From positions 1 through 59,341 of IMG/VR virus record IMGVR_UViG_3300038334_000010: a stretch of 59,341 bases of DNA; one strand, 5' to 3'. The DNA is from a virus. Its lineage: Duplodnaviria > Caudoviricetes. Made by a program: the position numbers and the translations under genes. Within the stretch, counting starts at the first letter, position 1. Each line of letters starts with the position of its first letter. The notes under the pieces were generated by a model. It was given only the letters and a program-made list of their open reading frames with translations, did no database searches and had not been told where the DNA came from. Below, piece after piece: positions 1 through 59,341 of this stretch.

Positions 1-97
1 TTGGCCGGATCGTTGGCGTAGGTGCAGGCGATCCAGCGCCCAACGGCGTCGTGTTCGCCGCGCCAGCTTTTCGGATTGGCCGGATCGTTGGCGTAGG
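1..97. repeat. 97-nt terminal direct repeat (assembly overlap), identical to 59245..59341
   Basis: Base-by-base identity of both ends; the same 97-mer also occurs at 53766..53862. Confidence 0.9.
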
Positions 98-374
98 TGC
101 TGGCGATCACGTTGCCATCGGCGTCGTGTTCGTCGCGCCAGCTATTCGGATGCGCCGGATCGTTGGCGTAGGTGCGGGCGATCACTCGCCCATCGGCGTC
201 GTGTTCGTAGCGCCAGCTTTCCGGATTCGCCGGATCGTTGGCGTAGGTGCGGGCGATCCAGCGCCCAACGGCGTCGTGTTCGTAGCGGTAGCTATTCGGA
301 TGCGCCGGATCGTTGGCGTAGGTGCGGGCGATCCAGCGCCCAACGGCGTCGTGTTCGTAGCGGTAGTAGCTCAT
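1..374 (-). CDS. YD/RHS-like 25-aa tandem-repeat protein, array A, 5' part (continues across the contig junction to 58845; 257 aa and 10 units if joined on the 97-nt overlap)
   Basis: GAGGAG RBS then ATG at 374: [34 protein letters not shown]...; 75-bp period; in frame with ORF 58845..59129 after removing the terminal overlap. Confidence 0.8.
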   Translation of the reverse strand, partial: MSYYRYEHDAVGRWIARTYANDPAHPNSYRYEHDAVGRWIARTYANDPANPESWRYEHDADGRVIARTYANDPAHPNSWRDEHDADGNVIASTYANDPANPKSWRGEHDAVGRWIACTYANDPA

Positions 375-388
375 GTCAATCTCCTCGT

Positions 389-414
389 TAGCGTGTGCAG
401 GCCGGGCGCTACGC
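389..414 (-). repeat. 26-bp boundary element GCGTAGCGCCCGGCCTGCACACRCTA, copy 1 of 5
   Basis: Near-identical copies at 40794..40819(+), 40928..40953(+), 53571..53596(-), 58825..58850(-). Confidence 0.9.
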
Positions 415-554
415 CGGCTACCCCTACTCGCGTTGGGCAGTGCCTACATGTGACGTTGGCTCCGGCAGGGGTGGCGCGAGCAACGTCCCGGACATCACAT
501 GCAAGTACGTGGCTCTGCGTTGTGCGACTTCTCACGCCGCTGCACACGAGACAC

Positions 555-584
555 AGCCTACACCCGTATTTATTGCCTTGTCAA
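555..584 (-). promoter_or_regulatory. sigma70-type promoter driving array A, the single-unit gene and ssb
   Basis: TTGACA (584-579), 18-nt spacer, TAGGCT (560-555); conserved in the inverted copy at 40675..40704. Confidence 0.7.
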
Positions 585-601
585 TAGGTATGTGCTAAAT
601 T
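573..601 (+). promoter_or_regulatory. Divergent overlapping sigma70 promoter for the Cro-like gene
   Basis: TTGCCT-N17-TAAATT with TGn extended -10; TATTG-N6-CAATA palindrome (571-586) overlaps both -35 boxes. Confidence 0.6.
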
Positions 602-632
602 AGCAGCACAACCGTGAAAAAGGCTGCGTGCA

Positions 633-920
633 ATGCAACTACTGGACTACATCAAAAACGCTGAGAACAAGTCAGCGCTTGCATTATCTGTGGGTGTGTC
701 CAAGGGATACTTGTGGCAGATCGCTACCGGCTGGGTCAACGGCAAGGGCTACAAGCAAAAAGCAGCACCTACACTGGCTGTGGCCATCGAGCGTAGCACT
801 GGCGGTATCGTATCATGCGAGGAAACAAGACCCGACCTTGAATGGGTACGTGGGACTACTACAGGCGATCCAATTGCGTATGAAGTCAAGATCGACAGCG
901 GTTCAATATACCCTAGATAA
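633..920 (+). CDS. Cro/YdaS-like HTH regulator
   Basis: KSALALSVGVSKGYLWQIATG...LAVAIERSTGGIVSCEETRPDL pattern. Confidence 0.8.
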   Translation: MQLLDYIKNAENKSALALSVGVSKGYLWQIATGWVNGKGYKQKAAPTLAVAIERSTGGIVSCEETRPDLEWVRGTTTGDPIAYEVKIDSGSIYPR

Positions 921-986
921 CAGGTTTTTTGTTCTTAACTCTGCGCGATAGTGATATGATCCTGTAACACGGCGTGGAGTGTACCA

Positions 987-1412
987 ATGAACAAGTGCAA
1001 GCTGTTTACATTCGTTGGCATAGTTAGCTATGGCGGCGCTGTTATAGCTCAGGCAACATCGGCAAGCGCTGGGCCATCATGGGAAGTCATAGCCGGAGCA
1101 TCACTCGGGCTACTATCAACACTCCTTGGCGTTTCGGCAATGACGTGGACAGCATCAATGTCCAGCAGGATCAAGTTGCTTGAGACTGCGCACAACGAAC
1201 AAAGTAATTATATCCGTGATAATTACGTTAAAGAACCTATTATTTCCAGAGAGTGGATAGAACTTCGGCAGAAAATGGATCAGCTTGCTACTCAAATAAG
1301 CACGATTGATAGAAACATGACTACTTCAATGGCTGTTTTAGAATCACAGATGGGAACGCTTCTTGCCAACTCAAAAAAGGAAAATGGCGATGCAAGACGA
1401 CGTGGGGAGTGA
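987..1412 (+). CDS. Hypothetical membrane protein with coiled-coil C-terminus
   Basis: GGAG RBS; N-terminal hydrophobic segments; heptad-like tail. Confidence 0.65.
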   Translation: MNKCKLFTFVGIVSYGGAVIAQATSASAGPSWEVIAGASLGLLSTLLGVSAMTWTASMSSRIKLLETAHNEQSNYIRDNYVKEPIISREWIELRQKMDQLATQISTIDRNMTTSMAVLESQMGTLLANSKKENGDARRRGE

Positions 1413-1755
1413 CAAAGAATACGTCGCAAGGAGCGCTAGACAGACACTTATGGACATGAACAGGCTGATGGGCATCCAGCCAAATACTACAACCCAAGAC
1501 GTAAAAGTACACATAAGCGCTAACAGCGCTGGTGTATTCATATGCACACTGTGCTGCGCATTGGTTGTTGGTATATCCATCGGCGGTACAGCAATAATTT
1601 TGCGACAGGGTCAAGAAATATCCGATGCTCGCCATGAGCGCGCTGAGCTTCGGAAAGAAATATCTGGTCTCAATGATTATCTTTCTGTTATTTACCAGCA
1701 GCTTCCTTCGCTGAAGAAGATGGAGAAGAACGATGAGCAAGATACCGCAGACTAA
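1384..1755 (+). CDS. Hypothetical single-pass membrane protein
   Basis: AAGGA RBS; hydrophobic stretch GVFICTLCCALVVGISIGGTAIIL then coiled coil; overlaps the upstream stop. Confidence 0.6.
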   Translation: MAMQDDVGSDKEYVARSARQTLMDMNRLMGIQPNTTTQDVKVHISANSAGVFICTLCCALVVGISIGGTAIILRQGQEISDARHERAELRKEISGLNDYLSVIYQQLPSLKKMEKNDEQDTAD

Positions 1756-2114
1756 CTCACGCATCATCATCATCACGCCAGTACCTGACGCTTCAGCGAC
1801 GTTACCCAGCGTAACGCAGAAGACCGAAAGCTATTCAGTCATGCTGCACGAACTGGCTGACCGAATCGCCGCAGGCGAGAACATTCAGGTTGACGTTCTG
1901 CACCGTTAAGCAGCGCACTGCATCACCGACACGGCGCAGGCCAGATCGCACACGCGCTCTGCTAGCGGACGTAGCTCAGGGCGCTCTTGCGCTTCGCGCA
2001 GGAGTTCAATGATCGCCAATTCGCAGGCAGCAACCGCCGTCGCCTTCTGCAAGATGGCGGCCTGTAGGAGTGCGGCTTCGTTAGCGGTAACAGCGCGCAT
2101 TAGCGATTTGCCTA

Positions 2115-2143
2115 TTGACGGTTTGCCAATGTTAGCATAAGTT
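2115..2143 (+). promoter_or_regulatory. Putative sigma70 promoter of the replication operon
   Basis: TTGACG-N17-TAAGTT; contains GTTAGCA, the motif iterated inside the initiator gene. Confidence 0.45.
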
Positions 2144-2172
2144 AGGTTCCCGAAACAACACTAGGGGCTAAC

Positions 2173-3054
2173 ATGAGTGGGTACACCAAGCTGTTTTCGA
2201 GCATCACGGAATCAACCGTTTGGCAAGCTCCAGACACGACAAGGCTGGTATGGATAACGATGCTGGCGATGGCCGATCAGAACGGCGAGGTATCGGCGTC
2301 AGTGCCAGGGTTGGCAGACAGGGCAAGGGTATCGATAGACGCGTGCGTTGAGGCGCTGGCGCTCTTTGCGGCCCCTGACGAGTGGAGCAGGACGAAGGAT
2401 TACGACGGTAGGCGGATCGTCGAATGTGATGGCGGCTGGTTGTTGCTGAATCACGCGAAGTACCGTGAGGCGAGGAGCAAGGATGCGCGCCGTGAGTATC
2501 AGCGAAACTTGATGAGAGAAAGGCGCAGGAAAGAGAAGGAATGCGCGTTAGCAAATGTTAGCAAAAGTGAGCAAAGTGAGCCGGGGTTAGCCAAAGCAGA
2601 AGCAGAAGCAGAAGCAGTAGATCAAAAGCTATTGGATAAGCTGGCGCTAACCAATGACGGGGAGGAGGACAAAAATGCAGCGGGAAAGACGCTGCGCAAG
2701 CGAAACTCAACCGGTGATGACCCGCTTTGCGACCTCGTGAGAAATATCTACGACGCAACCTTGCCCAAGTGCAGGGCAGCAGGATCACTCACACCAAAGC
2801 GCAAAAAACGCATCCACGAAGCCGACAAGATGGCCAAGGACTTCTGCAAGAGCCACGGTTGGGACTACGTTCCAGCAGAGTTCTGGGAGAACTACTTCGG
2901 CGAGTGTCTTGGCGATCCGTGGCTCAGTGGCGACACTGTGAACCCGAACAATTCAGGGTGGAAGCAGAACATCGACCTGTTGCTGGACGAAAAGCGGTTC
3001 ACCCAGATCATGGACGGGGCAGTCACCAAGATGAGGGGGAAATCTCATGGGTGA
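2173..3054 (+). CDS. Phage replication initiation protein
   Basis: N-terminal YTKLFSSITESTVW...LVWITMLAMADQNG winged-helix type, basic helix, AEAEAEA linker; directly upstream of DnaB. Confidence 0.75.
   Translation: MSGYTKLFSSITESTVWQAPDTTRLVWITMLAMADQNGEVSASVPGLADRARVSIDACVEALALFAAPDEWSRTKDYDGRRIVECDGGWLLLNHAKYREARSKDARREYQRNLMRERRRKEKECALANVSKSEQSEPGLAKAEAEAEAVDQKLLDKLALTNDGEEDKNAAGKTLRKRNSTGDDPLCDLVRNIYDATLPKCRAAGSLTPKRKKRIHEADKMAKDFCKSHGWDYVPAEFWENYFGECLGDPWLSGDTVNPNNSGWKQNIDLLLDEKRFTQIMDGAVTKMRGKSHG
2547..2620 (+). repeat. Putative origin iterons inside the initiator gene
   Basis: GT(T/G)AGC(A/C) at 2547, 2557, 2567, 2576, 2586 followed by GCAGAA repeats. Confidence 0.55.
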
Positions 3055-4441
3055 TATGCCACTCAGGGCGCCTCCAAGCGCCATAGAAGCCGAGCAAGCC
3101 GTTCTTGGGGCATTGATGCTCGACATCGCCAAACTGCCCGAATTGGCCGATTGGCTAAGCCACAGGGACTTCTACCGGCGTGACCACGAGCTGATCTACC
3201 GCGCCATCTGCCATTTGGCATCGAAGTCGCTGCCGACCGACGCGGTAACCATCGCCGACTGGCTGGATGCGAACAAACTTGGCGAGCAGGCGGGAGGAAT
3301 GTCGTACCTGACCGAACTGGCATCGACCACCCCTTCGGCGGCAAACGTGTTGGCTTATGCCGAAATTGTCCACGAGAAGTCCAAGCTACGCCAGGCGATT
3401 GAGGCTGGTTGTGGGCTTGTGGATGCCGCATTCGACCCGCAGGGCCAGTCTGCCGGCGACATCCTCGCCCAAGCGCAATACCGGATCAACGCGCTCGCTC
3501 CGTCAAGGCGCTCTGGGCTTCAGGCCGCAAAGCCGATTCTCGTGGAGTGGATTGCCGACCTTCAGGCGCGCTATGAGGGAAAGAAACTTCCGGGGCTACC
3601 GTATCCGTGGAAGGATCTGAACGATGCTACTGGCGGGCTTCTCACCGAAGAACTGACGATAATCGCAGGTCGGTCGAACATGGGCAAGAGTACGCTGGCA
3701 TTCCAGATCGCCGCGTTCACTGCGCTCAGGGGGAACAGGGTCGCAGTGTTTTCGCTCGAATCCAGCAAAAAGGCCGTGATGCAGCGCATGGTTGCTGCTT
3801 TGGGCGAGATACCGAACCGCTGGCTACGGCAACCTGACGACGAGCACGACTACTGGCCGATGGTGACAAGCGCCATTTCGCAGTTGAAGGATTGTCCGTT
3901 GTGGATTGACGATACGGCTCGCCTTGAACCAATGCAGATTCGTGCCAGAGCCATGCGAGAGCATCTTCGCCAACCGATAAAACTGGTTGTCATTGACCAC
4001 CTTCAGGAGGTCAAACTGACCGGAAAGCGCAACGAATCGAGCGAGATGGGCGATGCCGTGCGAGAGTTCAAGGCACTGCAAAAGGAGCTTGGCTGCCCGA
4101 TTATCGTGCTGTCACAGCTAAATCGTGATGCCGCAAAGGACGGCCAACGGCCAGCCATGACGCACCTTAAATCAAGTGGCGGTATCGAGGAGGTGGCAGA
4201 CGTAGTTATCCTCTTGCACCGCTGGGACTACTACAAGCCGAACGACCGTCCAGGGCTGATTGAAGCCATCATTGGCAAGGGGAGAGACATAAAGACCGGA
4301 GACATAATCCCGCTCAAGAATCGGTTTGACATCATGCGCGCAGACGATTGGGATGGCCCAGTACCATCTGCTGAAACAGCACCAGCTGGTTCCGGGTTTA
4401 GTGCTAGAAAGTGGGGACGGGACTTGCAAGCATCCGATTGA
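3047..4441 (+). CDS. dnaB: Replicative DNA helicase
   Basis: EAEQAVLGALM N-terminus, Walker A AGRSNMGKS, VVIDHLQ, LSQLNR, SGGIEEVAD. Confidence 0.95.
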   Translation: MGDMPLRAPPSAIEAEQAVLGALMLDIAKLPELADWLSHRDFYRRDHELIYRAICHLASKSLPTDAVTIADWLDANKLGEQAGGMSYLTELASTTPSAANVLAYAEIVHEKSKLRQAIEAGCGLVDAAFDPQGQSAGDILAQAQYRINALAPSRRSGLQAAKPILVEWIADLQARYEGKKLPGLPYPWKDLNDATGGLLTEELTIIAGRSNMGKSTLAFQIAAFTALRGNRVAVFSLESSKKAVMQRMVAALGEIPNRWLRQPDDEHDYWPMVTSAISQLKDCPLWIDDTARLEPMQIRARAMREHLRQPIKLVVIDHLQEVKLTGKRNESSEMGDAVREFKALQKELGCPIIVLSQLNRDAAKDGQRPAMTHLKSSGGIEEVADVVILLHRWDYYKPNDRPGLIEAIIGKGRDIKTGDIIPLKNRFDIMRADDWDGPVPSAETAPAGSGFSARKWGRDLQASD

Positions 4442-4479
4442 CAGCGTAGTCTCATCAAAAGCAAATCCACGGGGTAGCT

Positions 4480-4842
4480 ATGTTCAAGAGAATTGTAGCC
4501 ATGTGTTTGCGCCACCGTGAGTGGATTGCGATAGTAATCGCAAGCGGACTGTTGATTCTCGCGTTCAAGATAATCCCAACGCTGGATGCACGAAGCGGGA
4601 TTGACGGGTTTGGCGATCTGTACTTCGCGCTCATGATGGTGGTAAAGGGGCTTCTAGCTGTCTCGCTCGCTTGGGCCTGTAAGGCACATTTCTGGTATGA
4701 GATTGAGAACGGCGACGAGTATCGATGTGCGCGATTGATCGAAGATGATGTGTCATGGGGCGCGTTAGTGACCATCGCAATTGATCGTCTTTCATGGGTT
4801 GCATGGCTAGGCTGGTGGTCATGGGTCATCTTCCAGCACTGA
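4480..4842 (+). CDS. Putative holin
   Basis: About three hydrophobic segments; immediately upstream of the endolysin. Confidence 0.55.
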   Translation: MFKRIVAMCLRHREWIAIVIASGLLILAFKIIPTLDARSGIDGFGDLYFALMMVVKGLLAVSLAWACKAHFWYEIENGDEYRCARLIEDDVSWGALVTIAIDRLSWVAWLGWWSWVIFQH

Positions 4843-5504
4843 TTCTCATGATGGCATGGTGCGGGCCTGTTGTGGGCTACGAACCACCGACGCCAGCGAT
4901 CACTGAAGCTGGTGCTGAACTGATAATCCAGTTCGAGATTGGGTCGAGGCGGACGTACGAAACGAGATACCTGCACCCGATATGCCCAGCGTGTAACGGA
5001 ACCGCTTCAGGGCCGACGTGGGGGATTGGCTACGACGCTGGACACCAACCGGCTAGAGTAATTCGTGAGGACTGGGCCTTCCACCAAGACGTTGACCAAA
5101 TGGCTTCAGCGTCTGGATTTACTGGCAGATCAGCAATTCCAGTTGTAGCCTCAATGCAAAACATTACGGTGCATTGGCCTGATGCATTAGTGGTATTCCG
5201 TGGCTCAACGGTTATCAAATACCGATCCATCGCAAGGCGAGCATTTGGTGAGAAGTTTGATTTGCTGCCGCCATTTACTCAGGATTCGCTGGTATCACTG
5301 GTATACAATCGCGGGGCTAGTAAAACTGGTCGATCACGGCTCGAAATAGCCATCATCGCCGATACCTGCGTTCCAGCGCTAGATGTTGAGTGCATCGCAA
5401 AGAACCTTGAGGCTATGGAGCGCATTTGGAAAAACAGCAGCATCGAGGTTGGCATGAAAAGGCGGCGTTATGCCGAGGCAGAATTGGCAAGGAGAGGTCT
5501 GTGA
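4821..5504 (+). CDS. Endolysin (lysozyme-like muramidase) with hydrophobic N-terminus
   Basis: LIIQFE...GPTWGIGYDAG, LVSLVYNRG, RRRYAEAEL motifs; start could be 4794, 4821 or 4848. Confidence 0.8.
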   Translation: MGHLPALILMMAWCGPVVGYEPPTPAITEAGAELIIQFEIGSRRTYETRYLHPICPACNGTASGPTWGIGYDAGHQPARVIREDWAFHQDVDQMASASGFTGRSAIPVVASMQNITVHWPDALVVFRGSTVIKYRSIARRAFGEKFDLLPPFTQDSLVSLVYNRGASKTGRSRLEIAIIADTCVPALDVECIAKNLEAMERIWKNSSIEVGMKRRRYAEAELARRGL

Positions 5505-6130
5505 ATCCCGCTTTGATTTTGAAACTTGGCCCGTATATTCTCATTGCAGTTCTTTTGATGGCAGTGTTCGCAAGTGAGTCTGGGCGCAAAGGCGCGCTGG
5601 CTGAGCGTGACGTATGGAAGGAAAGGTCAGAGACACGCGCTCGAATAATCAAAGATTTTGAAAAAGTATCGGAAACCCTGACAGCGCAGCGCGACTCGGC
5701 AATCACTCGTATCAATGAACTGGCAGACAAGGCGGCGATTGCTGCCATCGAAGGTAAAAAAACTACCGACGCGCTTGAGCGGGCAAAATCTGAGAGGAAT
5801 AAACTGCAAGCACAACTCGAATTAAACCGGAGGACTGCAAATGCCACAGACAAACAATGTTCCACATGGAGCGTTCATCCTGTTTGCGGGCCTGTTTCTG
5901 ACAGCTTGCGCGACCAGTGGGAAGCCACTCGCCGGGCCACCGGAGCCTCCGGCGGTAATCGAAACGACCCGGTTGGTGTACGTGGAGATACCGCCACGCC
6001 TGACGATTCCAACACCGCTACAGGAAGCGCCAGCGCCAGCCGATATGGTGAGCCAGGGCTGTTCGACTGGATGCTACACACAAGACCAGTTGCAGGGTAT
6101 GCTATCAACTGCGCTGTCGGCACTAGCTGA
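5501..6130 (+). CDS. i-spanin (Rz-like)
   Basis: GTG overlapping the endolysin stop; N-terminal TM then long coiled coil. Confidence 0.75.
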   Translation: MNPALILKLGPYILIAVLLMAVFASESGRKGALAERDVWKERSETRARIIKDFEKVSETLTAQRDSAITRINELADKAAIAAIEGKKTTDALERAKSERNKLQAQLELNRRTANATDKQCSTWSVHPVCGPVSDSLRDQWEATRRATGASGGNRNDPVGVRGDTATPDDSNTATGSASASRYGEPGLFDWMLHTRPVAGYAINCAVGTS

Positions 6131-6194
6131 CGCATACGATAGATTGGCAAAAATTGGCGCTCTCTCAGGAGCACTTGTAGACAAGGATAATTGA
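5841..6194 (+). CDS. o-spanin (Rz1-like lipoprotein), overlapping in another frame
   Basis: Lipobox LFLTAC, Pro-rich mature region, overlapped arrangement with the i-spanin. Confidence 0.8.
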   Translation: MPQTNNVPHGAFILFAGLFLTACATSGKPLAGPPEPPAVIETTRLVYVEIPPRLTIPTPLQEAPAPADMVSQGCSTGCYTQDQLQGMLSTALSALADAYDRLAKIGALSGALVDKDN

Positions 6195-6195
6195 T

Positions 6196-6489
6196 ATGGC
6201 TCTCACCGAGGCACAGAAAGAAGAAATCCGGCGAAACCGCGCAATCGCTGCTGGAAAACCGCCGCCGCAGCCAGAAAAACCAAAAAGCATCCTTGATCGT
6301 GCCGCAGAAACCGCGAAGCGCCTGTTCAATCGACCTACGCCTGCCGTTGACCGCCTCGCTGCGCCGCCTGACAATTTCGTGACGCGGCGCAACAAAGAGT
6401 TTCAGGATCGTAGTAACGACCTGCGCAATAAACAGATCGACGATATTTCGGCAGGCAATCCGGCGCGTAAGCCGCGTATCGTGAAGTAG
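6196..6489 (+). CDS. Hypothetical protein
   Basis: AAGGA RBS; tight packing. Confidence 0.6.
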   Translation: MALTEAQKEEIRRNRAIAAGKPPPQPEKPKSILDRAAETAKRLFNRPTPAVDRLAAPPDNFVTRRNKEFQDRSNDLRNKQIDDISAGNPARKPRIVK

Positions 6490-6491
6490 AC

Positions 6492-6878
6492 ATGGCAAAT
6501 CAATTCACCGTATCCGCGCCAATCGTTTTGCCATTGCGGACGACATGGCAGGAAACGTGGGTATTTCTGACCTCAGTTGATGGGCCTCCGGTTGACCTTA
6601 CCGGCTACAAGGCTCGGATGCATGTTCGGGATCCAGATACGAACGCCTTGGTCATGGAATTGTCAACCGACAATGGGCGTCTTGCGATTCCAGCGCCGCT
6701 GACCGGAACAATCGATCTTGAGGTTGACGCTGCCGACGTTCTGGCCATGAGTTCGACGAACGTCCGGCGGAAGTTGCGGTTTGATGCAGAAGTGTACATC
6801 CCCGGCCCTCCCGAGTATGTCGTTCCGCTGTTCATCGGGGCCATTGTCCTTACTCCAAGGTGGACTCAACTGCCATGA
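6492..6878 (+). CDS. Hypothetical beta-rich virion-associated protein
   Basis: PVDLTGYKARMHVR motif typical of small phage structural adaptors. Confidence 0.6.
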   Translation: MANQFTVSAPIVLPLRTTWQETWVFLTSVDGPPVDLTGYKARMHVRDPDTNALVMELSTDNGRLAIPAPLTGTIDLEVDAADVLAMSSTNVRRKLRFDAEVYIPGPPEYVVPLFIGAIVLTPRWTQLP

Positions 6879-7060
6879 ATGATGCGAGATTCGAGGCTTT
6901 CAAAGGCAAAAATGGCGATTGGTATGTTCGCTTGAGGGCGCGTAATGGCAGGATTCTCGTCGTAAGCGAGGGGTATACGGGGAGAAAGGAAGCCATAAGG
7001 GCGAGCGCCACGATTCGGACAACTGCAATCGACGCGGTAATACTTGAAGTCAAGAAATAG
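6875..7060 (+). CDS. DUF1508/YegP-family protein
   Basis: FEAFKGKNGDWYVRLRARNGRILVVSEGY; ATGA overlap with the upstream gene. Confidence 0.8.
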   Translation: MNDARFEAFKGKNGDWYVRLRARNGRILVVSEGYTGRKEAIRASATIRTTAIDAVILEVKK

Positions 7061-7165
7061 AATGGATACCAGTCAGAAAATAAAAGTTTCAGTTTTTAGG
7101 CAATCGATCCCGGTTGTCATTGTGCTGCCTATGAAGGCGGTTTCCGCAATATTGGAGGGAAGGAA

Positions 7166-7384
7166 ATGATTCTTGCATTCTGTCTTGGCATCCTCAACGT
7201 AACGTGCTCAGTTCCCGTGGCCGAAGTCCCACTGACCGCTCAGCCCGTTCCGATCCAGCACGTCTTGTCGGTTGATCGCGTCGGCCAGACCACGGCCGTT
7301 ATTACCCTGAACGGTGCGACATTCGTTTCTCAGCCGACGGTAACAAAGGGCATCGTTGGTTCGTTTTCCTACTCCTGCTCCTGA
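7166..7384 (+). CDS. Hypothetical protein
   Basis: GGAGG RBS. Confidence 0.5.
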   Translation: MILAFCLGILNVTCSVPVAEVPLTAQPVPIQHVLSVDRVGQTTAVITLNGATFVSQPTVTKGIVGSFSYSCS

Positions 7385-7589
7385 TCCCGACACGCTGGCG
7401 CAACTAAAGGCGCTACGTGACAAGATCAAGGCAAAGCGTCTGTCGTTGAAAGGGCGCGCGCAAACACTGGTAGGCAAGGCGCAGGAATCGCAAGCCATCG
7501 TTGCCGAGATGGATTCTCTCATTGCCCAACAGGACGCGCTAATTGCAAAATTGGTGTAATCTACCGCCACCCACACCGAGGATACTTAA

Positions 7590-8009
7590 ATGGCTACTCT
7601 CCAATATGGCGTTGCTGCACGTGATGCACAGAATGACGCGCTTGAAACATCGATCGGCGCAGCACCATTGCTTCAAATATTCACAGGCGCCATGCCTGCA
7701 AATGCAGCCGCCGCTGATACAGGCACGAAGATCGTTGACTTTGCGCTTCCGTCTGACTGGCTGGCAGCATCTTCGGCTGGTGCAAAAACCAAACTCGGAA
7801 CGTGGGTTACGACCGGCCTAGCAGGCGCTGGCGCTGGCTCCAACGCCGGCTACTTCCGAATCAAAAATGCGGCCGGTACAGTAGTAGGTATTCAGGGCGA
7901 CATTACCGTTACCGGTGGTGGTGGCGCAATGACGTTGGACAATATCTCCATCGCCAATGGGCAGTCTGTCACGATCAATACCTTCACCGTTACTCGCAAC
8001 AACGCGTAG
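7590..8009 (+). CDS. Virion structural protein, paralog of 24160 and 24628
   Basis: GAGG RBS; IFTGAMPANA..AGYFRI..IQGDI pattern shared with IYSGTAPVTA..ASWWRL..IDGSI and LFAGTVPTTA..AAFFRF..LQGTV. Confidence 0.7.
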   Translation: MATLQYGVAARDAQNDALETSIGAAPLLQIFTGAMPANAAAADTGTKIVDFALPSDWLAASSAGAKTKLGTWVTTGLAGAGAGSNAGYFRIKNAAGTVVGIQGDITVTGGGGAMTLDNISIANGQSVTINTFTVTRNNA

Positions 8010-8014
8010 TAATC

Positions 8015-8221
8015 ATGCAGATTGACCGACAACTGCTTTCACGAAAGTTCGTGCTAGCAGTCGTTGCTTTCTCGGCGGGAATCGGTGTCCTCGCATTTGG
8101 AGCTATAGACGGGCTTACATGGGTAAGCTATAGCCAGTGGGTTGTCGGTTTATATATGGCCGGCAACGTCGGTGCGACGGTTGCAACGAAGATGAATGAA
8201 AATCCCACTGAAAAGGTTTAA
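8015..8221 (+). CDS. Small two-TM membrane protein (holin-like)
   Basis: SRKFVLAVVAF...VVGLYMAGNV. Confidence 0.55.
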   Translation: MQIDRQLLSRKFVLAVVAFSAGIGVLAFGAIDGLTWVSYSQWVVGLYMAGNVGATVATKMNENPTEKV

Positions 8222-8260
8222 TCTGATGAAAGCAACGCTGATTAGACGTGAGGCGGGAAC

Positions 8261-9205
8261 GTGAGCATAAAACACAAAAAGGTTCCAGTTGGCGCTGACG
8301 TTGGTACGTCGAATGATGTTCTTTTCAGCGACTGGAAAGATGACCACGATGTTCTGACTGGCATAGATTACCCGCTCGTTGCAACGCCATCTGCGCCAGC
8401 GGCCGGGCTTGTTACCGTATTCGGAATGAGCGTGGCTGGCGGAGCAATGCCTGCATTCATCGGGCCGTCCGGACTGAGCTCGCCATTGCAGCCCTACTTG
8501 GGTGGTACGCGAGCAGCGATGTGGTTGCCCGCTGGTAACGCAACGACTATTACCGCCGTCGGGGCCGCCGCACTGACAGCTACAGGTACGCCTACTACGG
8601 CCAATGTGGCGACCACAAACGCATACACAGCGTCGAAACGGCTTGAGTATCGTGTCACCACCCCAGCAACGACGGCTGTTGCTGGGTTCCGTAGTGGCGT
8701 TGCGCAGTATTTTTACAGCGCCACCCCTCGTCGTGGCGGGTTCAGGTACACGTTCGTGTTTGGCCCGGCGACCGGCGTCGCAACGACCACGAATCGATGC
8801 TTTGTTGGCCTTGGTTCCTCAACTGCGGCACCAACCGACGTGCAGCCGTCAACGATACTCAACCAATTCGGGGTTGGCTGGGATGAGGCAGATGCCAACA
8901 TTCAGATCATTAGCAACGATGGTACAGGGACGGCAACGAAGGCCGACCTTGGTGCATCATTCCCCGTGCCAACGGTTGACCGGACTGACGCCTACTGCCT
9001 GCAAATGTTCTGCGCCCCTGGATCGACCACCGTTGGGTGGGATTTTATGGATATCTCAACTGGCATAAGCGCATCCGGAACCTTCGGTGCCGACATGCCG
9101 GCAGCAGACACATTGCTTGCCCCGAGAGGCTGGATGAGCGCTGGCGGGACCAGCAGCGTTATTGGCATTGCCCTGATGCTCGGGTACATAAGCACGGACC
9201 TGTAA
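8261..9205 (+). CDS. Putative fibre/structural protein
   Basis: Ala/Thr/Gly-rich, beta-rich; GAGG upstream. Confidence 0.65.
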   Translation: MSIKHKKVPVGADVGTSNDVLFSDWKDDHDVLTGIDYPLVATPSAPAAGLVTVFGMSVAGGAMPAFIGPSGLSSPLQPYLGGTRAAMWLPAGNATTITAVGAAALTATGTPTTANVATTNAYTASKRLEYRVTTPATTAVAGFRSGVAQYFYSATPRRGGFRYTFVFGPATGVATTTNRCFVGLGSSTAAPTDVQPSTILNQFGVGWDEADANIQIISNDGTGTATKADLGASFPVPTVDRTDAYCLQMFCAPGSTTVGWDFMDISTGISASGTFGADMPAADTLLAPRGWMSAGGTSSVIGIALMLGYISTDL

Positions 9206-9206
9206 C

Positions 9207-11903
9207 GTGGCTATCGCCATTGCTCTAGTTGGAGCGAGAGGCAGCAATGGCGGCACGTCAACAACAACGACTGCCGGCACCACTGCGGCATCTGGCAGCA
9301 CATTCCTGATAGCGATCAGCCATGGCGCAGCACAAGGCAATCCGCTTACGGTAACTGATAACAAAGGCAACACCTTCTCCAAGGTGGGGTTGACCTATGG
9401 CAGTTCCGGAGGCGCGCGAGAACTTTGGATCGCCGAAAACGGCACGGGCGGCGCATCCCATACTGCGACAGTCACATTCGCCTCTGGTGAGGCCACGACG
9501 ATCTACCTGTTGGAGATTACGGGAGCGAGTTCCCCCGGAGTGGATGCCGCGACGGGCAGGGATAACGTAACAACGCACGACTTGGTGATAACGGTACCGG
9601 CATCGGGCAACTTCGCACAAGCCGATGAACTACTTGTCGCGATAGTTGGAGCTTCCGACGGCGGAACTGTAGTCTACTCGGATACCAGCGCAACATGGAC
9701 AAAGGTGTCAGAAGAACAGGACGGAAATACGTTCTGGTCGAGTGCTGTATTTTCTCGCGTGATCGGTGCAATTACGCCGATAGTTACAGCATTCTCAAAT
9801 AACAATCCAGCCGGTTCATTCCTTTCCGGGCCGGTCATTTCAATAAAACAGGCTGCTGCTGGTGGCGGCGTAACCGCAACACTGAACATCACCGACGATT
9901 CAGATACTACTATCGCTACTGCTTCGATAGCCAGCACAGCGGCATTCAGTACTTCAGATGCGTTGGATACGTTGTCGTCTGACGGCACCGTGGTAACGCC
10001 GGATGGAGTATTCCAACCCGGATTTCAACCGGGTTTTCAGGGGGTATCTGGCGGAGGTGGTGGTGGAGTGACAGCAACGCTGTCATTGACCGATGCGGGG
10101 GACTCGGTTTCAGCGTCGGTTGGAGTTGCAATTTCGTCGATTCTGTCAAGAACCGACACACTGGATACGGTGTCGTCTGGTGCATCCATAGGTATCTCAG
10201 CAACAGCCAACCTGTCCGATGCAACTGATTCTGTCGTTGGGGCAAGCACGCCAGCAATTGGAGTCTCGGGTAAGGACATCGACCTTCAGACGCTCGGCAC
10301 AGACCCTCAGCAGGTAACGCTGAACACGCAGGTCAGCGGAAGTGCATTTGTGGTGGTTCAATCGACCCTGGGCGGGGCCGGTGATCCGACCGATAACAAA
10401 GGCAACACATTGTCGCGCATCCTTGCAGCGACGCCATATACCCTCTTTCCGTCGTTCGTAGTTGAGGCGTTCGCTAAAACCAATGGCGTTGGCGGTACAT
10501 CGCATATCTTCTCGGCCACGAAAGAACCTGGCCGACCGGACGAAGAAGCAACCATGTTTGTGGCAGAGATTCTGAATGGACTGTCCATTCAGGATATTCA
10601 GGTTACGCAGATCGCATCTGGCGGAACGATGACTAGTGCTGCGGTTACTGCAACCGGACCAGCGGTCATCTTGCAATACTGGTGGGGCGACAATGGTGAC
10701 GGCCCTCACACGGCTGTCCCAAACAATGGTTTCACGGTGATACAGGACTCATTGTCTGTGGTATCTGGTGGTATTCAGGGCGCAATGGCGACGCGAACCG
10801 TCACCGCAGGCACTTACCAGACGACGTGGACAGCAACGCCAACGCAGGGCGCAATCCTTGTATCTATCGTTGTTCAGGGAGGTGCAGGCAATGCCAATGC
10901 CTCAGTATCTGTCGTTGGCGTGCTCTCACAGACCGACGCGGCGGATACGCTTGTTGGGCAAGGCTCTGTCCCGGTATCTGGCGCGGTAGCGACGCTCAGC
11001 CAGACGGATGCCATTGATACGCTTGCCTCAACGGTGTCAGCGTCAATCTCTGGCGTATCGTCCTTTTCAGACGGCGTTGACGCACTGTCCGGCATTGCGG
11101 CTGTTTCTGTGGTCAGTTCGTTATCGCAAGTGGACGTGCAGGACCAAGCATCATCTGCTGCCAATATCGACGTGGTTTCCACGCTATCACGAACCGATAC
11201 TCAGGATTCGTTGATCTCTGGCGCGGCAACAAGCGTGGCGGCTGCGTTGACGCAGGCTGATGCGACTGACTCTCTTGGCGCAGGCGCGGCAATCTCGGTA
11301 GATGCCCTGCTTGCTCAGACCGACGCTATGGATACTCTGGCTGCGTCTGGGCTTGTCTCCATCGCCGGGACAATCAGCGGTACGTTTTCCCAGACCGATA
11401 GCGCAGATACCATTTCTGCATCAGGCGTAGTGCTTGTTAGTGCTGGTTCCAACATCCAAGACCAGTTGGATACGTTGGGATCAGGCGGCAGCATCGGCAT
11501 CGTTGGGTCACTATCGTCCACCGATGCGCTGGATACGTTGGCGTCTGGTGGTACTGTGACTGTTGCTGGTGCCATTACAGCGACACTGGTAATGCTGGAC
11601 GGTGCGGACATCCTGTCGGCTGGCGGAGTTGTTTCTGTTGCTGCCGCATTTGCGCAATCAGACGCAATTGACTCTGCGATAGCCAATGGTTCCATTTTCA
11701 CCGTAGGTACTTTCTCACAAACTGATTTGTCTGATACCCTGATAGCAGCAGGAGTTCACTTCGTTCCGGGAAGGAAACTCAAGCCGAGGCCGGATTCGGC
11801 GGTAAGAGTAAACGTTGTAACTAGTAAAGTCATTGGAGTGACTACCACGCAGGGAGTCATCTCGAACGCAACCACAACAGCCATAGGCGAGCCCCAGCCG
11901 TGA
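9207..11903 (+). CDS. Large S/T/A/D-rich repeat protein (putative head or tail fibre)
   Basis: Two related domains each with TDNKGNT, plus many ~21-aa (S)QTDxxDTLxAxGxV repeats. Confidence 0.75.
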   Translation: MAIAIALVGARGSNGGTSTTTTAGTTAASGSTFLIAISHGAAQGNPLTVTDNKGNTFSKVGLTYGSSGGARELWIAENGTGGASHTATVTFASGEATTIYLLEITGASSPGVDAATGRDNVTTHDLVITVPASGNFAQADELLVAIVGASDGGTVVYSDTSATWTKVSEEQDGNTFWSSAVFSRVIGAITPIVTAFSNNNPAGSFLSGPVISIKQAAAGGGVTATLNITDDSDTTIATASIASTAAFSTSDALDTLSSDGTVVTPDGVFQPGFQPGFQGVSGGGGGGVTATLSLTDAGDSVSASVGVAISSILSRTDTLDTVSSGASIGISATANLSDATDSVVGASTPAIGVSGKDIDLQTLGTDPQQVTLNTQVSGSAFVVVQSTLGGAGDPTDNKGNTLSRILAATPYTLFPSFVVEAFAKTNGVGGTSHIFSATKEPGRPDEEATMFVAEILNGLSIQDIQVTQIASGGTMTSAAVTATGPAVILQYWWGDNGDGPHTAVPNNGFTVIQDSLSVVSGGIQGAMATRTVTAGTYQTTWTATPTQGAILVSIVVQGGAGNANASVSVVGVLSQTDAADTLVGQGSVPVSGAVATLSQTDAIDTLASTVSASISGVSSFSDGVDALSGIAAVSVVSSLSQVDVQDQASSAANIDVVSTLSRTDTQDSLISGAATSVAAALTQADATDSLGAGAAISVDALLAQTDAMDTLAASGLVSIAGTISGTFSQTDSADTISASGVVLVSAGSNIQDQLDTLGSGGSIGIVGSLSSTDALDTLASGGTVTVAGAITATLVMLDGADILSAGGVVSVAAAFAQSDAIDSAIANGSIFTVGTFSQTDLSDTLIAAGVHFVPGRKLKPRPDSAVRVNVVTSKVIGVTTTQGVISNATTTAIGEPQP

Positions 11904-12571
11904 AGCAAGCAACTAAGCGCAAGCCGCCATCCATCGGAGAGCTAGTACCCTCACCAAGCCAACTACAGATGGATGCGGAGACTGGCAAGGACATGGACAT
12001 TCTGGCTGCCGCATTGAGCGTCGGATCGCATAAGGTTGTCACGAACCAACAAATCGCCACCATGACGAAGTTTGCTGGCGAGATTATGGAGCATGGGAAT
12101 ATCACCAAGGCGGCTATGGCGTGTGATTACCCGAAGTCATCGGCACATCGCATGGGCCGGGTGATGCTGGATCACCCAATCGTGCAGGCGCTTATACGGG
12201 AGCAGCAGGAATCCATCGTTCGCAAGGTCATGGTTACACCAGAGCGAGTGTGGGCTGAATTGGAGCGGATGGCTTTTTTCCAGCCGGAAACCTTGTTCAA
12301 GGATGGCGAGCCTATTCCAGTCGATAAGCTGCCAAAAGACGTGGCGCGCATGGTTACTGGTTATAAGTCAAAAAAGACCGAGTTTGGCGAGGGTGGTTCG
12401 AGCACTGAAGTAGAGATAAAATGGGTAGATAAGAATCCAGCTATCCGCGATCTTGCCAAGCTTCAGGGAATGATTAAGGATGAGACGACGTTGAAACTTG
12501 ATGCCGATGACTTCCTGAAAGCACTGTACGAGGGGCGCGAACGTGCAGCAAAGCGCGAAAAAGCGGAATAG
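11900..12571 (+). CDS. terS: Terminase small subunit
   Basis: NITKAAMACDY..SAHRMG..LDHPIVQ, VTPERVWAELERMAF, DKNPAIRDLAK; upstream of TerL. Confidence 0.85.
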   Translation: MKQATKRKPPSIGELVPSPSQLQMDAETGKDMDILAAALSVGSHKVVTNQQIATMTKFAGEIMEHGNITKAAMACDYPKSSAHRMGRVMLDHPIVQALIREQQESIVRKVMVTPERVWAELERMAFFQPETLFKDGEPIPVDKLPKDVARMVTGYKSKKTEFGEGGSSTEVEIKWVDKNPAIRDLAKLQGMIKDETTLKLDADDFLKALYEGRERAAKREKAE

Positions 12572-14048
12572 CAACAAGATAGCCGAAGTCTTCCGCAAAG
12601 AAGACCTTGACCTTGTGCGCGCATGCGGCGAGTTCTACGATGACCCATACGGGTTCGTATTGTTCTGCTATCCGTGGGGCGTTCCTGGTACCGACCTAGC
12701 CGACGAAGATGGGCCTGATGATTGGCAGCGTGAGGTAATGCAGGAAATATCGAACGCGATAAAAACTAATGGCGAAAATGCCATGATGCCGATCATGTAT
12801 GCCATTTCATCCGGTAACGGTGTCGGGAAGACATGTCTTATTGCATGGCTTATCCATTGGTTTGCGTCAACCAGAGATTTTTCTGAGATAAAGGTTACGT
12901 CAGGCAAGAAAGACCAGCTTTTGGGTACGACGTGGCGCGAGTTGGCAAAATGGAATAGGTCTGCAATAAATGGACATCACTTCAACTGGACTGCTACTAA
13001 GTACACCTACATTCTTTACCCTGAAACGTGGTACGCGCAGGCTGTAACATGGTCAAAGAACAATGTTGGTGCGTTTCAGGGAACGCATGATAAGCATGTA
13101 CTGTTCGTTTTTGACGAGGCATCGGCCATCGATGACGCTATTTGGGAGGCTGGCGATGGTTCAATGACCACGCCGGGAGCCATGTGGCTCGCGTTTGGCA
13201 ACCCAAACAAAGCAAAGGGCCGGTTTGCCGACTGCTTTGGGCGGTTTTCCAAGCGATGGATAACCCGGCGCGTTGATAGCCGGTCTGCCAAGAAAGCCAA
13301 CTTGGCGCTCATAAACGCGTGGATTGAAGACTATGGCATAGATCACGACTTCGTGCGGGTTCGTGTTCTAGGCCAATTCCCAAAATGTGGTGATTCACAA
13401 TTCATATCAGAAGATGACTGCCATGCAGCAAAAGTTCGGTCAGTTGAAGGGTATGACAAGTTTTCAAAGGTGCTTGGCGTCGATATAGCGCGACACGGTG
13501 AGGATGAGTCAGCATTTGCAAGGGTTCAGGGCCGCAAGGTATTCCCGTTAAAGTACCACCGTATTCCAGACCTGATGGCTCTGGCGGCGATGGTTGCCGA
13601 AGAAATCGATAGTTTCAAACCTGACCACACGTTCATCGACGCAACAGGCATGGGTTGGGGCGTGTATGATCGGTTACGGCAATTGGGTTATAAGCACATA
13701 ACGGCGGTACAGACTGGTGAGAAGGCTTTCGAGCCTGACAAATACGTCAACAAGCGCGTAGAATTGTGGTCGAAACTTCGCCAGTTTATTCAGGATGGCG
13801 CACAGATTCCAGATGACAAGAAACTTATCAAGGGTCTTACAGACATCCAGTACGGTTTTGATGGCAAGGGCAGATGGGACTTGGAAAGCAAGGCGGATAT
13901 GAAGAAGCGTGGCCTTGATTCGCCAGACGGCCCCGATGCGCTAGCGCTAACGCAGTATGGTACAGTTCACGTCAAGGCGAAAGACCCAATTCGCGCTATG
14001 CTGAAGCGTTTCCAGACCAAACGCGGCTCAAGCTCTATGGCGGCTTAA
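12543..14048 (+). CDS. terL: Terminase large subunit
   Basis: Walker A SGNGVGKT, Walker B VFDEAS, GNP, RNase H-like LGVDIARHGEDES, SPDGPDALALT. Confidence 0.93.
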   Translation: MQQSAKKRNSNKIAEVFRKEDLDLVRACGEFYDDPYGFVLFCYPWGVPGTDLADEDGPDDWQREVMQEISNAIKTNGENAMMPIMYAISSGNGVGKTCLIAWLIHWFASTRDFSEIKVTSGKKDQLLGTTWRELAKWNRSAINGHHFNWTATKYTYILYPETWYAQAVTWSKNNVGAFQGTHDKHVLFVFDEASAIDDAIWEAGDGSMTTPGAMWLAFGNPNKAKGRFADCFGRFSKRWITRRVDSRSAKKANLALINAWIEDYGIDHDFVRVRVLGQFPKCGDSQFISEDDCHAAKVRSVEGYDKFSKVLGVDIARHGEDESAFARVQGRKVFPLKYHRIPDLMALAAMVAEEIDSFKPDHTFIDATGMGWGVYDRLRQLGYKHITAVQTGEKAFEPDKYVNKRVELWSKLRQFIQDGAQIPDDKKLIKGLTDIQYGFDGKGRWDLESKADMKKRGLDSPDGPDALALTQYGTVHVKAKDPIRAMLKRFQTKRGSSSMAA

Positions 14049-14049
14049 A

Positions 14050-16053
14050 ATGGCAAAAACAGACAGTGAATTGGCCGAAGAAAACTTTTCGATCTACGAG
14101 AGTGATCGTGATCGAGGCCATGTGCGATACACGCAAAAAGCCAAGAGAAACGAGGGGTTCTTCTTTGGCGATGGCGACCAATGGTCGGATGCTGACCGTG
14201 AAGTAATGGAAGCATCTGGACGCAGAGCATTCGAGTTCAACGAGATTCAGGAAACCATCAAGTCTGCGCTCGGGTTTCAGTTGCAGAACCGTGTTGACAT
14301 TACCTTCGTGCCGAGGGGCGGCGGTGCGACACAAGACGTTGCTACAACACTGTCAAAGGTAGTTCGCCAAATATCCGATAACAACGATTATCGGTGGCTT
14401 GAGTCGCAGGTATTCGCAGACGGCCTTATCGAGCAGCGCGGATACTTTGAAATGCGCATGAACTTCGACGATTCCATGCTCGGTGAAATCAGGATTAGCC
14501 ATCTTGACCCACGAGACGTAATTCCAGACCCTGACGCAAAGCACTACGACCCTGATAAGTGGGATCGTGTGACGGTTACGCGATGGATGACCCTGGATGA
14601 AATTGAGGCGCTTTACGGAAAGAAAAAGCGATCAGCGCTCGAAAGTGCTATGGGCGGCCTTGGTCAGTTTGACTTTGGCGCAGATGGGCACGAGGCTAAG
14701 AGGAACACGTTCGCCGGCGAGGATGACTTGCTAACTGGCGCCAATATGGACATCTTGTCCAGCAGCAACGGGCAACTGCGTGTCCGCATCATTGACCGGC
14801 AGCAGTGGCGTTTGGCTAGCGCGAAAGTCGCCGTTTACCCAACCGGCGATGTGCGTGTTGTCGAGAATATCAGCGATGAAAAACGAGCGCAGGCAGAAGC
14901 CGCAGGAGCAATATTCATTGATAAGGTAGTTCGGCGTGTTCGTTGGATAGTAACGGCGTCGTCAGTCGTGCTGTTCGACGACTGGTCTCCGTACGAACAC
15001 TTCACTGTAATTCCGTATTTTCCGATCTTCCGCCGTGGCCGAACTCAGGGTATGGTGGATAATGCCATTGGCCCACAAGAAATGGCCAATAAAGCCTTGA
15101 GTTCATACGTTCACATTGTCAATAGCACTGCCAATTCAGGATGGGTATTTGAAGAAGATTCACTTACCAACATGACTCCTGATGAGCTAGTTGCGCAGGG
15201 TTCGCAGTCTGGCATTGGTGTTGAATACAAGAAAGGCGCAACGGCGCCACAGAAAATACAGCCAAATAGGGTTCCTGACGGCATTCAGGATTTGATGCTG
15301 CTTGGGTTCGAGAAGATTCGTGCCGTAACTGGCCAGAACCGTAATACCCGTGGCGAAGGAGGCGACCGCCAATCTGGCGTGGCTGTGCAAGCTCAGCAGT
15401 TTGCATCGCAGCTATCGGCAGGGCCAGTGCTCGATAACTTGTCGTTCACTAGAACACTACTTGCGCGCCGTATGCTGAAACTTATTCAGACATACATGGA
15501 CGATCCTAGAATAATCCGCATTCAGGAGCCTGGTGAGGACGGTGTAATGCAGGACAAGGAATTGCCTGTCAATTTCCCTGAGCAACAGAAGATAATCAAT
15601 GATCTGACGCTTGGCGAATATGGGGTTATTATTGCAGAGCAACCGAGCCAGGTAACATTTGAAAACGGTCAGTTTGAACAGGCAAAATCTCTGCGTGATC
15701 TTGGCATCGACATTCCAGAAGATGTTCTAATTCGCCATTCCAATCTGGTTGACAAGGGCGAGATTATCGAGCGGATGCGCGCCAAGACCAGTACACCAGA
15801 CCCTGTGGATACGGCGCGCGAGAGGCTTATTCGTGCGCAGGCTGCCAATAAGCAAATGGCATCGCTCAAGTTGGCGGCTGAAACGTCTGAAGTTCTGGCT
15901 TCCAATCCAGCACTTGCGCCGATGGCTGACATCATCGCAAAATCGGCAGGGTTCGAGGATCAAGACAAAGCGCCGGTTTTCCCATCTGGCGGTCAGCCGT
16001 CTGGGAATCAGCAGGAAAGCAATAACAAGCCACCAGATAGATTAGGAGGTTAA
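14050..16053 (+). CDS. Portal protein (P22-like)
   Basis: FFGDGDQW, FNEI..., position after TerL, 667 aa. Confidence 0.88.
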   Translation: MAKTDSELAEENFSIYESDRDRGHVRYTQKAKRNEGFFFGDGDQWSDADREVMEASGRRAFEFNEIQETIKSALGFQLQNRVDITFVPRGGGATQDVATTLSKVVRQISDNNDYRWLESQVFADGLIEQRGYFEMRMNFDDSMLGEIRISHLDPRDVIPDPDAKHYDPDKWDRVTVTRWMTLDEIEALYGKKKRSALESAMGGLGQFDFGADGHEAKRNTFAGEDDLLTGANMDILSSSNGQLRVRIIDRQQWRLASAKVAVYPTGDVRVVENISDEKRAQAEAAGAIFIDKVVRRVRWIVTASSVVLFDDWSPYEHFTVIPYFPIFRRGRTQGMVDNAIGPQEMANKALSSYVHIVNSTANSGWVFEEDSLTNMTPDELVAQGSQSGIGVEYKKGATAPQKIQPNRVPDGIQDLMLLGFEKIRAVTGQNRNTRGEGGDRQSGVAVQAQQFASQLSAGPVLDNLSFTRTLLARRMLKLIQTYMDDPRIIRIQEPGEDGVMQDKELPVNFPEQQKIINDLTLGEYGVIIAEQPSQVTFENGQFEQAKSLRDLGIDIPEDVLIRHSNLVDKGEIIERMRAKTSTPDPVDTARERLIRAQAANKQMASLKLAAETSEVLASNPALAPMADIIAKSAGFEDQDKAPVFPSGGQPSGNQQESNNKPPDRLGG

Positions 16054-16054
16054 A

Positions 16055-16240
16055 ATGGCCACAGAAGTAAAAGTTACCGAAGATTTCGAGGTCGAAGATG
16101 CGCTGAGAATAGTTATGAGGGCGATCAAGATCAAGAAAAATAAGGCGCTTATGTCCAAGGTCAAGGCGCTTGCCAAGACTAAGGTTAAGGCGATGGAATC
16201 TATCACTGAAGGCGATGAAGACGGAGAGGATGACAAATGA
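16055..16240 (+). CDS. Hypothetical protein
   Basis: AGGAGG RBS. Confidence 0.65.
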   Translation: MATEVKVTEDFEVEDALRIVMRAIKIKKNKALMSKVKALAKTKVKAMESITEGDEDGEDDK

Positions 16241-17121
16241 ACGTTGAAGAAGAACTTGAAGAAGGCGTTGAAGTCGATTCGACTAGCGAAGCAATTGATC
16301 CAGATTCTGATGAGGCAATTGAACTCGCCGGCAAGCGAACCGATGCGGTCGCTGAAGAAGAGGAAGTTGATGATGCTTCCGAATATTCCGAGGAATTGGC
16401 AGAAATTGCCGGAAACTCAGGCGATATGGTTCCGCTGTCTCGGCTGAATGAGGTTCTTGAGCGCGAGCGTAGGCGTGAGCAGGAGATTTCCGACTTCCTG
16501 TTGGCGCAACGCGCGGAGCAGGCAAAGCCTGTAAATACCGAACAGCCATTCGACATCAACGCTGCAATTCGCCAACGCAATAAATTGCTGGTTGAGGGCA
16601 ACGAGGATGATGCGTACGCAATTGATGAAAGGATCGAGGAGGAACGCGAGAAGCGAGCGACGCTGCGCGCAGTTGAGATGATGGAGCACCGCCAAACAGA
16701 ACGATCGGCAAGCAAGGCTGCTAATGCGATTATCGTTCAGTATCCTCAGTTGAATGACGATCCTGACTTGGTTGATGAAGTTGTCGCCCTGAGAAATAGC
16801 TACCTTGCTCGCGGAGTGCCAATGGAAGAAGCTATTAGCAAAGCAGCGAAACGTCTTCTTGGTGATCCTGTTTCGAGCGATGACGCTGGCAAGCAGCCGG
16901 ATAATGATGAAGTAGCTGCGCGGCGAATCAAGGCACAGCAACGTAATGCTGGCGTAAAACAGCCTGCTGCAATAAGCGATGCTGGGAGGTCAGGAGCCTC
17001 GCTTGGCCTTGGCAGTAAAATTGATCCGCGCTCCATCACTGAGGAGGCATTTAACAAGATGACTTCGACCCAATTGGATGAGCTTGAACGATCTCTTGCA
17101 AGTCCACGAAAGACGGTGTAG
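16237..17121 (+). CDS. Scaffolding protein
   Basis: Acidic N-terminus, VPLSRLNEV motif, helical; between portal and capsid genes. Confidence 0.75.
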   Translation: MNVEEELEEGVEVDSTSEAIDPDSDEAIELAGKRTDAVAEEEEVDDASEYSEELAEIAGNSGDMVPLSRLNEVLERERRREQEISDFLLAQRAEQAKPVNTEQPFDINAAIRQRNKLLVEGNEDDAYAIDERIEEEREKRATLRAVEMMEHRQTERSASKAANAIIVQYPQLNDDPDLVDEVVALRNSYLARGVPMEEAISKAAKRLLGDPVSSDDAGKQPDNDEVAARRIKAQQRNAGVKQPAAISDAGRSGASLGLGSKIDPRSITEEAFNKMTSTQLDELERSLASPRKTV

Positions 17122-17284
17122 TGTATTTATCGCACGGGGTGGTAATCCACCCCGGTGCCAACGGGGAAACGGCACCCCTAAGCCGTGGGTCGCACCCCTC
17201 GCGTTCTAGCCATATTCTCCCGGCGTTAAGTGGAGAGAGAAAGTCCGCTCACGCGGCAATTCCCTCTTTTCCCGGAGAACACCA

Positions 17285-18382
17285 ATGGCCGGCACCGATT
17301 TTGCAGCACTCAACCCCGAACAGAAAATCATCCACGGTCGGCGAATCTGGAAGGCGGCGCGTGACGCAGCGTTCGTCAATCGATTTATCGGCGATGATAC
17401 CAACAGCTTCATTCAACGCATTACTGACTTGACCAAGGACGAAAAGGGCGAGCGAGTAATTATCCCGCTTGTTCAGGATTTGGTGCAGGACGGCGTTACC
17501 GCTGACAACCAGCGTGATGGCCGAGAGGAAGCGCTGGATGCCAGCTTCAAGCAAATCCAAATCGACATGCTTCACCACGCGATTACCAACAAGGGTCGCT
17601 TGGCGGATCAGAAAACCGTGCTCAATGCGCGAGCGCTGAGCCGTGACCGGCTGGCATTCTGGCTTGCCAATCGAATCGACCAGTTGGCGATTTTGACGCT
17701 TTCCGGCATTTCGTATGCCTTCAACACCAACGGGTCGCTTCGTGCCGATACCGCATTCAGCGGACTGTCGTTTGCTGGTGACGTTACGGCCCCAAGCGCA
17801 AAGCGTTCCGTCATGTTCGACGGCACTAGTCTCGTTCCGTCGGTGACCGCCAACGTTACCACCTCGTTTCTTCCGTCGTACAAGATGATCGTGAAAGCGG
17901 TCGCTTATGCAAAGGATCACTACATCCGAGGGGTGCGCGTAGGCGGTAAAGACCAGTACATGATGCTGGTTCGTCCCGGCACGCTCGGCGCACTGAAGCT
18001 TGATCCTGACATCAAGAACGCCGTGGTTACGGCAAAACCGCGAAGTGAAGCCAACCCGTTCTTCTCTGGCGGCTTGGAACTGATCGATGGTGTTGTGATC
18101 CACGAAACAAATCTTGTCTACAATACCACTGGCACTGCTACCAAGTGGGGTGCTGGTAATGCCATCGAAGGCACTCGGACACTGTTGCTAGGCGCGCAGG
18201 CGCTTGGCATGGCCGATCTTGAGGCCCCATTGTTTGACGAGGAAACCTACGACCAGAACAACAAGTGGCGTATCTGGGTTGACAAGATGTTTGGCTTGGT
18301 CAAGCCGACGTTCAAGTCGATTTACGATGGTTCTGTCGAGGATTTTGGCGTTCTTGCCATCGACCATCACCTGCCGAGCTAA
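17285..18382 (+). CDS. Major capsid protein (N4-gp56/DUF4043 type)
   Basis: FIGDDTNSFIQRITDLTKDEKGERVIIPLV..GREEAL..IDMLHHA; ANPFFSG. Confidence 0.88.
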   Translation: MAGTDFAALNPEQKIIHGRRIWKAARDAAFVNRFIGDDTNSFIQRITDLTKDEKGERVIIPLVQDLVQDGVTADNQRDGREEALDASFKQIQIDMLHHAITNKGRLADQKTVLNARALSRDRLAFWLANRIDQLAILTLSGISYAFNTNGSLRADTAFSGLSFAGDVTAPSAKRSVMFDGTSLVPSVTANVTTSFLPSYKMIVKAVAYAKDHYIRGVRVGGKDQYMMLVRPGTLGALKLDPDIKNAVVTAKPRSEANPFFSGGLELIDGVVIHETNLVYNTTGTATKWGAGNAIEGTRTLLLGAQALGMADLEAPLFDEETYDQNNKWRIWVDKMFGLVKPTFKSIYDGSVEDFGVLAIDHHLPS

Positions 18383-18394
18383 GGAGTACAGATC

Positions 18395-18805
18395 ATGGCA
18401 ACCAATCCGACCTTTGTAAAAGGGATTGCTGAGGTTCAGCAGGTCAAGGCCAAGCATTTCGAGCTTGAACTGGCTGACTTCACCGCCCGAAACAACAGCA
18501 TTGCGGTATCGCTTCCGCCTGGATCAGAGATTATCGGCGGCGCAATGCTAGTAGTTACCGCAGCTAATACCACAGGTACAGCTACGGTGAGCATCGGCGA
18601 TGCTGCTTCCGCCACCCGGTATATGGCGGCTACCAACGTCAAGGCTGTGGCACGAACAGCGCTTACCGTGACCGGCTTCAAGAATACCGGTCGCACGAAT
18701 GTGCTGATCGCTGCTGCATTCGCCGATGCGACGACCACAGTGCTGAAAATCCGCGTTACCATCCAGTATGTTGTGCTGGGCGAGGGCGGTTACACTGAAG
18801 GCTAA
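18395..18805 (+). CDS. Putative capsid decoration/minor protein
   Basis: AAGGAG RBS; beta-rich; right after the capsid gene. Confidence 0.65.
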   Translation: MATNPTFVKGIAEVQQVKAKHFELELADFTARNNSIAVSLPPGSEIIGGAMLVVTAANTTGTATVSIGDAASATRYMAATNVKAVARTALTVTGFKNTGRTNVLIAAAFADATTTVLKIRVTIQYVVLGEGGYTEG

Positions 18806-18815
18806 TGTGGTAGAT

Positions 18816-18852
18816 TATGTGGCGCGGGGTAACTCGCGCCACATATCACTTT
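18816..18852 (+). terminator. Strong hairpin after the capsid genes (probable terminator)
   Basis: TATGTGGCGCGGG-GTAA-CTCGCGCCACATA, weak T tail. Confidence 0.5.
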
Positions 18853-18861
18853 GGAGCAACC

Positions 18862-19242
18862 ATGGCAGACCGTAAGTTTGTTAGCAGCACGGGCGAACCG
18901 ATCAGAGTAACCATGCCGGATGGCCGCATTGCCATCGTCGGAGCAATTCCAACGGAGCTACACTCTGATTTTCACCGCGAGGCAATGAAGGCTGGCTGTT
19001 TGCCTTCGGATATGTCTCTGCCTCCGCCTGCCATTGAGCAGACGATTGATGAGAAGATTCAGGATGCGATGATCTTCGCGTACACCAGCGATGATGCGAG
19101 TGTACGAGACGAGGCATTTTCATCCTCCGGTCTTCCTCAAGTACGATGGATTGAGAAGCATATCGGCCTTTCGATTACCGCAGACCAGCGCAATGCCGCG
19201 TGGGAAGTGGTCAAACCGCAGTTGAAGCAGGCTGATTCCTGA
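18862..19242 (+). CDS. Hypothetical protein
   Basis: GGAG RBS then ATG at 18862. Confidence 0.65.
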   Translation: MADRKFVSSTGEPIRVTMPDGRIAIVGAIPTELHSDFHREAMKAGCLPSDMSLPPPAIEQTIDEKIQDAMIFAYTSDDASVRDEAFSSSGLPQVRWIEKHIGLSITADQRNAAWEVVKPQLKQADS

Positions 19243-19925
19243 TGGATGCAGGTGAGCTGATTGCCGAGTTTCGCGCTCTGGCAGACGACAAGTCAGAGCC
19301 GTTTCTTTGGGATGATGCGTCTGTGCTGCGCTGGCTGAACGAGGCCCAGGATGAAGCCGCTGAGCGCGCGCGGTTGTTGTATGACACGCATACCCCGGCC
19401 TGCTGCACGCTCACGCTCGCCATCGGCGAATCAGTATACCGCCTGCATGACTCTGTTGTTCAGGTGATCGAGGCGCACACGGTTTCTGCTGAAGGCAAAA
19501 GGACGCGCCTTTGCCGCGATGATCCGCACAAGTTTGCTGCGCTGACCTCGTTTTCAGACCACCCATCCAGCTACGCGATAATCGGGCAGGCGCGGTCTGG
19601 GCAGGGGCTATCGATCTTGCTCGACCAGCCGGCGCTTGCCGCAGATACGCTGAAGCTGTCGGTCTATCGCGTCGCGTTGCAGCCGATGGAGCTTTCTGTT
19701 GATGATCCGGAGATTGCTGAGTCAAGCCATCGCAAGTTGGTTTACTACGCTCTTGGTATCGCGTTTCAGACCCGTGACCGTGAGGCTCCAGACACCGACC
19801 AGCGATCAACGCAGTTCATGTCTGTTTTCGACGCATACTTTGGAGCGCCGAGGACTGCTGCGGTCAAGCAGAAGTTGCAGCGCCACCGTGTGCCGGTTGC
19901 TACAACTCGCGGTGGTGGCTGGTAA
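19242..19925 (+). CDS. Head-tail adaptor (tail tubular A-like)
   Basis: ELIAEFRALADD..LWDD..LRWLNEAQ; PEI..HRKLVYYAL. Confidence 0.7.
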   Translation: MDAGELIAEFRALADDKSEPFLWDDASVLRWLNEAQDEAAERARLLYDTHTPACCTLTLAIGESVYRLHDSVVQVIEAHTVSAEGKRTRLCRDDPHKFAALTSFSDHPSSYAIIGQARSGQGLSILLDQPALAADTLKLSVYRVALQPMELSVDDPEIAESSHRKLVYYALGIAFQTRDREAPDTDQRSTQFMSVFDAYFGAPRTAAVKQKLQRHRVPVATTRGGGW

Positions 19926-21244
19926 TGGCCGTTCGTGACGCCGACTTGATTGAAATTGGCCGATTCGTCGGATCAAACAATATCGCCCGCGAAACGTCGC
20001 TAGACGTGACGTTAGACCGTAACGATCCGAACATGACAGCGACGTTGCGAGACACGGCAAACGTTGATTTGGACTCTAAGGGGAAAGTAAGAACTCGCGG
20101 CGGATACACATTAGCGAGTTCTGGGGACTATCACAGCCTGTGGCGGGATGACAGGCTCGGGTTTGCATTAGCCGTTCACGATGGCAATTTGGTAGCAATT
20201 GATGACGCGTTATTTCACACCGTGCTTGCTACTGATCTGCCGGACATTCCGGTATCGTATAGCTTACTTCCATACGGTGTAGTATGGAGTAACGGATTCC
20301 AGTCAGGTCAGGTGAGTATCGACTTGGATACCGGCCCGTGGGCTACGCCAAATCCTGCCGGTACTCCTGCACTGTCGCTGACGCTTGGGGCGCTCGACAC
20401 CGGCATCTATCAGATAGCCATGACGTATGTTGACTCATCCGGACGTGAGTCTGGGGCGTCACTGGCTGTTGAAATTGAAGTTACTGGCGAAAACCAAGGC
20501 ATTTTGCTGTCAAATATTCCACAGCCAACCGATCCTTCGGTAGCCAAGGCACGTATCTATGCTACGGCTTCTGGGGACGCTATCCTGCGGCACGTCTCGG
20601 ACATTCCGATTGGGCTTGGATCGTATGCCATGATCCAGCAATCGCTTGGTAAAACGCTGGCTACGCAGTTCCTTGAGCCAATGCCATCTGGGCAGATCGT
20701 GCGCGCCTTTGCTGGCCGCAGCATTGTCGCCAATGGGCGCTGGCTACTTTTCTCTGAAGCGCTACGGTATGGACTGTACAATCCGCCTGAGAACACGATT
20801 GGATTCCCGGAAACGATTGACCTTGTAGAGCCAGTTGCTGATGGATCAAGTGGCGCAGGGTTATTTGTTGCTTCGGGTGGTAAGACGTACTTCCTGAGCG
20901 GTTCAGATCCTGCGTCGTGGTCACAGAAGATCGCCTATCCGTATGGCGTAATTTCTGGTACGTCGGTGCAGTCGCCGGCTTCCGTATGGGGAATTGATTC
21001 AAGCGAATCGATTCCAGCATGGTTATCAAAGAATGGATTTTTCGTGCTTGGTCTTCCATCTGGTTCGGTTAAACCGATTAAGGATGGCGAGTTTGCTGTC
21101 GATTCCGCTGATTATGGCGGTGCATTTTTCAGAGAAGCCGATGGACTTAGACAGGTGGTTGCAGCGCTTCGTGCGCCACAAAAGCAGGCTCTGGCATTTT
21201 CTGACAGAATGGAAGCGACGGTGGTCAGACATGACGCCGCATGA
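19925..21244 (+). CDS. Tail nozzle/stabilisation protein
   Basis: NVDLDSKGKVRTRGGY motif; position after the adaptor. Confidence 0.6.
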   Translation: MAVRDADLIEIGRFVGSNNIARETSLDVTLDRNDPNMTATLRDTANVDLDSKGKVRTRGGYTLASSGDYHSLWRDDRLGFALAVHDGNLVAIDDALFHTVLATDLPDIPVSYSLLPYGVVWSNGFQSGQVSIDLDTGPWATPNPAGTPALSLTLGALDTGIYQIAMTYVDSSGRESGASLAVEIEVTGENQGILLSNIPQPTDPSVAKARIYATASGDAILRHVSDIPIGLGSYAMIQQSLGKTLATQFLEPMPSGQIVRAFAGRSIVANGRWLLFSEALRYGLYNPPENTIGFPETIDLVEPVADGSSGAGLFVASGGKTYFLSGSDPASWSQKIAYPYGVISGTSVQSPASVWGIDSSESIPAWLSKNGFFVLGLPSGSVKPIKDGEFAVDSADYGGAFFREADGLRQVVAALRAPQKQALAFSDRMEATVVRHDAA

Positions 21245-21377
21245 TCGAAAGAAAATATGTGATTCGTGCGATAAGCGTAGTATTACGGGTGCAGTATCGC
21301 GTTGTACGATGTGTGGGTGTATTATCTGGTTGAAAGTTCGACTGTCCGGGGCTCACTGCCCCATGCTCAAATGGTGA
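21231..21377 (+). CDS. Small Cys-rich protein (DUF6171-like)
   Basis: RKKICDSC..RCTMCGC..KVRL..HCPMLKW. Confidence 0.65.
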   Translation: MTPHDRKKICDSCDKRSITGAVSRCTMCGCIIWLKVRLSGAHCPMLKW

Positions 21378-21381
21378 AACC

Positions 21382-21969
21382 ATGAAAACGCAAACTTTGA
21401 ATGAGATTCGCCGCCGTGTTGGGCAGTTTGACTACGAATTGTCGAACAATGGCGTTCTGTTCCCAAAGATGGGCATTGTCGTTGGCGGAGTGTTCACTGT
21501 CAGTGATGCCGATGGAAACAAGGAAGTCTGCCCAAACCTGATTACAGATCAGGGCTTGAACCAGATCATCAATACCATGCTGCCACCAGGCGGTGCGTTC
21601 GTGCAGATAACGCAGTGGTATATCGCGCCTTTCAGCGGCAACGTGACCCCGGACGCGACATGGACGGCAGCAAACTTCGTTGCTACGGCAACTGAGTTCA
21701 CGGCGTATGCTTCTGCAACTCGGCCAGCGCTCACCATCGCATCGCCTACCAGCACGAAAGCGAACGGTAACGGCGCTTCTCCTGCCGACATCACATTCAG
21801 CGCAGGCGGCCCGTTCAACGTCTATGGAGCTGCGATTGTTTCGGTTGCGACCAAGAGTTCAGCTACTGGCGTGATGCTGGCTGCGACCAGATTCACCAAC
21901 CCGCGACTTGCACAGGCAGCGCCCGACAAATTGACGATCCAGTATGATCTGACCGCAACTAGCACGTAA
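21382..21969 (+). CDS. Virion structural protein
   Basis: NLITDQGLN..WYIAPF..YASATRP pattern; tail region. Confidence 0.7.
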   Translation: MKTQTLNEIRRRVGQFDYELSNNGVLFPKMGIVVGGVFTVSDADGNKEVCPNLITDQGLNQIINTMLPPGGAFVQITQWYIAPFSGNVTPDATWTAANFVATATEFTAYASATRPALTIASPTSTKANGNGASPADITFSAGGPFNVYGAAIVSVATKSSATGVMLAATRFTNPRLAQAAPDKLTIQYDLTATST

Positions 21970-24158
21970 TGTCCGGCCCAAGGTTCTCCAACTGGCACCA
22001 TGTCCGTGTCATTGGGGATCGTGATGTGGCGCAAGCCTATTTCCCGCAGGCGCGCAAGGTGCTTGGCCATGTCTGGGACGAGGCGCAGCGTAACCAGCTT
22101 GGCGTAGCGACGCGACGCGTTGCGTTGCAAGACGGGACTGTCATCATCGCCGACAAGATCGGCAATATGCCGCGAATCACCATTGACGTGACCGGCAGAG
22201 CCCGTGGCGGGCCGCCTGAGCGTGGCAGGGATCGCTTCGTCGTGTGGGCGAGGGACATCGACCGCCAGAACGGCATTGGTGAGACTACAGACCTTGATGG
22301 AGCGCTTCCAAGGCATCCTCAACAAATGCTTGAGAAGTCGCCAGATTGGGCGACACGATTCTTTAATGCGGGAAGCATTGGTTTCGATGAGTTCGCGCTA
22401 CGAAAAGGCGTGTATGAAAGGATCAAGGGGCGTGGCGCGTTTCCTGATGGTGTAAGGCGCGCTGGTAACATTGATTGGGAAGACCGCCGTGGGTACCGGA
22501 TTAACTGGTATGGCCCATCAACGCGGTACTTCTTAGACCCATATGTTCAACCACAACTGCAATATCGACCATTTGTGTTCATGCTCGGCGAGCCGGTTCT
22601 GGATGTCGATGCCTACATAACGTCGTCCACCGAAACACCTATGACGGAAAAGTTCGTCATGGGCGCCTGCATCCGAGTGGTAAACGGGATCAACTGGCTC
22701 TACACGATTCAAGCAGATTTGCCGGTCATGTCAACGCCTGGTGGAACAATAAACCCTGAGGCAATCTTTCTCAGTGAGATGTATCCGCTTGGCTCCATCC
22801 CATTAAGGATGAATCGGTATGCACTTACGAGAATAAAGGCTCCCGATGAAGTAATCCGGTTCAAAGTGATAGCCGATAGCCGGCAATCGCTCTGGTTTTC
22901 GTCCATCGAGCGCGCCGCACAGCCGTGGTTTTTCAATCAAAATGGAACCGAGGCTTCCAGTTTCGCTACCAAAGGCGGACTCGCGGCATCGTTCAGAGTA
23001 TCAGATTCATTTAACTCACCACCGGGGGATCAGGATTCGCGGCTTCTGCTAACCATATTGTCTACTGGCGATGGGGCGACACTCTCGGAATCGCCGGCAT
23101 CGCTACCTGCCGGCGGCGGCCTCACTGATGGAATCTTGGCCACAGATTATGTGAAAAACGTCAGGTCAGACCTGAAAATCGTTAGGCGCATTGTAGGCGA
23201 TACGAGGGACGCACCAGCGATCAAACTTGACGATTTAATCGTTCCGCTCATATACCATGAGAATGTGGAACTTAATTCCAGTGGCATGAAGGTTGGCCCA
23301 TCGAATGCCGGTGGCTATACAAACGATCCGATTCCGAATGTCAGCCCGCCGCTACACCATACAGTCGTAACCAAGCGTTACTTGGTCTTCGCTGACATCC
23401 CGTCTAAAGTTCTTCTTTTTGCCGTCAACAAGACGACATTGAACTTCAGGCATGTCAACGAGGATGACTCTATAGGCACGTTCGGATTTGATACGAAAAT
23501 CGAGTTGTACAGGAACGGCTTGCTCGTTGCCAGTTTCCCAACGTCAACGCCAAACAAGCCAATGCTGTCAGCTTTCCCAGCCGATGAGTTCCAGATGTTC
23601 AACATAGCCAACGGCACGGGGGAGGCATTTATTGGACAACAGGGCAATTTCGTGTTCACGACGATGCTATCGAAGCTGGCGGTGAACAATATTGCTCCAA
23701 GTTTCTACGTGTATGGTGCAATTGCCAATATAAATGAACCAAGTTTTTCTATTATCTGGATGGGATTTCATGGCGTGTACGGGTATTTGGCGTACCCTGA
23801 AGGGCATATCTACGGCTCATTTGCCGTCGCAACCACGGGTTCTGGTGCAGTGCCGGTGACGAATGTTGCCGAGTATTTACGAAGTGGCGGATTCAGCGGA
23901 TCACAGGGAGACAAGGACGGCATGGTTTCCACCGTTGGGTGCGCTACAATTGACGATGTGACAATGTTCTCGATTCCGCCATACTACAGTGAAGTTGATG
24001 GTGGCCTGAATGTAATTGGCGAAAGCGACAACAGCATATTTTACGTTGATGGCGATAAAACGCTTGGCGCACTGACGGGTGTTGCTGGACAAAACTCGCG
24101 CTATCATCCTATATGGCGGCTTGGGCGCCTCGATTTGCCGGGTATAGACGGAGCATGA
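21969..24158 (+). CDS. Tail-associated protein
   Basis: 729-aa ORF coupled to neighbours. Confidence 0.65.
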   Translation: MSGPRFSNWHHVRVIGDRDVAQAYFPQARKVLGHVWDEAQRNQLGVATRRVALQDGTVIIADKIGNMPRITIDVTGRARGGPPERGRDRFVVWARDIDRQNGIGETTDLDGALPRHPQQMLEKSPDWATRFFNAGSIGFDEFALRKGVYERIKGRGAFPDGVRRAGNIDWEDRRGYRINWYGPSTRYFLDPYVQPQLQYRPFVFMLGEPVLDVDAYITSSTETPMTEKFVMGACIRVVNGINWLYTIQADLPVMSTPGGTINPEAIFLSEMYPLGSIPLRMNRYALTRIKAPDEVIRFKVIADSRQSLWFSSIERAAQPWFFNQNGTEASSFATKGGLAASFRVSDSFNSPPGDQDSRLLLTILSTGDGATLSESPASLPAGGGLTDGILATDYVKNVRSDLKIVRRIVGDTRDAPAIKLDDLIVPLIYHENVELNSSGMKVGPSNAGGYTNDPIPNVSPPLHHTVVTKRYLVFADIPSKVLLFAVNKTTLNFRHVNEDDSIGTFGFDTKIELYRNGLLVASFPTSTPNKPMLSAFPADEFQMFNIANGTGEAFIGQQGNFVFTTMLSKLAVNNIAPSFYVYGAIANINEPSFSIIWMGFHGVYGYLAYPEGHIYGSFAVATTGSGAVPVTNVAEYLRSGGFSGSQGDKDGMVSTVGCATIDDVTMFSIPPYYSEVDGGLNVIGESDNSIFYVDGDKTLGALTGVAGQNSRYHPIWRLGRLDLPGIDGA

Positions 24159-24159
24159 C

Positions 24160-24618
24160 ATGGGTATTTCGGTTTCTAGCGGCGCATCGCAAAGCCTATT
24201 AGGCGGAACACCATTTTCCACGCTGTTTGCAGGCGGCGTAATCGATATTTATTCAGGGACAGCGCCAGTCACGGCAGACGATGCAGTTACAGGTCAGTTA
24301 TTGGGCAGGGTGACGCTCAATGGCGGCGCTTTTACGGAGGGATCGTTGACCAACGGACTGAGTTTCACTGCGTCAGGCCCGTCTATCATCAAAACTCCGG
24401 GAGTGGTCTGGTCGTTGACAGGCATACTTACCGGCTATGCGTCATGGTGGAGGCTTCGCGGCAATGCGATTGACTCGGGTGGCTTTTCCCTCGCGGCCCC
24501 ACGGATTGACGGAAGTATTGGCCTGTCGAACGATCCGCTGGCAACACTGACCTTCATTAACCTGCTAGTTGAGAGTGGATTCAAGCGCGACATCAGCAAC
24601 TTCACCTTCAGACTCTAG
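24160..24618 (+). CDS. Virion structural protein (paralog family)
   Basis: IYSGTAPVTADDA..ASWWRL..RIDGSI. Confidence 0.7.
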   Translation: MGISVSSGASQSLLGGTPFSTLFAGGVIDIYSGTAPVTADDAVTGQLLGRVTLNGGAFTEGSLTNGLSFTASGPSIIKTPGVVWSLTGILTGYASWWRLRGNAIDSGGFSLAAPRIDGSIGLSNDPLATLTFINLLVESGFKRDISNFTFRL

Positions 24619-24627
24619 GAGAACCCC

Positions 24628-25107
24628 ATGTTTACAGTCTCACTTGCAACTGGAATCGGCTTGGCGGCGGCGCTCAAAACCCAACTTGACGCTGGATTTC
24701 TGTACTTGTTTGCGGGTACCGTTCCGACTACTGCTGAGGGCGCACTGGATATGGTGTCAACCCATACGCAGATCGTGAAAATAAGCCTAACTGGCGGTGC
24801 TACCGGGCTGACATTCGCAACACCAACAGCCGCTGTGCTATCCAAAACGGTTGCCGAAGTCTGGCGCGGTACATCGGCATTCTCTGGCGCGAATCAGGCG
24901 AACCCGACGCTGACCGCAGCATTTTTCCGATTCACAACGGCTGCTGATGATGGACGCGGCGCGGCGAACCCAGCAACAGGTTACCGACTGCAAGGGACAG
25001 TAAGCGGGCCCGGTGGTGCAGGTGATCTGGTGATCGGAAACGCCGTGATCGCGCCTGCATTCTTGCAGAACATCGACAACTTCCGCGTTATCCTTGACCG
25101 TGGCTAA
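24628..25107 (+). CDS. Virion structural protein (paralog family)
   Basis: AGGAG RBS; LFAGTVPTTAEGA..AAFFRF..RLQGTV. Confidence 0.7.
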   Translation: MFTVSLATGIGLAAALKTQLDAGFLYLFAGTVPTTAEGALDMVSTHTQIVKISLTGGATGLTFATPTAAVLSKTVAEVWRGTSAFSGANQANPTLTAAFFRFTTAADDGRGAANPATGYRLQGTVSGPGGAGDLVIGNAVIAPAFLQNIDNFRVILDRG

Positions 25108-26959
25108 TCTGGTCAAAGATTACGTTGCAGTCCGAATGCCGACGGCTGAAAGGCCTCGTCGGCTGCGCTATGAGCCGAATCGTGGCTGGAACGCTGGCGC
25201 TGATGGCGTTGTCCCAGCAACAGCGAACTGCACATACACGTTTTCGGTCGAACTGGCAGAACAGATTGTTGTCGGTCTATCGTTTGACAGGCCAGACTCA
25301 ACAGGGCAATCCGACGTATCACACGCCTTCTTGCTGACGATGCAGGACGCGCAAGCGATGTGGTCTATCGTTGAATATGGGTCGGTAAAGACTGACCCTG
25401 TTGCGTTCGTCAATGGCGCTGCGACGATATTCAAGGTTCTCCGTACCAGTGGAGTTGTCACCTATCAGGTGAACGGTTCCGAGGTGTACATATCGTTGAA
25501 CCGCTCCAGTGAGTCTATCAGCCAGTCTACGTCGCTGTTCGCTGCCGGCGATTCAGTTATCAACGATGCTTTTGCTGCCACAGGTGGAGCGCCGGTTCTT
25601 GCCGTGGGTGAGGCCAATGGCCGAATCCGCCTGTTCTCCGGGCAAAGTACGATGGCTCTCAGACCGCCACGGTTGCAAAGCGCCGCCAGCAATGATTGGC
25701 CCGTCGCTACCTCAGTCTACCTGCAAGGCGGGCCGCTGGCGTTTCGCATGTCCAGCAACGAGGCCATCAATGCTGGATCAGGAACCGTTGGGCCATTCTT
25801 CATTCAGGGTCGGGACTATGGAACCAGCACATTCGCAGCGCTAAGCCCTGATTCGTTTGCGCAGCTTGTACAATCATTGGGGACGGCATTTGTGACTGAC
25901 ACGCTATTTATTTCGGCGAATCCGACAGCGAACGACATAGCGATGCTCATGGATGCGCTAAGCATAGCGTCATCGGTGCTGCATTCTGCGCAGTCAAACG
26001 TTCTGCTTACAGACCATGTTGGCTTCCATTCCAGTGTTATTGCAGCGATTCAGGCGCTGTTGTCCGACAGCATAGCGTTTGGCGGTGGTGTTGAAGGCGT
26101 TTCTTTGGCTATAGAGCAACTGGTAGATGCTCTCGTGTTGTCGGGTCAGGCTGCGAGCCAATCGGAAGCCATTTCTGCCATCGTATCGGCAATATCGTTT
26201 TCCATGCTGGTTTCTGAAAAGGCAGTTTCCGTAACTGGCGACACGCTCTCCGTGAGTTCGCCCGTCGCAACCAGCGTGTTGTTCGGAAACCGGATCGTTG
26301 ACCAGTTGACGATTAGTTCGATATTGCTCAATACAGCAACACTGGTTGTTTCTGTGCGCGACACAGTGGCTATTGATGCAGTACCAGCATCTGCGCTGAA
26401 TGCCGCGAGCTTCATCGATGACGCGCTTGGGTTTGGCCTTCGTATCAAGTTGGATACAGGGGAGTACGTTGCGTACGCGATCAACACGGAAACGACTGGA
26501 CTTACCAAGTACACCAACTACCCATTCAACAGTTTTGCCAAGATCGGTGGAAAGTATTATGGGGCTGGGCCAACAGGGCTATATCTGCTGGAAGGCAGCG
26601 ACGACGCTGGAACGCCAATTTCCGCTCGCGCACGTATGGCATTCACGTCGCTTGGCAGCAGCGCCAGCAAGCGCGTATCCAGCGTGTTCTTGGCCTATAC
26701 CTCGACTGGCGCATTGCGGCTCAAGGTGCTGACGCTTGCAGCGGATGGCAGCAAGCGGGCCGACTACTACCGTCTGAACGCACAGACGACTGGGGACATG
26801 CGCGAGGGGAGAGTAAAGATCGGTCAAGGGCTGCGGTCGGTCTATTGGGGATTCGAGATCGAATCCATTGACGGCGCTGCATTCGAGATTGACTTGGTAT
26901 CCATTCACCCATTGATCCTTGAGCGACGTACCCACGGTCAGGGCGGCGGAAAGCGATGA
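25094..26959 (+). CDS. Tail protein with Asp-periodic stalk
   Basis: Periodic xDxLxI segments; C-terminal YTNYPFNSFA..RVKIGQGLRSVYW; start may be GTG at 25100. Confidence 0.7.
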   Translation: MTVANLVKDYVAVRMPTAERPRRLRYEPNRGWNAGADGVVPATANCTYTFSVELAEQIVVGLSFDRPDSTGQSDVSHAFLLTMQDAQAMWSIVEYGSVKTDPVAFVNGAATIFKVLRTSGVVTYQVNGSEVYISLNRSSESISQSTSLFAAGDSVINDAFAATGGAPVLAVGEANGRIRLFSGQSTMALRPPRLQSAASNDWPVATSVYLQGGPLAFRMSSNEAINAGSGTVGPFFIQGRDYGTSTFAALSPDSFAQLVQSLGTAFVTDTLFISANPTANDIAMLMDALSIASSVLHSAQSNVLLTDHVGFHSSVIAAIQALLSDSIAFGGGVEGVSLAIEQLVDALVLSGQAASQSEAISAIVSAISFSMLVSEKAVSVTGDTLSVSSPVATSVLFGNRIVDQLTISSILLNTATLVVSVRDTVAIDAVPASALNAASFIDDALGFGLRIKLDTGEYVAYAINTETTGLTKYTNYPFNSFAKIGGKYYGAGPTGLYLLEGSDDAGTPISARARMAFTSLGSSASKRVSSVFLAYTSTGALRLKVLTLAADGSKRADYYRLNAQTTGDMREGRVKIGQGLRSVYWGFEIESIDGAAFEIDLVSIHPLILERRTHGQGGGKR

Positions 26960-29900
26960 GCCATTGGAAGGACATTGTTGGCGCGAGCGAAAGCGCCGAT
27001 GTCTCAGCGTTTGCGCCAGTCATGTATGTTGCAGGGGCTTTTACCAAGGTCGGTGCCATGAGAGGGCCGCTGGCGCGTGTAGATAGCTCTGGAACAACCA
27101 GCCTGACATATTCAATCGACAGTGCAGCGTCCACAAATACCGTGACAAATATCGCATCTGCTGGCGGCGATCAGGTGTTCATCGCCAGCGATTTTGGCTC
27201 TGACGGATGGCTAAAGAAGCTTCTGCCAAGTGGAGAGATTGACAGCGGGTTCAATGCTTCCGTCGCAAGCTCATTTAACAGCATAACAGCGATAGGATCT
27301 GGAAAACATTTCGTCGTTAGCGGATTTTCATCGTTGTCATCAATGCTCAACGCGGACGGATCGGCTGATGGGGCGTACTCACATGCTGCGCTAGCAGCGG
27401 CTGTAGGTTCTGAGTTCATGGTATCTGCGGCGCCTGCTGGGCAGGTATATGTGTCTGGACGAATCGGAGGAACGACACCTGCGCTAGTCAGGCTACTTTC
27501 GACGGGCGCGGTTGATCCATCGTTTTCTGCAACGCTTCCTGCCGGACTCAGTTTAATCGCAGCCACGCTTTCACTCGCCAGCGGGAAGGTGCTAGTCGCT
27601 GCAGGCAACGCTTCTCAGCAATTGGTTATTTTCAGGCTGACAGCCACAGGCGCTTCTGACGGCACGTTCAGTTATGTAAATCCGCCGAGCACGTTATTCT
27701 GGCCAAGCGCAACCATGATTGAGCAGGCTGGCGGAAAGATCGTTCTTGCCAACTTGAGCAGTAAAAATGGCAATCCAGACTCAACCATACGCATACAAGC
27801 GGATGGGGCGTACGACGGTACATTCGTGTTATCTGGGACGGGGATGACGACAGCAGCGATGATCGCAGTTCGCGCAGACGGGAAAATGCTGTTCAAACGG
27901 TCAACGACGTTTGGTGTAGTACAGATAAATGCCGATGGATCACCTGATGCGACATTCGCGGAGGTGGCAGCGGTCGCTTCAACATTGGCTGCGGTTGGGG
28001 CGACTGGCAATGTGGTATTAACCGCTGGCCGGTTTGACACCATTGGCGGGGCATCCAGGTCTGGTGCGCTGCGCACAACGGCGTCAGGTATTCTTGACCC
28101 GTTGTTCATCGACCCAATGCCATCGTACGCGTTTGGGCCAAGAATCGAGCGGATTCAGCCGCTCGAAAATGGCAGTGTAATGGTAGTTGGCGACTTTTCA
28201 CAGATAGATGGGTTGCCACGTAACCATGTTGCCAGACTGTTCTCTGTAGGTAGCGTAGACCCTGCATTTCCAAACATCGCGTTTGGCGCGTCAGCAGGAT
28301 TCCCCTTCGGGCAAGACATCCTGATTGAGCCGGACGGGCGCATGATTGTGTCTGGATTCTGGAATAGCGTTGCAGGTGTCGGAAGAAGTAACGTGGCTAG
28401 GTTGTCTGCGAACGGAGTGCTTGAAACCGATTTCGTCCCTCATGCTACCAATGGCGCAGTACACAAGGTTTTCAGGAATGCCGATGGCACATTCATTATC
28501 GGCGGCGAGTTTACAACGCTTAATGGCGTATCAAGCCGTGGTTTGGGAAAACTGGCTGCTGATGGGACTAGGGACGCATCATATACCGCACACGCCATCG
28601 TTAATGATGGTATTGACCCGTTTGTTATCAGAGACATTATTCAAGATGGGACAGGATACATCGTGTTTGGCAGATTCCGTGTAGGCGCCGGTCTATCGAA
28701 GTATGCGTGGATGCGCGTTGACGCAACTGGAGCATTTGACGCTGGGTTTGCATCAAGCTCTGTTTCAAGGATAGATGCGCATAAAGCCAGAAGACTGCCA
28801 AATGGCAGAATCCTTGTCGTCGGAAACTTTGGCGCGATCAGGCTTCTTGCTGACGGAACTATCGACCCTACCCATAGTACGTCTTCCGTTGTTGGTACGC
28901 TGAGAGCAATTTCTGTTGGATCGGATAATTTGCCGGTAATTGGCGGAGACATTACGTCGGTATCAGGAAAGCCGAGGCTTTCCATTGCCAAACTAAATGA
29001 GCTCGGACAGCTCGATACCAGTGTTGGCATCCTTGGCGCAGGTGGAGTTTCAAGCCCAATATCTGACATTGCCATAGCGCCTGCCCCGCCACCTGTTCCA
29101 GCGCTGTCAATAACAGCACCAGTACCGCTTAGCGTGGACATTGGCACAGTAGTTAATCACACATATACGGTGCTTGGTGGGAATCCACCGTACACGCTAT
29201 CCGTGGTTTCTGGCGCCATCCCGGCAGGGTTAAACATATCTGGCCTTTCACTGGTAGGGACGGTGACTGCCGCAGAAACGGCATCATTCGACATTATGGC
29301 CACTGATGTTCTGCTGCGTACTGATACTGTTTCTGATTCTATTACGGTGACATCGAGCGTACAGCGATTGATTGATGGAAGAAACGCAAATGGGATTGGA
29401 AACACAGGAATCGTCTCGACACTCATGGAACTTGACGGAACGCTGGTGCCGGGATACCAGCAGACACAGCCATCCTTTGGTGCTTTTGCGAATGTTACTA
29501 TCATACGCATCAAGAAAGGGCCGGACGGCAAGATATATCTTGGCGGAGCAATCAACGGGAAAGGTATCGTCAGATTGAATGCTGACGGTACGCTTGATAG
29601 TGGGTTCTCGTTTGCTAGAAGTTTTATCGATTCGTTTGGCTTTCAAAGCGACGGGAAGATAATTGCTGGTGGTTCTACTGTTGTTGAGCGATTTAACACT
29701 GATGGAACAGTTGACGCTACATTCACTACATCTGCGCAATCCGGATTGTTTAACACTGACCGAATGGTAGCTGTACAACCAGACAATAAGGTTCTGATTG
29801 GCGGTGGCACTGGTGTCTCAAACGAAATCGCTGTTTGGAGGTTCCTTGCTGATGGTGGCATTGATGGTTCGTGGTCTGTTCCTACATCACTTGTAAGCGG

Positions 29901-30489
29901 GCAACCGGCTCACTTCAGATTTGCGACTGGCACAATCACTGAGCAATTCCGACTAAATGACATGCTCATCCTGCCAAGCGGGCAAATACTCACTTGCGGT
30001 TTCTGGACTAATTTCCCGTGGCGAGTCGGAGAGAGTGGGACGCTACAGCGTGGTGGTGTAGCTCGTATAAATACTGACGGCAGCGTAGATCAGACTTTCT
30101 TTGCCAATGGTTCATGGAAAAGCACCAGCGCAAGCTCGGCTTCTCCAAAGCGGCTTGGTGTAGATTCCAGCGGTAATATATGGGTAGCTGGCGGAATGCG
30201 TGAAACTAGCCCGCCAATTAACGACGGGCTTACGAGAATGACATCAAGCGGCTCAGCGGTAGCTGGATTTACTGCGCCAACAATCCGTACGTCTGGCGCG
30301 TTCAAGACTCCTGTCACTGGCCTTGTGGCCTTGGATAATGGTGGGTGTATCATCGCAGCTACGAGTATGGCAACATACAACGGCGCTTCTGTGCAGCCGA
30401 TAGTCAAGGTGCTGCCAGACGGATCGCGTGACGCAACATTTACAGCATCTGCAACAGGAACCAACTTCTTTTCGGTCGGACTGCTGTGA
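26956..30489 (+). CDS. Delta-60-repeat (DUF5122-like beta-propeller) protein with Ig-like linker; likely receptor binding
   Basis: Many RLNADGTLDSGF / QPDNKVLIGG repeats; GGNPPYTLSVVSGAIPAGL Ig-like segment. Confidence 0.85.
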   Translation: MSHWKDIVGASESADVSAFAPVMYVAGAFTKVGAMRGPLARVDSSGTTSLTYSIDSAASTNTVTNIASAGGDQVFIASDFGSDGWLKKLLPSGEIDSGFNASVASSFNSITAIGSGKHFVVSGFSSLSSMLNADGSADGAYSHAALAAAVGSEFMVSAAPAGQVYVSGRIGGTTPALVRLLSTGAVDPSFSATLPAGLSLIAATLSLASGKVLVAAGNASQQLVIFRLTATGASDGTFSYVNPPSTLFWPSATMIEQAGGKIVLANLSSKNGNPDSTIRIQADGAYDGTFVLSGTGMTTAAMIAVRADGKMLFKRSTTFGVVQINADGSPDATFAEVAAVASTLAAVGATGNVVLTAGRFDTIGGASRSGALRTTASGILDPLFIDPMPSYAFGPRIERIQPLENGSVMVVGDFSQIDGLPRNHVARLFSVGSVDPAFPNIAFGASAGFPFGQDILIEPDGRMIVSGFWNSVAGVGRSNVARLSANGVLETDFVPHATNGAVHKVFRNADGTFIIGGEFTTLNGVSSRGLGKLAADGTRDASYTAHAIVNDGIDPFVIRDIIQDGTGYIVFGRFRVGAGLSKYAWMRVDATGAFDAGFASSSVSRIDAHKARRLPNGRILVVGNFGAIRLLADGTIDPTHSTSSVVGTLRAISVGSDNLPVIGGDITSVSGKPRLSIAKLNELGQLDTSVGILGAGGVSSPISDIAIAPAPPPVPALSITAPVPLSVDIGTVVNHTYTVLGGNPPYTLSVVSGAIPAGLNISGLSLVGTVTAAETASFDIMATDVLLRTDTVSDSITVTSSVQRLIDGRNANGIGNTGIVSTLMELDGTLVPGYQQTQPSFGAFANVTIIRIKKGPDGKIYLGGAINGKGIVRLNADGTLDSGFSFARSFIDSFGFQSDGKIIAGGSTVVERFNTDGTVDATFTTSAQSGLFNTDRMVAVQPDNKVLIGGGTGVSNEIAVWRFLADGGIDGSWSVPTSLVSGQPAHFRFATGTITEQFRLNDMLILPSGQILTCGFWTNFPWRVGESGTLQRGGVARINTDGSVDQTFFANGSWKSTSASSASPKRLGVDSSGNIWVAGGMRETSPPINDGLTRMTSSGSAVAGFTAPTIRTSGAFKTPVTGLVALDNGGCIIAATSMATYNGASVQPIVKVLPDGSRDATFTASATGTNFFSVGLL

Positions 30490-30499
30490 GGATTGAGGC

Positions 30500-32395
30500 A
30501 TGAGCACCGCATCAAACTTCTGTAGCAACATAAACCTCGACCCAGCGGTTGCTTTCGTAAGTTCTGGTCACGGGACTTTCATTGACCTTGCGCAGCGTTC
30601 GTTCAATTTGGCCAGTTCTCAGGCTAACTCGCTTGGTAATGCGCTAATAAACCCAGTGGCATTCAACGTGTCATTTGATTTTAATGACCAGTTGACACCA
30701 TTCATGCGGCCAGCGCGCCCTGCGTTTGATCTGGCGAAGCTGGATTTCAATACGCCGCCTGCTGTTGCCGAAGCGCCACTGTTTTCGGCGCAACCAGTTG
30801 ACATCATCGCTATCCCGTCAGACGCGCCACAGTCACCATCACTGGCATTTCCTGACCGACCGAACGCACCTACCATTCAGGCACCAACGGCTCCGCCAGC
30901 ACCAGCCAATCTGGTGATCCCGGATGCGCCTGACATGACGCTTCCAGCGCCGCCGACCCTTGCCGAACTAAACATTCCGGCAGTTCCAGATGTGGTACTT
31001 CCACTGTTCGATGGCGAGCGCCCGCAATTCGTTGAGCCGCCGCTGAATGAGAACTGGCATTTCGATCCGACCGCCTATATCAGCGCGCTGGACATCAAGG
31101 TGCGCGACACGGTTTCGGCCATGATTGATGGCGGTACCGCGCTGCCGGACGCTATTGAGCGCGCGCTGTTTGAGCGCGGAGCAAGCCGTATCACGATAGA
31201 CAGCGAGCGTGAAGTGGCGCAGGCAGTTGATGAGTTCGTGTCTCGCGGGTTTCAAGAGCCCAATGGCATTCTGACCAAGCGTATCGCGCGGGTTCGCCAG
31301 GGCGGTCAAGATAAGCGCGCAGAGTTGAACCGCGACCTGACGATACAATTCCACACCCAGCGCATTGAAACGATCAAGTTCGCCGTGCAGCAGGGGCTGG
31401 TCTATGAGCAGGCCCATATCAATCTGCACCTGGAGGAACAGCGGCTGGCTCTTGAGGCCGGCAAGTTCATGCAGGAAACCGCCATCGCGATCTTCAATGC
31501 GCGGGTGAGCGTGTTCAATGCAAAGCTGAACGCCTATCAGACAGACGCACAGGTGCTGACGGCGCGCATCCAAGCGGCACTCGCTGGTATTGAGGTGTTC
31601 AAGGCGCAGATTGACGGTGAGCGCATTCGCGGCGAGATCAACCAGCAGCGCGTGAACCTGTATGTAGCTCAGGTGCAAGGCGTCAATGCGCTTGCCGACG
31701 TGTTCAAAAGTCGAATCGAGGCAGTCAAGGCGCAATCCGAGATTGAGCAGCAGGTGATCGAGCGCTTCCGCGCCGAGGTTCAAGCATTCGGTGATCGCTG
31801 GCGTGCGTTCAGTTCAGAGGTTGAAGGCTATCGCGCAGCCGTTGATGCTGAAGGCAATAAGGCCACCATCTTTGACACGCTGACGCGGGCTTTTGCGACA
31901 CGGGTCACGGCCGCGCAATCGCAGCAGACGGCTATCATTGATAGGGAACGGCTCAGGATTGACCAGCACGGGCAATCGCTCAACGCATGGCGCGGTGATC
32001 TTGACCGGATGCTTGGGTTGCTGCAAGCCGAGCAGCAGCGCGTGTCGGCACAAGGTGCGTCGTTTGACGCTCAGGCGAGGGTATACACGGCGGATGCAGC
32101 CGTTGAGCAGGCCGCTTCGGCGTCGTCAGACCGCTCGTTTGAGCTTGGTTTGGAGCGTGAGAAGGCGCAAACTGAGACACAGCTGAAGGTGGCTGAGATC
32201 AAGATTCAGGAGAACATCCAGTTGCTCAACCTAATGATTGACATTCGCAAGACGCTGGCGCAGGTTATGTCGCAGTTGGCGGCATCGTCAATGTCGGCAG
32301 TGAACTACTCCGCAGGTATAAGTAGCAGCCGCAGCGATTCCACTAGTTGCGGAACGAGTCTATCGTTCAGTGGCGAAGCGGCTGACTTGACATAG
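30500..32395 (+). CDS. Virion/ejection protein
   Basis: Pro-rich N-terminus, long helical region. Confidence 0.7.
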   Translation: MSTASNFCSNINLDPAVAFVSSGHGTFIDLAQRSFNLASSQANSLGNALINPVAFNVSFDFNDQLTPFMRPARPAFDLAKLDFNTPPAVAEAPLFSAQPVDIIAIPSDAPQSPSLAFPDRPNAPTIQAPTAPPAPANLVIPDAPDMTLPAPPTLAELNIPAVPDVVLPLFDGERPQFVEPPLNENWHFDPTAYISALDIKVRDTVSAMIDGGTALPDAIERALFERGASRITIDSEREVAQAVDEFVSRGFQEPNGILTKRIARVRQGGQDKRAELNRDLTIQFHTQRIETIKFAVQQGLVYEQAHINLHLEEQRLALEAGKFMQETAIAIFNARVSVFNAKLNAYQTDAQVLTARIQAALAGIEVFKAQIDGERIRGEINQQRVNLYVAQVQGVNALADVFKSRIEAVKAQSEIEQQVIERFRAEVQAFGDRWRAFSSEVEGYRAAVDAEGNKATIFDTLTRAFATRVTAAQSQQTAIIDRERLRIDQHGQSLNAWRGDLDRMLGLLQAEQQRVSAQGASFDAQARVYTADAAVEQAASASSDRSFELGLEREKAQTETQLKVAEIKIQENIQLLNLMIDIRKTLAQVMSQLAASSMSAVNYSAGISSSRSDSTSCGTSLSFSGEAADLT

Positions 32396-32404
32396 GAGAT
32401 TGAG

Positions 32405-34018
32405 ATGCAAGCGAAGCCACCGATCTTTATAGACGAGCAGGGCAGGGCCACGGTTACTAACCCAGCGCGCACGCAGCTTGTACCAACAAGCTCCGCACAG
32501 CGACTTTCGTCAAGTCGTGGGCTTGTCCCAATTGGTAGCGCAACGCCGGTTGAACAATTCACGAAAGAGCAGATCCGTGCGGCGCGCGCTGCCACGGATG
32601 CGCGCTTGGCCCCGCTTTCCGGCGCATCAACGCAGGGCGCAGCGCCATCAGCATCGGCGAGTCCGGCTTCAGCAACGCCAAACCAGCAGCCGGTCAAGCC
32701 ATCGGTGCTCAATAGGCTTTCCAGCGCAATTAGGGATAATCCGAGGAAAGCTATCGGTGGCACTGTGCTGTCTACTGCCTTGGAAGCCCCGACTGTGCTT
32801 GATGCGTTTCAGCGTGGAGGCGCGGTAGAAGGGCTTAAGCAAGTTGGTCGTTCAGGATTGAAAGTTGCCGGTGGTATTGGGGGCGGTGCATTGGGATTGC
32901 TTGCCCCACCAGGCGCGCAGATTGCTACTATCCCAGCATTGTCTGTGGCTGGCAACGCTGCTGGTAAAGCGGTCGGAAACTTTGTGTTTGGGGAAGGTCT
33001 TGTCGATGGCAGAACGGAATCTGGCCCGTCGAAGTTGGCGCAAGCAGTGCGAACAGCTGCTGCTGCCGACTTTTCTGGCAGAGCCCGCCCAGGAGGTACT
33101 ACGACAAGTATTCTTCCAGAGTTTCTTGGCGGTAATAATCAGCCAAGGGCCATTCCTGCGCAAAGCATTACATCGCCCATTGGTACTACAGGGCCGACAA
33201 GCCGTGGGAGTGCGCGCCGGACAGCAGGTGGGAGCGCGCAGGCTGGGCAATCGCCTTCGGAAGTGCTTAGCACATTCACAGGTTCGGACAGGAGAACACA
33301 GGCCATCACGCGGTCAAGGGCAAACGATCTGGCAGCGCAGTTGCCTACGGTATCAATTACTGCTGGCGGCGATACCGCCGCGCGCCAGCAAAATGGCAGA
33401 GCCGCACAGTTTCAGGCGCGCAGACCATCTGCGTCAGGGCTGAGTTCCGTAAGCCGCCAGATTGACGCGACGATTGCTGGACTTGGCGAGTTGAATATGC
33501 GCTCCAAGCGCGCGCTAGTTGGGCAGCTTTTAGATGCCAAGGCACGGCTTGCGTCAGGGCAGTTCAACACCGAGGCAGGCATTGGAACCAACGATGCATC
33601 CATTGCGCAGCGTCAGGCTGGCGATCTTTTGTCTGCGGATACGTCGTCAACCAATGCTCGGCTAGGCCGTGCTCAAACGGTAGTTGGCGCGGATGGGGCA
33701 TTGCGCACGCTTGATCCGGCAAACCCTGCATCGCTGACGCCAGTTACTGATGCTGCTGGAAATCCGATATTTACTCCGCAACGGAGTTCGGCCGATCCGC
33801 AGGCAAAGTTCCAGAATGATGCTTTGCTGAAGCTGATCCAAGGGCAGGCCAACCAGATTGGCGGAGACGGCATAAATGAGCAGCAGCTTCAGGAACAGCT
33901 TGACGCGATCAAGCGGCTCAGTTCTGGCGGCGGTGCGGGATTGCAGCAAATAGGGACGGACTCAAAAACGGGGAACCCCGTATTCCGTGATGCCAATGGT
34001 AATTTGGTGACTAAGTAA
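32405..34018 (+). CDS. Putative DNA ejection protein
   Basis: AGGAG RBS; Ala/Gly/Gln-rich with Gly-zipper hydrophobic segment. Confidence 0.65.
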   Translation: MQAKPPIFIDEQGRATVTNPARTQLVPTSSAQRLSSSRGLVPIGSATPVEQFTKEQIRAARAATDARLAPLSGASTQGAAPSASASPASATPNQQPVKPSVLNRLSSAIRDNPRKAIGGTVLSTALEAPTVLDAFQRGGAVEGLKQVGRSGLKVAGGIGGGALGLLAPPGAQIATIPALSVAGNAAGKAVGNFVFGEGLVDGRTESGPSKLAQAVRTAAAADFSGRARPGGTTTSILPEFLGGNNQPRAIPAQSITSPIGTTGPTSRGSARRTAGGSAQAGQSPSEVLSTFTGSDRRTQAITRSRANDLAAQLPTVSITAGGDTAARQQNGRAAQFQARRPSASGLSSVSRQIDATIAGLGELNMRSKRALVGQLLDAKARLASGQFNTEAGIGTNDASIAQRQAGDLLSADTSSTNARLGRAQTVVGADGALRTLDPANPASLTPVTDAAGNPIFTPQRSSADPQAKFQNDALLKLIQGQANQIGGDGINEQQLQEQLDAIKRLSSGGGAGLQQIGTDSKTGNPVFRDANGNLVTK

Positions 34019-37000
34019 TGCTCAAACCATTTACGGGGAAGCTTACCCTTAACCCTGATGGCAGGCCGATTCCTGTTGCCGAGCAGTTGGCTGCGCCAGT
34101 GGCTGTGCAACAGCAGCCGGTTGAGCCGCAAGGCCGAACGCTTGGCAGAACACTCGCCGATCTTGGACTGGGCGCTGCGTCTGGTACGGTCGGACTTGTT
34201 GGCGATGTGGCGCAAGCCGCGAATACGGTAAGCGGTGGTGCGATTGACCGGCTGATAGCGCCGGCCGAGCGAGCCGTTACCGGGCGGCCAGCGACAGGCA
34301 TTGCCCAATTGCAGCAATCTGCGCGGCAGTTTGTCAATTCAGGGTTGAGTGCAGATATTACCGCGCGCCAGCAGAACCTTCAGCAGCAGACTGGGTTTGT
34401 TGCACCAGCAGCGACACTGTTATCCGATCCAGGACTAGCTGGGCAATTCTTGGCTGAGCAGGTTCCTATCCTGCTAGCGCTTGGCAAAACGTCGCGTAGC
34501 GCCGCACGTAGCGGGCGTTCTGCCTCGTTGGAGAACACTGCAAAGATCACTGCGCAGCGCCCAGTTCGTGCCGGAGCGGCTGAACGACTGGCAGAACGTG
34601 CTGCTGAAAAGTCATCGCAGCAATCTGTTATTGCCGCGAGTTCTGTGCTTGGCGGCGGGTCAGCGGCCAATCAGGCGAGTCAGGAAGTCGAAGCGCTGCC
34701 GATTGAGACATTGCGTGCTAATCCAGAGTTCGCGGCGCGCGCTGCAATTGTTGGCGAGGACAAGGCGAGAGCCGAATTGGCGCAAGGTGCTGCACTCAGG
34801 GCGCTGGCCATTGCAGCACCATCTTCAGCAGTAGCAAGTAGGATTGCTGCGCCGTTTGAGTCAAAACTGTTCCGTGGGCAGTTGGGTGGCGGCGGGTTGA
34901 AGGAACGGCTGCGGACCATTGGAACCGGCGTGGCGCGAGAGGTGACCGAGGAAACCTTGCAGGAAGGCTCGGAGCAGTTGGCTCAGAACATTGGCGTACA
35001 GTCCGCCGACCCAACGGTTGGCACATTCCGTGGCGTTCCAGAAGCGGCTAGCATCGGCGGTGCGCTTGGCGCGCTATTTGGTGCTGGTGGCGGGGCATTT
35101 GGCGGGGCTGTAAGGTCGGATGCAGTAGCGCCGCAAGACCCGGCGAGTGACCCTGCTGCCCCAGACCCTGCCATTGATCCGGCTGTTCAGGCGCCAGATG
35201 CAGGACTGACTGCCCAGCCGGTAGACATTGCCCAGCAACCTTCCGATAATGCAACACAGCAGGACGACAGCGCGGCGCAGCAGGTTGTGCAGGAACCGGC
35301 CAAAGCACCGCTGGAAGCCGCTGCGGATATTGCTACAGGTCTTGCCGAAGTTGACGCATCGTCAGGCGCTGGCCCGGCTGCAAGGGCGTTTGTTGATGCG
35401 CAAAACAAAGAAGTCGCACGTGGCGGAGATTTGGTCGAGAAGGCCGCTCAGGCGCAGATCAAAGCTGCTAGCGATGAAGCATTGAAAGCCGCCAAAAAGG
35501 CGGATACCCAATCTGCGCAGGTCGCAGCACTTGGTGAAAAAGCAGGCGCCCCTCCCACGCCGGCAAAAGCCACGAGCGCGCCTGCGCAGACCTCTAATCC
35601 GGCGACGGATGCGGCTGTATCGGCGCAGGATCAGTCTGCGCAACAGGCAGCACCAGCGCTTCCTGTTGGGGAAGTTCGCAAAGTAGGCAAGTCCAGCATC
35701 ACATTGACGCCGATTGCGAGTGATCCAATTGTTGCTACCGAGCTTACATCAAAGGGATCGTTGGCAATTCTGCGAGCAGCCACTTCACCGACTGGCGCAG
35801 AGGTAAATGCAATCGCGCAAAACAACGTGAACGCGCCGACAGGTGCAATAGGTGGCAGCGGCGTCAGGATCAATTTGCGAGGCCAATCGGTTTCAGCGAC
35901 GCAGATTCCAACAACAACGGATGTCCGGCAGTTCGGCGTGAACTTCGTCGGGCCGCAGTCCATTGAGTCCGTGGTAGTGGCCAGTGGCGTTCGCTTGGTG
36001 CCAGCAGCGCGCAAGATTCTGACGGACTCGTTCACCGCGACGGTTAACCAGAACGGATCGACTGTCTACACGCCAAAAGCTGCGCCACCGGCTAGTGCGC
36101 CTGCTTCGGTGGGCGCTGAAGTTGCGCAGGCTAATACGGCGCCACAGCCGGTAGTTCAGGCGTCGCCATCGCAGCCATCTGTAGTTCAAGCAGCGCCAGC
36201 AGCGGCGCAGCCAGTGAAGAATACGCCAGCGGCGCGTAAGGCAGCGAGGATAGCAGCTGAGCAGAATGTGACGATTGCATCAAACAACGATCAAACAAAT
36301 GTCGCCAGTGCAAACAATGTGTTGTCCGGCAGGTCGGCGAGTTCAGCCAATCCCAATCAAGAAACGGTCGCTATCCAGAATACGGCTAGCAAGTCGGCTG
36401 TCCGTCGCGTTGCGGCATCACAGGGGAAAACGCAGGCTTCCGTTGCGCCGAATACTACTGCGACGGCAAATACTGCTGTGCAGCAGAAAGCCGCAGCGGC
36501 GGCAACTTCCGCAGATACAGCAACTGTGCCTACGGAAAAACGGAAAGCACGTACTGCGGCTACGCCAGTTGTCAAGGATTCCTTGACAACTGCGAAAAAG
36601 GCAAAGGCGGCTCCGAAGGCCAAAGCTAAGAAGAAAACCATTGCCAAAACTCCGGGAGCCAAGACCGCCACAGTAGAGGCGACCGCCAAAATACCGGCTA
36701 CCGCCAAGGCCGCCAAGTTGCCGAAGGCCAAGACCGTAGCCGAAAAGGTTGCAGATAGCGTCACACCGCCACAAGCGCCTACGCGGACTCAGGGAGCGTC
36801 AATCGCTGATCCAGGCGTTAAGGTGGCGCCTTCCAACGCGGCCGCCTTGAACGAGCATATCGCGCGGATTGTTTCGCAGTGGCGTGGTGACGTGCCCAGC
36901 GTGAAGGTTATTCAGTCTGTAACGGATTTGCCGCTCAGAGCGCAGAGGGGAAACGAGTTCAACAGGGCCGAAGGCTGGTATGACGGAGCTACGATCTATC

Positions 37001-40000
37001 TGGTTGCCGACAACATTCCTACCGCGCTGCGTGCCGAGCAGGTTCTGGCCCACGAAGCCTTTGGCCACTTTGGCGTAGATGGCGTGTTCGGCCGAGCCGA
37101 ATGGGACGGGATCATTGCTCAGGTTGGCAAGATTCGTTCTGGCGAAGCCGTGGCTTCAGGACCGCTACAATCCGCCTTGCAAGCGACCCGCAGACGCTAC
37201 CCGAACGCGAGTCGTGAAACCTTCGCCCGAGAGTTCATCGCTGTCATGGCCGAACGTAACCTGCGAGCCAGCCCATTTGGACGTGTGCTTGCGGCCGTTC
37301 GTGCATTCCTGAGATTCCTTGGCTTCAAGCCCGATTCGTGGGCTGAAGCAGATTTGCGATCTGTCGTTTCCGAAGGAATGCGTAGGGTCCAGAATGCCCA
37401 GAAGGTCCGTGTTGCCACAGTGAACGCAGCAACCGAAGGCGCGTTTTCCGTGATGGACCCGAACGTGGCGTTCAACACGCTGGCTGATGCGCTCGCCCCA
37501 GAACAAGGAATTGTCCGGCGTGTGCTGAACAAGGCATCCGATCTGGCGGCTGTTGGGCTCAAGGCGCTCACGCTTCGCCAGTTGGTTGAGATTGCGTCAG
37601 ACCGCCTGTTGCCAAACGCAAAGCGCTACCAGCGCGCCGTGGATGACATGAAGGTGAGGCGAATCTCATTGCAGAACAAACCTGCCGAATTGGTCAAACG
37701 GTTCGCCGACATGCAATCAGACGCCTATCGGAAGATGCGACAGCAGGGCAAGCAGTTGTCCGACGCTGATGTTATGGCGAACGTAGCCCATGACGCAACG
37801 ATTGCTGGCGCCGATCCAGCTGAAGCGTTTGTAGCTGGCGTGGTGTCGTTGGAGCACGACGGGGCAAAGATCGATGTGACGCCGGAGGCTGTTGGCAAGG
37901 CTGTGTCAGACCTAAAGGCGTTGCTGGAAGACAAGGCTATAGAGGCAGAACGCATCCCGATCATCAAAAGCGACATCGCCAGACTCAAGGCAGCACTTGC
38001 GGCTGAGCCAAAGCGAATTGAAGACCATGCCGCGCTGGTTCCACGGTTCAATGCGATGCCCAAAGCATGGCAGCAGCTTTACAGGGACGTTCGCGATCAG
38101 TATGCGGCGAGAGCCGACGAAACAATGCAGTCCATACTGGAGCGTATTGACCGAATGGACCTGAGCGATAGGGTCAAAAAAGATACCGCCATCCGAGCGC
38201 GGGCACGATTCGAGTCTGCCCGCATTACCGCGCCATACTTCCCGCTGGCTCGGTTCGGCGAGTATTGGGCCAGTCTGACTTCGCCAGAAGGCGAGGCTCA
38301 TTTCATCATGGCCGAGACGAAGACGGAGCGAGACGCTGAGCTTTCCAAGCTGGCCGCCAAGGGGTTCACATTCAACAAGGCGGGTGTCCATTTGGACTCG
38401 ACATTCGCGGCTGACCAGACGAGCGGCACGTTCGTTGCTGACGTAGTGGCGATGCTGGACAAGAACGGGGTGGACTCCAAGGTTCAGGACGAGGTGTACC
38501 AGATGTTCCTGCGCCACTTGCCAGACCTTTCGGCAAGAAAGTCGTTCATCCATCGCAAGAAGATCGCCGGCTACAGTTCCGACATGCTCAGGGCGTTCGC
38601 TGGGCAGATGAACCATTCGTCGTTTCAGTTGGCGCGTCTTGAGTTCAAGGATCGGCTTGATAGTGCGCTGACTGCGGTAAAGGCAGATGCAAAGGCCGCT
38701 AACGCGCTAGGTGCTGATGATGGCGCGCTGGCAGATAGACTGGTGAACGAGCTGAACCGACGCAATGACTGGGTTCTACACCCGACGCACAACAAGTATG
38801 TGCAGGCCCTGCAAAGCGCAAACTTCGTGTTCTATCTTGGACTTGCTCCTGCGTCAGCCATCGTCAATCTGACGCAGAATGCTTTGGTTACATATCCAGC
38901 TTTGGTTGCTCGGTATGGAGTCGTCCAGGCAACACGGCATATGATGACGGCGTTTTGGTCGTCTGTATCCACAGGCGGAAACATTGACACAACGCAGTTG
39001 AACGCTGACGAACAAGCGGCTATGCAGCAATTAGTGCAGCTTGGCGCACGCGATCAAACACTTGGGCATGACCTTGCCGGAATCGGCGACAATGATACAC
39101 GAGACTTTAACCCGCTCGGAAGCAAGGTGATGCACCTTCTTTCGTTCCTGTTCCACAGGGCTGAGGTAATCAACCGCGAATCGACGGGACTGGCTACATA
39201 CCGGTTAGCGCGTGAGGCTGGCAAGGGACACGATGCAGCAGTGGTAGAGGCAGCAGACACGATTTGGAGTACCCATTTCGACTTCTCAAACGAGAATCGT
39301 GCCGCATTCATGCAGTCCGACGCCGGCAAAGTCATCTTTGCGTTCAAGCAGTACAGCCAAGGCATGACGTACTTCCTTGGGCGGGCAGCATTTCAGTCGA
39401 TAAATGGCGCTACGCCTGAAATAAAGCGTGAGGCGCAACGCAGGATAACTGGCACGCTGTTCATGACCGGCGTGTTCTCAGGCGTGCTTGGGATGCCGAC
39501 TATGAGCGTCATTCTCGGCACCATGAACGCCATGGGGGCCGCATTTGGTGACGATGATGATCCGTTCGATGCAGAAACCGAGGTGAGGAACTTCTTTGCG
39601 GACATGCTTGGATTCGGCGGCAAGCTGATCGGCGGGGCCGAAGGAGAGAAGATTGGTCGGTCGGCCGAGAGCGTGCTGTCTCGCGGCCCCATTGAGGCGC
39701 TCACTGGCATAGGCATTGCCAACCGAACCAGCCTTTCCGAGCTATGGTTCCGCGACCCCAACCGCGAACTGGAAGGACGTGCGCTTGGCGACCACATCAT
39801 GGAGCAGGTTGCTGGGCCTATCGGTGCGATTGCCTTAAACCTGTTTCAGTCCGCAAGCACGATCCACGAAGGACTAGATACTGGCAACAACGGAATGATG
39901 CTCCGTGGGCTTGAGTCAGCAATGCCGACGGCCGTCAAGTCGGCCATGAAGGCTCTCCGGTTTGGAGTAGATGGGGCCAATACGCTGCGTGGTGATCCGC

Positions 40001-40368
40001 TGATCGACGACGTGAACTGGCGTGAGGTCCTTTTCCAGTTCACTGGATTCTCACCAGCCCGCATCAACGCCATCTACGACGTTAACAACGCCAAGAAGAA
40101 CGTTGAGGAATCGCTAATCAAGCGCAAGTCAACGCTGATAGACGCCTACGCACTGACACTCAAGTTCAAGGACAGGGATGGCCAGCGCAATGTTGTCGAG
40201 AAGATCAAGAAGTTCAACGCCACCAATCCGACCATCGCAATCACTATGTCTACGATCCGCCGTGCTATGACTTCGAGGCAGAACTTCTCCGAGCGGGCTT
40301 CGGGAGGTGTGGTTGTAAACCCTCGTCTTCAAGGGCGTATTGACGATAAAGTGCGTTTTGGGCAGTGA
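34018..40368 (+). CDS. Giant ejection/polyvalent protein with PLxRFG domain
   Basis: EETLQEGSEQ ejection-type motif, LAHEAFGH zincin-like motif, YFPLARFGEY, FAFKQY. Confidence 0.85.
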   Translation: MLKPFTGKLTLNPDGRPIPVAEQLAAPVAVQQQPVEPQGRTLGRTLADLGLGAASGTVGLVGDVAQAANTVSGGAIDRLIAPAERAVTGRPATGIAQLQQSARQFVNSGLSADITARQQNLQQQTGFVAPAATLLSDPGLAGQFLAEQVPILLALGKTSRSAARSGRSASLENTAKITAQRPVRAGAAERLAERAAEKSSQQSVIAASSVLGGGSAANQASQEVEALPIETLRANPEFAARAAIVGEDKARAELAQGAALRALAIAAPSSAVASRIAAPFESKLFRGQLGGGGLKERLRTIGTGVAREVTEETLQEGSEQLAQNIGVQSADPTVGTFRGVPEAASIGGALGALFGAGGGAFGGAVRSDAVAPQDPASDPAAPDPAIDPAVQAPDAGLTAQPVDIAQQPSDNATQQDDSAAQQVVQEPAKAPLEAAADIATGLAEVDASSGAGPAARAFVDAQNKEVARGGDLVEKAAQAQIKAASDEALKAAKKADTQSAQVAALGEKAGAPPTPAKATSAPAQTSNPATDAAVSAQDQSAQQAAPALPVGEVRKVGKSSITLTPIASDPIVATELTSKGSLAILRAATSPTGAEVNAIAQNNVNAPTGAIGGSGVRINLRGQSVSATQIPTTTDVRQFGVNFVGPQSIESVVVASGVRLVPAARKILTDSFTATVNQNGSTVYTPKAAPPASAPASVGAEVAQANTAPQPVVQASPSQPSVVQAAPAAAQPVKNTPAARKAARIAAEQNVTIASNNDQTNVASANNVLSGRSASSANPNQETVAIQNTASKSAVRRVAASQGKTQASVAPNTTATANTAVQQKAAAAATSADTATVPTEKRKARTAATPVVKDSLTTAKKAKAAPKAKAKKKTIAKTPGAKTATVEATAKIPATAKAAKLPKAKTVAEKVADSVTPPQAPTRTQGASIADPGVKVAPSNAAALNEHIARIVSQWRGDVPSVKVIQSVTDLPLRAQRGNEFNRAEGWYDGATIYLVADNIPTALRAEQVLAHEAFGHFGVDGVFGRAEWDGIIAQVGKIRSGEAVASGPLQSALQATRRRYPNASRETFAREFIAVMAERNLRASPFGRVLAAVRAFLRFLGFKPDSWAEADLRSVVSEGMRRVQNAQKVRVATVNAATEGAFSVMDPNVAFNTLADALAPEQGIVRRVLNKASDLAAVGLKALTLRQLVEIASDRLLPNAKRYQRAVDDMKVRRISLQNKPAELVKRFADMQSDAYRKMRQQGKQLSDADVMANVAHDATIAGADPAEAFVAGVVSLEHDGAKIDVTPEAVGKAVSDLKALLEDKAIEAERIPIIKSDIARLKAALAAEPKRIEDHAALVPRFNAMPKAWQQLYRDVRDQYAARADETMQSILERIDRMDLSDRVKKDTAIRARARFESARITAPYFPLARFGEYWASLTSPEGEAHFIMAETKTERDAELSKLAAKGFTFNKAGVHLDSTFAADQTSGTFVADVVAMLDKNGVDSKVQDEVYQMFLRHLPDLSARKSFIHRKKIAGYSSDMLRAFAGQMNHSSFQLARLEFKDRLDSALTAVKADAKAANALGADDGALADRLVNELNRRNDWVLHPTHNKYVQALQSANFVFYLGLAPASAIVNLTQNALVTYPALVARYGVVQATRHMMTAFWSSVSTGGNIDTTQLNADEQAAMQQLVQLGARDQTLGHDLAGIGDNDTRDFNPLGSKVMHLLSFLFHRAEVINRESTGLATYRLAREAGKGHDAAVVEAADTIWSTHFDFSNENRAAFMQSDAGKVIFAFKQYSQGMTYFLGRAAFQSINGATPEIKREAQRRITGTLFMTGVFSGVLGMPTMSVILGTMNAMGAAFGDDDDPFDAETEVRNFFADMLGFGGKLIGGAEGEKIGRSAESVLSRGPIEALTGIGIANRTSLSELWFRDPNRELEGRALGDHIMEQVAGPIGAIALNLFQSASTIHEGLDTGNNGMMLRGLESAMPTAVKSAMKALRFGVDGANTLRGDPLIDDVNWREVLFQFTGFSPARINAIYDVNNAKKNVEESLIKRKSTLIDAYALTLKFKDRDGQRNVVEKIKKFNATNPTIAITMSTIRRAMTSRQNFSERASGGVVVNPRLQGRIDDKVRFGQ

Positions 40369-40651
40369 ACTGGCGGGGACACTCTGTCAGTAGTTCATCA
40401 CGCACACGCAACCCTAGCGACTTAGCAGCAGCGACAACCTGCCAAGCCCGCCACCACGACATATGTCCATCGGCGCGCCACTTGTGGTACATCCATGCTG
40501 GAACGTGAGGATTGTTGAGCGCCCGCATGAACGCATGTATCCCGCCAGCCTGCGCCTCGCACCGCGACAGGCAAGCGCGCATGGCTTCACGCTCACGCTC
40601 GCCCCAAGCGGGTGATGGCCCCGTGTCTATCCAACGTCGTCTTGTTCTCAT
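40265..40651 (-). CDS. Second Cro/YdaS-like HTH protein, probably leaderless
   Basis: AGGIHAFMRAL..MYHKWRADG..RAWQVVAAA; ATG 6 nt after the -10 box; same position relative to the duplicated promoter as 633..920; 3' end overlaps the giant gene. Confidence 0.55.
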   Translation of the reverse strand: MRTRRRWIDTGPSPAWGEREREAMRACLSRCEAQAGGIHAFMRALNNPHVPAWMYHKWRADGHMSWWRAWQVVAAAKSLGLRVRDELLTECPRQFTAQNALYRQYALEDEGLQPHLPKPARRSSASKS

Positions 40652-40657
40652 GTGCAA

Positions 40658-40726
40658 ATAGTAGCACATACCTATTGACAAGGCAATAGATACGCGTGTA
40701 GGCTGTGTCTCGTGCGCAGCGGCGTG
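40658..40726. promoter_or_regulatory. Inverted second copy of the bidirectional promoter at ~533..601
   Basis: + strand TTGACA(40675)-N18-TAGGCT(40699); - strand TTGCCT-N17-TACTAT; ~65 bp with 3 mismatches to the left copy. Confidence 0.75.
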
Positions 40727-40834
40727 GAAAGCAGACACGCAGCATCAACGTGTACCTGCGGAGTGTTGAACAAGAAGCTACGTAGGATAGCCGGCGTAGC
40801 GCCCGGCATGCACACACTAAACGAGGAGATTGAC

Positions 40835-40933
40835 ATGACAGACTACCGCTACGAACACGACGCAGATGGCACCCTGATCGCCTGCACCTTCGCCAACGAT
40901 CCGGCCAATCCGGAAAGCTGGCGCTACGCGTAG
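40835..40933 (+). CDS. Single-unit YD-like repeat peptide (32 aa)
   Basis: GAGGAGATTGACATG start identical to the arrays; MTDYRYEHDADGTLIACTFANDPANPESWRYA. Confidence 0.75.
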   Translation: MTDYRYEHDADGTLIACTFANDPANPESWRYA

Positions 40934-40963
40934 CGCCAGGCCTGCACACACTGATCAGTCGGA

Positions 40964-43165
40964 GTGGTGAACGAAATGAAGCGATGCAACTACCAGGGAT
41001 GCGGTAGCTACGCATTCAACTTGTCGCGTGATGGGATTGACCAGCGCGATTTGTGCGATGTCCATTACTGGCAGAGCAAGGCCAAAACGGCGAGGCGCGA
41101 TGCGCTGGAAGATGCCGCCAACAAGTTCGACGGAACTACTACATACAACCCGCTGGCGGCGGACGGATACTCCAACGCCTCCGATATTGCTAGCGAGCTT
41201 CGGTACATGGCTACCGAAGAACTGTTGTGGGAATAAGACATGAAAGACACATTCCCTGAAACATTGATGATACGAGATACCGAAACCTACGATGGCAATG
41301 GCATAGGAGGCTTTGGGCAAAGAATATTTACCACTGCCGGATTCGGATATGAAAAGGTTAAGTATGTGCGCGCAGATATTTTGAACGTGCCATACGCTAA
41401 TCCATGTCCGCATTGCAATAAACAGCTAAAACTGCCGTATAACACATTGCAGAATACTCAAAGTTATCTAAAGCCCTTGCGCTCAATCACACGGTGCTGC
41501 CAGCAGTTGGTAACAGTACATCCGTGCGTTCACTTGGTTGTAAGTGTATATAAGGGCGGCGAGGTGGAAGATGATTGGGGTCGCCAAGTGACTAAGTCAA
41601 TAGCAAATGGTGAATTATGAGTGACTTTGACCACTGGTTTGCTGAGTACAACAATGAAAACCACGGGCGTAACGATGCTGCCGAAGCCGCATGGGATCAC
41701 CAGCAGCGCACGATTGATGCATTGCGGGCATTCGCACAAGAGGTCATGGAGTTCTCTCCCCTCGGGTACACCGATGGTCTAGATTTGCAAGCAATCGCCT
41801 GCAAGCACGGATTGATGGCTACCGATAGACGTGTGATGCCGTGCGCTGAAGGCTCTGCGTGTACATGCAGAGCAATTTACTCGAAGCGTGCGTTAGGCCG
41901 TGAAATAAATTGCACCCACAAAACACCACTGTTGATAGGAGGCTGACATGCAACTGACCCAGCGTGAGATTCGCCACCAACGACCGTTGCCGATAGGCAA
42001 GTGCGGACACTCGCCGAGGCACTACCTGGACTCGCGTGGCGCTGGATCGCACCTGCTGGAGTGCGCCATGTGTGGCGTGTCTAGCGGCAAGATGACGACA
42101 TTCAACGAGGCGCTTGAGCGCTGGACTGGCGAAGCGGTGCGGGCTCTCAGATATGTGGGGAGCGCGAAATGAGCGTGGACAGAAAAAACTCCAACCTGGT
42201 TGAGATTGCATCGCAGATGCTTCACGGCAGAGGAATGCCAGACTTTGATGATCTTCCGCTACCGTCCAGCGCGTCAAGAAGACTGCGAAGAGAGCTGAGT
42301 AAGCAAGAGCGAAGAGCGCACGAGCAGTGCCGGTTGTGGGCGATTGAGTTGTACGAAATCGCAAAATCGATGAAAGGTATTGACTGGAAAGGAAATACGC
42401 GATGAAGTTTGACTATAGATTCACTGGCAAGAGTATCGGCCTTCCGTTCGACGTTGGCGTAATTGACTATTTATTGTCTGACTCAATCGCTGAACAGTAC
42501 GTGGACTTTGAAATCATCGGCCCCGATGGGATCAGCATGCCTTCACACCTTGTCGAGGACTATTTCGACGCGTCCGAGAAAAGCAAGATGCGGGATACAA
42601 TACTCAAGGCGATAGAAGAGGAGCGTGCTCTAAGTTTCCGCAAAGGATACGATTGACGAATGTCCCCCAGCTTGCGGGGTGCGCGCTCTAGTCCAGCGCG
42701 CGAATCTCCACGCCGCGCCGGCGACGTGTAAGCACCGGCACTAATTACCACCACCACAAAGGAACAGTCGTGGCTGAGATGAGAGATATACCGGACATCG
42801 TTAACACAGAGTTCAGCCAGTTTTTCGAGTTTTCGACGGAGCAACGCACTGCTGTGACGGTAGTATCAGCAAAACTGTTCGCTGCCCGTGTGGCCACTCT
42901 GGCAGTTGAATCAGCGATCGCTGCGCAGTCGATCCCATGCGTTGATAAGCAATGCGTAGGCGGATGCAATGCTGCCAAGTCTGATAATGAGATTCGTCGA
43001 ATGGAGTCGCTGCTGAGCAGGGCATTGCCATACGTCGAAGCATCTGCTGAAGCCAGCCATTTTACCGATGGCTTTAACAGGAAGCCATCGAATAGCATCG
43101 ACCGGCTATCCGACGAAATCAAAACAGCGATTACAGAAGCGGTGAACGCAATTGAAAAGGAATGA
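40964..43165 (+). other. Run of small hypothetical early genes (40964..41236, 41240..41620, 41617..41946, 41948..42172, 42169..42405, 42402..42656, 42770..43165)
   Basis: Tightly coupled ORFs with ATGA overlaps or RBS; several have CxxC pairs. Confidence 0.6.
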
Positions 43166-43322
43166 AATGAATATTTTTGGTGCAAGAGTTTGGTTTTATC
43201 GAAGTTATTGCGTGTCACCATACTTTCATAGCCGGTATCGTGGCGGAAAACTGCACCACATCACGCTCGGGCCTATAACAATGGTAATTGAGCGCAGACG
43301 CAATCCAGAAAACAAGTAAAGC

Positions 43323-43423
43323 ACTCGCATAGCTCAATGGTAGAGCAGGAGGCTTATACCCTCCCCCGGAAGGCGCCGCCAGATTAGCGGACGATCATGG
43401 TTCGATTCCATGTGCGAGTACCA
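43323..43423 (+). tRNA. tRNA with TAT anticodon (Ile-UAU), 31-nt variable region, encoded CCA
   Basis: ACTCGCA/TGCGAGT acceptor, GCTC/GAGC D stem, GGAGG-CTTATAC-CCTCC, CATGG-TTCGATT-CCATG, ACCA end. Confidence 0.88.
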
Positions 43424-43562
43424 ACCTGCGCGGTGTTTGCTGGCCTGCATCGCGCCTGTAGTTCGACCAGATGCACGCATGCTGCCAGAGGGTATGCGCT
43501 AAGACAATCCTATGCGGATTCCGCGAAGGATAGCTCTGGCCAAACAAATTAGAGGCGTAGCA

Positions 43563-43886
43563 ATGACACATCGTAAACCACGCATCAAGTCCGAAACACT
43601 GCGCCTTGCGCCTGCCGACATGCCTTGTATGTTCGCAATCCCTGACGTGTGCCGCAACGATGGCAGCGTGCTGTGCCATATCCGCGTACCTGGCGAGGGA
43701 GGGGCTGGAATGAAGCCTGACGACCTGATTGCGGCCGCTGGCTGCCGCTGGTGCCACGACGTGTTTGACGGTCGCGCCAAGGGATTACAGCGCGGCTCGG
43801 AGGATTGGCTGTACTACGCATTACGCGCACTATCGCGCAACCTGCGGGCATTGCAGGACGCCGGCAAACTTGGGATACGACAATGA
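43563..43886 (+). CDS. DUF1364/YbcO-like Zn-binding nuclease
   Basis: CMFAIPDVC..VLCHIR..GAGMKPDDLIAAAGCRWCHDVFDGR. Confidence 0.8.
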   Translation: MTHRKPRIKSETLRLAPADMPCMFAIPDVCRNDGSVLCHIRVPGEGGAGMKPDDLIAAAGCRWCHDVFDGRAKGLQRGSEDWLYYALRALSRNLRALQDAGKLGIRQ

Positions 43887-45022
43887 GTGACGAACGCGAA
43901 TATGTTGTGGAGGAAGTGGCAATGATTGTCATGCCTGCTGGCTCTGCAATCTCTTGCCAAGAAGCTACCGCAGTGCGAATCAGGGACGAGGGGACAGGCC
44001 CGTTCGTCGTAGTTTCGCAGTCCGCGCGTGGCGATGGCTCCGGAATCGCTGTGACCGCCGAGGATTGGCCGGCCATCAAGCAGGCCGTTGAGCAGTTGAT
44101 GAAAGGCTGTCAGCGCATCGAACGAATGCAGGGTGGTCGGGAATGATGTACCTCAACGAGGTCGCGGCAAAAGATGCAGAGCGGGCCGAAATGCGCAAGG
44201 CGATGGCGCGATTCATGGCGAGTGGAGGGCTGATTGAGCGCCCGAAGCCGATAGACGTGCTCGACCCTGGCAGGTACGGCATGACTATGCGTCAGGTGCA
44301 GGGCAAGGAAAAAGAGCAGCGCGCAAAGCGCAAAGTGAGGCGGAAATGACTACGGAAACTGACTTGGTACCGATCAGCGGCGTAGATAAAGCCATCAAAG
44401 TTGTTGGCGAAGTGATGGAGCTACCTGCCGACCAGCATATAGACTATCTTGAAATGCTCGCGCTTGCTGCGACAAAGTACATGCGACTTTTGGGCGGGGA
44501 AGAATACACGCGTGGGTGGCTCACCGCAGCATTGGCCGACCTGGACAATCCGTTGCAATTCGTGCTTAAAAAACATAATTGATGGCTGAAATGAAAATAC
44601 TTAACCCTATGGCATGCGACTGTGAGGACGTGTCAGCAGGTTTGTGGCGCGACAGTTAGAGGATCGAAATGACAGGACGCACGACGAAAACAGCGCCGAA
44701 GAGAATATGGCTACAGGTCAACCCTGATGCGTGGGCCGATGACGATGACAATGTGGAGGATCAGGACGAACCGTTCCCGGCTGAAGATGTAACATGGTGC
44801 CCGCACAGCATAGGCGGGCTTGAGGTCGAATACGTCCGTGCCGATCTTGTGCAGCAGATTGAAGCCACGTTGCGCGACGCACTGACAGAAATACGCGATA
44901 GGATCGTCGATCATCCGGCGTATGACGAACTGACGCTGGAAGAAGAAATCGATACTGGCGGTGACACGGCTGAACTGTCTTATCTCGCCCGAGTCGCCAA
45001 TGAAGCCCTTAACAGAGAATAG
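43883..45022 (+). other. Small hypothetical genes (43883..44146, 44143..44349, 44346..44582, 44669..45022)
   Basis: ATGA-coupled ORFs. Confidence 0.6.
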
Positions 45023-45920
45023 CGCCACTAAAAAGGAGAACAAATTGTTCCAAATACCCGGACACGACATCCCACACTGGGCAACCGATGCGCTGCCAAA
45101 AGGCATCATTCGCAACCTCCCTGAAGACGATTACCACGCAGCTAAGGGCGTGGTGTCCAAATCCCACCTTGACCGCATGGCACTGTGCCCAGCTAAGTAC
45201 CGCTACTACCTGTCACAAGCCGCCGACGAGCGCACTGATGCGATGATCGAAGGTTCTGCGTTCCACTGCATCATCTTGGAGCCGGACGCCTTTGACGGGC
45301 GTTACGTAGAGCTTCCTGACTTTGGCCCAATGCAGTCATCCACCAATCGAAAGCTGCGCGACATGTGGATCACGGACGAGGCGCGCGGGAGGACAGTGCT
45401 CAAGCCCGGAGTGGTCAATAAGTTGTTAGCAATGCGCGACAGCGTGTTTGCTCATGATAGCGCCAGACTGCTGCGAGGATTGGAAACCGAGGTAACTGCG
45501 TTGTGGGTTGAGCCACAAACAGATCTGCCTTGCAAGGCACGCGCAGATGGAATCAGCTTGCTCGATGGCGTGTTCGTTGACTTGAAAAAGACGGCTACGG
45601 CAGACCCCAGGGCATGGCTAAGATCGGCTGCGAAGTTTCGCTACCATGTGCAAGATGCGTTCTATTCGCGGGCGTTTGGCGAAAATGGCTGCGATATTAA
45701 GAACTTTGTATTCGTGGTGGTTGAGGACGAGCCGCCATACGTAACCACATTCGTACAGCTATCCGATGATGACCGGCTGGCTGGTGAAATGCTCTACATG
45801 CGCGAACTGACGCAGATTCGCAAGGCGTGGGACGAAATGTACTTCCCCGGATACGACAATGGCCGCGTGATGGATATGCGGCTGCCTTCGTATGCGACCA
45901 ATGAGGTCATCAATGCGTGA
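45000..45920 (+). CDS. RecE/exonuclease VIII-like PD-(D/E)XK nuclease
   Basis: YHAAKGVVSKSHLD, GSAFHCIILEP, CKARAD..DLKKT..YHVQDAFY. Confidence 0.88.
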   Translation: MKPLTENSATKKENKLFQIPGHDIPHWATDALPKGIIRNLPEDDYHAAKGVVSKSHLDRMALCPAKYRYYLSQAADERTDAMIEGSAFHCIILEPDAFDGRYVELPDFGPMQSSTNRKLRDMWITDEARGRTVLKPGVVNKLLAMRDSVFAHDSARLLRGLETEVTALWVEPQTDLPCKARADGISLLDGVFVDLKKTATADPRAWLRSAAKFRYHVQDAFYSRAFGENGCDIKNFVFVVVEDEPPYVTTFVQLSDDDRLAGEMLYMRELTQIRKAWDEMYFPGYDNGRVMDMRLPSYATNEVINA

Positions 45921-46128
45921 GCGGAACTGGACATGCGAAGTTTCATATGATGGCAAGGAGCCATTCTTGTTCTACTCGCCAGCGTTCTACGTATCGGCTG
46001 AAGGAGAGCTACATGCAGAACGACTGCTACAAGATTTGGTCAACACAGAGTTCGCGAAGATAAGCCACCACCCACCTCCGAAAGTGTTATCAGTGCTTCC
46101 TGGAAGGCTAGAGTTTCATAAGGAGTAA
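45913..46128 (+). CDS. Hypothetical protein
   Basis: Coupled between the nuclease and annealase. Confidence 0.5.
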   Translation: MRERNWTCEVSYDGKEPFLFYSPAFYVSAEGELHAERLLQDLVNTEFAKISHHPPPKVLSVLPGRLEFHKE

Positions 46129-46134
46129 ATCGAA

Positions 46135-47022
46135 ATGGCAAAAGACAAGCAAGTAACCGTAGCTCCGGAAAAGGACACAGCAATCACCGCAGTCGAGCCC
46201 AAGAACTACGCCATGGCCGGTGTATGGGCAGACCGGCAATCGTTCGAGATGGCGCAGCGTATGGCGACGGCGTTGGCAAACTCCACGCTTGTTCCGCTTG
46301 AGTACCAATCGCATCCTGTTCGCAATGGCAGTATCGAGGACAACCGAAACGCAGTTAGCAACTGCCTGATCGCGATTGACATGGCGGCCAACCTACGTGT
46401 ATCGCCGCTGATCGTGATGCAGAACGTGGACGTGATCCATGGCCGGCCGGGCCTGCGCGGAAAGTTCCTGCTTGCGCTGCTGAATAGCTGCGGCCAGTTC
46501 GACAGGATCAAGTTTGAGTGGAAGGGACAGAAGGGCGACCGTGACTGGGGTTGCCGAGCCTATTCGCGCGACACCAAGAGCGGCGACGTGCTGTATGGCG
46601 CGTGGGTTGACATGGTTATGGTCAATGCCGAGGGCTGGAGCAAGAAGGGCGGCTCCAAGTGGGGCACCATGCCTGAGCAAATGTTCATGTACCGGGCAGG
46701 CGCGTTCTTTGAGAGAGTCCACGCGCCCAATCTTTCAATGGGCATGTACACCGCCGAAGAACTGATAGACGTGATCGACGACCGGCCGAAGCGTACGAGT
46801 GGCGCCGACCTTAGCAAGCGCATTGAGGCAGAGATGGAGGTTGTCGATCCTCCAACTGTAACCGAGTTTGAAGGCGCTGTTCAGTTAGATGAATCTGGCG
46901 AATCTGGATCGCAGACCACGGTGGTTGTTGCATCCAAGGCTGAGCCGATACCCGTGGCAGACAGCAAAAACACGGTCTACACTGAGGTCGAGGGTGAAAG
47001 CGACGAGTTGGTGCTTGAATGA
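46135..47022 (+). CDS. RecT/Red-beta-like single-strand annealing protein
   Basis: NCLIAIDMA..SPLIVMQNVDVIHGRP, WGTMPEQMFMYRA, GMYTAEE; acidic tail; next to RecE-like gene. Confidence 0.8.
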   Translation: MAKDKQVTVAPEKDTAITAVEPKNYAMAGVWADRQSFEMAQRMATALANSTLVPLEYQSHPVRNGSIEDNRNAVSNCLIAIDMAANLRVSPLIVMQNVDVIHGRPGLRGKFLLALLNSCGQFDRIKFEWKGQKGDRDWGCRAYSRDTKSGDVLYGAWVDMVMVNAEGWSKKGGSKWGTMPEQMFMYRAGAFFERVHAPNLSMGMYTAEELIDVIDDRPKRTSGADLSKRIEAEMEVVDPPTVTEFEGAVQLDESGESGSQTTVVVASKAEPIPVADSKNTVYTEVEGESDELVLE

Positions 47023-47037
47023 AACCACAAATAGGGC

Positions 47038-47922
47038 ATGACAATGAATGCTAAGACAATAGCGAAAATACTCGCTGGCAAGGTAAGCGGATGGGTTGAT
47101 TCAATCGAGGACGGCGCGGTGCGCGAATTGGCGGGGAAAAACGCCATAGTTACCGGGGGGTGCATCGCTTCGATGTTGTTAGGAGAGCCAGTAAACGATT
47201 TCGACATTTACTTCAGAGACAAGGCGACGGCAGAAGCAGTGGCTCGCTACTACGTTGGTAGATTCAACGCTACGCATGCTGGGCACGACATCCGAGTTGA
47301 ATGTCGCGAAGACGACAGGGTTAAGATCGTTGTCAGGTCAGGTGGCGTAGCAGAAGACGCATCGTCCACACAATACGTTTCAGAGGTCATGGACGACCCT
47401 GGTAACATTCAGGACGCTTATGAGCAAAGCGAAAGTTCCGCGCTGCTAGCTGACGACGAATACAGGCCGGTGTTCCTTTCGACGAATGCGATTACGCTTT
47501 CCGGGAGAGTTCAGCTTGTAATCAGGTTCTACGGCGACCCAGATGAAATACACAAGAACTATGATTTTGTCCACTGCACCAATTACTGGACGAATTCTGA
47601 CGGAAAGTTAGCATTGCGGCAGCCGGCACTTGAGGCGCTTCTTGCTAAGGAGCTAGTTTACATTGGAAGCAAATATCCGCTCTGTTCAATAATCAGACTC
47701 AGGAAGTTCATAAAGCGCGGGTGGACGATAAACGCAGGGCAGATTCTTAAGGCAGCCATGCAACTATCAGCCCTTGACCTGACCAACATTGCGGTTTTGG
47801 AAGACCAGCTAACAGGGGTTGACTGTTCATACTTCAGTGAAGTCATAAGAAAGCTCCGCGATGAAAGCCCGGAGAAAGTGAACTGTGCGTATCTGGTAGA
47901 AATAATCGACAGGATGTTCTGA
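47038..47922 (+). CDS. Pol-beta-superfamily nucleotidyltransferase-like protein
   Basis: TGGCIASMLLGEPVNDFDIYF (GG..DxD) and YDFVHC. Confidence 0.65.
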   Translation: MTMNAKTIAKILAGKVSGWVDSIEDGAVRELAGKNAIVTGGCIASMLLGEPVNDFDIYFRDKATAEAVARYYVGRFNATHAGHDIRVECREDDRVKIVVRSGGVAEDASSTQYVSEVMDDPGNIQDAYEQSESSALLADDEYRPVFLSTNAITLSGRVQLVIRFYGDPDEIHKNYDFVHCTNYWTNSDGKLALRQPALEALLAKELVYIGSKYPLCSIIRLRKFIKRGWTINAGQILKAAMQLSALDLTNIAVLEDQLTGVDCSYFSEVIRKLRDESPEKVNCAYLVEIIDRMF

Positions 47923-49566
47923 ATGAAAATCACCCGAATCGAAGCAACCAATCTGGGCAAGCACATTCGTACAGCCATCGACGTTCCTGACGAGGCCAAG
48001 GTGCTGCTGATCGCTGGCAGCAACGGAGCCGGTAAGTCCCTGCTGTTGCAGGGCATCCGCATGGCGTTCACCGGGCTTCCCGAGCGCGGATTGAAGCACA
48101 AGAGCGACATCCCGGAACTGCTGCGTACGGGCGAGAAGGATGGCTCGGTCAAGGTAATGACGACTGATGGTGACTGGTCTATCGACCTAAAGCGCGTGAT
48201 CTGGAAGCCAGCGGAAGGCGTGACGCCAGACCTTGTACTGGGCGGCCTGAACTACTTCGACCTTGACGATAACGAGCGTAAGAAAGCGCTGTTCAAGCTG
48301 ACCGGAATCAGCCTGAAGCCGAGCGACATCATGGGCGAACTGACCAAGATGGGGCACAGTGAGGCACTGTGCAAGCGGGTTATCGAAAGCATCCGGCTGG
48401 GGTTTGAGTCCGCAGCGGTCAAGGCAGACACCATCGCCAGTGAAAACCGTGGCGCATGGCAGGCCATCACGGGGGAGCGACACGGCACCGCCAAAGGCGC
48501 CATATGGTCGGCCGTGAAGCCGTCTGTGCCGTCATGCCACCAGAGGGCGCTGTCCCGCACGATTGACACACTGCAAGATGACATCAAGGCGGCTGCGGCT
48601 AGGCACAGCGCTATGTCGGCTGAGAGGGTGGCGCACGAAAAGCTGAATGCTGCGGGCGAAATGCCTGATGTCGAGGCGCTCACCGAGAAGCAGGCTGCCG
48701 CTGAAAAGGCGCTATCTGAGTGCAAAGTGGTTATTGCTGGCGCACAGGCGGCTATCGCTCAGGCATCCAAGAGCGGATGGGACGCTGAGTGCCCGAATTG
48801 CGGGACGCTGTTGCATAGCTCTGGGCCGAATAGCTTGGCCATTGCCGACAAGCATACTGATAATGATGTTGGCGTTCACACTGGCGTCGTGGCCAAGATG
48901 CAGTCGGAAATATCCGACATTCAGGAAGAACTGGCGTTCATCAAGAAGAAACTCGACCACGCGGCAGCGATCCAATCGATTCGTGCGACTGTATCCAATC
49001 CACCGACGCAGGCAGATGTTGATGAGTCTGGAAAGAAACTGGGCAATATGCAGGCTGAGCTTTCCAAGGCGCAGTCTTACCTTGCCGAATATAAGAGGGC
49101 CATTGCAGCGCTTGTTGCGTGCGACGGGCTGACGAGAAGGGCATACGAGATTCACGAGGCGATAGCCGCTGCTGTTGCCCTCGCCGAGAGCATCCGGGCG
49201 CTGCCATCCAAGTTCCTCGGCGACGCAATTTCGCAGGTGAACAGCCATTTGCTGCCTATTGCCGCAGCCGCTGGCGCTACCATCGCGCTGAACCCGAACC
49301 TATCGATGACTTATGATGGGATCGACCATCACTTGTGCTCGAAGTCCGAGCAATGGATTCTGAGTATGGGCATAGCCTGCGCGCTGGCGAAGCTTTCCAA
49401 TGCTGGCATGGTAATGATGGACGAGTTCGACGTACTAGCCCCAGCGCGGCGCGGGAAGTTCCTGAAGTACCTGGCCGACCAGCCGTTCCAGACGATCATT
49501 GCTGCTACGCTCAAAGAACGGCCGACGCTGGCCGAGCCATTCCACGTTTACTGGATAGGAGAATGA
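47923..49566 (+). CDS. SbcC/Rad50-like ABC ATPase
   Basis: Walker A GSNGAGKS, coiled coil with CPNCG hook, CSKSEQ signature, MMDE. Confidence 0.85.
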   Translation: MKITRIEATNLGKHIRTAIDVPDEAKVLLIAGSNGAGKSLLLQGIRMAFTGLPERGLKHKSDIPELLRTGEKDGSVKVMTTDGDWSIDLKRVIWKPAEGVTPDLVLGGLNYFDLDDNERKKALFKLTGISLKPSDIMGELTKMGHSEALCKRVIESIRLGFESAAVKADTIASENRGAWQAITGERHGTAKGAIWSAVKPSVPSCHQRALSRTIDTLQDDIKAAAARHSAMSAERVAHEKLNAAGEMPDVEALTEKQAAAEKALSECKVVIAGAQAAIAQASKSGWDAECPNCGTLLHSSGPNSLAIADKHTDNDVGVHTGVVAKMQSEISDIQEELAFIKKKLDHAAAIQSIRATVSNPPTQADVDESGKKLGNMQAELSKAQSYLAEYKRAIAALVACDGLTRRAYEIHEAIAAAVALAESIRALPSKFLGDAISQVNSHLLPIAAAAGATIALNPNLSMTYDGIDHHLCSKSEQWILSMGIACALAKLSNAGMVMMDEFDVLAPARRGKFLKYLADQPFQTIIAATLKERPTLAEPFHVYWIGE

Positions 49567-49567
49567 C

Positions 49568-49834
49568 ATGCAGAAAGCACGCTGGGACTACATCAAAGCA
49601 CTCAAGCCGCAGCAGCGGTATTTCCATGTATCGGCCAAGGTGGCGATGATTCCACACCCAACCAATCCGCTACTGCCAGCGGTGCCATGGGTGCAGAAGC
49701 CGGGCAAGACCTATTCCAATGTGGATAGCGCCCGGTCGATCCTGCGGCGTGATAGGCGCAAGCGCGTTATCTCCCCACGGCAGGCCAAGATTGCCGCCAA
49801 AAAATGGCGCTATGAGAACAAACACACTGTCTGA
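49568..49834 (+). CDS. Hypothetical basic protein
   Basis: AGGAG RBS. Confidence 0.55.
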   Translation: MQKARWDYIKALKPQQRYFHVSAKVAMIPHPTNPLLPAVPWVQKPGKTYSNVDSARSILRRDRRKRVISPRQAKIAAKKWRYENKHTV

Positions 49835-50243
49835 GCACCAGATTCAGGCGTCGGCCATCGCGGAGCTAAAGCTTCGCGAGCGGCTCATTCCTGAATTGAA
49901 ACTGCTATATGCAATCCCCAACGGCAAAGGATCGCGTGTAGTAACACGCATGACGCGCAATGGGCCGGTGAAGTATTGCCCGCAAGGGCTCAAAGCAAAA
50001 CGAGAAGGCCAGAAAGCAGGCATCCCAGACCTGCACTGGCCCGTTGCTCGGGGGCCATACATTGGGCTGTATATCGAGGTAAAAACGCCAACCGGAACCC
50101 TGAGCGCAGATCAGAAAAACGTCATTCCAGCGCTCAAAAAAGAAGGCCACCAAGTGCTGGTGGCCAAGTCCGCTGACGAAATCGTAACATTTGTTATGGA
50201 GTATGCGGCTTTAGGTGGTCACGTCATCCCCACACCTCCTTAG
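49812..50243 (+). CDS. VRR-NUC domain nuclease (resolvase-like)
   Basis: EHQIQ..AIPNG..GIPDL..LYIEVK..LSADQK. Confidence 0.88.
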   Translation: MRTNTLSEHQIQASAIAELKLRERLIPELKLLYAIPNGKGSRVVTRMTRNGPVKYCPQGLKAKREGQKAGIPDLHWPVARGPYIGLYIEVKTPTGTLSADQKNVIPALKKEGHQVLVAKSADEIVTFVMEYAALGGHVIPTPP

Positions 50244-50547
50244 CCACCTCGGTTGTGTTGGCCGCCAGCAAGCGAAGCAGAAACAGCGATGCATATGGTG
50301 GCACACGGCCATTCCCTATCCGGCGCCCTTTCCTGGATGGCTGAATATCCTTTGGCACTGTCTGCCAAGCTCTAATCGTGTAGATAGACACCCCGAGCAG
50401 TGAGCAAGCGTGTTTTTGCTCGAACCGCTCACCATTCGGCCCACGCACGTTCGAGCACAGCAGCCCGAGCAACGCGCGAACCTCATCGTGCGGCGGTATG
50501 CGTGACGCATCCAGTCGGGCATTCGGCAGTCGTGGCAGTACGATCAT
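50224..50547 (-). CDS. HTH-like protein
   Basis: QKHACSLLGVSIYTIRAW. Confidence 0.55.
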   Translation of the reverse strand: MIVLPRLPNARLDASRIPPHDEVRALLGLLCSNVRGPNGERFEQKHACSLLGVSIYTIRAWQTVPKDIQPSRKGRRIGNGRVPPYASLFLLRLLAANTTEVAKEVWG

Positions 50548-52305
50548 ATCGACCTCCCCGGACCAATTTCTTGAACCGTAGCGAATATTGGTTTTCCATC
50601 GCGAATCGGCCGCACCAGAGTTTGCGAAATCAGGTACAGGACGCGTTCGACGGGCGTTTCATTCGTATCCGTTACGATCACCGTTGCCGATGACGCACCT
50701 GAAACAGCAGCCCATCCATCACTGTCGGGACGTAGAAAATGTGTTCTCATTTAAGCATTCCCATTATGAATCCTGCGAGCATTGACAGTGCCATGATTAC
50801 AGCCCATCGCAAACATGATTTAACCATTTTGCCCTCCTGCTAACCATACGCGTCCAGCCGCGACCATCTCAGCTTCTGCTGCGCTATTCCAGCGCGAATG
50901 CGCCAGTTCAGCCCTGACGCGCGCCATGTCATAGCACCATGCCACGGCGTCACGGGCATGACCTGGCTCTAGCGCGTCCATTGCCTCGGCCAATTCGAGC
51001 TCCGCTGCCCTGTCAGACGATAGCCGACGCCACGCGACACGCTCAGCAAGCGAAGCGATGGCTAGCTCAATTCGTAGTGTCCATAGTGGCTTCATGGCCG
51101 GCCATCCCGATACAACCTGCACCCCATCCGCTCGCGTGCAATGTCAGCGGACGCCCGGCGCATGGCGCGCTGGTTTTTTATCTGGTGCCGCCGCATGGCT
51201 CGGATGATCGGCACAGAGATGGCAATGCCTGCGATGATGCACAGAGCGAGAATTGCGTATTCCATTTCATTACTCCTATTTGGCAATCGGCCACGGTACG
51301 CGATAATGATGCCGGATCAGGTGTTCCGGCATGTCGATTGTGTTGCGGTTGATCGCGTCGGCAGCCTCAATGGCGTCTTCGACGAAATCGTGGCAGGAAT
51401 ACTCGGCCCCGAGCACCGTAACGACTGCACCGCAGTGGCTTGGGAACTCAACCTCGGCCACTGGCATGGCCGCACGGTACTCGATAGCTCGCATTCGCTA
51501 CTCCTCGTCGCGGTCAGTGTAATAAACCGCAGCGCGAGCTTCGGCAACGTCAGGTATGCCGAATAGCCCGTTATCCTCAGCCTGGAAACGCTCCGCCCGC
51601 AACTCACGGATTCGTCTCACCCTCGCCTGCATCTCAGCAGCGTAGCCAGCAGCATCGCTGGCTTGGTCGTGTCCATATTGTAGGCGGTTGGCGGTCATGA
51701 GGTTCTCCCTTTGTATGAGCAATGTTATTTGCTGGCGGCAAGAATCGCCAGCGCCGACCCAGTTATTGCAATTATCGGCAAACTACACACGCATGCAAAT
51801 TGCTAAAAATAGGACAATACGAAAGATCATTGCGATAAATACGACAAAAATAGAACAATCGCAGCGGAAAACGACAATTTGCCGAATATAATGCGGTTTG
51901 AGGTGCTTGGGTGGGGTCTTTTCCATACGGTTCATGCCCCGACCGTATGGTGCATCTCGCGCGCGATAGCGTACTAATTGTCATGTATGCCGCCTATTTC
52001 ATGCCCAATCGTTCAATGCACTGAACGATTGGTATGGTTTGTGCCGCATGGATATACCTTTCCGTTCAGGACGCTTCGAGCCACGCCAGCGCATCGGCCG
52101 CCAGTGCTGCGGCTTCCGGCCCGTCATCATGCTCTGGCACGTCGGAATCAACGATGTTTCCATCGTCATCGAACTCGAACCAGTAGGCCCGGCTGCTGCG
52201 GAGCTTGCTGCCCGGCCACTGCGCATTAAACAGCGCAACGCCAGCGCGCGATATGCGGACCTTGCGCGTCCCGACGGCATCAAAGCATTGTTCAGTTGTG
52301 TTCAT
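50544..52305 (-). other. Small minus-strand hypothetical genes (50544..50750, 50820..51095, 51092..51265, 51276..51494, 51498..51698, 52066..52305)
   Basis: Purine-rich RBS before most ATGs; head-to-tail packing. Confidence 0.6.
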
Positions 52306-52314
52306 GTTGGCCCC

Positions 52315-52704
52315 TCAGTAGATGGCTACGCCACGGGTGTATTCGCTCCTAATGTCCGAATCGCCAAGGACGTCCAGCGGCACGGCGTACAGTGCGCAGC
52401 CTCGCGGGTCGCCCTGGACGTACAGGATCACGTCCGGGTGTTGGGACTGAATAGCTGCGATGCGCCGCCGCGCGCCGGCTTCGCGGTCGGCCACTCGACT
52501 AAGCCGCTCACCTGTGCGCGGTGAGTGCCAGTACGGCGCCTCGGTATTCTCGTCGCGCTGTATCACGCCGTTGCATTCGTGCTCATTCCATCGTTGCAGC
52601 GTCATCGACGCACGGCGCAGGGTTTCGGCCTCGGCGGCGCTGAATCCGAGTCTGCGCAGGGCGTTCTCTTGCGCGTTGAGTCTCATTGCTTCGTTGCGGT
52701 TCAT
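52315..52704 (-). CDS. Hypothetical protein (QGDPRG motif)
   Basis: GGAG RBS directly after the 57-nt element; MNRNEAMRL...YVQGDPRGCALY. Confidence 0.7.
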   Translation of the reverse strand: MNRNEAMRLNAQENALRRLGFSAAEAETLRRASMTLQRWNEHECNGVIQRDENTEAPYWHSPRTGERLSRVADREAGARRRIAAIQSQHPDVILYVQGDPRGCALYAVPLDVLGDSDIRSEYTRGVAIY

Positions 52705-52720
52705 GTTTGTAACTCCATTC

Positions 52721-52777
52721 TGGCACCATCGCCACCGCTGCACCCTCGCGGGAGGATGCAGGGATAGGTCGGTGCTA
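52721..52777 (-). repeat. 57-nt intergenic hairpin element, copy 1 of 3
   Basis: TAGCACCGACCTATCC-CTGCATCCTC-CCGC-GAGGGTGCAG-CGGTGGCGATGGTGCCA; other copies at 53477..53533 and 54261..54317. Confidence 0.88.
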
Positions 52778-52793
52778 CGCGGTAGCGCCCTGA

Positions 52794-53468
52794 TTAGGCT
52801 TCGAGTGCCCATGCTGGAATAGCGGCGGGAACCGTTACTTCACTCTCGTGCCACGGCATCGTGACACCGACGAAGCCATAGACGCCATTGAGCAAGACAA
52901 GTGTTCCACGTGTGCCCTGCTGCCTTGCAACGGGCGCGGCTTTCGTACCCAGCAGCTTGCCGGCCTTAACAAAGACGGCTAAGTCCTCAAAATTGAGACT
53001 CGCGGGAGCAATGGCGTCGTCGTCAATCGTCGGAAGCACCGCTTGCCACTGCGGGAATCTGGCGTTAAGCGTCACGCCCGCAACGCTTGTCTCGCCACAC
53101 GTCAGGCTCACCGAGCGCACTGCGCACAGAATATCGCCCACGCGCACCGTAATATCCGCTTCATTGCGGGCCTTGAGTGACGCAATCAGCGCAGCCGGAA
53201 TGATCGCAGTGACGCTCGGCCCTTGAATGTCACCATCGGTGACGCGGAAAGCGCCGAGAACCCTACCGTTAGTTGCGATCAGACGCACGGTGTTCGCGGT
53301 GCTGTTCACTTCCAGGCATACGCCATTCAGTCCCGTACGGATGTCATTCTTAGCCGCGAACAGTGCGGCAGCCTTGAGTGTGCCCATCGGCACCGTGACG
53401 CTTGTATGTGTCAGCTCGGCTTCCGTCGCGGCTTCGGCGGTTGCGGTTGCGGTTGTCATTTTATTCAC
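52794..53468 (-). CDS. DNA polymerase III beta-clamp-like protein (partial fold)
   Basis: AAKNDIRTGLNGVCLE..LIATNGRVL..RFPQWQAVLP echo DnaN motifs. Confidence 0.65.
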   Translation of the reverse strand: MNKMTTATATAEAATEAELTHTSVTVPMGTLKAAALFAAKNDIRTGLNGVCLEVNSTANTVRLIATNGRVLGAFRVTDGDIQGPSVTAIIPAALIASLKARNEADITVRVGDILCAVRSVSLTCGETSVAGVTLNARFPQWQAVLPTIDDDAIAPASLNFEDLAVFVKAGKLLGTKAAPVARQQGTRGTLVLLNGVYGFVGVTMPWHESEVTVPAAIPAWALEA

Positions 53469-53476
53469 TCCTTGTT

Positions 53477-53533
53477 TGGCACTATCGCCACCGCTGCCGA
53501 CTCGCTGGAATCGGCAGGAGTAGCTCGGTGTTA
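53477..53533 (-). repeat. 57-nt intergenic hairpin element, copy 2 (compensatory stem changes)
   Basis: Stem CTGCCGATTC-CAGC-GAGTCGGCAG. Confidence 0.85.
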
Positions 53534-53590
53534 GGCGATCATGAAGGTTTCCCCTTTGTATAGTCAGTCGTAGTGTGTGCAGGCCGGGCG

Positions 53591-54244
53591 CTACGCTTCG
53601 CGCCAGCTATCCGGATTCGCCGGATCGTTGGCGTAGGTGCAGGCGATCAGGCGGCCATCTGCGTCGTGTTCGTCGCGCCAGCTTTCCGGATTCGCCGGAT
53701 CGTTGGCGTAGGTGCGGGCGATCAGGCGGCCATCTGCGTCGCGTTCGCCGCGCCAGCTTTTCGGATTGGCCGGATCGTTGGCGTAGGTGCAGGCGATCCA
53801 GCGCCCAACGGCGTCGTGTTCGCCGCGCCAGCTTTTCGGATTGGCCGGATCGTTGGCGTAGGTGCAGGCGATCCAGCGCCCAACGGCGTCGTGTTCGTAG
53901 CGCCAGCTATCCGGATTCGCCGGATCGTTGGCGTAGGTGCGGGCGATCAGGCGGCCAACGGCGTCGTGTTCGTCGCGCCAGCTATCCGGATTCGCCGGAT
54001 CGTTGGCGTAGGTGCAGGCGATCCAGCGCCCAACGGCGTCGTGTTCGCCGCGCCAGCTATTCGGATGCGCCGGATCGTTGGCGTAGGTGCGGGCGATCAC
54101 TCGCCCATCGGCGTCGTGTTCGTCGCGCCAGCTATCCGGATTCGCCGGATCGTTGGCGTAGGTGCGGGCGATCAGGTTGCCATCTGCGTCGTGTTCGTCG
54201 CGGTAGTCGCTCATGTCAATCTCCTCTTCGCGTTTCGTGGTCAT
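53591..54244 (-). CDS. YD/RHS-like 25-aa tandem-repeat protein, array B (8 units)
   Basis: 8 x 75 bp; two in-frame ATGs with RBS (54244, 54214); ends SWREA* like array A. Confidence 0.85.
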   Translation of the reverse strand: MTTKREEEIDMSDYRDEHDADGNLIARTYANDPANPDSWRDEHDADGRVIARTYANDPAHPNSWRGEHDAVGRWIACTYANDPANPDSWRDEHDAVGRLIARTYANDPANPDSWRYEHDAVGRWIACTYANDPANPKSWRGEHDAVGRWIACTYANDPANPKSWRGERDADGRLIARTYANDPANPESWRDEHDADGRLIACTYANDPANPDSWREA

Positions 54245-54260
54245 GTCTGTTTCTCCTGTC

Positions 54261-54317
54261 TGGCACTATCGCCACCGCTGCACCCTCACCGGAGGATGCA
54301 GGGATAGGTCGGTGCTA
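54261..54317 (-). repeat. 57-nt intergenic hairpin element, copy 3
   Basis: Starts on the TAG of 54315..54536 and ends at the next RBS. Confidence 0.88.
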
Positions 54318-54536
54318 CTTCAACGCTTCGGCGAGTTCGTCAGCGCTCATGGCTGCGATGGAAGCGTCCGGCACCAGACCAAGCCGCGCCATTTCGTCTC
54401 GTATCTCGCGCTCATACTGGCGCACCCAAACGGCGCGCATCGCCCGCTCTTGAGCGCTGGTAGCAGCGGCAAAGCGGGCGCGTTCGCGACTTAGGCCAGC
54501 CTCAAGCGCAGTTAGATGATCTGTGGTTGAGGTCAT
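54315..54536 (-). CDS. Hypothetical protein
   Basis: HLTALEAGLSRERARF..VWVRQYEREI..MSADELAEAL. Confidence 0.7.
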   Translation of the reverse strand: MTSTTDHLTALEAGLSRERARFAAATSAQERAMRAVWVRQYEREIRDEMARLGLVPDASIAAMSADELAEALK

Positions 54537-54537
54537 G

Positions 54538-54750
54538 TCATAGCCCCTTCAGCGCTGCGCGTGCATCGTCGATGCCGGCAAACGCGTTAAGCTGCCCGCC
54601 AGACACAACCAGCACACTGTCGTCGGCAAACGTGTAGAGCGTCGCTTCGTGCTCCAAATCCTGATCGATTATGTCGGTTACTGATTGTGCGCGCGTGTCA
54701 GCGTCGTTAGCGTTTGCGCTGATGTGCAGGATTTCGCTTGCAGTTGACAT
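54538..54750 (-). CDS. Small acidic hypothetical protein
   Basis: GGAG RBS then ATG at 54750; first gene after the sigma54 motif. Confidence 0.7.
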   Translation of the reverse strand: MSTASEILHISANANDADTRAQSVTDIIDQDLEHEATLYTFADDSVLVVSGGQLNAFAGIDDARAALKGL

Positions 54751-54794
54751 GTTGCTCTCCAGTCCCCAGCGGTTGCCGGGCTCACTAAATACTA

Positions 54795-54810
54795 TGCAAA
54801 CCCCGTGCCA
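54795..54810 (-). promoter_or_regulatory. sigma54 -24/-12 promoter
   Basis: TGGCAC-GGGGT-TTGCA, exact consensus and spacing, 45 nt upstream of the first ATG. Confidence 0.75.
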
Positions 54811-54826
54811 ACCGCGCATATTCTCG

Positions 54827-54838
54827 TAAGTCATTGAT
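54827..54838. promoter_or_regulatory. IHF-like site
   Basis: Minus strand ATCAATGACTTA matches ATCAA-N4-TTR. Confidence 0.55.
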
Positions 54839-54856
54839 CCGGCAGCAAACACAGCT

Positions 54857-54872
54857 TGGCACGATACTTGCC
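54857..54872 (+). promoter_or_regulatory. Second, divergent sigma54 -24/-12 motif
   Basis: TGGCAC-GATAC-TTGCC. Confidence 0.6.
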
Positions 54873-54883
54873 CGGACAATAAT

Positions 54884-54925
54884 TGTCACATTCTGACGTG
54901 ACGCATTGCGTCACATTCTGACGTG
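54884..54925. promoter_or_regulatory. Tandem palindromic enhancer-like sites
   Basis: GTCACATTCTGACGTG twice (54885, 54910), each GTCA-N5-TGAC, bridged by the GTGACGCATTGCGTCAC palindrome. Confidence 0.55.
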
Positions 54926-55387
54926 GCCGATGGCAAGGCGTGGTAATCAAGCACAACGATGGCAAGGCTACGGCTAGCCGCTGGTCGGCGCTGGTCGGCG
55001 TTGCGCGCTAATCACGGCATGGATGGGATGGGCTGGGCTGGCCGGGGAGAGCGAAGGCAGAAGCAAGAGCGAAGCCAGAGCATGCAGCCAACAGCGTGTT
55101 GATAGAAGCAAAAGCAAGATCAAAAGGGGACCCAAGCAAAAGCGAAACCCCCATGAAAAGCAACAGCGCCTATCTGTATATATACCCCCACCCCCAACTC
55201 CCAGCATTTTCAGCTTGTGCTATGCTTTCGTTATGTTGCGTTAGGATTTGTTAGGTTGTGTTATTTTTTTTGTTTTGGGTTTTTGCTTATACCCCCGTGG
55301 TTGTGCTTCATCGGGTTGTGGTGGAAGCGGTAGCATTTACCTACTGAACGTTGTACCATGTTTGCTGTTCTATTCTCGGGGCATGGC

Positions 55388-56446
55388 ATGTCATGGCTTA
55401 TCAGCAGGGTGTTGATGGAGGACTTCGAGAGCTCGCGTTGTTCGCAGGGGCTGGTGGCGGTGTCCTCGGCGGGAAGCTACTCGGGTGGCGAACCGTGTGC
55501 GCCGTCGAGCTTGAGCCCTACGCCGCAAGCGTACTTGTCGCCCGACAGAATGACGGCATTCTGTCGCCTTTCCCGGTTTGGGATAACGTTTGCACCTTTG
55601 AAGGCAGACCGTGGCGAGGCCGTGTTGACGTGGTATCTGGCGGGTTTCCTTGCCAGGACATCAGCGCAGCCGGAAGTGGTGCTGGGATCGATGGAGCACG
55701 AAGCGGATTGTGGAGCGAGTTTGCCCGCATCATTGGCGAGGTTCGACCGCGATACGCTTTCGTGGAAAACAGCCCAATGCTCGTTACTCGTGGACTCGGG
55801 CGAGTGCTTGGTGATTTGGCCGCGCTCGGGTATGACTGTCGATGGACGGTGCTGGGAGCTGCCGATGTTGGGGCGCCGCACAGGCGGGACAGATTCTGGC
55901 TCATTGCTACCGACGCCACTGGCGAACAGCCATACAGGGGCGGGCCATGGGCCGAACAAGACCGGTTCGCCGAATCTGCAAACGGTGGTAAAACTTTGGC
56001 CGACGCCCAGAACAACGGGCCTAGATGGCGGGAGCAACAGTCGCAAGGCGGCGAAAGCGCGGGGCATGTGGCCGACGCCGAAATCCAACGATGCCGAAAA
56101 GCGCGGGAACTTCGACGCATCGCACCCGAGGAACGGGCTTCCGGCAGCGGTGAAGCGCATCCCGACGCCGACTGCCAGCGATTGGAAGGGGAGCAGCAAA
56201 CCAGGCCAGCGGCGAGGTCAACTGACGTATCCGAATATGGGTGTGATCGAGGCTGGCGGCCAACTGAACCCGGAGTGGGTGGAATTGTTGATGGGTTGGC
56301 CGAAGGGCTGGACGCGCCTTGGGCCGATGGATGGGAAGATGGAACCGCAAGGGTCGCTAATGGAATTGCCGCCCGTGCGCACCGCCTCAAAGCCATCGGC
56401 AACGGCCAAGTGCCACAATGCGCCGCAGAAGCATGGAGGATCCTGA
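55388..56446 (+). CDS. Overlapping-frame methyltransferase partner chain (TRD and motif IX-like)
   Basis: Open for >1 kb; repeated (W/L)PTP motifs and GQLNPEWVELLMGWPKGWT; true start uncertain. Confidence 0.7.
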   Translation: MSWLISRVLMEDFESSRCSQGLVAVSSAGSYSGGEPCAPSSLSPTPQAYLSPDRMTAFCRLSRFGITFAPLKADRGEAVLTWYLAGFLARTSAQPEVVLGSMEHEADCGASLPASLARFDRDTLSWKTAQCSLLVDSGECLVIWPRSGMTVDGRCWELPMLGRRTGGTDSGSLLPTPLANSHTGAGHGPNKTGSPNLQTVVKLWPTPRTTGLDGGSNSRKAAKARGMWPTPKSNDAEKRGNFDASHPRNGLPAAVKRIPTPTASDWKGSSKPGQRRGQLTYPNMGVIEAGGQLNPEWVELLMGWPKGWTRLGPMDGKMEPQGSLMELPPVRTASKPSATAKCHNAPQKHGGS

Positions 56447-56454
56447 CTGGCTGA
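55393..56454 (+). CDS. C5 DNA cytosine methyltransferase, catalytic chain
   Basis: Motif I LFAGAGG, IV GGFPCQDIS, VI ENS, VIII PHRRDR, X AIGNGQVP; no recognisable motif IX in this frame. Confidence 0.9.
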   Translation: MAYQQGVDGGLRELALFAGAGGGVLGGKLLGWRTVCAVELEPYAASVLVARQNDGILSPFPVWDNVCTFEGRPWRGRVDVVSGGFPCQDISAAGSGAGIDGARSGLWSEFARIIGEVRPRYAFVENSPMLVTRGLGRVLGDLAALGYDCRWTVLGAADVGAPHRRDRFWLIATDATGEQPYRGGPWAEQDRFAESANGGKTLADAQNNGPRWREQQSQGGESAGHVADAEIQRCRKARELRRIAPEERASGSGEAHPDADCQRLEGEQQTRPAARSTDVSEYGCDRGWRPTEPGVGGIVDGLAEGLDAPWADGWEDGTARVANGIAARAHRLKAIGNGQVPQCAAEAWRILTG

Positions 56455-56761
56455 GCCAATAGCGTTTACCTACCATCCGTGCTACAATGCTGTCTCGCCT
56501 GTGATAGGAGGGTGTATGGCCCCCGAAGACGTTGGCATGTGGCGATTCTGCCCATCGTGTGGACGCCCGCTGATGGAGCCTGACTTCCTGAGTGAGTTTC
56601 AGGATTCAGAAGCATTTGACGCTGAGCAGCTTCGATGTTCATGTTGCTAGCGCCCGTGGCGTGCGTGCCCATGCACGCCGGCTGTAGATGGTGAGTGTAA
56701 ATCCTTCCGAAAATGTTCGGATGTTTGACTGTTCACCCACAAACGCAGAAGGAGTGACGTA

Positions 56762-58215
56762 ATGGCATGTCGCACAAAACCATGGATGCAGAACGTGAAA
56801 CCGGGCGACTATTTGGTTCCTAGGCCGCTTTGGAACAGAACGTCCGGTCGATACGACAAACTGGCGAACCCATCGCTGGTTCAGGCGGTGACGCCATTCA
56901 GGAACTGCCAGAGTGGCGTATTGTTCACAGTTGATGATAGGCAACTTGATGCTGATTGGTTTATTGGTCCGTACGATGGAGCCGCGAAATGAGCCACAAT
57001 ATTCGCAGGCATGGGCTAAAAATTAGCCAAACCGAGCGTGAAATAGCCGATTGGTTAAGAAAATATTCCGCACTCTACAAGTCGGCCGTCTTCGTAGGAG
57101 ACGGATCAACAATCATCTACATGGCGATTCACGTAAAACGAATGTCCAAGCCGAACTTTTCAGGCGGACTCATAGCTGAGATGAAAGTCCATTGCAAAGA
57201 TGGCGACAACTGGCGGAAATTGGTTGCAGATTCCATCCGAAAAGCGCGATCCGCTTACAAGCTGTAAGCGACTATAAGCGAATATAAGCGTTTATAGCCA
57301 ATTTAGCTCGGCACCATAAACCGGATAAACTCGATATAAACAAGAAGGAGTATCTACCGTGAATGAAACTGCCATTACAAAAATCCGCGTGTCAATCGAG
57401 GCAATTCTTCCGAATGGCGTTACTTACTGGACTGAATGCTCATCGCTAGATGACCACGCGCCGGTTTCAGACCCTGAGAAGTCGATCAAGTCAATGGGAG
57501 AACGTTGCTTGTACCAACTGGATAGGGTTGCAAAGAAGGCTGTGAAGGATGCTGAAGTTAAGCCAGCGCCATAAACCGACTAAACTCGCCTTAACCGCGA
57601 GTTGGGCTCCACATGAACACGAAAACAATCGACAGACCATCGTCATAACGGCGACTGGCGACTATCGCTGCACTGACAACGTGGTATCTGTCTGCTCCTA
57701 TCGTTGCAGGCGCTGCATGAGTTTATGAACACCACTGTTCTATTCTTGGAACAATGCACGGCAAATAACACCTATTAACTACAAAAATGACTGGTGATGA
57801 CCATGAGCAAGAAACGCAGCCACAAGCCGCAAATCATGCAGCCAGGATGCCCAATAGCCATAAGTCTGCGCGGATGCAAGTGTTCCCCGCTCGCTAACAA
57901 CTACGGCGCCGGCGTTGGCGGAAAGTATGTGGTTAACTCAGAGTGCGAGCTTCACAAACACTTGGCAGAACCAAAGTGAGTGAACCGCTTATCTTTCCGC
58001 GATTTAAGTTGACGGACGTGGCCGCGTCACTTCGGACGCTGGCCGCGCAAATAGATTCTGGCGACAGGCCAATCGTGCGCGCCATTGTGTGCATGGAGGT
58101 TAATGACGGAACTCTAGACTACTGCGCCATCGGCAAGGATTTCGGCCGCGCTCATGCGCTTGGCATGATGGCGCTTTGCCAGCACGTGCTGATTACCAGT
58201 GATGGATGCGAGTAG
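56762..58215 (+). other. Small hypothetical genes (56762..56992, 56989..57267, 57359..57574, 57794..57979, 57976..58215)
   Basis: AAGGAG RBS or ATGA/GTGA coupling. Confidence 0.55.
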
Positions 58216-58249
58216 CAAACATCATCGTTTCCAATCACTTTACCAATGC

Positions 58250-58669
58250 TCAAAAAGGAATATCGTCGTCAATTTCGTCGTAATCTCTGGTAGGCGTTTG
58301 GTTGTCGTTGGGCGGTTTGGCTGCTACCTTGCCGTCGCTGCCACCCAGCATCTGAAGCTCGCTGGCGATGATGCCGGTGCTGTAGCGCTCAACCCCATCC
58401 TTGCCCGTGTACTTGTCCGTGCGCAAGCTGCCCTCGATATATACCTGGCGTCCTTTCTTGAGGTATTCGCCGGCGATTTCAGCTAGTTTTCCGAAGAATG
58501 TTACTCGGTGCCATTCAGTGCGCTCAGCCTTCTCGCCCTTCTTGTCCTTCCACGTTTCCTTGGTAGCAACACTGATTGTGGCAATCGCTGAACCGTTCTG
58601 AGCGTACTTCACCTCAGGGTCGTTTCCAAGATTTCCAATAATGGTGACGCGATTTATTCCTCTGCTCAC
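58250..58669 (-). CDS. ssb: Single-stranded DNA-binding protein
   Basis: GTG start with GAGGAG RBS; [29 protein letters not shown]. Confidence 0.95.
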
Positions 58670-58691
58670 TAGGCTACTCCTCGTGTGATAT

Positions 58692-58808
58692 TTATATGGC
58701 AAACTTAGCGCTGGCTTTTCGCCAGCTACGCGGATTCGCCGGATCGTTGGCATAGGTTCGGGCGATCACGCGACCATCTGCGTCGTATTCGTCGCGATAG
58801 TTATTCAT
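58692..58808 (-). CDS. Diverged single-unit YD-like repeat peptide (38 aa)
   Basis: GGGAG RBS; [38 protein letters not shown]; below the ORF-track cutoff. Confidence 0.75.
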
Positions 58809-58844
58809 GTTGACTCCCATTCGTTAGTATGTGCAGGCCGGGCG

Positions 58845-59341
58845 CTACGCTTCGCGCCAGCTATTCGGATGCGCCGGATCGTTGGCGTAGGTGCAGGCGA
58901 TCACGTTGCCATCGACGTCGTGTTCGTAGCGCCAGCTTTCCGGATTGGCCGGATCGTTGGCGTAGGTGCGGGCGATCACGTTGCCATCGGCGTCGTGTTC
59001 GCCGCGCCAGCTTTCCGGATTGGCCGGATCGTTGGCGTAGGTGCGGGCGATCACGTTGCCATCGGCGTCGTGTTCGCCGCGCCAGCTTTTCGGATTGGCC
59101 GGATCGTTGGCGAAGGTGCGGGCGATCACTCGCCCAACGGCGTCGTGTTCGTAGCGGTAGCTATTCGGATGCGCCGGATCGTTGGCGTAGGTGCAGGCGA
59201 TCCAGCGCCCAACGGCGTCGTGTTCGTAGCGCCAGCTTTCCGGATTGGCCGGATCGTTGGCGTAGGTGCAGGCGATCCAGCGCCCAACGGCGTCGTGTTC
59301 GCCGCGCCAGCTTTTCGGATTGGCCGGATCGTTGGCGTAGG
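58845..59341 (-). CDS. YD/RHS-like repeat protein, array A, 3' part
   Basis: 75-bp units; open frame to the contig end; ends SWREA*. Confidence 0.8.
   Translation of the reverse strand, partial: YANDPANPKSWRGEHDAVGRWIACTYANDPANPESWRYEHDAVGRWIACTYANDPAHPNSYRYEHDAVGRVIARTFANDPANPKSWRGEHDADGNVIARTYANDPANPESWRGEHDADGNVIARTYANDPANPESWRYEHDVDGNVIACTYANDPAHPNSWREA

Follow-up and report, generated by a model that had tools for sequence, protein, structure and literature searches.

The locus described here raises the question of whether a 75-bp repeat, found at several places in the genome of an uncultivated groundwater phage, forms real genes and, if so, what kind of proteins they encode and what such proteins could do for the phage. 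The window that we analyzed, that is, the whole stretch of DNA, corresponds to an entire virus record (59,341 bp), whose classification gives direct terminal repeats and 100% completeness. We conclude that the four repeat-bearing ORFs represent real genes and belong to a small family, restricted to phages, of a distinctive 25-residue YD/RHS variant, and that these repeat genes are accessory. The features on which the analysis is based are collected in Table 1.

Table 1. Repeat genes, associated sequence elements and adjoining genes in the window.
Feature	Position	Strand	Remarks
Array A, 5' part	1..374	-	Start ATG 372-374; 4.9 units, then runs off the record start
18-nt linker TAGCGCCCGGCCTGCACA	394..411	-	Upstream of array A
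Upstream segment, copy 1	528-597	-	70 nt; 93% identical to 40662-40731, in inverted orientation
Cro/YdaS-like HTH regulator gene	633..920	+	PF15943, E 6e-8; phrog_35, E 1e-10
Upstream segment, copy 2	40662-40731	+	Ahead of the 40835 ORF
One-unit ORF, 32 aa	40835-40933	+	Behind GAGGAGATTGACATG
Array B	53591-54244	-	8 units; 217 aa from ATG 54244
SSB gene	58250..58669	-	PF00436, E 2e-37; directly downstream of the one-unit ORF
One-unit ORF, 38 aa	58692-58808	-	RBS GGGAG
Array A, 3' part	58845..59341	-	Units enter from the record end; stop TAG 58845-58847

Repeat unit, coding frame and unit variation

The unit is present in frame in 20 copies distributed over the four ORFs. The TRF program delimited 75-bp arrays at 4-362 (4.8 copies, 89% matches), at 53598-54202 (8.1 copies, 91% matches) and at 58854-59341 (6.5 copies, 90% matches), in all cases with 0% indels. 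The 20 extracted units conform without exception to the consensus given in the original prediction, and the ORF listing together with a script showed that the four genes use the same frame of the unit, which confirms the claim of a single 75-bp unit in four genes. For the family, the consensus of the 25 residues is R-x-E-[YHRF]-D-A-x-G-R-x-[IV]-A-x-T-Y-[AG]-x-D-P-x-x-P-x-S-W. The array proteins open directly with the first unit and end in SWREA straight after the last one; for array B an alternative start, the second ATG at 54214 behind GAGGAG, would give 207 aa. The 38-aa ORF lies 36 nt past the stop codon of array A and 22 nt ahead of the SSB start, which by eye is the GTG at 58669 behind GAGGAG, and a protein identical to its product has been called in a public collection (P0046).

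By sequence, the window arrays belong to the RHS/YD repeat class, as had been proposed. The Pfam family RHS_repeat matched array B with 46.8 bits and the two parts of array A with 44.4 and 45.5 bits (cut-off 22), and TIGR01643 reached 17.7 bits against a cut-off of 15.8, while the one-unit ORFs taken alone stayed below the RHS_repeat cut-off (14.6 bits for one, no match for the other). The third type of profile named in the original prediction, MORN, gave a different outcome, since in the Pfam search of five products no family of this type appeared even at E<=10. Pfam recognized no domain besides RHS_repeat in the products, and neither Pfam nor NCBIfam found an RHS-core or toxin family in them; no signal peptide was seen in the N-termini by eye. 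The description of these proteins as essentially nothing but repeat, lacking core, toxin and signal peptide, therefore holds.

As expected of a repeat unit of triplet length, none of the six frames is much interrupted by stops within the arrays. The coding frame was also examined by comparison with other phages. In the alignment with the phage contig G001 the YD frame scored 548 and the next-best frame 327; with the metagenome contig L009 the scores were 581 and 492, respectively. The YD frame is stop-free in both contigs. Divergent relatives hold the 25-aa period and the motif though only 48-60 of the 75 consensus nucleotides are identical. There are also in-frame fusions of units to other C-terminal parts (P0001, P0002, P0006 and P0053), and fusions to unrelated domains make sense only for a translated module. 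P0002 gave weak MazG-like matches, none of them at the Pfam cut-off.

Variation among the 20 units is concentrated at certain sites. The amino acid is invariant at 14 of the 25 codons; codons 8 and 20 are polymorphic only synonymously, and codon 6 nearly so (GCC in 14 units, GCA in 5 and GTC in one). Eight positions of the unit (2, 7, 9, 10, 13, 21, 23 and 25) are hypervariable. The pooled pN/pS among units was 0.88 and the variable columns were spread 7/9/8 across the codon positions, so that there is no plain signature of purifying selection, although in the case of such a repeat the split carries no information. The pattern looks like either a rigid scaffold with few free positions or a small set of unit types that gene conversion has shuffled. 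A target of a diversity-generating retroelement was considered and rejected: PF00078 is absent from the record (the control genomes were positive) and the substitutions are not adenine-specific. The PADLOC matches to PDC-M05B were disregarded as weak (19 bits, no significant stretch).

Shared starts, gene neighbourhood and record ends

The 15-mer GAGGAGATTGACATG, which comprises RBS, spacer and start, occurs exactly three times in the window, at 372-386(-), 40823-40837(+) and 54212-54226(-), in agreement with the earlier observation that three of the genes share their start. When two mismatches were allowed, 5 matches were obtained against 0.11 expected, a number reached in 0 of 100 shuffles. 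The linker TAGCGCCCGGCCTGCACA is also found, with at most one mismatch, at 40797-40814(+), 40931-40948(+), 53576-53593(-) and 58830-58847(-), which makes 5 matches where 0.01 would be expected. It provides the stop codon for three of the four genes and is also present upstream of two; being located both before and after genes, it bounds cassettes on each side.

The original prediction placed array A and the 40835 ORF behind a duplicated TTGACA promoter. The duplication itself stands, since the 70-nt upstream segment is present twice. The segment at 528-597 contains TTGACA (584->579) and a candidate -10 element, TAGGCT (560->555), and by eye its arrangement is TTGACA-18 nt-TAGGCT, overlapping an inverted repeat, TTATTG-N6-CAATAG (570-587). 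As a promoter it did not pass the sigma-70 consensus scan, which returned 0 promoter-like sites in 1-1000 and 40300-41100. We therefore refer to this element only as promoter-like by eye, and the inverted repeat, on the same basis, looks like an operator.

Regarding the neighbourhood, the regulator gene is divergent from array A and adjoins it. Copy 2 of the upstream segment stands at the head of an operon with exonuclease VIII, RecT and SbcC-like genes, and array B is located among small early genes, adjoining a clamp-like gene. The window also encodes a DarB-like anti-restriction protein. In G001, a Cro-like HTH gene directly precedes the array gene. Next come a 3-unit gene and the gene of a pentapeptide-repeat protein (Pfam E 5e-27), which are followed by genes for Erf-like annealing, exonuclease and integrase proteins. 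Thus, repeat genes head early operons beside a Cro-like regulator in two unrelated phages, that of the window and G001.

The ends of the record deserve separate consideration. Its first 97 nt are equal to its last 97 nt (59245-59341 duplicates 1-97), and the 5' part of array A has no stop whereas the 3' part has no start. Collapsing the overlap gives a 59,244-bp circle in which both halves join in frame into a 10-unit array A of 257 aa. The first 100 nt of the record are also present, exactly, in array B at 53766-53865, and the last 101 nt at 53762-53862; this indicates that the so-called direct terminal repeat is a piece of repeat where the assembler stopped. In consequence, the figure of 10 units for array A represents the simplest closure, an unproven path through repeats that rests on the assembly.

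The phage is present in four public runs, all from one groundwater-metagenome study. Contigs of these runs enter the arrays from the unique flanks with 0 mismatches and end 14-60 nt inside; within the arrays the runs give only pieces of 54-86 nt, and no contig spans an array. The boundaries checked (53605, 54147 and 58859) were confirmed in three of the four runs, and run X4 shows 54147 only. Because the contigs break within the arrays, unit counts rest on the assembly, whereas the loci are anchored by their unique flanks. Arrays of this kind break short-read phage assemblies and can yield false direct terminal repeats.

Relatives and predicted fold

A phmmer search of 1.84 billion representatives produced 179 matches at E<=1e-3, 17 of them at E<=1e-10, in which small repeat-only proteins of 38-230 aa were mixed with giant Rhs-type proteins. 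The small relatives (38-270 aa) are all metagenome proteins. Their motif spacing is exactly 25 aa in 101 of 116 cases, a tally in which columns 18-25 are biased by the anchor and the counts are inflated by 15 near-identical members of the P0001 cluster. Two-unit proteins recur among them (P0012, P0020, P0029 and P0031). In PHROGs the match was one unannotated family, phrog_38549 (E 6e-9).

The search for relatives with a different copy number, by a motif scan of IMG/VR, was productive, as it led to one further phage, G001 (a temperate phage of 39,013 bp, classed as linear and 100% complete), both record ends of which fall inside an array. In addition, the 3.5-kb contig L009 carries three genes with 2, 5 and at least 8 units, and contig L010 has one open-ended array. 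The window, G001 and L009, hence 3 of 3 contexts, each contain at least two repeat genes of differing length, and the multi-locus, variable-length arrangement described for the window is in this way seen again in independent contigs. At E<=1e-5 the repeat genes are the sole ORFs shared by the window and G001, and there is no terminase match.

Other searches indicate that this family of repeat proteins is rare. Among 50,697 phage records, neither blastn of the array B region nor tblastn of the G001 array found a match, and tblastn of array B retrieved only a Nitratiruptor phage tail fibre with 24% identity. A genome contig collection of 185,579 species, searched with one pattern, gave no match, and scans of viral contigs with array B, P0001 and P0003 as single proteins returned no confirmed relative. 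The ESM atlas contains small viral clusters labelled "RHS repeat" (scores 0.84-0.85), which are to be taken as leads only. For the C-terminal domain of P0053, a word-based search found only the protein itself, and the domain model (pLDDT 73) had no PDB match at E<=1e-3; nevertheless, the C-terminal ~60 aa of the G001 pentapeptide-repeat protein resemble the C-termini of P0053 and P0006 (E 2e-4). In the literature searched we found no account of phage YD proteins that are small and repeat-only, although supplementary catalogue tables might list such proteins. PMC11724313 mentions neither RHS, YD repeat, repeat protein nor pentapeptide in its main text. In view of these data, the term "new system" of the original prediction was too strong: the repeat class is a known one, and small viral clusters had already received the "RHS repeat" label in the atlas. 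What we have is a recurrent, unexplained family within that class.

The structure of array B was predicted with AlphaFold2 from a 27-row alignment, with a pLDDT of 92.3 and a pTM of 0.78, a confidence that on an idealised repeat may be inflated by likeness to solved Rhs structures. The model contains 16 strands for 8 units, that is, one beta-hairpin per unit, which agrees with the view of the products as repeat-only beta-sheet proteins. In Foldseek searches against the PDB the lowest E-values corresponded to Rhs shells (7q97_A, 8e-9), 8uxt, 4igl_B, Tc BC subunits and teneurins, with TM-scores of only 0.2-0.3, whereas the top TM-scores (0.50-0.55) corresponded to engineered OspA single-layer sheets (2fkj_A, 2oy8 and 6kk9_D). 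Against BFVD, the top TM-scores (0.61-0.67) were those of MORN-repeat proteins; an uncultured caudovirus contributes a "MORN variant" to this top set, and another member bears the label YwqK-family antitoxin. Given the low TM-scores to shells and the best ones to OspA sheets and MORN models, the array model is an open, twisted, single-layer ribbon and not a cocoon, with a predicted length of about 8-10 nm for 8-10 units. According to the DSSP string alone, from which the faces were read, positions 25, 2, 4, 10, 12 and 14 should lie on one face and positions 1, 3, 11, 13 and 15 on the opposite one; the turn would contain positions 7 and 9, and the long loop positions 21 and 23. The prediction of a two-copy complex of array B scored 0.00 against a mark of 0.42 and was run without controls, so it is evidence neither way.

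Comparison with known systems and possible functions

The window proteins share with the RHS/YD shell proteins (T6SS Rhs effectors, Tc toxin BC and teneurins) the hairpin with the YD-x-x-G-R motif. They differ in the unit, which has 25 aa and a conserved D-P-x-x-P-x-S-W loop, and in size: the products have 1-10 units and 32-257 aa, the longest with about 20 strands, and with so few units no closed cocoon is possible. Unlike Rhs toxins, they present no N-terminal plug or trafficking domain (PAAR, VgrG-binding), no RHS-core aspartyl-protease motif and no C-terminal toxin; furthermore, their genes are placed as phage early genes and the products are read as cytoplasmic. The lack of shell, plug, RHS core, toxin and signal peptide means that they are not Rhs toxins. 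The known YD proteins of phages are large toxins or tail parts, as in the APSE toxin cassette. In contrast with those large secreted or virion proteins, the ones described here are repeat-only and encoded in early operons.

As regards other repeat proteins, those of the MORN type also consist of stand-alone hairpins of ~23-25 aa forming an elongated twisted single-layer sheet, as predicted for the arrays, but the motifs are different (GxG/YEGEW in MORN, YD..GR/DPxxPxSW in the arrays). In the fold models the likeness to MORN is structural only, and fold likeness is not membership. According to PMC7725318, a run of nine MORN repeats gives an elongated, twisted and grooved sheet with a length of ~80 A. 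The same paper describes these repeats as modules for protein-protein interaction and reports dimers and oligomers of MORN proteins, while the similar sheet of the CPAP G-box gives rise to supramolecular assemblies. The pair ywqJ-ywqK is listed among the putative polymorphic toxin-antitoxin pairs of B. subtilis in PMC8321402; the 300,000 characters of PMC3482391 that were covered contain no mention of YwqK or MORN. In the window, no toxin partner adjoins the repeat genes, a difference from the YwqK type of antitoxin. YwqK is made of MORN-variant repeats. The engineered OspA sheets are, like the array model, flat, core-less antiparallel sheets of repeated hairpins; they are, however, man-made extensions with globular caps, and at 8-13% identity there is no sequence relation. 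The DNA mimics T7 Ocr, ArdA and the pentapeptide-repeat proteins are likewise small, acidic, non-enzymatic and first in an early operon, but their fold is different, the acidity of the window arrays seems to be much lower, and the family shows no consistent charge.

Several explanations other than the one that we favour have to be weighed. There is a minor but appreciable chance that the proteins are functional accessories while the multi-locus, variable-copy pattern is neutral, a minisatellite in a dispensable gene, prone to recombination, that phage recombinases enlarged, divided and copied with no role in tuning, the one-unit ORFs being decaying remnants. The units are ~90% identical in DNA, exact repeats of up to 101 nt are shared between the arrays, the stop-carrying 18-nt linker lies before and after cassettes as if the flanks had been co-duplicated, RecT, exonuclease VIII and SSB are encoded by the phage, and pN/pS is 0.88. 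Remnants would nevertheless not be expected to retain RBS, start and stop and a tight fit between neighbours, as the one-unit ORFs do, and against neutrality there are also the recurrence of two-unit proteins and the several genes of unequal length per genome in 3 of 3 contexts. An acidic ribbon that imitates duplex DNA and titrates type I restriction, BREX or gyrase-like targets, with the unit number as the mimicked length, appears rather unlikely to us. Array A has a pI of 5.2 and a net charge of -16, array B a pI of 4.7 and -16 to -18, and the genes are promoter-proximal and in an early position; moreover, a pentapeptide-repeat gene follows the G001 arrays, and the C-terminal module that its product has in common with P0053 and P0006 suggests that YD and pentapeptide repeats may be interchangeable modules. 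This charge is, however, modest (-6 to -8 per 100 aa) and among 29 small homologues the pI ranges from 4.5 to 9.4, with 6 above 8; besides, the predicted shape is a flat sheet and not a cylinder, and the phage already has the DarB-like protein. It is distinctly improbable that the proteins act by self-assembly, their sheet edges polymerising or closing into a cage, filament or shield and the one-unit peptides capping the edges. The modelled single-layer sheet does have free edges, the top TM matches include OspA peptide self-assembly mimics, and MORN proteins and the CPAP G-box sheet are described as oligomerising or forming assemblies in PMC7725318, but no marked assembly interface is present in the sequence, and short modules of the family are also found N-terminally attached to other domains, an occurrence more in line with a binding module than with a polymer.

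Two further explanations concern the nature of the repeat itself. We regard as very improbable that the DNA or RNA repeat is what functions (iterons, a recombination or packaging site, a structured RNA) and that the frames are a by-product. The openness of all six frames, the position of the arrays within the replication and recombination gene region and the breaking of assemblies at the arrays would be compatible with it; against it, the relatives keep period and motif despite their nucleotide divergence, the Pfam match, RBS, start and stop point at each locus to a single frame, in-frame fusions of units to other domains occur, and Rfam has no match at the arrays. As for an assembly artefact, in which the arrays or their placement derive from a single mis-assembled repeat locus, both record ends do fall in the repeat, the 97-nt terminal repeat is also found in array B and no public contig spans an array; it is hardly credible given that the unique flanks enter the arrays without mismatches in public runs, the halves of array A join in frame, and the same architecture is present in G001 and L009.

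The explanation that we favour, tentatively and as one possibility somewhat short of probable, is that of early accessory proteins of the cytoplasm whose sheet surface binds a host factor and blocks it. What was computed here comprises the repeat class and its frame, the fold as a prediction, the distribution of the family and the position of the genes; expression time, binding, target and the adaptive value of copy number we infer. This binder reading is in keeping with the position at the head of early operons by the switch, the occurrence in unrelated phages, the paralogy with differences in unit number and the few hypervariable positions. Hairpins, from 1 to at least 10 units, would stack edge to edge into an open ribbon; the ribbons would be made early in the cytoplasm and would act stoichiometrically as a binding surface. 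The target would be a protein of the host, for which a defence effector or other DNA-handling factor is the most likely candidate, and its blocking would be analogous to that by MORN-type interaction ribbons and to the neutralisation of a toxin by a YwqK-family antitoxin. The eight hypervariable positions (2, 7, 9, 10, 13, 21, 23 and 25) may set the binding specificity. The number of units and paralogues could shift by homologous recombination between the 75-bp units and between the 18-nt and 15-nt linkers, a process for which the phage's own exonuclease VIII, RecT and SSB would be available. Counted against the binder reading are that it draws on three genomic contexts, two of them short or broken contigs, that many unrelated early genes also adjoin the immunity switch, and that with a pN/pS of 0.88 the site-concentrated change could be gene conversion of few unit types.

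A more far-reaching version, which seems improbable to us, is that of a natural modular recognition scaffold, in which each unit of an array would recognise its own portion of a repeating or extended target, and recombinational retuning would operate as a fast-evolving counter-defence "accordion". The specificity residues 2, 7, 9, 10 and 13 would then be on one face and the rim, shuffled unit types and unit number would retune what is bound and how tightly, and the whole would be a beta-sheet counterpart of the logic of TALE, PUF or VLR. Returning to early inhibitors of host proteins, if this explanation is true, the open YD-type beta-sheet would be a new structural class of phage counter-defence or host-takeover proteins, with a ribbon length set by the unit number, and binder engineering would gain a natural scaffold of small size. 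Hitherto familiar from the walls of toxin cocoons, the RHS/YD hairpin occurs here in free-standing form as well, in 1-10 units.

Domains attached to the YD-type units

In G001, an otherwise unrelated phage with YD-array genes, the arrays are adjoined by a pentapeptide-repeat protein (L006 602-1273) with a C-terminal module of about 60 aa (..IKIGCQxH....WR..). A number of YD-array proteins end in this module as well (alignment; E 2e-4 in BLASTP), and the proteins grouped under it were the G001 pentapeptide-repeat protein and the metagenomic proteins P0006, P0053 and P0157. Given this ending in proteins of both kinds, pentapeptide and YD repeats have one partner domain in common. Another metagenomic protein, P0002, presents two YD-type units joined to a C-terminal part whose only matches, MazG-like ones, are weak and sub-threshold (E between 4e-3 and 8e-3 in PHROG; 18-21 bits vs cut-offs of 22-27 in Pfam). 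This fusion points to the use of YD-type units as an N-terminal add-on.

Organization of array B and the record ends

The analysis of array B with TRF showed a super-period of 225 bp (window 53599-54202; 2.7 copies, 92% matches), that is, a higher-order repeat of three units, as would be expected if a small number of unit types (AVGRW, ADGNV and ADGR[VL]) were arranged in blocks. In addition, both ends of the record (1-100 and 59241-59341) are copied exactly inside this array (53762-53865); thus, the "direct terminal repeat" call of IMG/VR for this record is a repeat artefact. The record of G001 likewise starts and ends inside an array.

Intergenic elements and other features

Three consecutive early genes, array B among them, are each preceded by a 78-nt module in which a conserved RNA hairpin is followed by an RBS and ATG. 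Of the 19 pairs predicted for this hairpin, 3 show compensatory changes; its role may lie in processing or stabilisation. The inverted repeat of the duplicated upstream segment, perfect in its second copy (CTATTG/CAATAG), looks like a candidate operator for the adjoining Cro/YdaS-like regulator.

Coordinates of the features in the window
Feature	Position	Strand	Remarks
78-nt intergenic module, three copies	52701-52778, 53457-53534, 54241-54318	-	
Inverted repeat TTATTG-N6-CAATAG	570-587, 40670-40690		Overlaps TTGACA hexamer
2116-aa protein	34018-40368	+	End of structural block

ARAGORN detected no tRNA in the window; the Rfam tRNA model matched 98 nt at 43323-43420 (+) with 60.2 bits (cut-off 29), possibly because a tRNA of unusual or interrupted form lies there. 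The 2116-aa protein matches a DarB-like anti-restriction/helicase (phrog_10089, E 1e-145) in its C-terminal part and, weakly, a virion RNA polymerase family in its N-terminal part.

Follow-up and report, generated by a model that had tools for sequence, protein, structure and literature searches.

A phage tRNA with anticodon UAU and a two-hairpin variable region: membership in a family of GAU-tipped variable-arm tRNAs and a possible route to isoleucine charging

Introduction

Which amino acid is carried, and which codon is read, by a phage tRNA that combines the anticodon UAU with a variable region of 31 nt? Textbooks restrict long variable arms to the tRNAs for Leu, Ser, Tyr and Sec, and they present tRNA-Ile(UAU) as a rarity of a few lineages that lack TilS. 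Work published between 2021 and 2026 still treats the bacterial tRNA-Ile(UAU) as rare (PMC8450103, PMC13752280), and its class-I form is named 'Ile3(UAU)' in the tRNAscan-SE 2.0 paper (PMC8450103). Charging of such a tRNA is known to be difficult in E. coli, where the relative kcat/Km of IleRS is approximately 360-fold lower for UAU than for LAU. A single site of the enzyme, Trp905, is responsible, and this Trp is conserved in species that have TilS; on E. coli ribosomes, moreover, tRNA-Ile(UAU) reads AUG besides AUA (PMC3575796).

The tRNA gene described here lies at positions 43323-43423, on the plus strand, of a complete viral genome (59,341 bp, 55% G+C) bounded by direct terminal repeats. 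This whole stretch of DNA is referred to as the window. A preliminary description, made from the letters alone, had presented the gene as an unusual UAU tRNA and had offered TilS-independent decoding of AUA, a nuclease-resistant replacement or decoy, or a differently charged tRNA as explanations. Here we relate the gene to a family of phage and bacterial tRNAs and weigh what its extra arm may do.

Results

The gene folds as a canonical cloverleaf with a 31-nt variable region

Direct reading of 43323-43423 gives 98 nt up to the discriminator, followed by an encoded CCA. The acceptor stem pairs 43323-43329 with 43413-43419 (7/7), the D stem 43332-43335 with 43343-43346 (4/4), the anticodon stem 43348-43352 with 43360-43364 (5/5) and the T stem 43396-43400 with 43408-43412 (5/5). 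The anticodon arm (43348-43364, plus strand), on which direct reading, Rfam and the minimum free energy (MFE) fold agree, has a 5-bp stem and a 7-nt loop (43353-43359) reading C-T-TAT-A-C, with U33, the anticodon UAU at 43355-43357, and A37. The T arm (43396-43412, plus strand), identified in the same three ways, has a 5-bp stem and the loop TTCGATT. A73 is at 43420 and the CCA occupies 43421-43423. The variable region spans 43365-43395 and is 31 nt long; its last two bases lie at 43394-43395 (plus strand), and family covariation identifies U43395 as position 48, the partner of A15 (43337). The bases expected in tertiary pairs (U8, A14, A15-U48, G18G19 in the D loop and TTCGA in the T loop) are all present, and the 7/5 acceptor/T branch, the 4-bp D stem and the 7-nt anticodon loop are those of a canonical cloverleaf. 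Every point described at the outset, that is, the stems, the CT-TAT-AC anticodon loop, the encoded CCA and the 31-nt variable region, matches the sequence.

The Rfam tRNA model (RF00005) matched 43323-43420 with 60.2 bits (gathering score 29, E 1.5e-10). The match covers the full model (positions 1-71 of 71), and 28 nt of the variable region are inserted relative to it. This was the sole Rfam match across the 59.3-kb window, and the weak Rfam matches around the gene consisted of just the tRNA itself and a sub-threshold chance match on the opposite strand. ARAGORN, run over the whole window, called 0 tRNAs and missed the gene at 43323-43423. The MFE fold is a cloverleaf plus two variable-region hairpins (-35.7 kcal/mol, z -2.2, with 7 of 200 shuffles at least as good), and with the CCA removed the z-score was -2.4 and 2 of 200 shuffles were as good. 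In four groundwater DNA runs that belong to one study, contigs contain the variable region with 0 differences; two of these runs may be the window's own source. The 31-nt variable region is not an assembly slip.

The variable region forms two hairpins

Hairpin 1 (43365-43373, plus strand) consists of one free C followed by CC/GG closing a GGAA tetraloop; it is formed in the MFE fold, and the same layout is found in relatives. Hairpin 2 (43374-43393, plus strand), seen in the MFE fold and in family covariation, has a 4-bp core stem, CCGC/GCGG, and 2 bp across a bulged A, giving a 6-bp stem with one bulge in the MFE fold. It closes a 7-nt loop, CAGAUUA (43380-43386), in which G-A-U occupies 43382-43384. 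Taken alone, hairpin 1 with its 2 bp is within chance, since 87.5% of shuffles of its own segment matched it. We accept it as real because relatives share the same layout, and these relatives also bear out the two-hairpin region that had initially been put forward as a possibility. The window carries the smallest version of a first hairpin that is variable in sequence; in position, CG linker, bulged A and tail it closely matches two metagenomic relatives, L426 and L440. The idea that the insert is excised from the tRNA has no support, and the insert is, by comparison among relatives, a conserved, covarying structure outside the anticodon loop.

UAU tRNAs with an extra arm form a family in phages and bacteria

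A first scan of viral contigs required a D-arm and a UAU anticodon loop, followed by a T-arm after a long gap whose content was left free. It returned 21 loci, in 19 of which ARAGORN called a tRNA-Ile(tat) of 90-96 nt, and 20 of the 21 carried CAGATTA or CAGATAA in a small hairpin in the variable region. One type matched a tRNA-Ile annotated in a cultured Acinetobacter phage with 100% identity, and tRNA genes in 43 Vibrio phage records with 79-82%. Such genes are therefore already annotated publicly, as plain 'tRNA-Ile'.

Motif scans that combined the anticodon loop, CAGATWA and the T-arm returned at least 119 viral and at least 120 genomic stretches. Bacterial matches included Acidobacteriaceae, Ruegeria, Sulfitobacter, Stenotrophomonas and Pseudoxanthomonas, among others, and megablast of the L002-type tRNA against E. 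coli genomes gave no match. A strict cloverleaf test was passed by 183 of 259, corresponding to 164 distinct sequences among the matches listed; A73 was present in 162 of these and CCA was encoded in 125. Their variable regions were 20-31 nt long, with a mode of 24, and that of the window was the single longest. These family counts are samples, taken from the matches listed. In an alignment of 40 representatives, 96.6% of cells held standard pairs, 0 of 500 shuffles reached the covariation score, and all four core pairs of the variable-arm stem changed on both sides. Position 15 and the last variable base were A-U in 73 and G-C in 12 of the canonical-type members among the matches listed (85/88).

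These data do not fit the earlier picture of the UAU tRNA as a rare and isolated case. Instead, UAU tRNAs that have a conserved extra arm are common in phages and also occur in bacterial chromosomes that keep TilS, forming a widespread conserved family. The window tRNA has the UAU anticodon, A73, a variable-arm hairpin of about 4 bp and GAU at loop positions 3-5. We are confident that 43323-43423 is a real tRNA of the family of GAU-tipped variable-arm tRNA(UAU) and, judged from its sequence, the gene is probably functional.

The G-A-U loop is invariant and tied to the anticodon UAU

Because the CAGATWA motif had been forced in the earlier sets, we also ran a scan in which the arm was unconstrained. 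It gave 95 distinct long-arm tRNA(UAU) among the matches listed, 67 with CAGATWA and 28 with other loops, which included UAGAUAG, UAGAUGA, UUGAUAG, UGGAUUG and CAGAUGG. When an unbiased hairpin finder was applied with no constraint on the loop, GAT was exactly central in the best hairpin of 67 out of 70 distinct variable regions. These unconstrained results indicate that the invariant element is G-A-U at positions 3-5 of a 7-nt loop, as an anticodon would sit. Positions 1 (C) and 7 (A) of the loop are almost fixed, and positions 2 and 6 vary. The GAU loop is conserved on unrelated tRNA bodies and across phyla. A reading of the loop as a codon mimic (AUU/AUA) was rejected, as the unbiased variants include GAUG, in which the triplet after G is AUG.

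The association with UAU was examined in a scan in which only the variable loop with its closing pair and the T-arm were specified and the anticodon was free. UAU tRNAs accounted for 120 of the 125 matches; of these, 116 have the usual anticodon loop and 4 deviate at position 32 or 33. In the remaining five, the 9-mer belonged to an ordinary anticodon arm or was not part of a tRNA. Among the 125 loop and T-arm matches listed, a GAU arm was never combined with an anticodon other than UAU.

We compared the hairpin loop with the tRNA-Ile(GAU) genes found at the same loci, 65 of 79 of which have the anticodon loop CTGATAA or TTGATAA. The hairpin loop retains the equivalents of C32, G34, A35, U36 and A38 of this anticodon loop and mostly departs from it at the equivalents of U33 and purine 37. 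Both U33 and purine 37 are needed for decoding on the ribosome. In most members, position 6 of this loop is U, so that the A37 on which t6A is formed usually has no counterpart there and the mimicry of an Ile anticodon loop is imperfect; three two-hairpin members (L389, L399 and L405) have a variable loop that is exactly CTGATAA.

A subfamily carries a further hairpin ahead of the GAU hairpin

Metagenomes were scanned for variable regions of at least 26 nt with free content, which returned at least 80 stretches. Together with the window, these gave 59 distinct pattern matches, of which 22 parse as tRNAs among the matches listed. A GAU hairpin was found in 17 of the 22, the exceptions being L394, L442, L384, L437 and L400. 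In 15 of the 17, the window included, a further hairpin lies ahead of the GAU hairpin, and the 14 other distinct tRNAs passed the cloverleaf test. A sixteenth sequence with the same layout, L434, has an imperfect acceptor stem and fails that test. The layout consists of 0-1 free nt, a hairpin, a 2-nt linker (3 nt in one member) and the GAU hairpin. The first hairpin has a stem of 2-7 bp (3-7 in the relatives) and a loop of 3-5 nt, often GNRA or UUCG-like. The window shares this layout, its own first hairpin having just 2 bp.

Individual folds of the window and 13 relatives gave the cloverleaf with both hairpins in the expected register in 11 of 14. In L396 the first hairpin forms and the second is in a shifted register, and L401 and L429 fold otherwise. 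In the window and in 7 of these 13 relatives, the linker pairs with the tail beyond a one-base bulge and so lengthens the GAU stem. Rfam recognised the loci of 13 of 14 relatives with 55.8-66.2 bits. Of the 14 two-hairpin relatives given to ARAGORN, 13 went undetected and one was miscalled as tRNA-Arg; genes such as these and that of the window therefore go unannotated.

Pairing in the first hairpin was judged per sequence and with shuffles, the MAFFT columns being out of structural register because first-hairpin stems differ in length. Eight members share 86% identity outside the first hairpin, which is hypervariable among them. Pairing of this hairpin is nevertheless complete in all eight, and in six of them the stem length was reached by 1% of shuffles or fewer. 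By this comparison the first hairpin behaves like a small expansion segment that would be selected for pairing rather than for sequence.

Bacterial carriers keep TilS and a Trp-type IleRS

In all five bacterial carrier genomes tested, TilS was above the curated cut-off, so that loss of TilS in carriers is rejected. The IleRS of the same five carriers has the Trp in the C-x-R-C-W motif, assigned by aligning four of them with the E. coli enzyme and from the motif in the fifth. The family thus lives where IleRS should handle UAU poorly. As the anticodon UAU has no need for lysidine, TilS-independent reading of AUA, which had been proposed from the start, would be the natural function of these tRNAs. 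It would not amount to a replacement of the lysidine system: with TilS kept in 5/5 carriers, the family adds to that system.

The identity set for Ile in E. coli comprises A73 and positions 34-36 (G or lysidine at 34, A35 and U36), with C4-G69, the 12-23 pair, C29-G41, G16, D20, D21 and t6A37 as minor determinants; t6A37 is a strong determinant for bacterial IleRS (PMC9976931). When set against this list, the window tRNA has A73, A35 and U36, position 34 is U, and G-A-U is found on the extra hairpin. Of the minor elements, C4-G69 and U12-A23 are present and 29-41 is A-U. Positions 16, 20 and 21 are U, U and A, so that G16 and D21 are absent, and A37 follows U36. With the arm removed, the 40 nearest class-I neighbours of the body included 13 tRNAs for Asn, seven for Ile(GAU) and five for Thr. 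Recognition of the SerRS type, which involves a long arm and G73, does not fit the window tRNA, whose discriminator is A.

Comparison with known UAU and long-arm tRNAs

The class-I tRNA-Ile(UAU), for example tRNA-Ile2 of Mycoplasma mobile, likewise has UAU, A37 and A73 and reads AUA without lysidine (PMC3575796). Its variable loop, however, is a short one of 4-5 nt, in contrast to the 31-nt two-hairpin region of the window, and its hosts are without TilS and their IleRS is altered or eukaryote-like, whereas the bacterial carriers of the present family have TilS and a Trp-type IleRS. An assignment to the class-I tRNA-Ile(UAU) of Mycoplasma, Bifidobacterium and Neorickettsia was ruled out by the 31-nt variable region.

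Allo-tRNAs also have a long variable arm, and UAU is a predominant anticodon among them, but they are described with an 8/4 or 9/3 branch, a long D stem with a tetraloop, mostly G73 or U73, and Ser or Ala acceptor identity (PMC5389517). The window tRNA, with its 7/5 branch, 4-bp D stem, 7-nt D loop and A73, is not an allo-tRNA. Some family members with allo-like D-arms have the same GAU loop, which goes unmentioned in the main text of Mukai et al., NAR 2017 (PMC5389517).

The nematode nev-tRNA-Ile(UAU) likewise combines a long arm, UAU and A73 (PMC3333845). It is eukaryotic, derived from tRNA-Leu, has a Leu-like arm and is charged with Leu, whereas the window tRNA has a class-I body and an arm that carries an Ile anticodon triplet; the window tRNA is not a nev-tRNA. 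The class-II tRNAs (Leu, Ser, Tyr and Sec) show that a paired arm between the anticodon and T arms is tolerated by the ribosome. Theirs is a single arm, whereas the window has two hairpins, the second with an invariant loop triplet tied to one anticodon. A full-text literature search, whose sources included PMC7609411, PMC9976931, PMC8450103 and PMC13752280, brought up no description of a variable arm on tRNA-Ile from bacteria or phages. The family of GAU-tipped variable-arm tRNA(UAU) is apparently unpublished, and the two-hairpin subfamily within it is rarer.

Phage context and use of AUA

The window encodes genes typical of a tailed phage, namely a portal, a large terminase, an ExoVIII-like exonuclease, RecT and an HNH endonuclease. 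The closest cultured phages are only distantly related: the portal shares 46% identity with its counterpart in an Acidovorax phage and 35% with those in Pseudomonas phages. By Rfam and ARAGORN, 43323-43423 is the sole tRNA gene of this genome. In the plus-strand ORFs, AUA makes up 162 of 877 Ile codons (18.5%), or 10.2 per 1000 codons, and it is present in 39 of the 47 plus-strand ORFs of at least 100 residues. A role in codon supply is plausible, the argument being based on the distant phage relatives.

A blastn search with 42800-44000 found no match in cultured phages, and a scan of viral contigs for the ExoVIII-like protein gave 36 pattern matches, 0 of which were confirmed. Between 42600 and 44200, 0 promoter-like sites were found, and the one terminator-like site in the same interval is on the minus strand and scored no better than shuffles. 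The idea of an HNH cassette was dropped, since tblastn with the HNH protein and three neighbouring ORFs against the collected loci matched the window's locus alone.

Discussion

The UAU loop of the window tRNA, with U33 and A37, sits in an arm fit for decoding, and the tRNA should therefore read AUA. We consider it likely that it inserts Ile there. The best explanation overall, which may well prove correct, is a working phage elongator tRNA for AUA in which the GAU hairpin serves as a surrogate determinant. The phage tRNA would supply a codon that the phage often uses and that its host probably reads poorly. Its UAU anticodon would not be modifiable by TilS, and decoding on the ribosome would be done by the true UAU loop. 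A Trp-type IleRS would be expected to charge a UAU tRNA poorly, and the GAU hairpin, whose triplet is that of the anticodon in the major tRNA-Ile, could then enable charging by standing in for the anticodon as a determinant. Hairpin 1 (CC-GGAA-GG) might act as a structural strut, or expansion segment, that positions the GAU hairpin. A surrogate element is the simplest reading of the hairpin because the triplet is the one that IleRS takes best, the loop is unfit for decoding, it occurs with UAU only among the matches listed, and it is found on several unrelated bodies. Direct recognition of the hairpin by IleRS is nevertheless a possibility that we would put somewhat short of probable. We infer that the gene is expressed, that the tRNA would be charged with Ile and that IleRS would touch the hairpin.

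A different reader of the hairpin would leave Ile charging ordinary and assign the GAU loop to an enzyme that modifies or spares U34, to a processing enzyme or to the ribosome. Misreading of AUG by tRNA-Ile(UAU) is a second problem that a dedicated element might address (PMC3575796), and conservation of the hairpin across unrelated bodies and phyla means that its partner should be universal. On this account, however, it would be a coincidence that C1, G3, A4, U5 and A7 agree with the Ile anticodon loop, and the charging problem would stay unsolved. None of the factors of this sort known to us recognises a G-A-U loop, and we regard this explanation as rather unlikely.

Charging by LeuRS is the main rival. 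If LeuRS charged the tRNA, Leu would be placed at AUA, a conservative and tolerated mistranslation, and the arm would be a relic or a general class-II feature. Leu identity in E. coli depends on A73, A15-U48, G18G19 and A20a and is independent of the anticodon and of the long arm (PMC9976931). The window tRNA has A73, A15-U48 and G18G19, and A15-U48 is found in 73 of the 88 canonical members among the matches listed. The nematode tRNA-Ile(UAU) with a variable arm was charged in vitro with Leu only (PMC3333845). To this extent the earlier proposal of a differently charged tRNA keeps some plausibility, but it leaves the constant G-A-U of the hairpin (67 of 70 unbiased variable regions) and its link to UAU alone (120 of 125 among the matches listed) unexplained, LeuRS in E. 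coli being blind to the sequence of the arm. Moreover, the D-arm is that of a class-I tRNA (4-bp stem, 7-nt loop without position 20a), and 12 of the 88 members among the matches listed have G15-C48. Charging by LeuRS is, in our estimate, improbable.

The gene could also be decaying, with the 9-nt extra segment a recent insertion that spoiled a family tRNA. Its variable region is the longest among the 164 viral and genomic family sequences listed, ARAGORN rejects it and its first hairpin has 2 bp. Against decay, the four stems are perfect, the tertiary-pair bases and the CCA are intact, and the sequence is identical in the four runs, two of them possibly the window's own source. At the very site of the insert, 14 further tRNAs that satisfy the cloverleaf test also have a hairpin, with the same 2-nt linker and the same bulged second stem, and this is the sole tRNA of a phage that uses AUA in 39 of 47 ORFs. 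We consider decay highly improbable. A role outside translation, as a decoy for a host nuclease that targets tRNA or as a regulator that mimics tRNA-Ile, is very unlikely too: a second GAU loop could soak up a factor that binds the anticodon loop of tRNA-Ile(GAU), but no link to a nuclease or to defence was found in favour of the decoy or nuclease-resistant role once suggested, the acceptor and T arms are conserved (A73 in 162 and CCA in 125 of the 164 among the matches listed), the UAU loop is competent for decoding, features that translation calls for in a tRNA, and the family is also present in bacterial chromosomes.

Returning to the GAU hairpin as a surrogate determinant, the family makes it testable how a UAU tRNA is charged, and how it avoids misreading AUG, in ordinary bacteria. 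Were the hairpin to act in this way, it would be the first example in nature of a surrogate arm that provides an anticodon determinant, phages and mobile elements would have portable AUA decoding in any host of the TilS type, and the tRNAs of the two-hairpin subfamily would have six helices. A portable AUA decoder that is independent of lysidine would be useful for engineering of codon supply and for explaining how phages adjust to the codon usage of their hosts.

We tentatively hypothesize that the tRNA is two-headed. Ile identity would have been moved onto a copy of the tRNA-Ile(GAU) stem-loop that is dead for decoding, with IleRS reading GAU and the ribosome reading UAU. A variable arm normally projects from the tRNA core far from the site where IleRS holds the anticodon. 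The two arms might perhaps swap places on the D stem, which would let IleRS read the GAU hairpin. Bearing on such a swap, the tail that follows the GAU hairpin is 5 or 6 nt long in 156 of the 164 members among the matches listed, and its last base covaries with position 15 in 85 of 88. A tail of this length might serve as an ordinary 5-nt variable loop after the GAU hairpin, but in the two-hairpin subfamily it pairs in part with the linker.

Detection of two-hairpin tRNAs by gene finders

Gene finders were compared on a sample of 14 two-hairpin loci (within L391–L458 of the loci collected in our pattern scans), in which an extra, sequence-variable hairpin precedes the GAU hairpin of the tRNA(UAU) family. 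ARAGORN missed 13 of these tRNAs and called the remaining one tRNA-Arg(cct); the Rfam tRNA model detected 13 of the 14. The two-hairpin class will be absent from ARAGORN-based annotation.

Variation in the tRNA body and anticodon loop

The GAU-tipped hairpin and the UAU anticodon are also found together on non-canonical tRNA bodies (L023, L026, L141, L147 and similar loci). The 5' halves of these bodies are non-canonical and short (26–29 nt), with D-arms resembling those of allo-tRNAs, and one such type is common to many Acidobacteriaceae genomes. In the family tRNAs L280, L281 and L285, from viral contigs, position 33 of the UAU anticodon loop is C rather than the near-universal U.

Surroundings of the tRNA genes

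In the window, an HNH endonuclease ORF (43512–43886, + strand; phrog_131, E = 1e-22) starts 88 nt beyond the 3' end of the tRNA gene. No homologue adjoined the tRNA at the other family loci compared, and therefore no common tRNA-plus-endonuclease cassette was seen. Upstream of the small-gene block containing the tRNA lies a single ORF of 2116 residues (34018–40368, + strand). On two large metagenome contigs, L406 (2644–3852 and 6149–7102) and L389 (5315–6640), the two-hairpin tRNAs are flanked by RES-domain, HEPN/RES and non-specific endonuclease ORFs, suggesting that these tRNA copies are located in variable, island-like regions.

Other unusual tRNA-like genes

The scans also met tRNA-like genes, at eight metagenome loci (L385, L386, L387, L390, L408, L415, L423, L447) and four viral loci (L017, L315, L342, L351), in which a loop starting CTTATAG is followed by 33–41 extra bases. 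One derives from a giant-virus bin. These extra bases lack the GAU hairpin, and the genes probably encode tRNAs that contain introns and differ in kind from the GAU-hairpin family. In the UAU tRNA-like genes of two metagenome loci (L384, L437), the 33-nt variable region is a direct repeat. A tRNA-Gly(UCC)-like gene on a viral contig (L267) has an anticodon arm with an apparent 8-nt loop, and could be a frameshift-suppressor-like tRNA.

Follow-up and report, generated by a model that had tools for sequence, protein, structure and literature searches.

Small YD/Rhs-type β-hairpin repeat genes in a tailed phage and the probable concerted evolution of their 75-nt units

YD/Rhs-type repeats are familiar from large toxin cocoons and teneurins, whose walls they form. 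In the shells of the T6SS Rhs proteins (PDB: 8uxt, 8qja, 7q97), of the TcB/TcC toxins (PDB: 4o9x, 4igl) and of teneurin, each repeat supplies one β-hairpin to a continuous antiparallel sheet, and the proteins concerned run to more than 1000 residues. Elongated hairpin sheets are also formed by the choline-binding repeats. A different kind of tandem repeat is found in the TAL effectors, whose helical units of 33-35 residues form a superhelix around DNA, with one hypervariable residue pair reading one DNA base. Phage proteins that vary at a few positions are further known from the diversity-generating retroelements, with their reverse transcriptase, template/variable repeat pair and adenine-specific pattern of change.

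Here we describe two repeat genes, A and B, of a phage in which the YD/Rhs hairpin makes up practically the whole of a very small cytoplasmic protein. The window under study is the entire virus record IMGVR_UViG_3300038334_000010 (59,341 nt, 55 percent GC), which IMG/VR places in its class of records with direct terminal repeats, and which is contained in 4 public runs, all from one study and labelled groundwater metagenome. The two products share with the Rhs, Tc and teneurin shells matches above cut-off to PF05593 and TIGR01643, a predicted continuous antiparallel sheet with one hairpin per repeat, and their best structural matches. They differ from these shells in comprising only 8-10 hairpins (217 and 257 aa), in a strict 25-residue period with a proline-rich loop, in forming no closed cocoon, and in being encoded in phage early-gene blocks; no N-terminal plug, autoprotease motif, toxin domain or signal peptide was found in either product, and Pfam reported no other domain over cut-off. 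Engineered OspA and viral MORN-type proteins, both among the fold matches, have a comparable elongated hairpin sheet without a hydrophobic core layer, but the likeness is one of fold only, as gene A has no Pfam match at E<=1 to MORN or cell-wall-binding repeat families, the choline-binding repeats included.

With the TAL repeats the two arrays have in common near-identical tandem units, variation at fixed positions and signs of recombination. However, their units are predicted 25-residue β-hairpins rather than helical DNA-wrapping repeats, and the roughly eight variable positions are found in the turn, in either strand and in the loop. Nothing indicates nucleic-acid binding, and the TALE-like specificity code entertained in a first-pass annotation of this DNA finds no support. 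The closest relatives are small phage YD-repeat ORFs (P0003, P0004, P0012, L010, L027, G001), which share the 25-residue unit, a length of 38-231 aa, the frequent occurrence as adjacent paralogues and a phage origin. Most of these contain old, diverged units, whereas long, homogenised and shuffled arrays are seen only here and in one second phage (G001). A literature search by title and abstract returned nothing on small phage YD-repeat proteins, and one paper on the large APSE toxin.

The repeat genes and their genomic setting

Tandem Repeats Finder delineated three arrays with a 75-nt period (Table 1), which belong to two genes. Gene A carries its units in frame, and gene B is divided between the two ends of the record; when these ends are joined through their 97-nt overlap, gene B encodes 257 aa with 10 units, a count that is uncertain because the join falls inside the repeat. 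Outside the units, each gene encodes just 5-15 residues on the N-terminal side and two on the C-terminal side; these last two residues and the stop codon are the same in gene B as in gene A. The first-pass annotation had assigned 18 units to 53591..54214; this total is right for the two genes together (8+10), but only 8 of the units lie there, and the total itself depends on the end join, as the 97 nt through which the ends are joined are themselves array sequence, with a further copy in array A. Genes A and B are paralogues, and two one-unit mini-genes, C and D, are their relatives; gene C is also one of the proteins in our homologue set (P0046), and gene D lies on the strand opposite to the other three.

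Table 1. Positions of the repeat genes and of associated features in the 59,341-nt record
Feature	Position	Strand	Remarks
Gene A	53591..54244	-	217 aa from ATG 54244 or 207 aa from inner ATG 54214
Gene A repeat block	53600-54199	-	8 in-frame units of 25 residues
Gene B, 5' part	1..374	-	start codon at 374
Gene B, 3' part	58845..59341	-	runs off contig end; 6 whole units; RHS_repeat 45.5 bits
Gene C, one-unit mini-gene	58692..58820	-	42 aa (38 aa from inner Met); directly upstream of SSB
Gene D, one-unit mini-gene	40835..40933	+	32 aa; just after the 2116-aa DarB-like gene
75-nt-period array	53598-54202		8.1 copies
75-nt-period array	4-362		4.8 copies
75-nt-period array	58854-59341		6.5 copies
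Flank element F (25 nt incl. stop codon)	53572..53596	-	downstream of gene A
Element F copy	390-414	-	alignment/motif scan
Element F copy	40794-40818	+	alignment/motif scan
Element F copy	40928-40952	+	alignment/motif scan
Element F copy	58826-58850	-	alignment/motif scan
Conserved RBS + start region (27 nt)	54200..54226	-	gene A (inner ATG 54214)
RBS + start region copy	360-386	-	gene B
RBS + start region copy	40823-40849	+	gene D
~90-nt upstream repeat	~430-580	-	upstream of gene B
~90-nt upstream repeat	40650-40790	+	upstream of gene D
~55-nt intercistronic element	within 52700-52800	-
~55-nt intercistronic element	53469-53560	-
~55-nt intercistronic element	54245-54330	-
Repressor-like gene	633-920		PHROG
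DarB-like gene	34018-40368	+	2116 aa
ExoVIII-like and RecT-like genes	44961..47022	+	PHROG 412 at 4.6e-68, PHROG 561 at 4.6e-53
Gene for 224-aa protein	52794-53468	-	directly downstream of gene A
Promoter-like sites and 16-nt motif pair	54856-54925		between gene A block and methylase gene
SSB ORF, longest version	58250-58753	-

The record is that of a tailed phage: among the 35 larger ORFs scanned against PHROG were a terminase, a portal and a major head protein, along with matches to the repressor-like gene, an O-like replication gene and a DnaB-like helicase. Genes for an SSB and for a C5 cytosine methylase are also present, as is a clamp-like gene, and all three share a block with gene A. 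Gene B starts 260 nt from the divergently oriented repressor-like gene, and its array adjoins this regulator and the replication genes (O-like, DnaB). The ExoVIII-like and RecT-like pair is part of this genomic context and a possible engine of repeat shuffling, its action on the arrays being putative; the same 35 ORFs yielded no recombinase beyond this pair and a resolvase-like gene. Around gene A, no Rfam family was found within 52000-55400, and PADLOC gave only sub-threshold matches for gene A and none for 9 neighbouring genes. An AcrF2 match of an ORF next to gene A was weak (E 0.066, below cut-off) and is not relied on.

Several neighbours of the repeat genes deserve mention in their own right. 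The C-terminal 700 residues of the 2116-aa protein, right behind whose gene the one-unit gene D is situated, match a DarB-like antirestriction PHROG (1.3e-145), and the product is probably an injected polyvalent protein. For the 224-aa protein encoded immediately downstream of gene A, the PHROG that is hit (2.6e-21) bears the name RusA-like resolvase, and there are also weak matches to profiles of sliding clamps (PHROG 947 at 1.8e-6; Pfam DNA_pol3_beta_2 below cut-off); the family name is at odds with this hint about the fold. The longest version of the SSB ORF begins inside the unit of gene C in another frame; since the Pfam SSB domain is not entered until residue 33, translation of SSB probably starts some 29 codons further on, just past the gene C stop. 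Between the gene A block and the methylase gene there are promoter-like sites in both directions, beside which two direct copies of a 16-nt motif look like an operator pair.

The repeat genes also share flanking sequences. A 25-nt element (F) recurs five times at <=1 mismatch against 0 expected; it is placed upstream of genes B and D and downstream of A, B and D, the copy downstream of gene B being the one that stands upstream of gene C. As the element begins with the last codons of the genes and their stop, the upstream copies look like scars of the end of a former neighbouring gene. A 27-nt region with the ribosome-binding site and start codon is common to A, B and D (3 matches at <=2 mismatches against 0 expected). 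Hence, the genes and their flanks have been duplicated as a whole to several places in the genome. A segment of about 90 nt ahead of gene B has a second copy, on the opposite strand, ahead of gene D; the pair resembles a promoter region that was duplicated, although a scan with the sigma-70 consensus gave no site in either copy. A further conserved element of about 55 nt, extending from the stop codon of the preceding gene to the ribosome-binding site of the next, precedes three consecutive genes including A. It folds as a hairpin with 19 predicted pairs, of which 3 are kept despite changes on both sides among the three copies; it has no Rfam match, and may be a site of processing, antitermination or translational control.

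Fold and relatives of the repeat unit

Gene A matches the Pfam RHS_repeat family (PF05593, cut-off 22) with 46.8 bits (E 3.5e-12), and the two pieces of gene B do so with 44.4 and 45.5 bits; the NCBIfam YD repeat model TIGR01643 is marginal, at 17.7 bits against a cut-off of 15.8 (E 0.0039). An AlphaFold2 model of the gene A product, for which the input was a 43-row alignment of small homologues, was obtained with a pLDDT of 89.6 and a pTM of 0.77. It has 16 strands arranged as 8 β-hairpins, one per unit: in each unit strand 1 comprises positions 24, 25, 1, 2 and 3, a tight turn follows at 4-8, strand 2 at 9-14, and a loop at 15-23 that is proline-rich (D-P-x-x-P-x-S-W). Foldseek comparisons of this model with the PDB placed 13 Rhs cores at the top (E 3e-10 to 6e-8; 8uxt at 3.3e-10, 8qja, 8cp6, 7q97), followed by teneurin, TcB/TcC and engineered OspA single-layer sheets, with 51 matches at E<=0.001; among viral models the matches were to MORN-type hairpin-repeat proteins. 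The A and B products can thus be described, with the model as guide, as small, signal-less, acidic proteins consisting almost wholly of predicted YD/Rhs-type β-hairpin repeats. A DNA-mimic reading of their acidity was considered and dropped, as it finds no family-wide support, the net charge in the family ranging from -26 to +8.

When the variable positions of the unit ("slots", see below) are laid on the predicted hairpin by strand alternation rather than by coordinates, slots 1, 9 and 24 would face one side of the sheet and slot 12 the other, slots 6 and 8 would fall in the hairpin turn, and slots 20 and 22 in the long loop at the opposite edge. The slots would accordingly be spread over both faces and both edges of the sheet, with no single face standing out.

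A phmmer search against 1.84 billion representatives recovered 179 matches at E<=0.001. Among the 150 matches listed of these 179 are 39 small proteins of 38-231 aa, one of which is gene C; those small homologues that were read have 27-77 percent identity with the 25-residue unit conserved, and the remaining matches listed are giant Rhs proteins at about 23-40 percent identity. A word-indexed search added two further relatives (P0001 and P0002), the latter having its repeats fused to a MazG-like domain, itself below the Pfam cut-off; in two other proteins (P0006 and P0053) a common C-terminal domain is fused to YD repeats. All 10 homologue clusters that were looked up are unnamed metagenome proteins, and purely viral "RHS repeat" clusters in the ESM Atlas (54-118 members, scores 0.85-0.86) provide a lead only. 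On longer contigs, two loci (L010, L027) each have two adjacent small genes with old, diverged units. A search of metagenome contigs gave 7 loci, including a close relative (L010) and a classical large Rhs protein (L011), with L012-L016 left out; genome contigs yielded 4, none of them close, of which three have 30-34 percent identity and the fourth a single unit. No locus was confirmed in a related-locus search of viral contigs with gene A, alignment A1 and P0003 as queries. In a phage collection, 20 kb of the record had no match by megablast, and gene A had one weak match by tblastn, in a tail-fibre gene. One further candidate from motif scans (L018/L025) proved to be a chance match.

A second phage came from a motif scan of viral contigs, namely an unrelated record (G001) of 39,013 nt, classed as linear in IMG/VR, with ends that overlap by 105 nt inside its own array. 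When these are joined, a 10-unit gene lies directly after Cro/CI-type regulator genes, and is followed by a 3-unit gene and a pentapeptide-repeat gene. Its 13 units have 36 variable nt, 151 of 351 site pairs incompatible by the four-gamete test, Rm>=5 and a pN/pS of 0.54, and its most variable positions are 1, 9, 12 and 22, all of them slots in the first phage. Units are far more alike within each of the two phages than between them, which is a mark of concerted evolution. As a separate observation, the C-terminal 60 residues of the pentapeptide-repeat protein (L017 602-1273, +) weakly resemble the domain common to P0053 and P0006 (E 2e-4), and pentapeptide-repeat and YD-repeat scaffolds may thus carry one common module.

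Variation, recombination and selection among the units

The first-pass annotation had viewed the units as combinatorial mosaics of a few alleles at fixed slots, with an invariant ANDPA and mostly non-synonymous differences, and had attributed them to unequal crossover or gene conversion. The alleles that it listed are all present in the 18 units: Y/D/G at position 1; AD/AV at positions 5-6, to which one VD must be added; RW/RL/RV/NV/NL at positions 8-9; R/C at position 12, with one S; NPD/NPE/NPK/HPN at positions 20-22; and W/Y at position 24. Outside these slots there are the singletons H3R and Y14F. ANDPA is invariant in 18/18 units, and 17 of the 18 units are distinct (B8 = B9). In each unit 20 of the 75 nt are variable, distributed as 6, 8 and 6 over codon positions 1, 2 and 3, and, as read from the codon table, 16 of these 20 take part in residue changes and 4 are purely synonymous. 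The mosaic is real, but the proposition that variation is almost confined to them carries less than it seems to: 12 of the 25 codons are unchanged, which under uniform placement has p=0.38, and fixed slots alone are not beyond chance for recently diverged copies.

Each slot has 2-4 alleles, and every allele is always encoded by the same codon, as expected if few old mutations are being shuffled. At codons 8, 9, 22 and 24 either 2-3 base changes are needed or 3-4 alleles are held. The changes are not adenine-specific, the A allele being absent at 7 and the T allele at 12 of the 20 variable sites.

The recombination signal was borne out by several tests. With 17 informative sites over the 18 units, 73 of 136 site pairs fail the four-gamete test, and the Hudson-Kaplan minimum is Rm>=7 events inside a 75-nt unit; near sites are more compatible than far ones (PHI-like permutation p=0.014). 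When the slots are grouped into four blocks (position 1; positions 5-9; position 12; positions 19-24), no departure from random assortment is seen in any of the six block pairs (p 0.07 to 0.84), in agreement with the earlier view that they reassort largely independently. There is no allele pool specific to either array: units differ by 7.89 nt within arrays and 8.03 nt between them (difference 0.13, p=0.31), and a stretch of 104 nt is identical between A and B. Adjacent units are only slightly more alike than the average pair (6.81 versus 7.96 differences, p=0.09). The four-gamete failures, with random assortment within and between the arrays, support the shaping of the arrays by unequal crossover or gene conversion.

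Selection was gauged by Nei-Gojobori counting over all 153 unit pairs, for which the overall pN/pS is 1.04. This figure conceals two regimes. The eight slot codons have pN 0.30 and pS 0.084, a contrast that is post hoc and biased because the slots were chosen for being variable, while the other 17 codons have pN 0.009 and pS 0.110 (pN/pS 0.08). As pN lies far below pS in the latter, the frame is translated, with purifying selection acting strongly on its core; the high pN of the slots would also fit diversifying selection. In the same non-slot codons, comparison with the arrays gives pS 0.35 and pN 0.03 for gene C, and pS 0.17 and pN 0.027 for gene D. With differences that are mainly synonymous, the one-unit genes are older copies under continuing constraint as proteins, and arrays A and B are younger or in the process of being homogenised. 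Distant homologues, too, keep the residue motif with different codons.

The slots can also be set against the family at large, for which we built a unit profile from 36 near-full ungapped units of 22 of 40 small proteins; P0046 was excluded, and so were 86 of 122 domain hits, these being incomplete or gapped. Positional entropy in our units correlates with that of the family (Spearman rho 0.67, p=2e-4); positions 9, 6, 1 and 22, where the family varies most, are without exception slots here, and R/C at position 12 is found again across the family, as is H/N/D at position 20. Such a coincidence of slots with family-variable positions agrees equally well with tolerant surface positions and with a specificity code.

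Readings of the mosaic and their meaning

We assign a probability of about 0.7 to the reading that A and B are small YD/Rhs hairpin-repeat genes in concerted evolution, with shuffling of alleles and purifying selection on the core. It draws on the build of the repeats, on their match to a known family, on the signs of recombination, on the pattern of selection and on the recurrence in a second phage, all of which were observed here. In the mechanism that we propose, concerted evolution would keep the 75-nt units near-identical, a small pool of alleles would be shuffled by recurrent unequal crossover and gene conversion, both inside arrays A and B and between them, probably by way of host recombination or the phage's ExoVIII/RecT, and selection would purge residue changes except at the positions that the whole family tolerates.

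One alternative locates the mosaic, wholly or in part, in the assembly, where a short-read path through near-identical units or co-occurring variants might have produced chimeric units, a wrong order or collapsed copies. Both ends of the contig do lie in the array: the first 97 nt of the record equal the last 97 nt, and this overlap is part of the 104-nt stretch also present in array A. The "direct terminal repeat" that marks the record as complete is hence a piece of the tandem array, and the ends of G001 overlap in the same manner; end repeats that fall in tandem arrays are weak evidence for termini or copy number. The DNA comes from a metagenome, and the array also interrupts the k=31 contigs available for the 4 runs, in which the "other letters" are paralogous units. 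As the short-read assembly of the record likewise broke there, unit order and copy number are uncertain, above all in gene B. Yet the longest exact repeats within A and within B are 80 and 86 nt, both under the 97-nt overlap, and if the assembler's word size was about 97, the 75-nt units fit in one word or read, so that the combinations within units would be read-supported. Contigs from that one study reproduce the flanks and, of the array itself, just three pieces of 61-86 nt, which are found without a mismatch in 3-4 runs; the same architecture is present in an independent sample (G001), and an artefact would not generate a 12-fold synonymous excess in the non-slot codons. We regard an assembly origin of the mosaic as unlikely. 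A far less probable alternative, indeed one close to refuted, gives the 75-nt repeats a role at the DNA level, for example as iterons, protein-binding sites or recombination hot spots, and takes the open frame to be incidental. The position of array B beside the repressor-like and replication genes would suit such elements, and all six frames are open across the arrays; against this, the non-slot pN/pS of 0.08 pertains to the minus-strand frame, homologues at 27-69 percent identity from both high-GC and low-GC phages keep the peptide motif, three genes have the conserved ribosome-binding site and ATG, and the frame folds with high confidence.

The remaining alternatives accept the proteins and ask more of their variation. 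The slots might contact a ligand and their variety be adaptive, each unit or inter-unit pocket reading an element of a target in a modular code that recombination re-tunes, in loose analogy to TAL effectors or choline-binding repeats. The excess of pN over pS at the slots, the multiple changes or alleles at codons 8, 9, 22 and 24, the family-wide variability of the same positions (with 1, 9, 12 and 22 varying most in the second phage) and the aromatic or charged residues among the alleles (W/L/V, Y/D/G, R/C, H/N) speak for such a code. However, the slots were picked because they vary, the overall pN/pS is 1.04 here and 0.54 in G001, the clustering is within that of uniform placement, and the slots would occupy both faces and both edges of the sheet; we consider such a code doubtful. 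A programmed diversity generator, working by DGR-like mutagenesis or by site-specific cassette shuffling and lacking a recognisable reverse transcriptase, would account for diversity at few positions of otherwise identical units and for cassette-like genes flanked by the five copies of element F. The first-pass annotation had raised such a generator, but its dedicated form finds no support: a search for reverse transcriptase (PF00078) was negative for the record while positive in 3/14 control genomes, there is neither a template/variable repeat pair nor an adenine bias, slots are limited to 2-4 alleles with one codon each, the upstream element F copies resemble gene-end scars, the scanned ORFs offer only the ExoVIII/RecT pair and the resolvase-like gene as recombinases, and ordinary homologous recombination is enough for the mosaic. 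We deem it highly improbable. Between these two lies a more elaborate idea, in which the arrays, with the one-unit genes as spare cassettes, would constitute a recombination-driven recognition system: slots 1, 6, 8, 9, 12, 20, 22 and 24 would line binding sites on or between hairpins, and RecT/ExoVIII-aided shuffling of the shared pool of alleles would maintain many binding variants in the population. This is a long shot; if true, the proteins could be, for example, decoys or inhibitors that track a variable host defence protein, and the phage would possess a diversity generator without reverse transcriptase built on a miniature Rhs sheet.

Returning to concerted evolution with allele shuffling as the preferred reading, the function of the proteins can be approached through their shape and position. 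They would be elongated single-layer β-sheet binding scaffolds deployed in early host-takeover gene blocks; the ribbon-like predicted fold and the early, regulator-adjacent location of the genes point to an early-expressed binding or decoy role, which we put forward tentatively.

In sum, what emerges is a little-known small-protein form of a known repeat, with no sign of a dedicated diversity machine. Here the YD/Rhs hairpin, otherwise a building block of large shells, is found on its own in proteins of phage early-gene blocks, often as adjacent paralogues. Two phages with homogenised arrays, in which variable positions are in linkage equilibrium over 10-30 nt, offer a compact natural case of concerted evolution with allele shuffling, and genes of the A/B type are candidates among the phage early proteins that interfere with the host.
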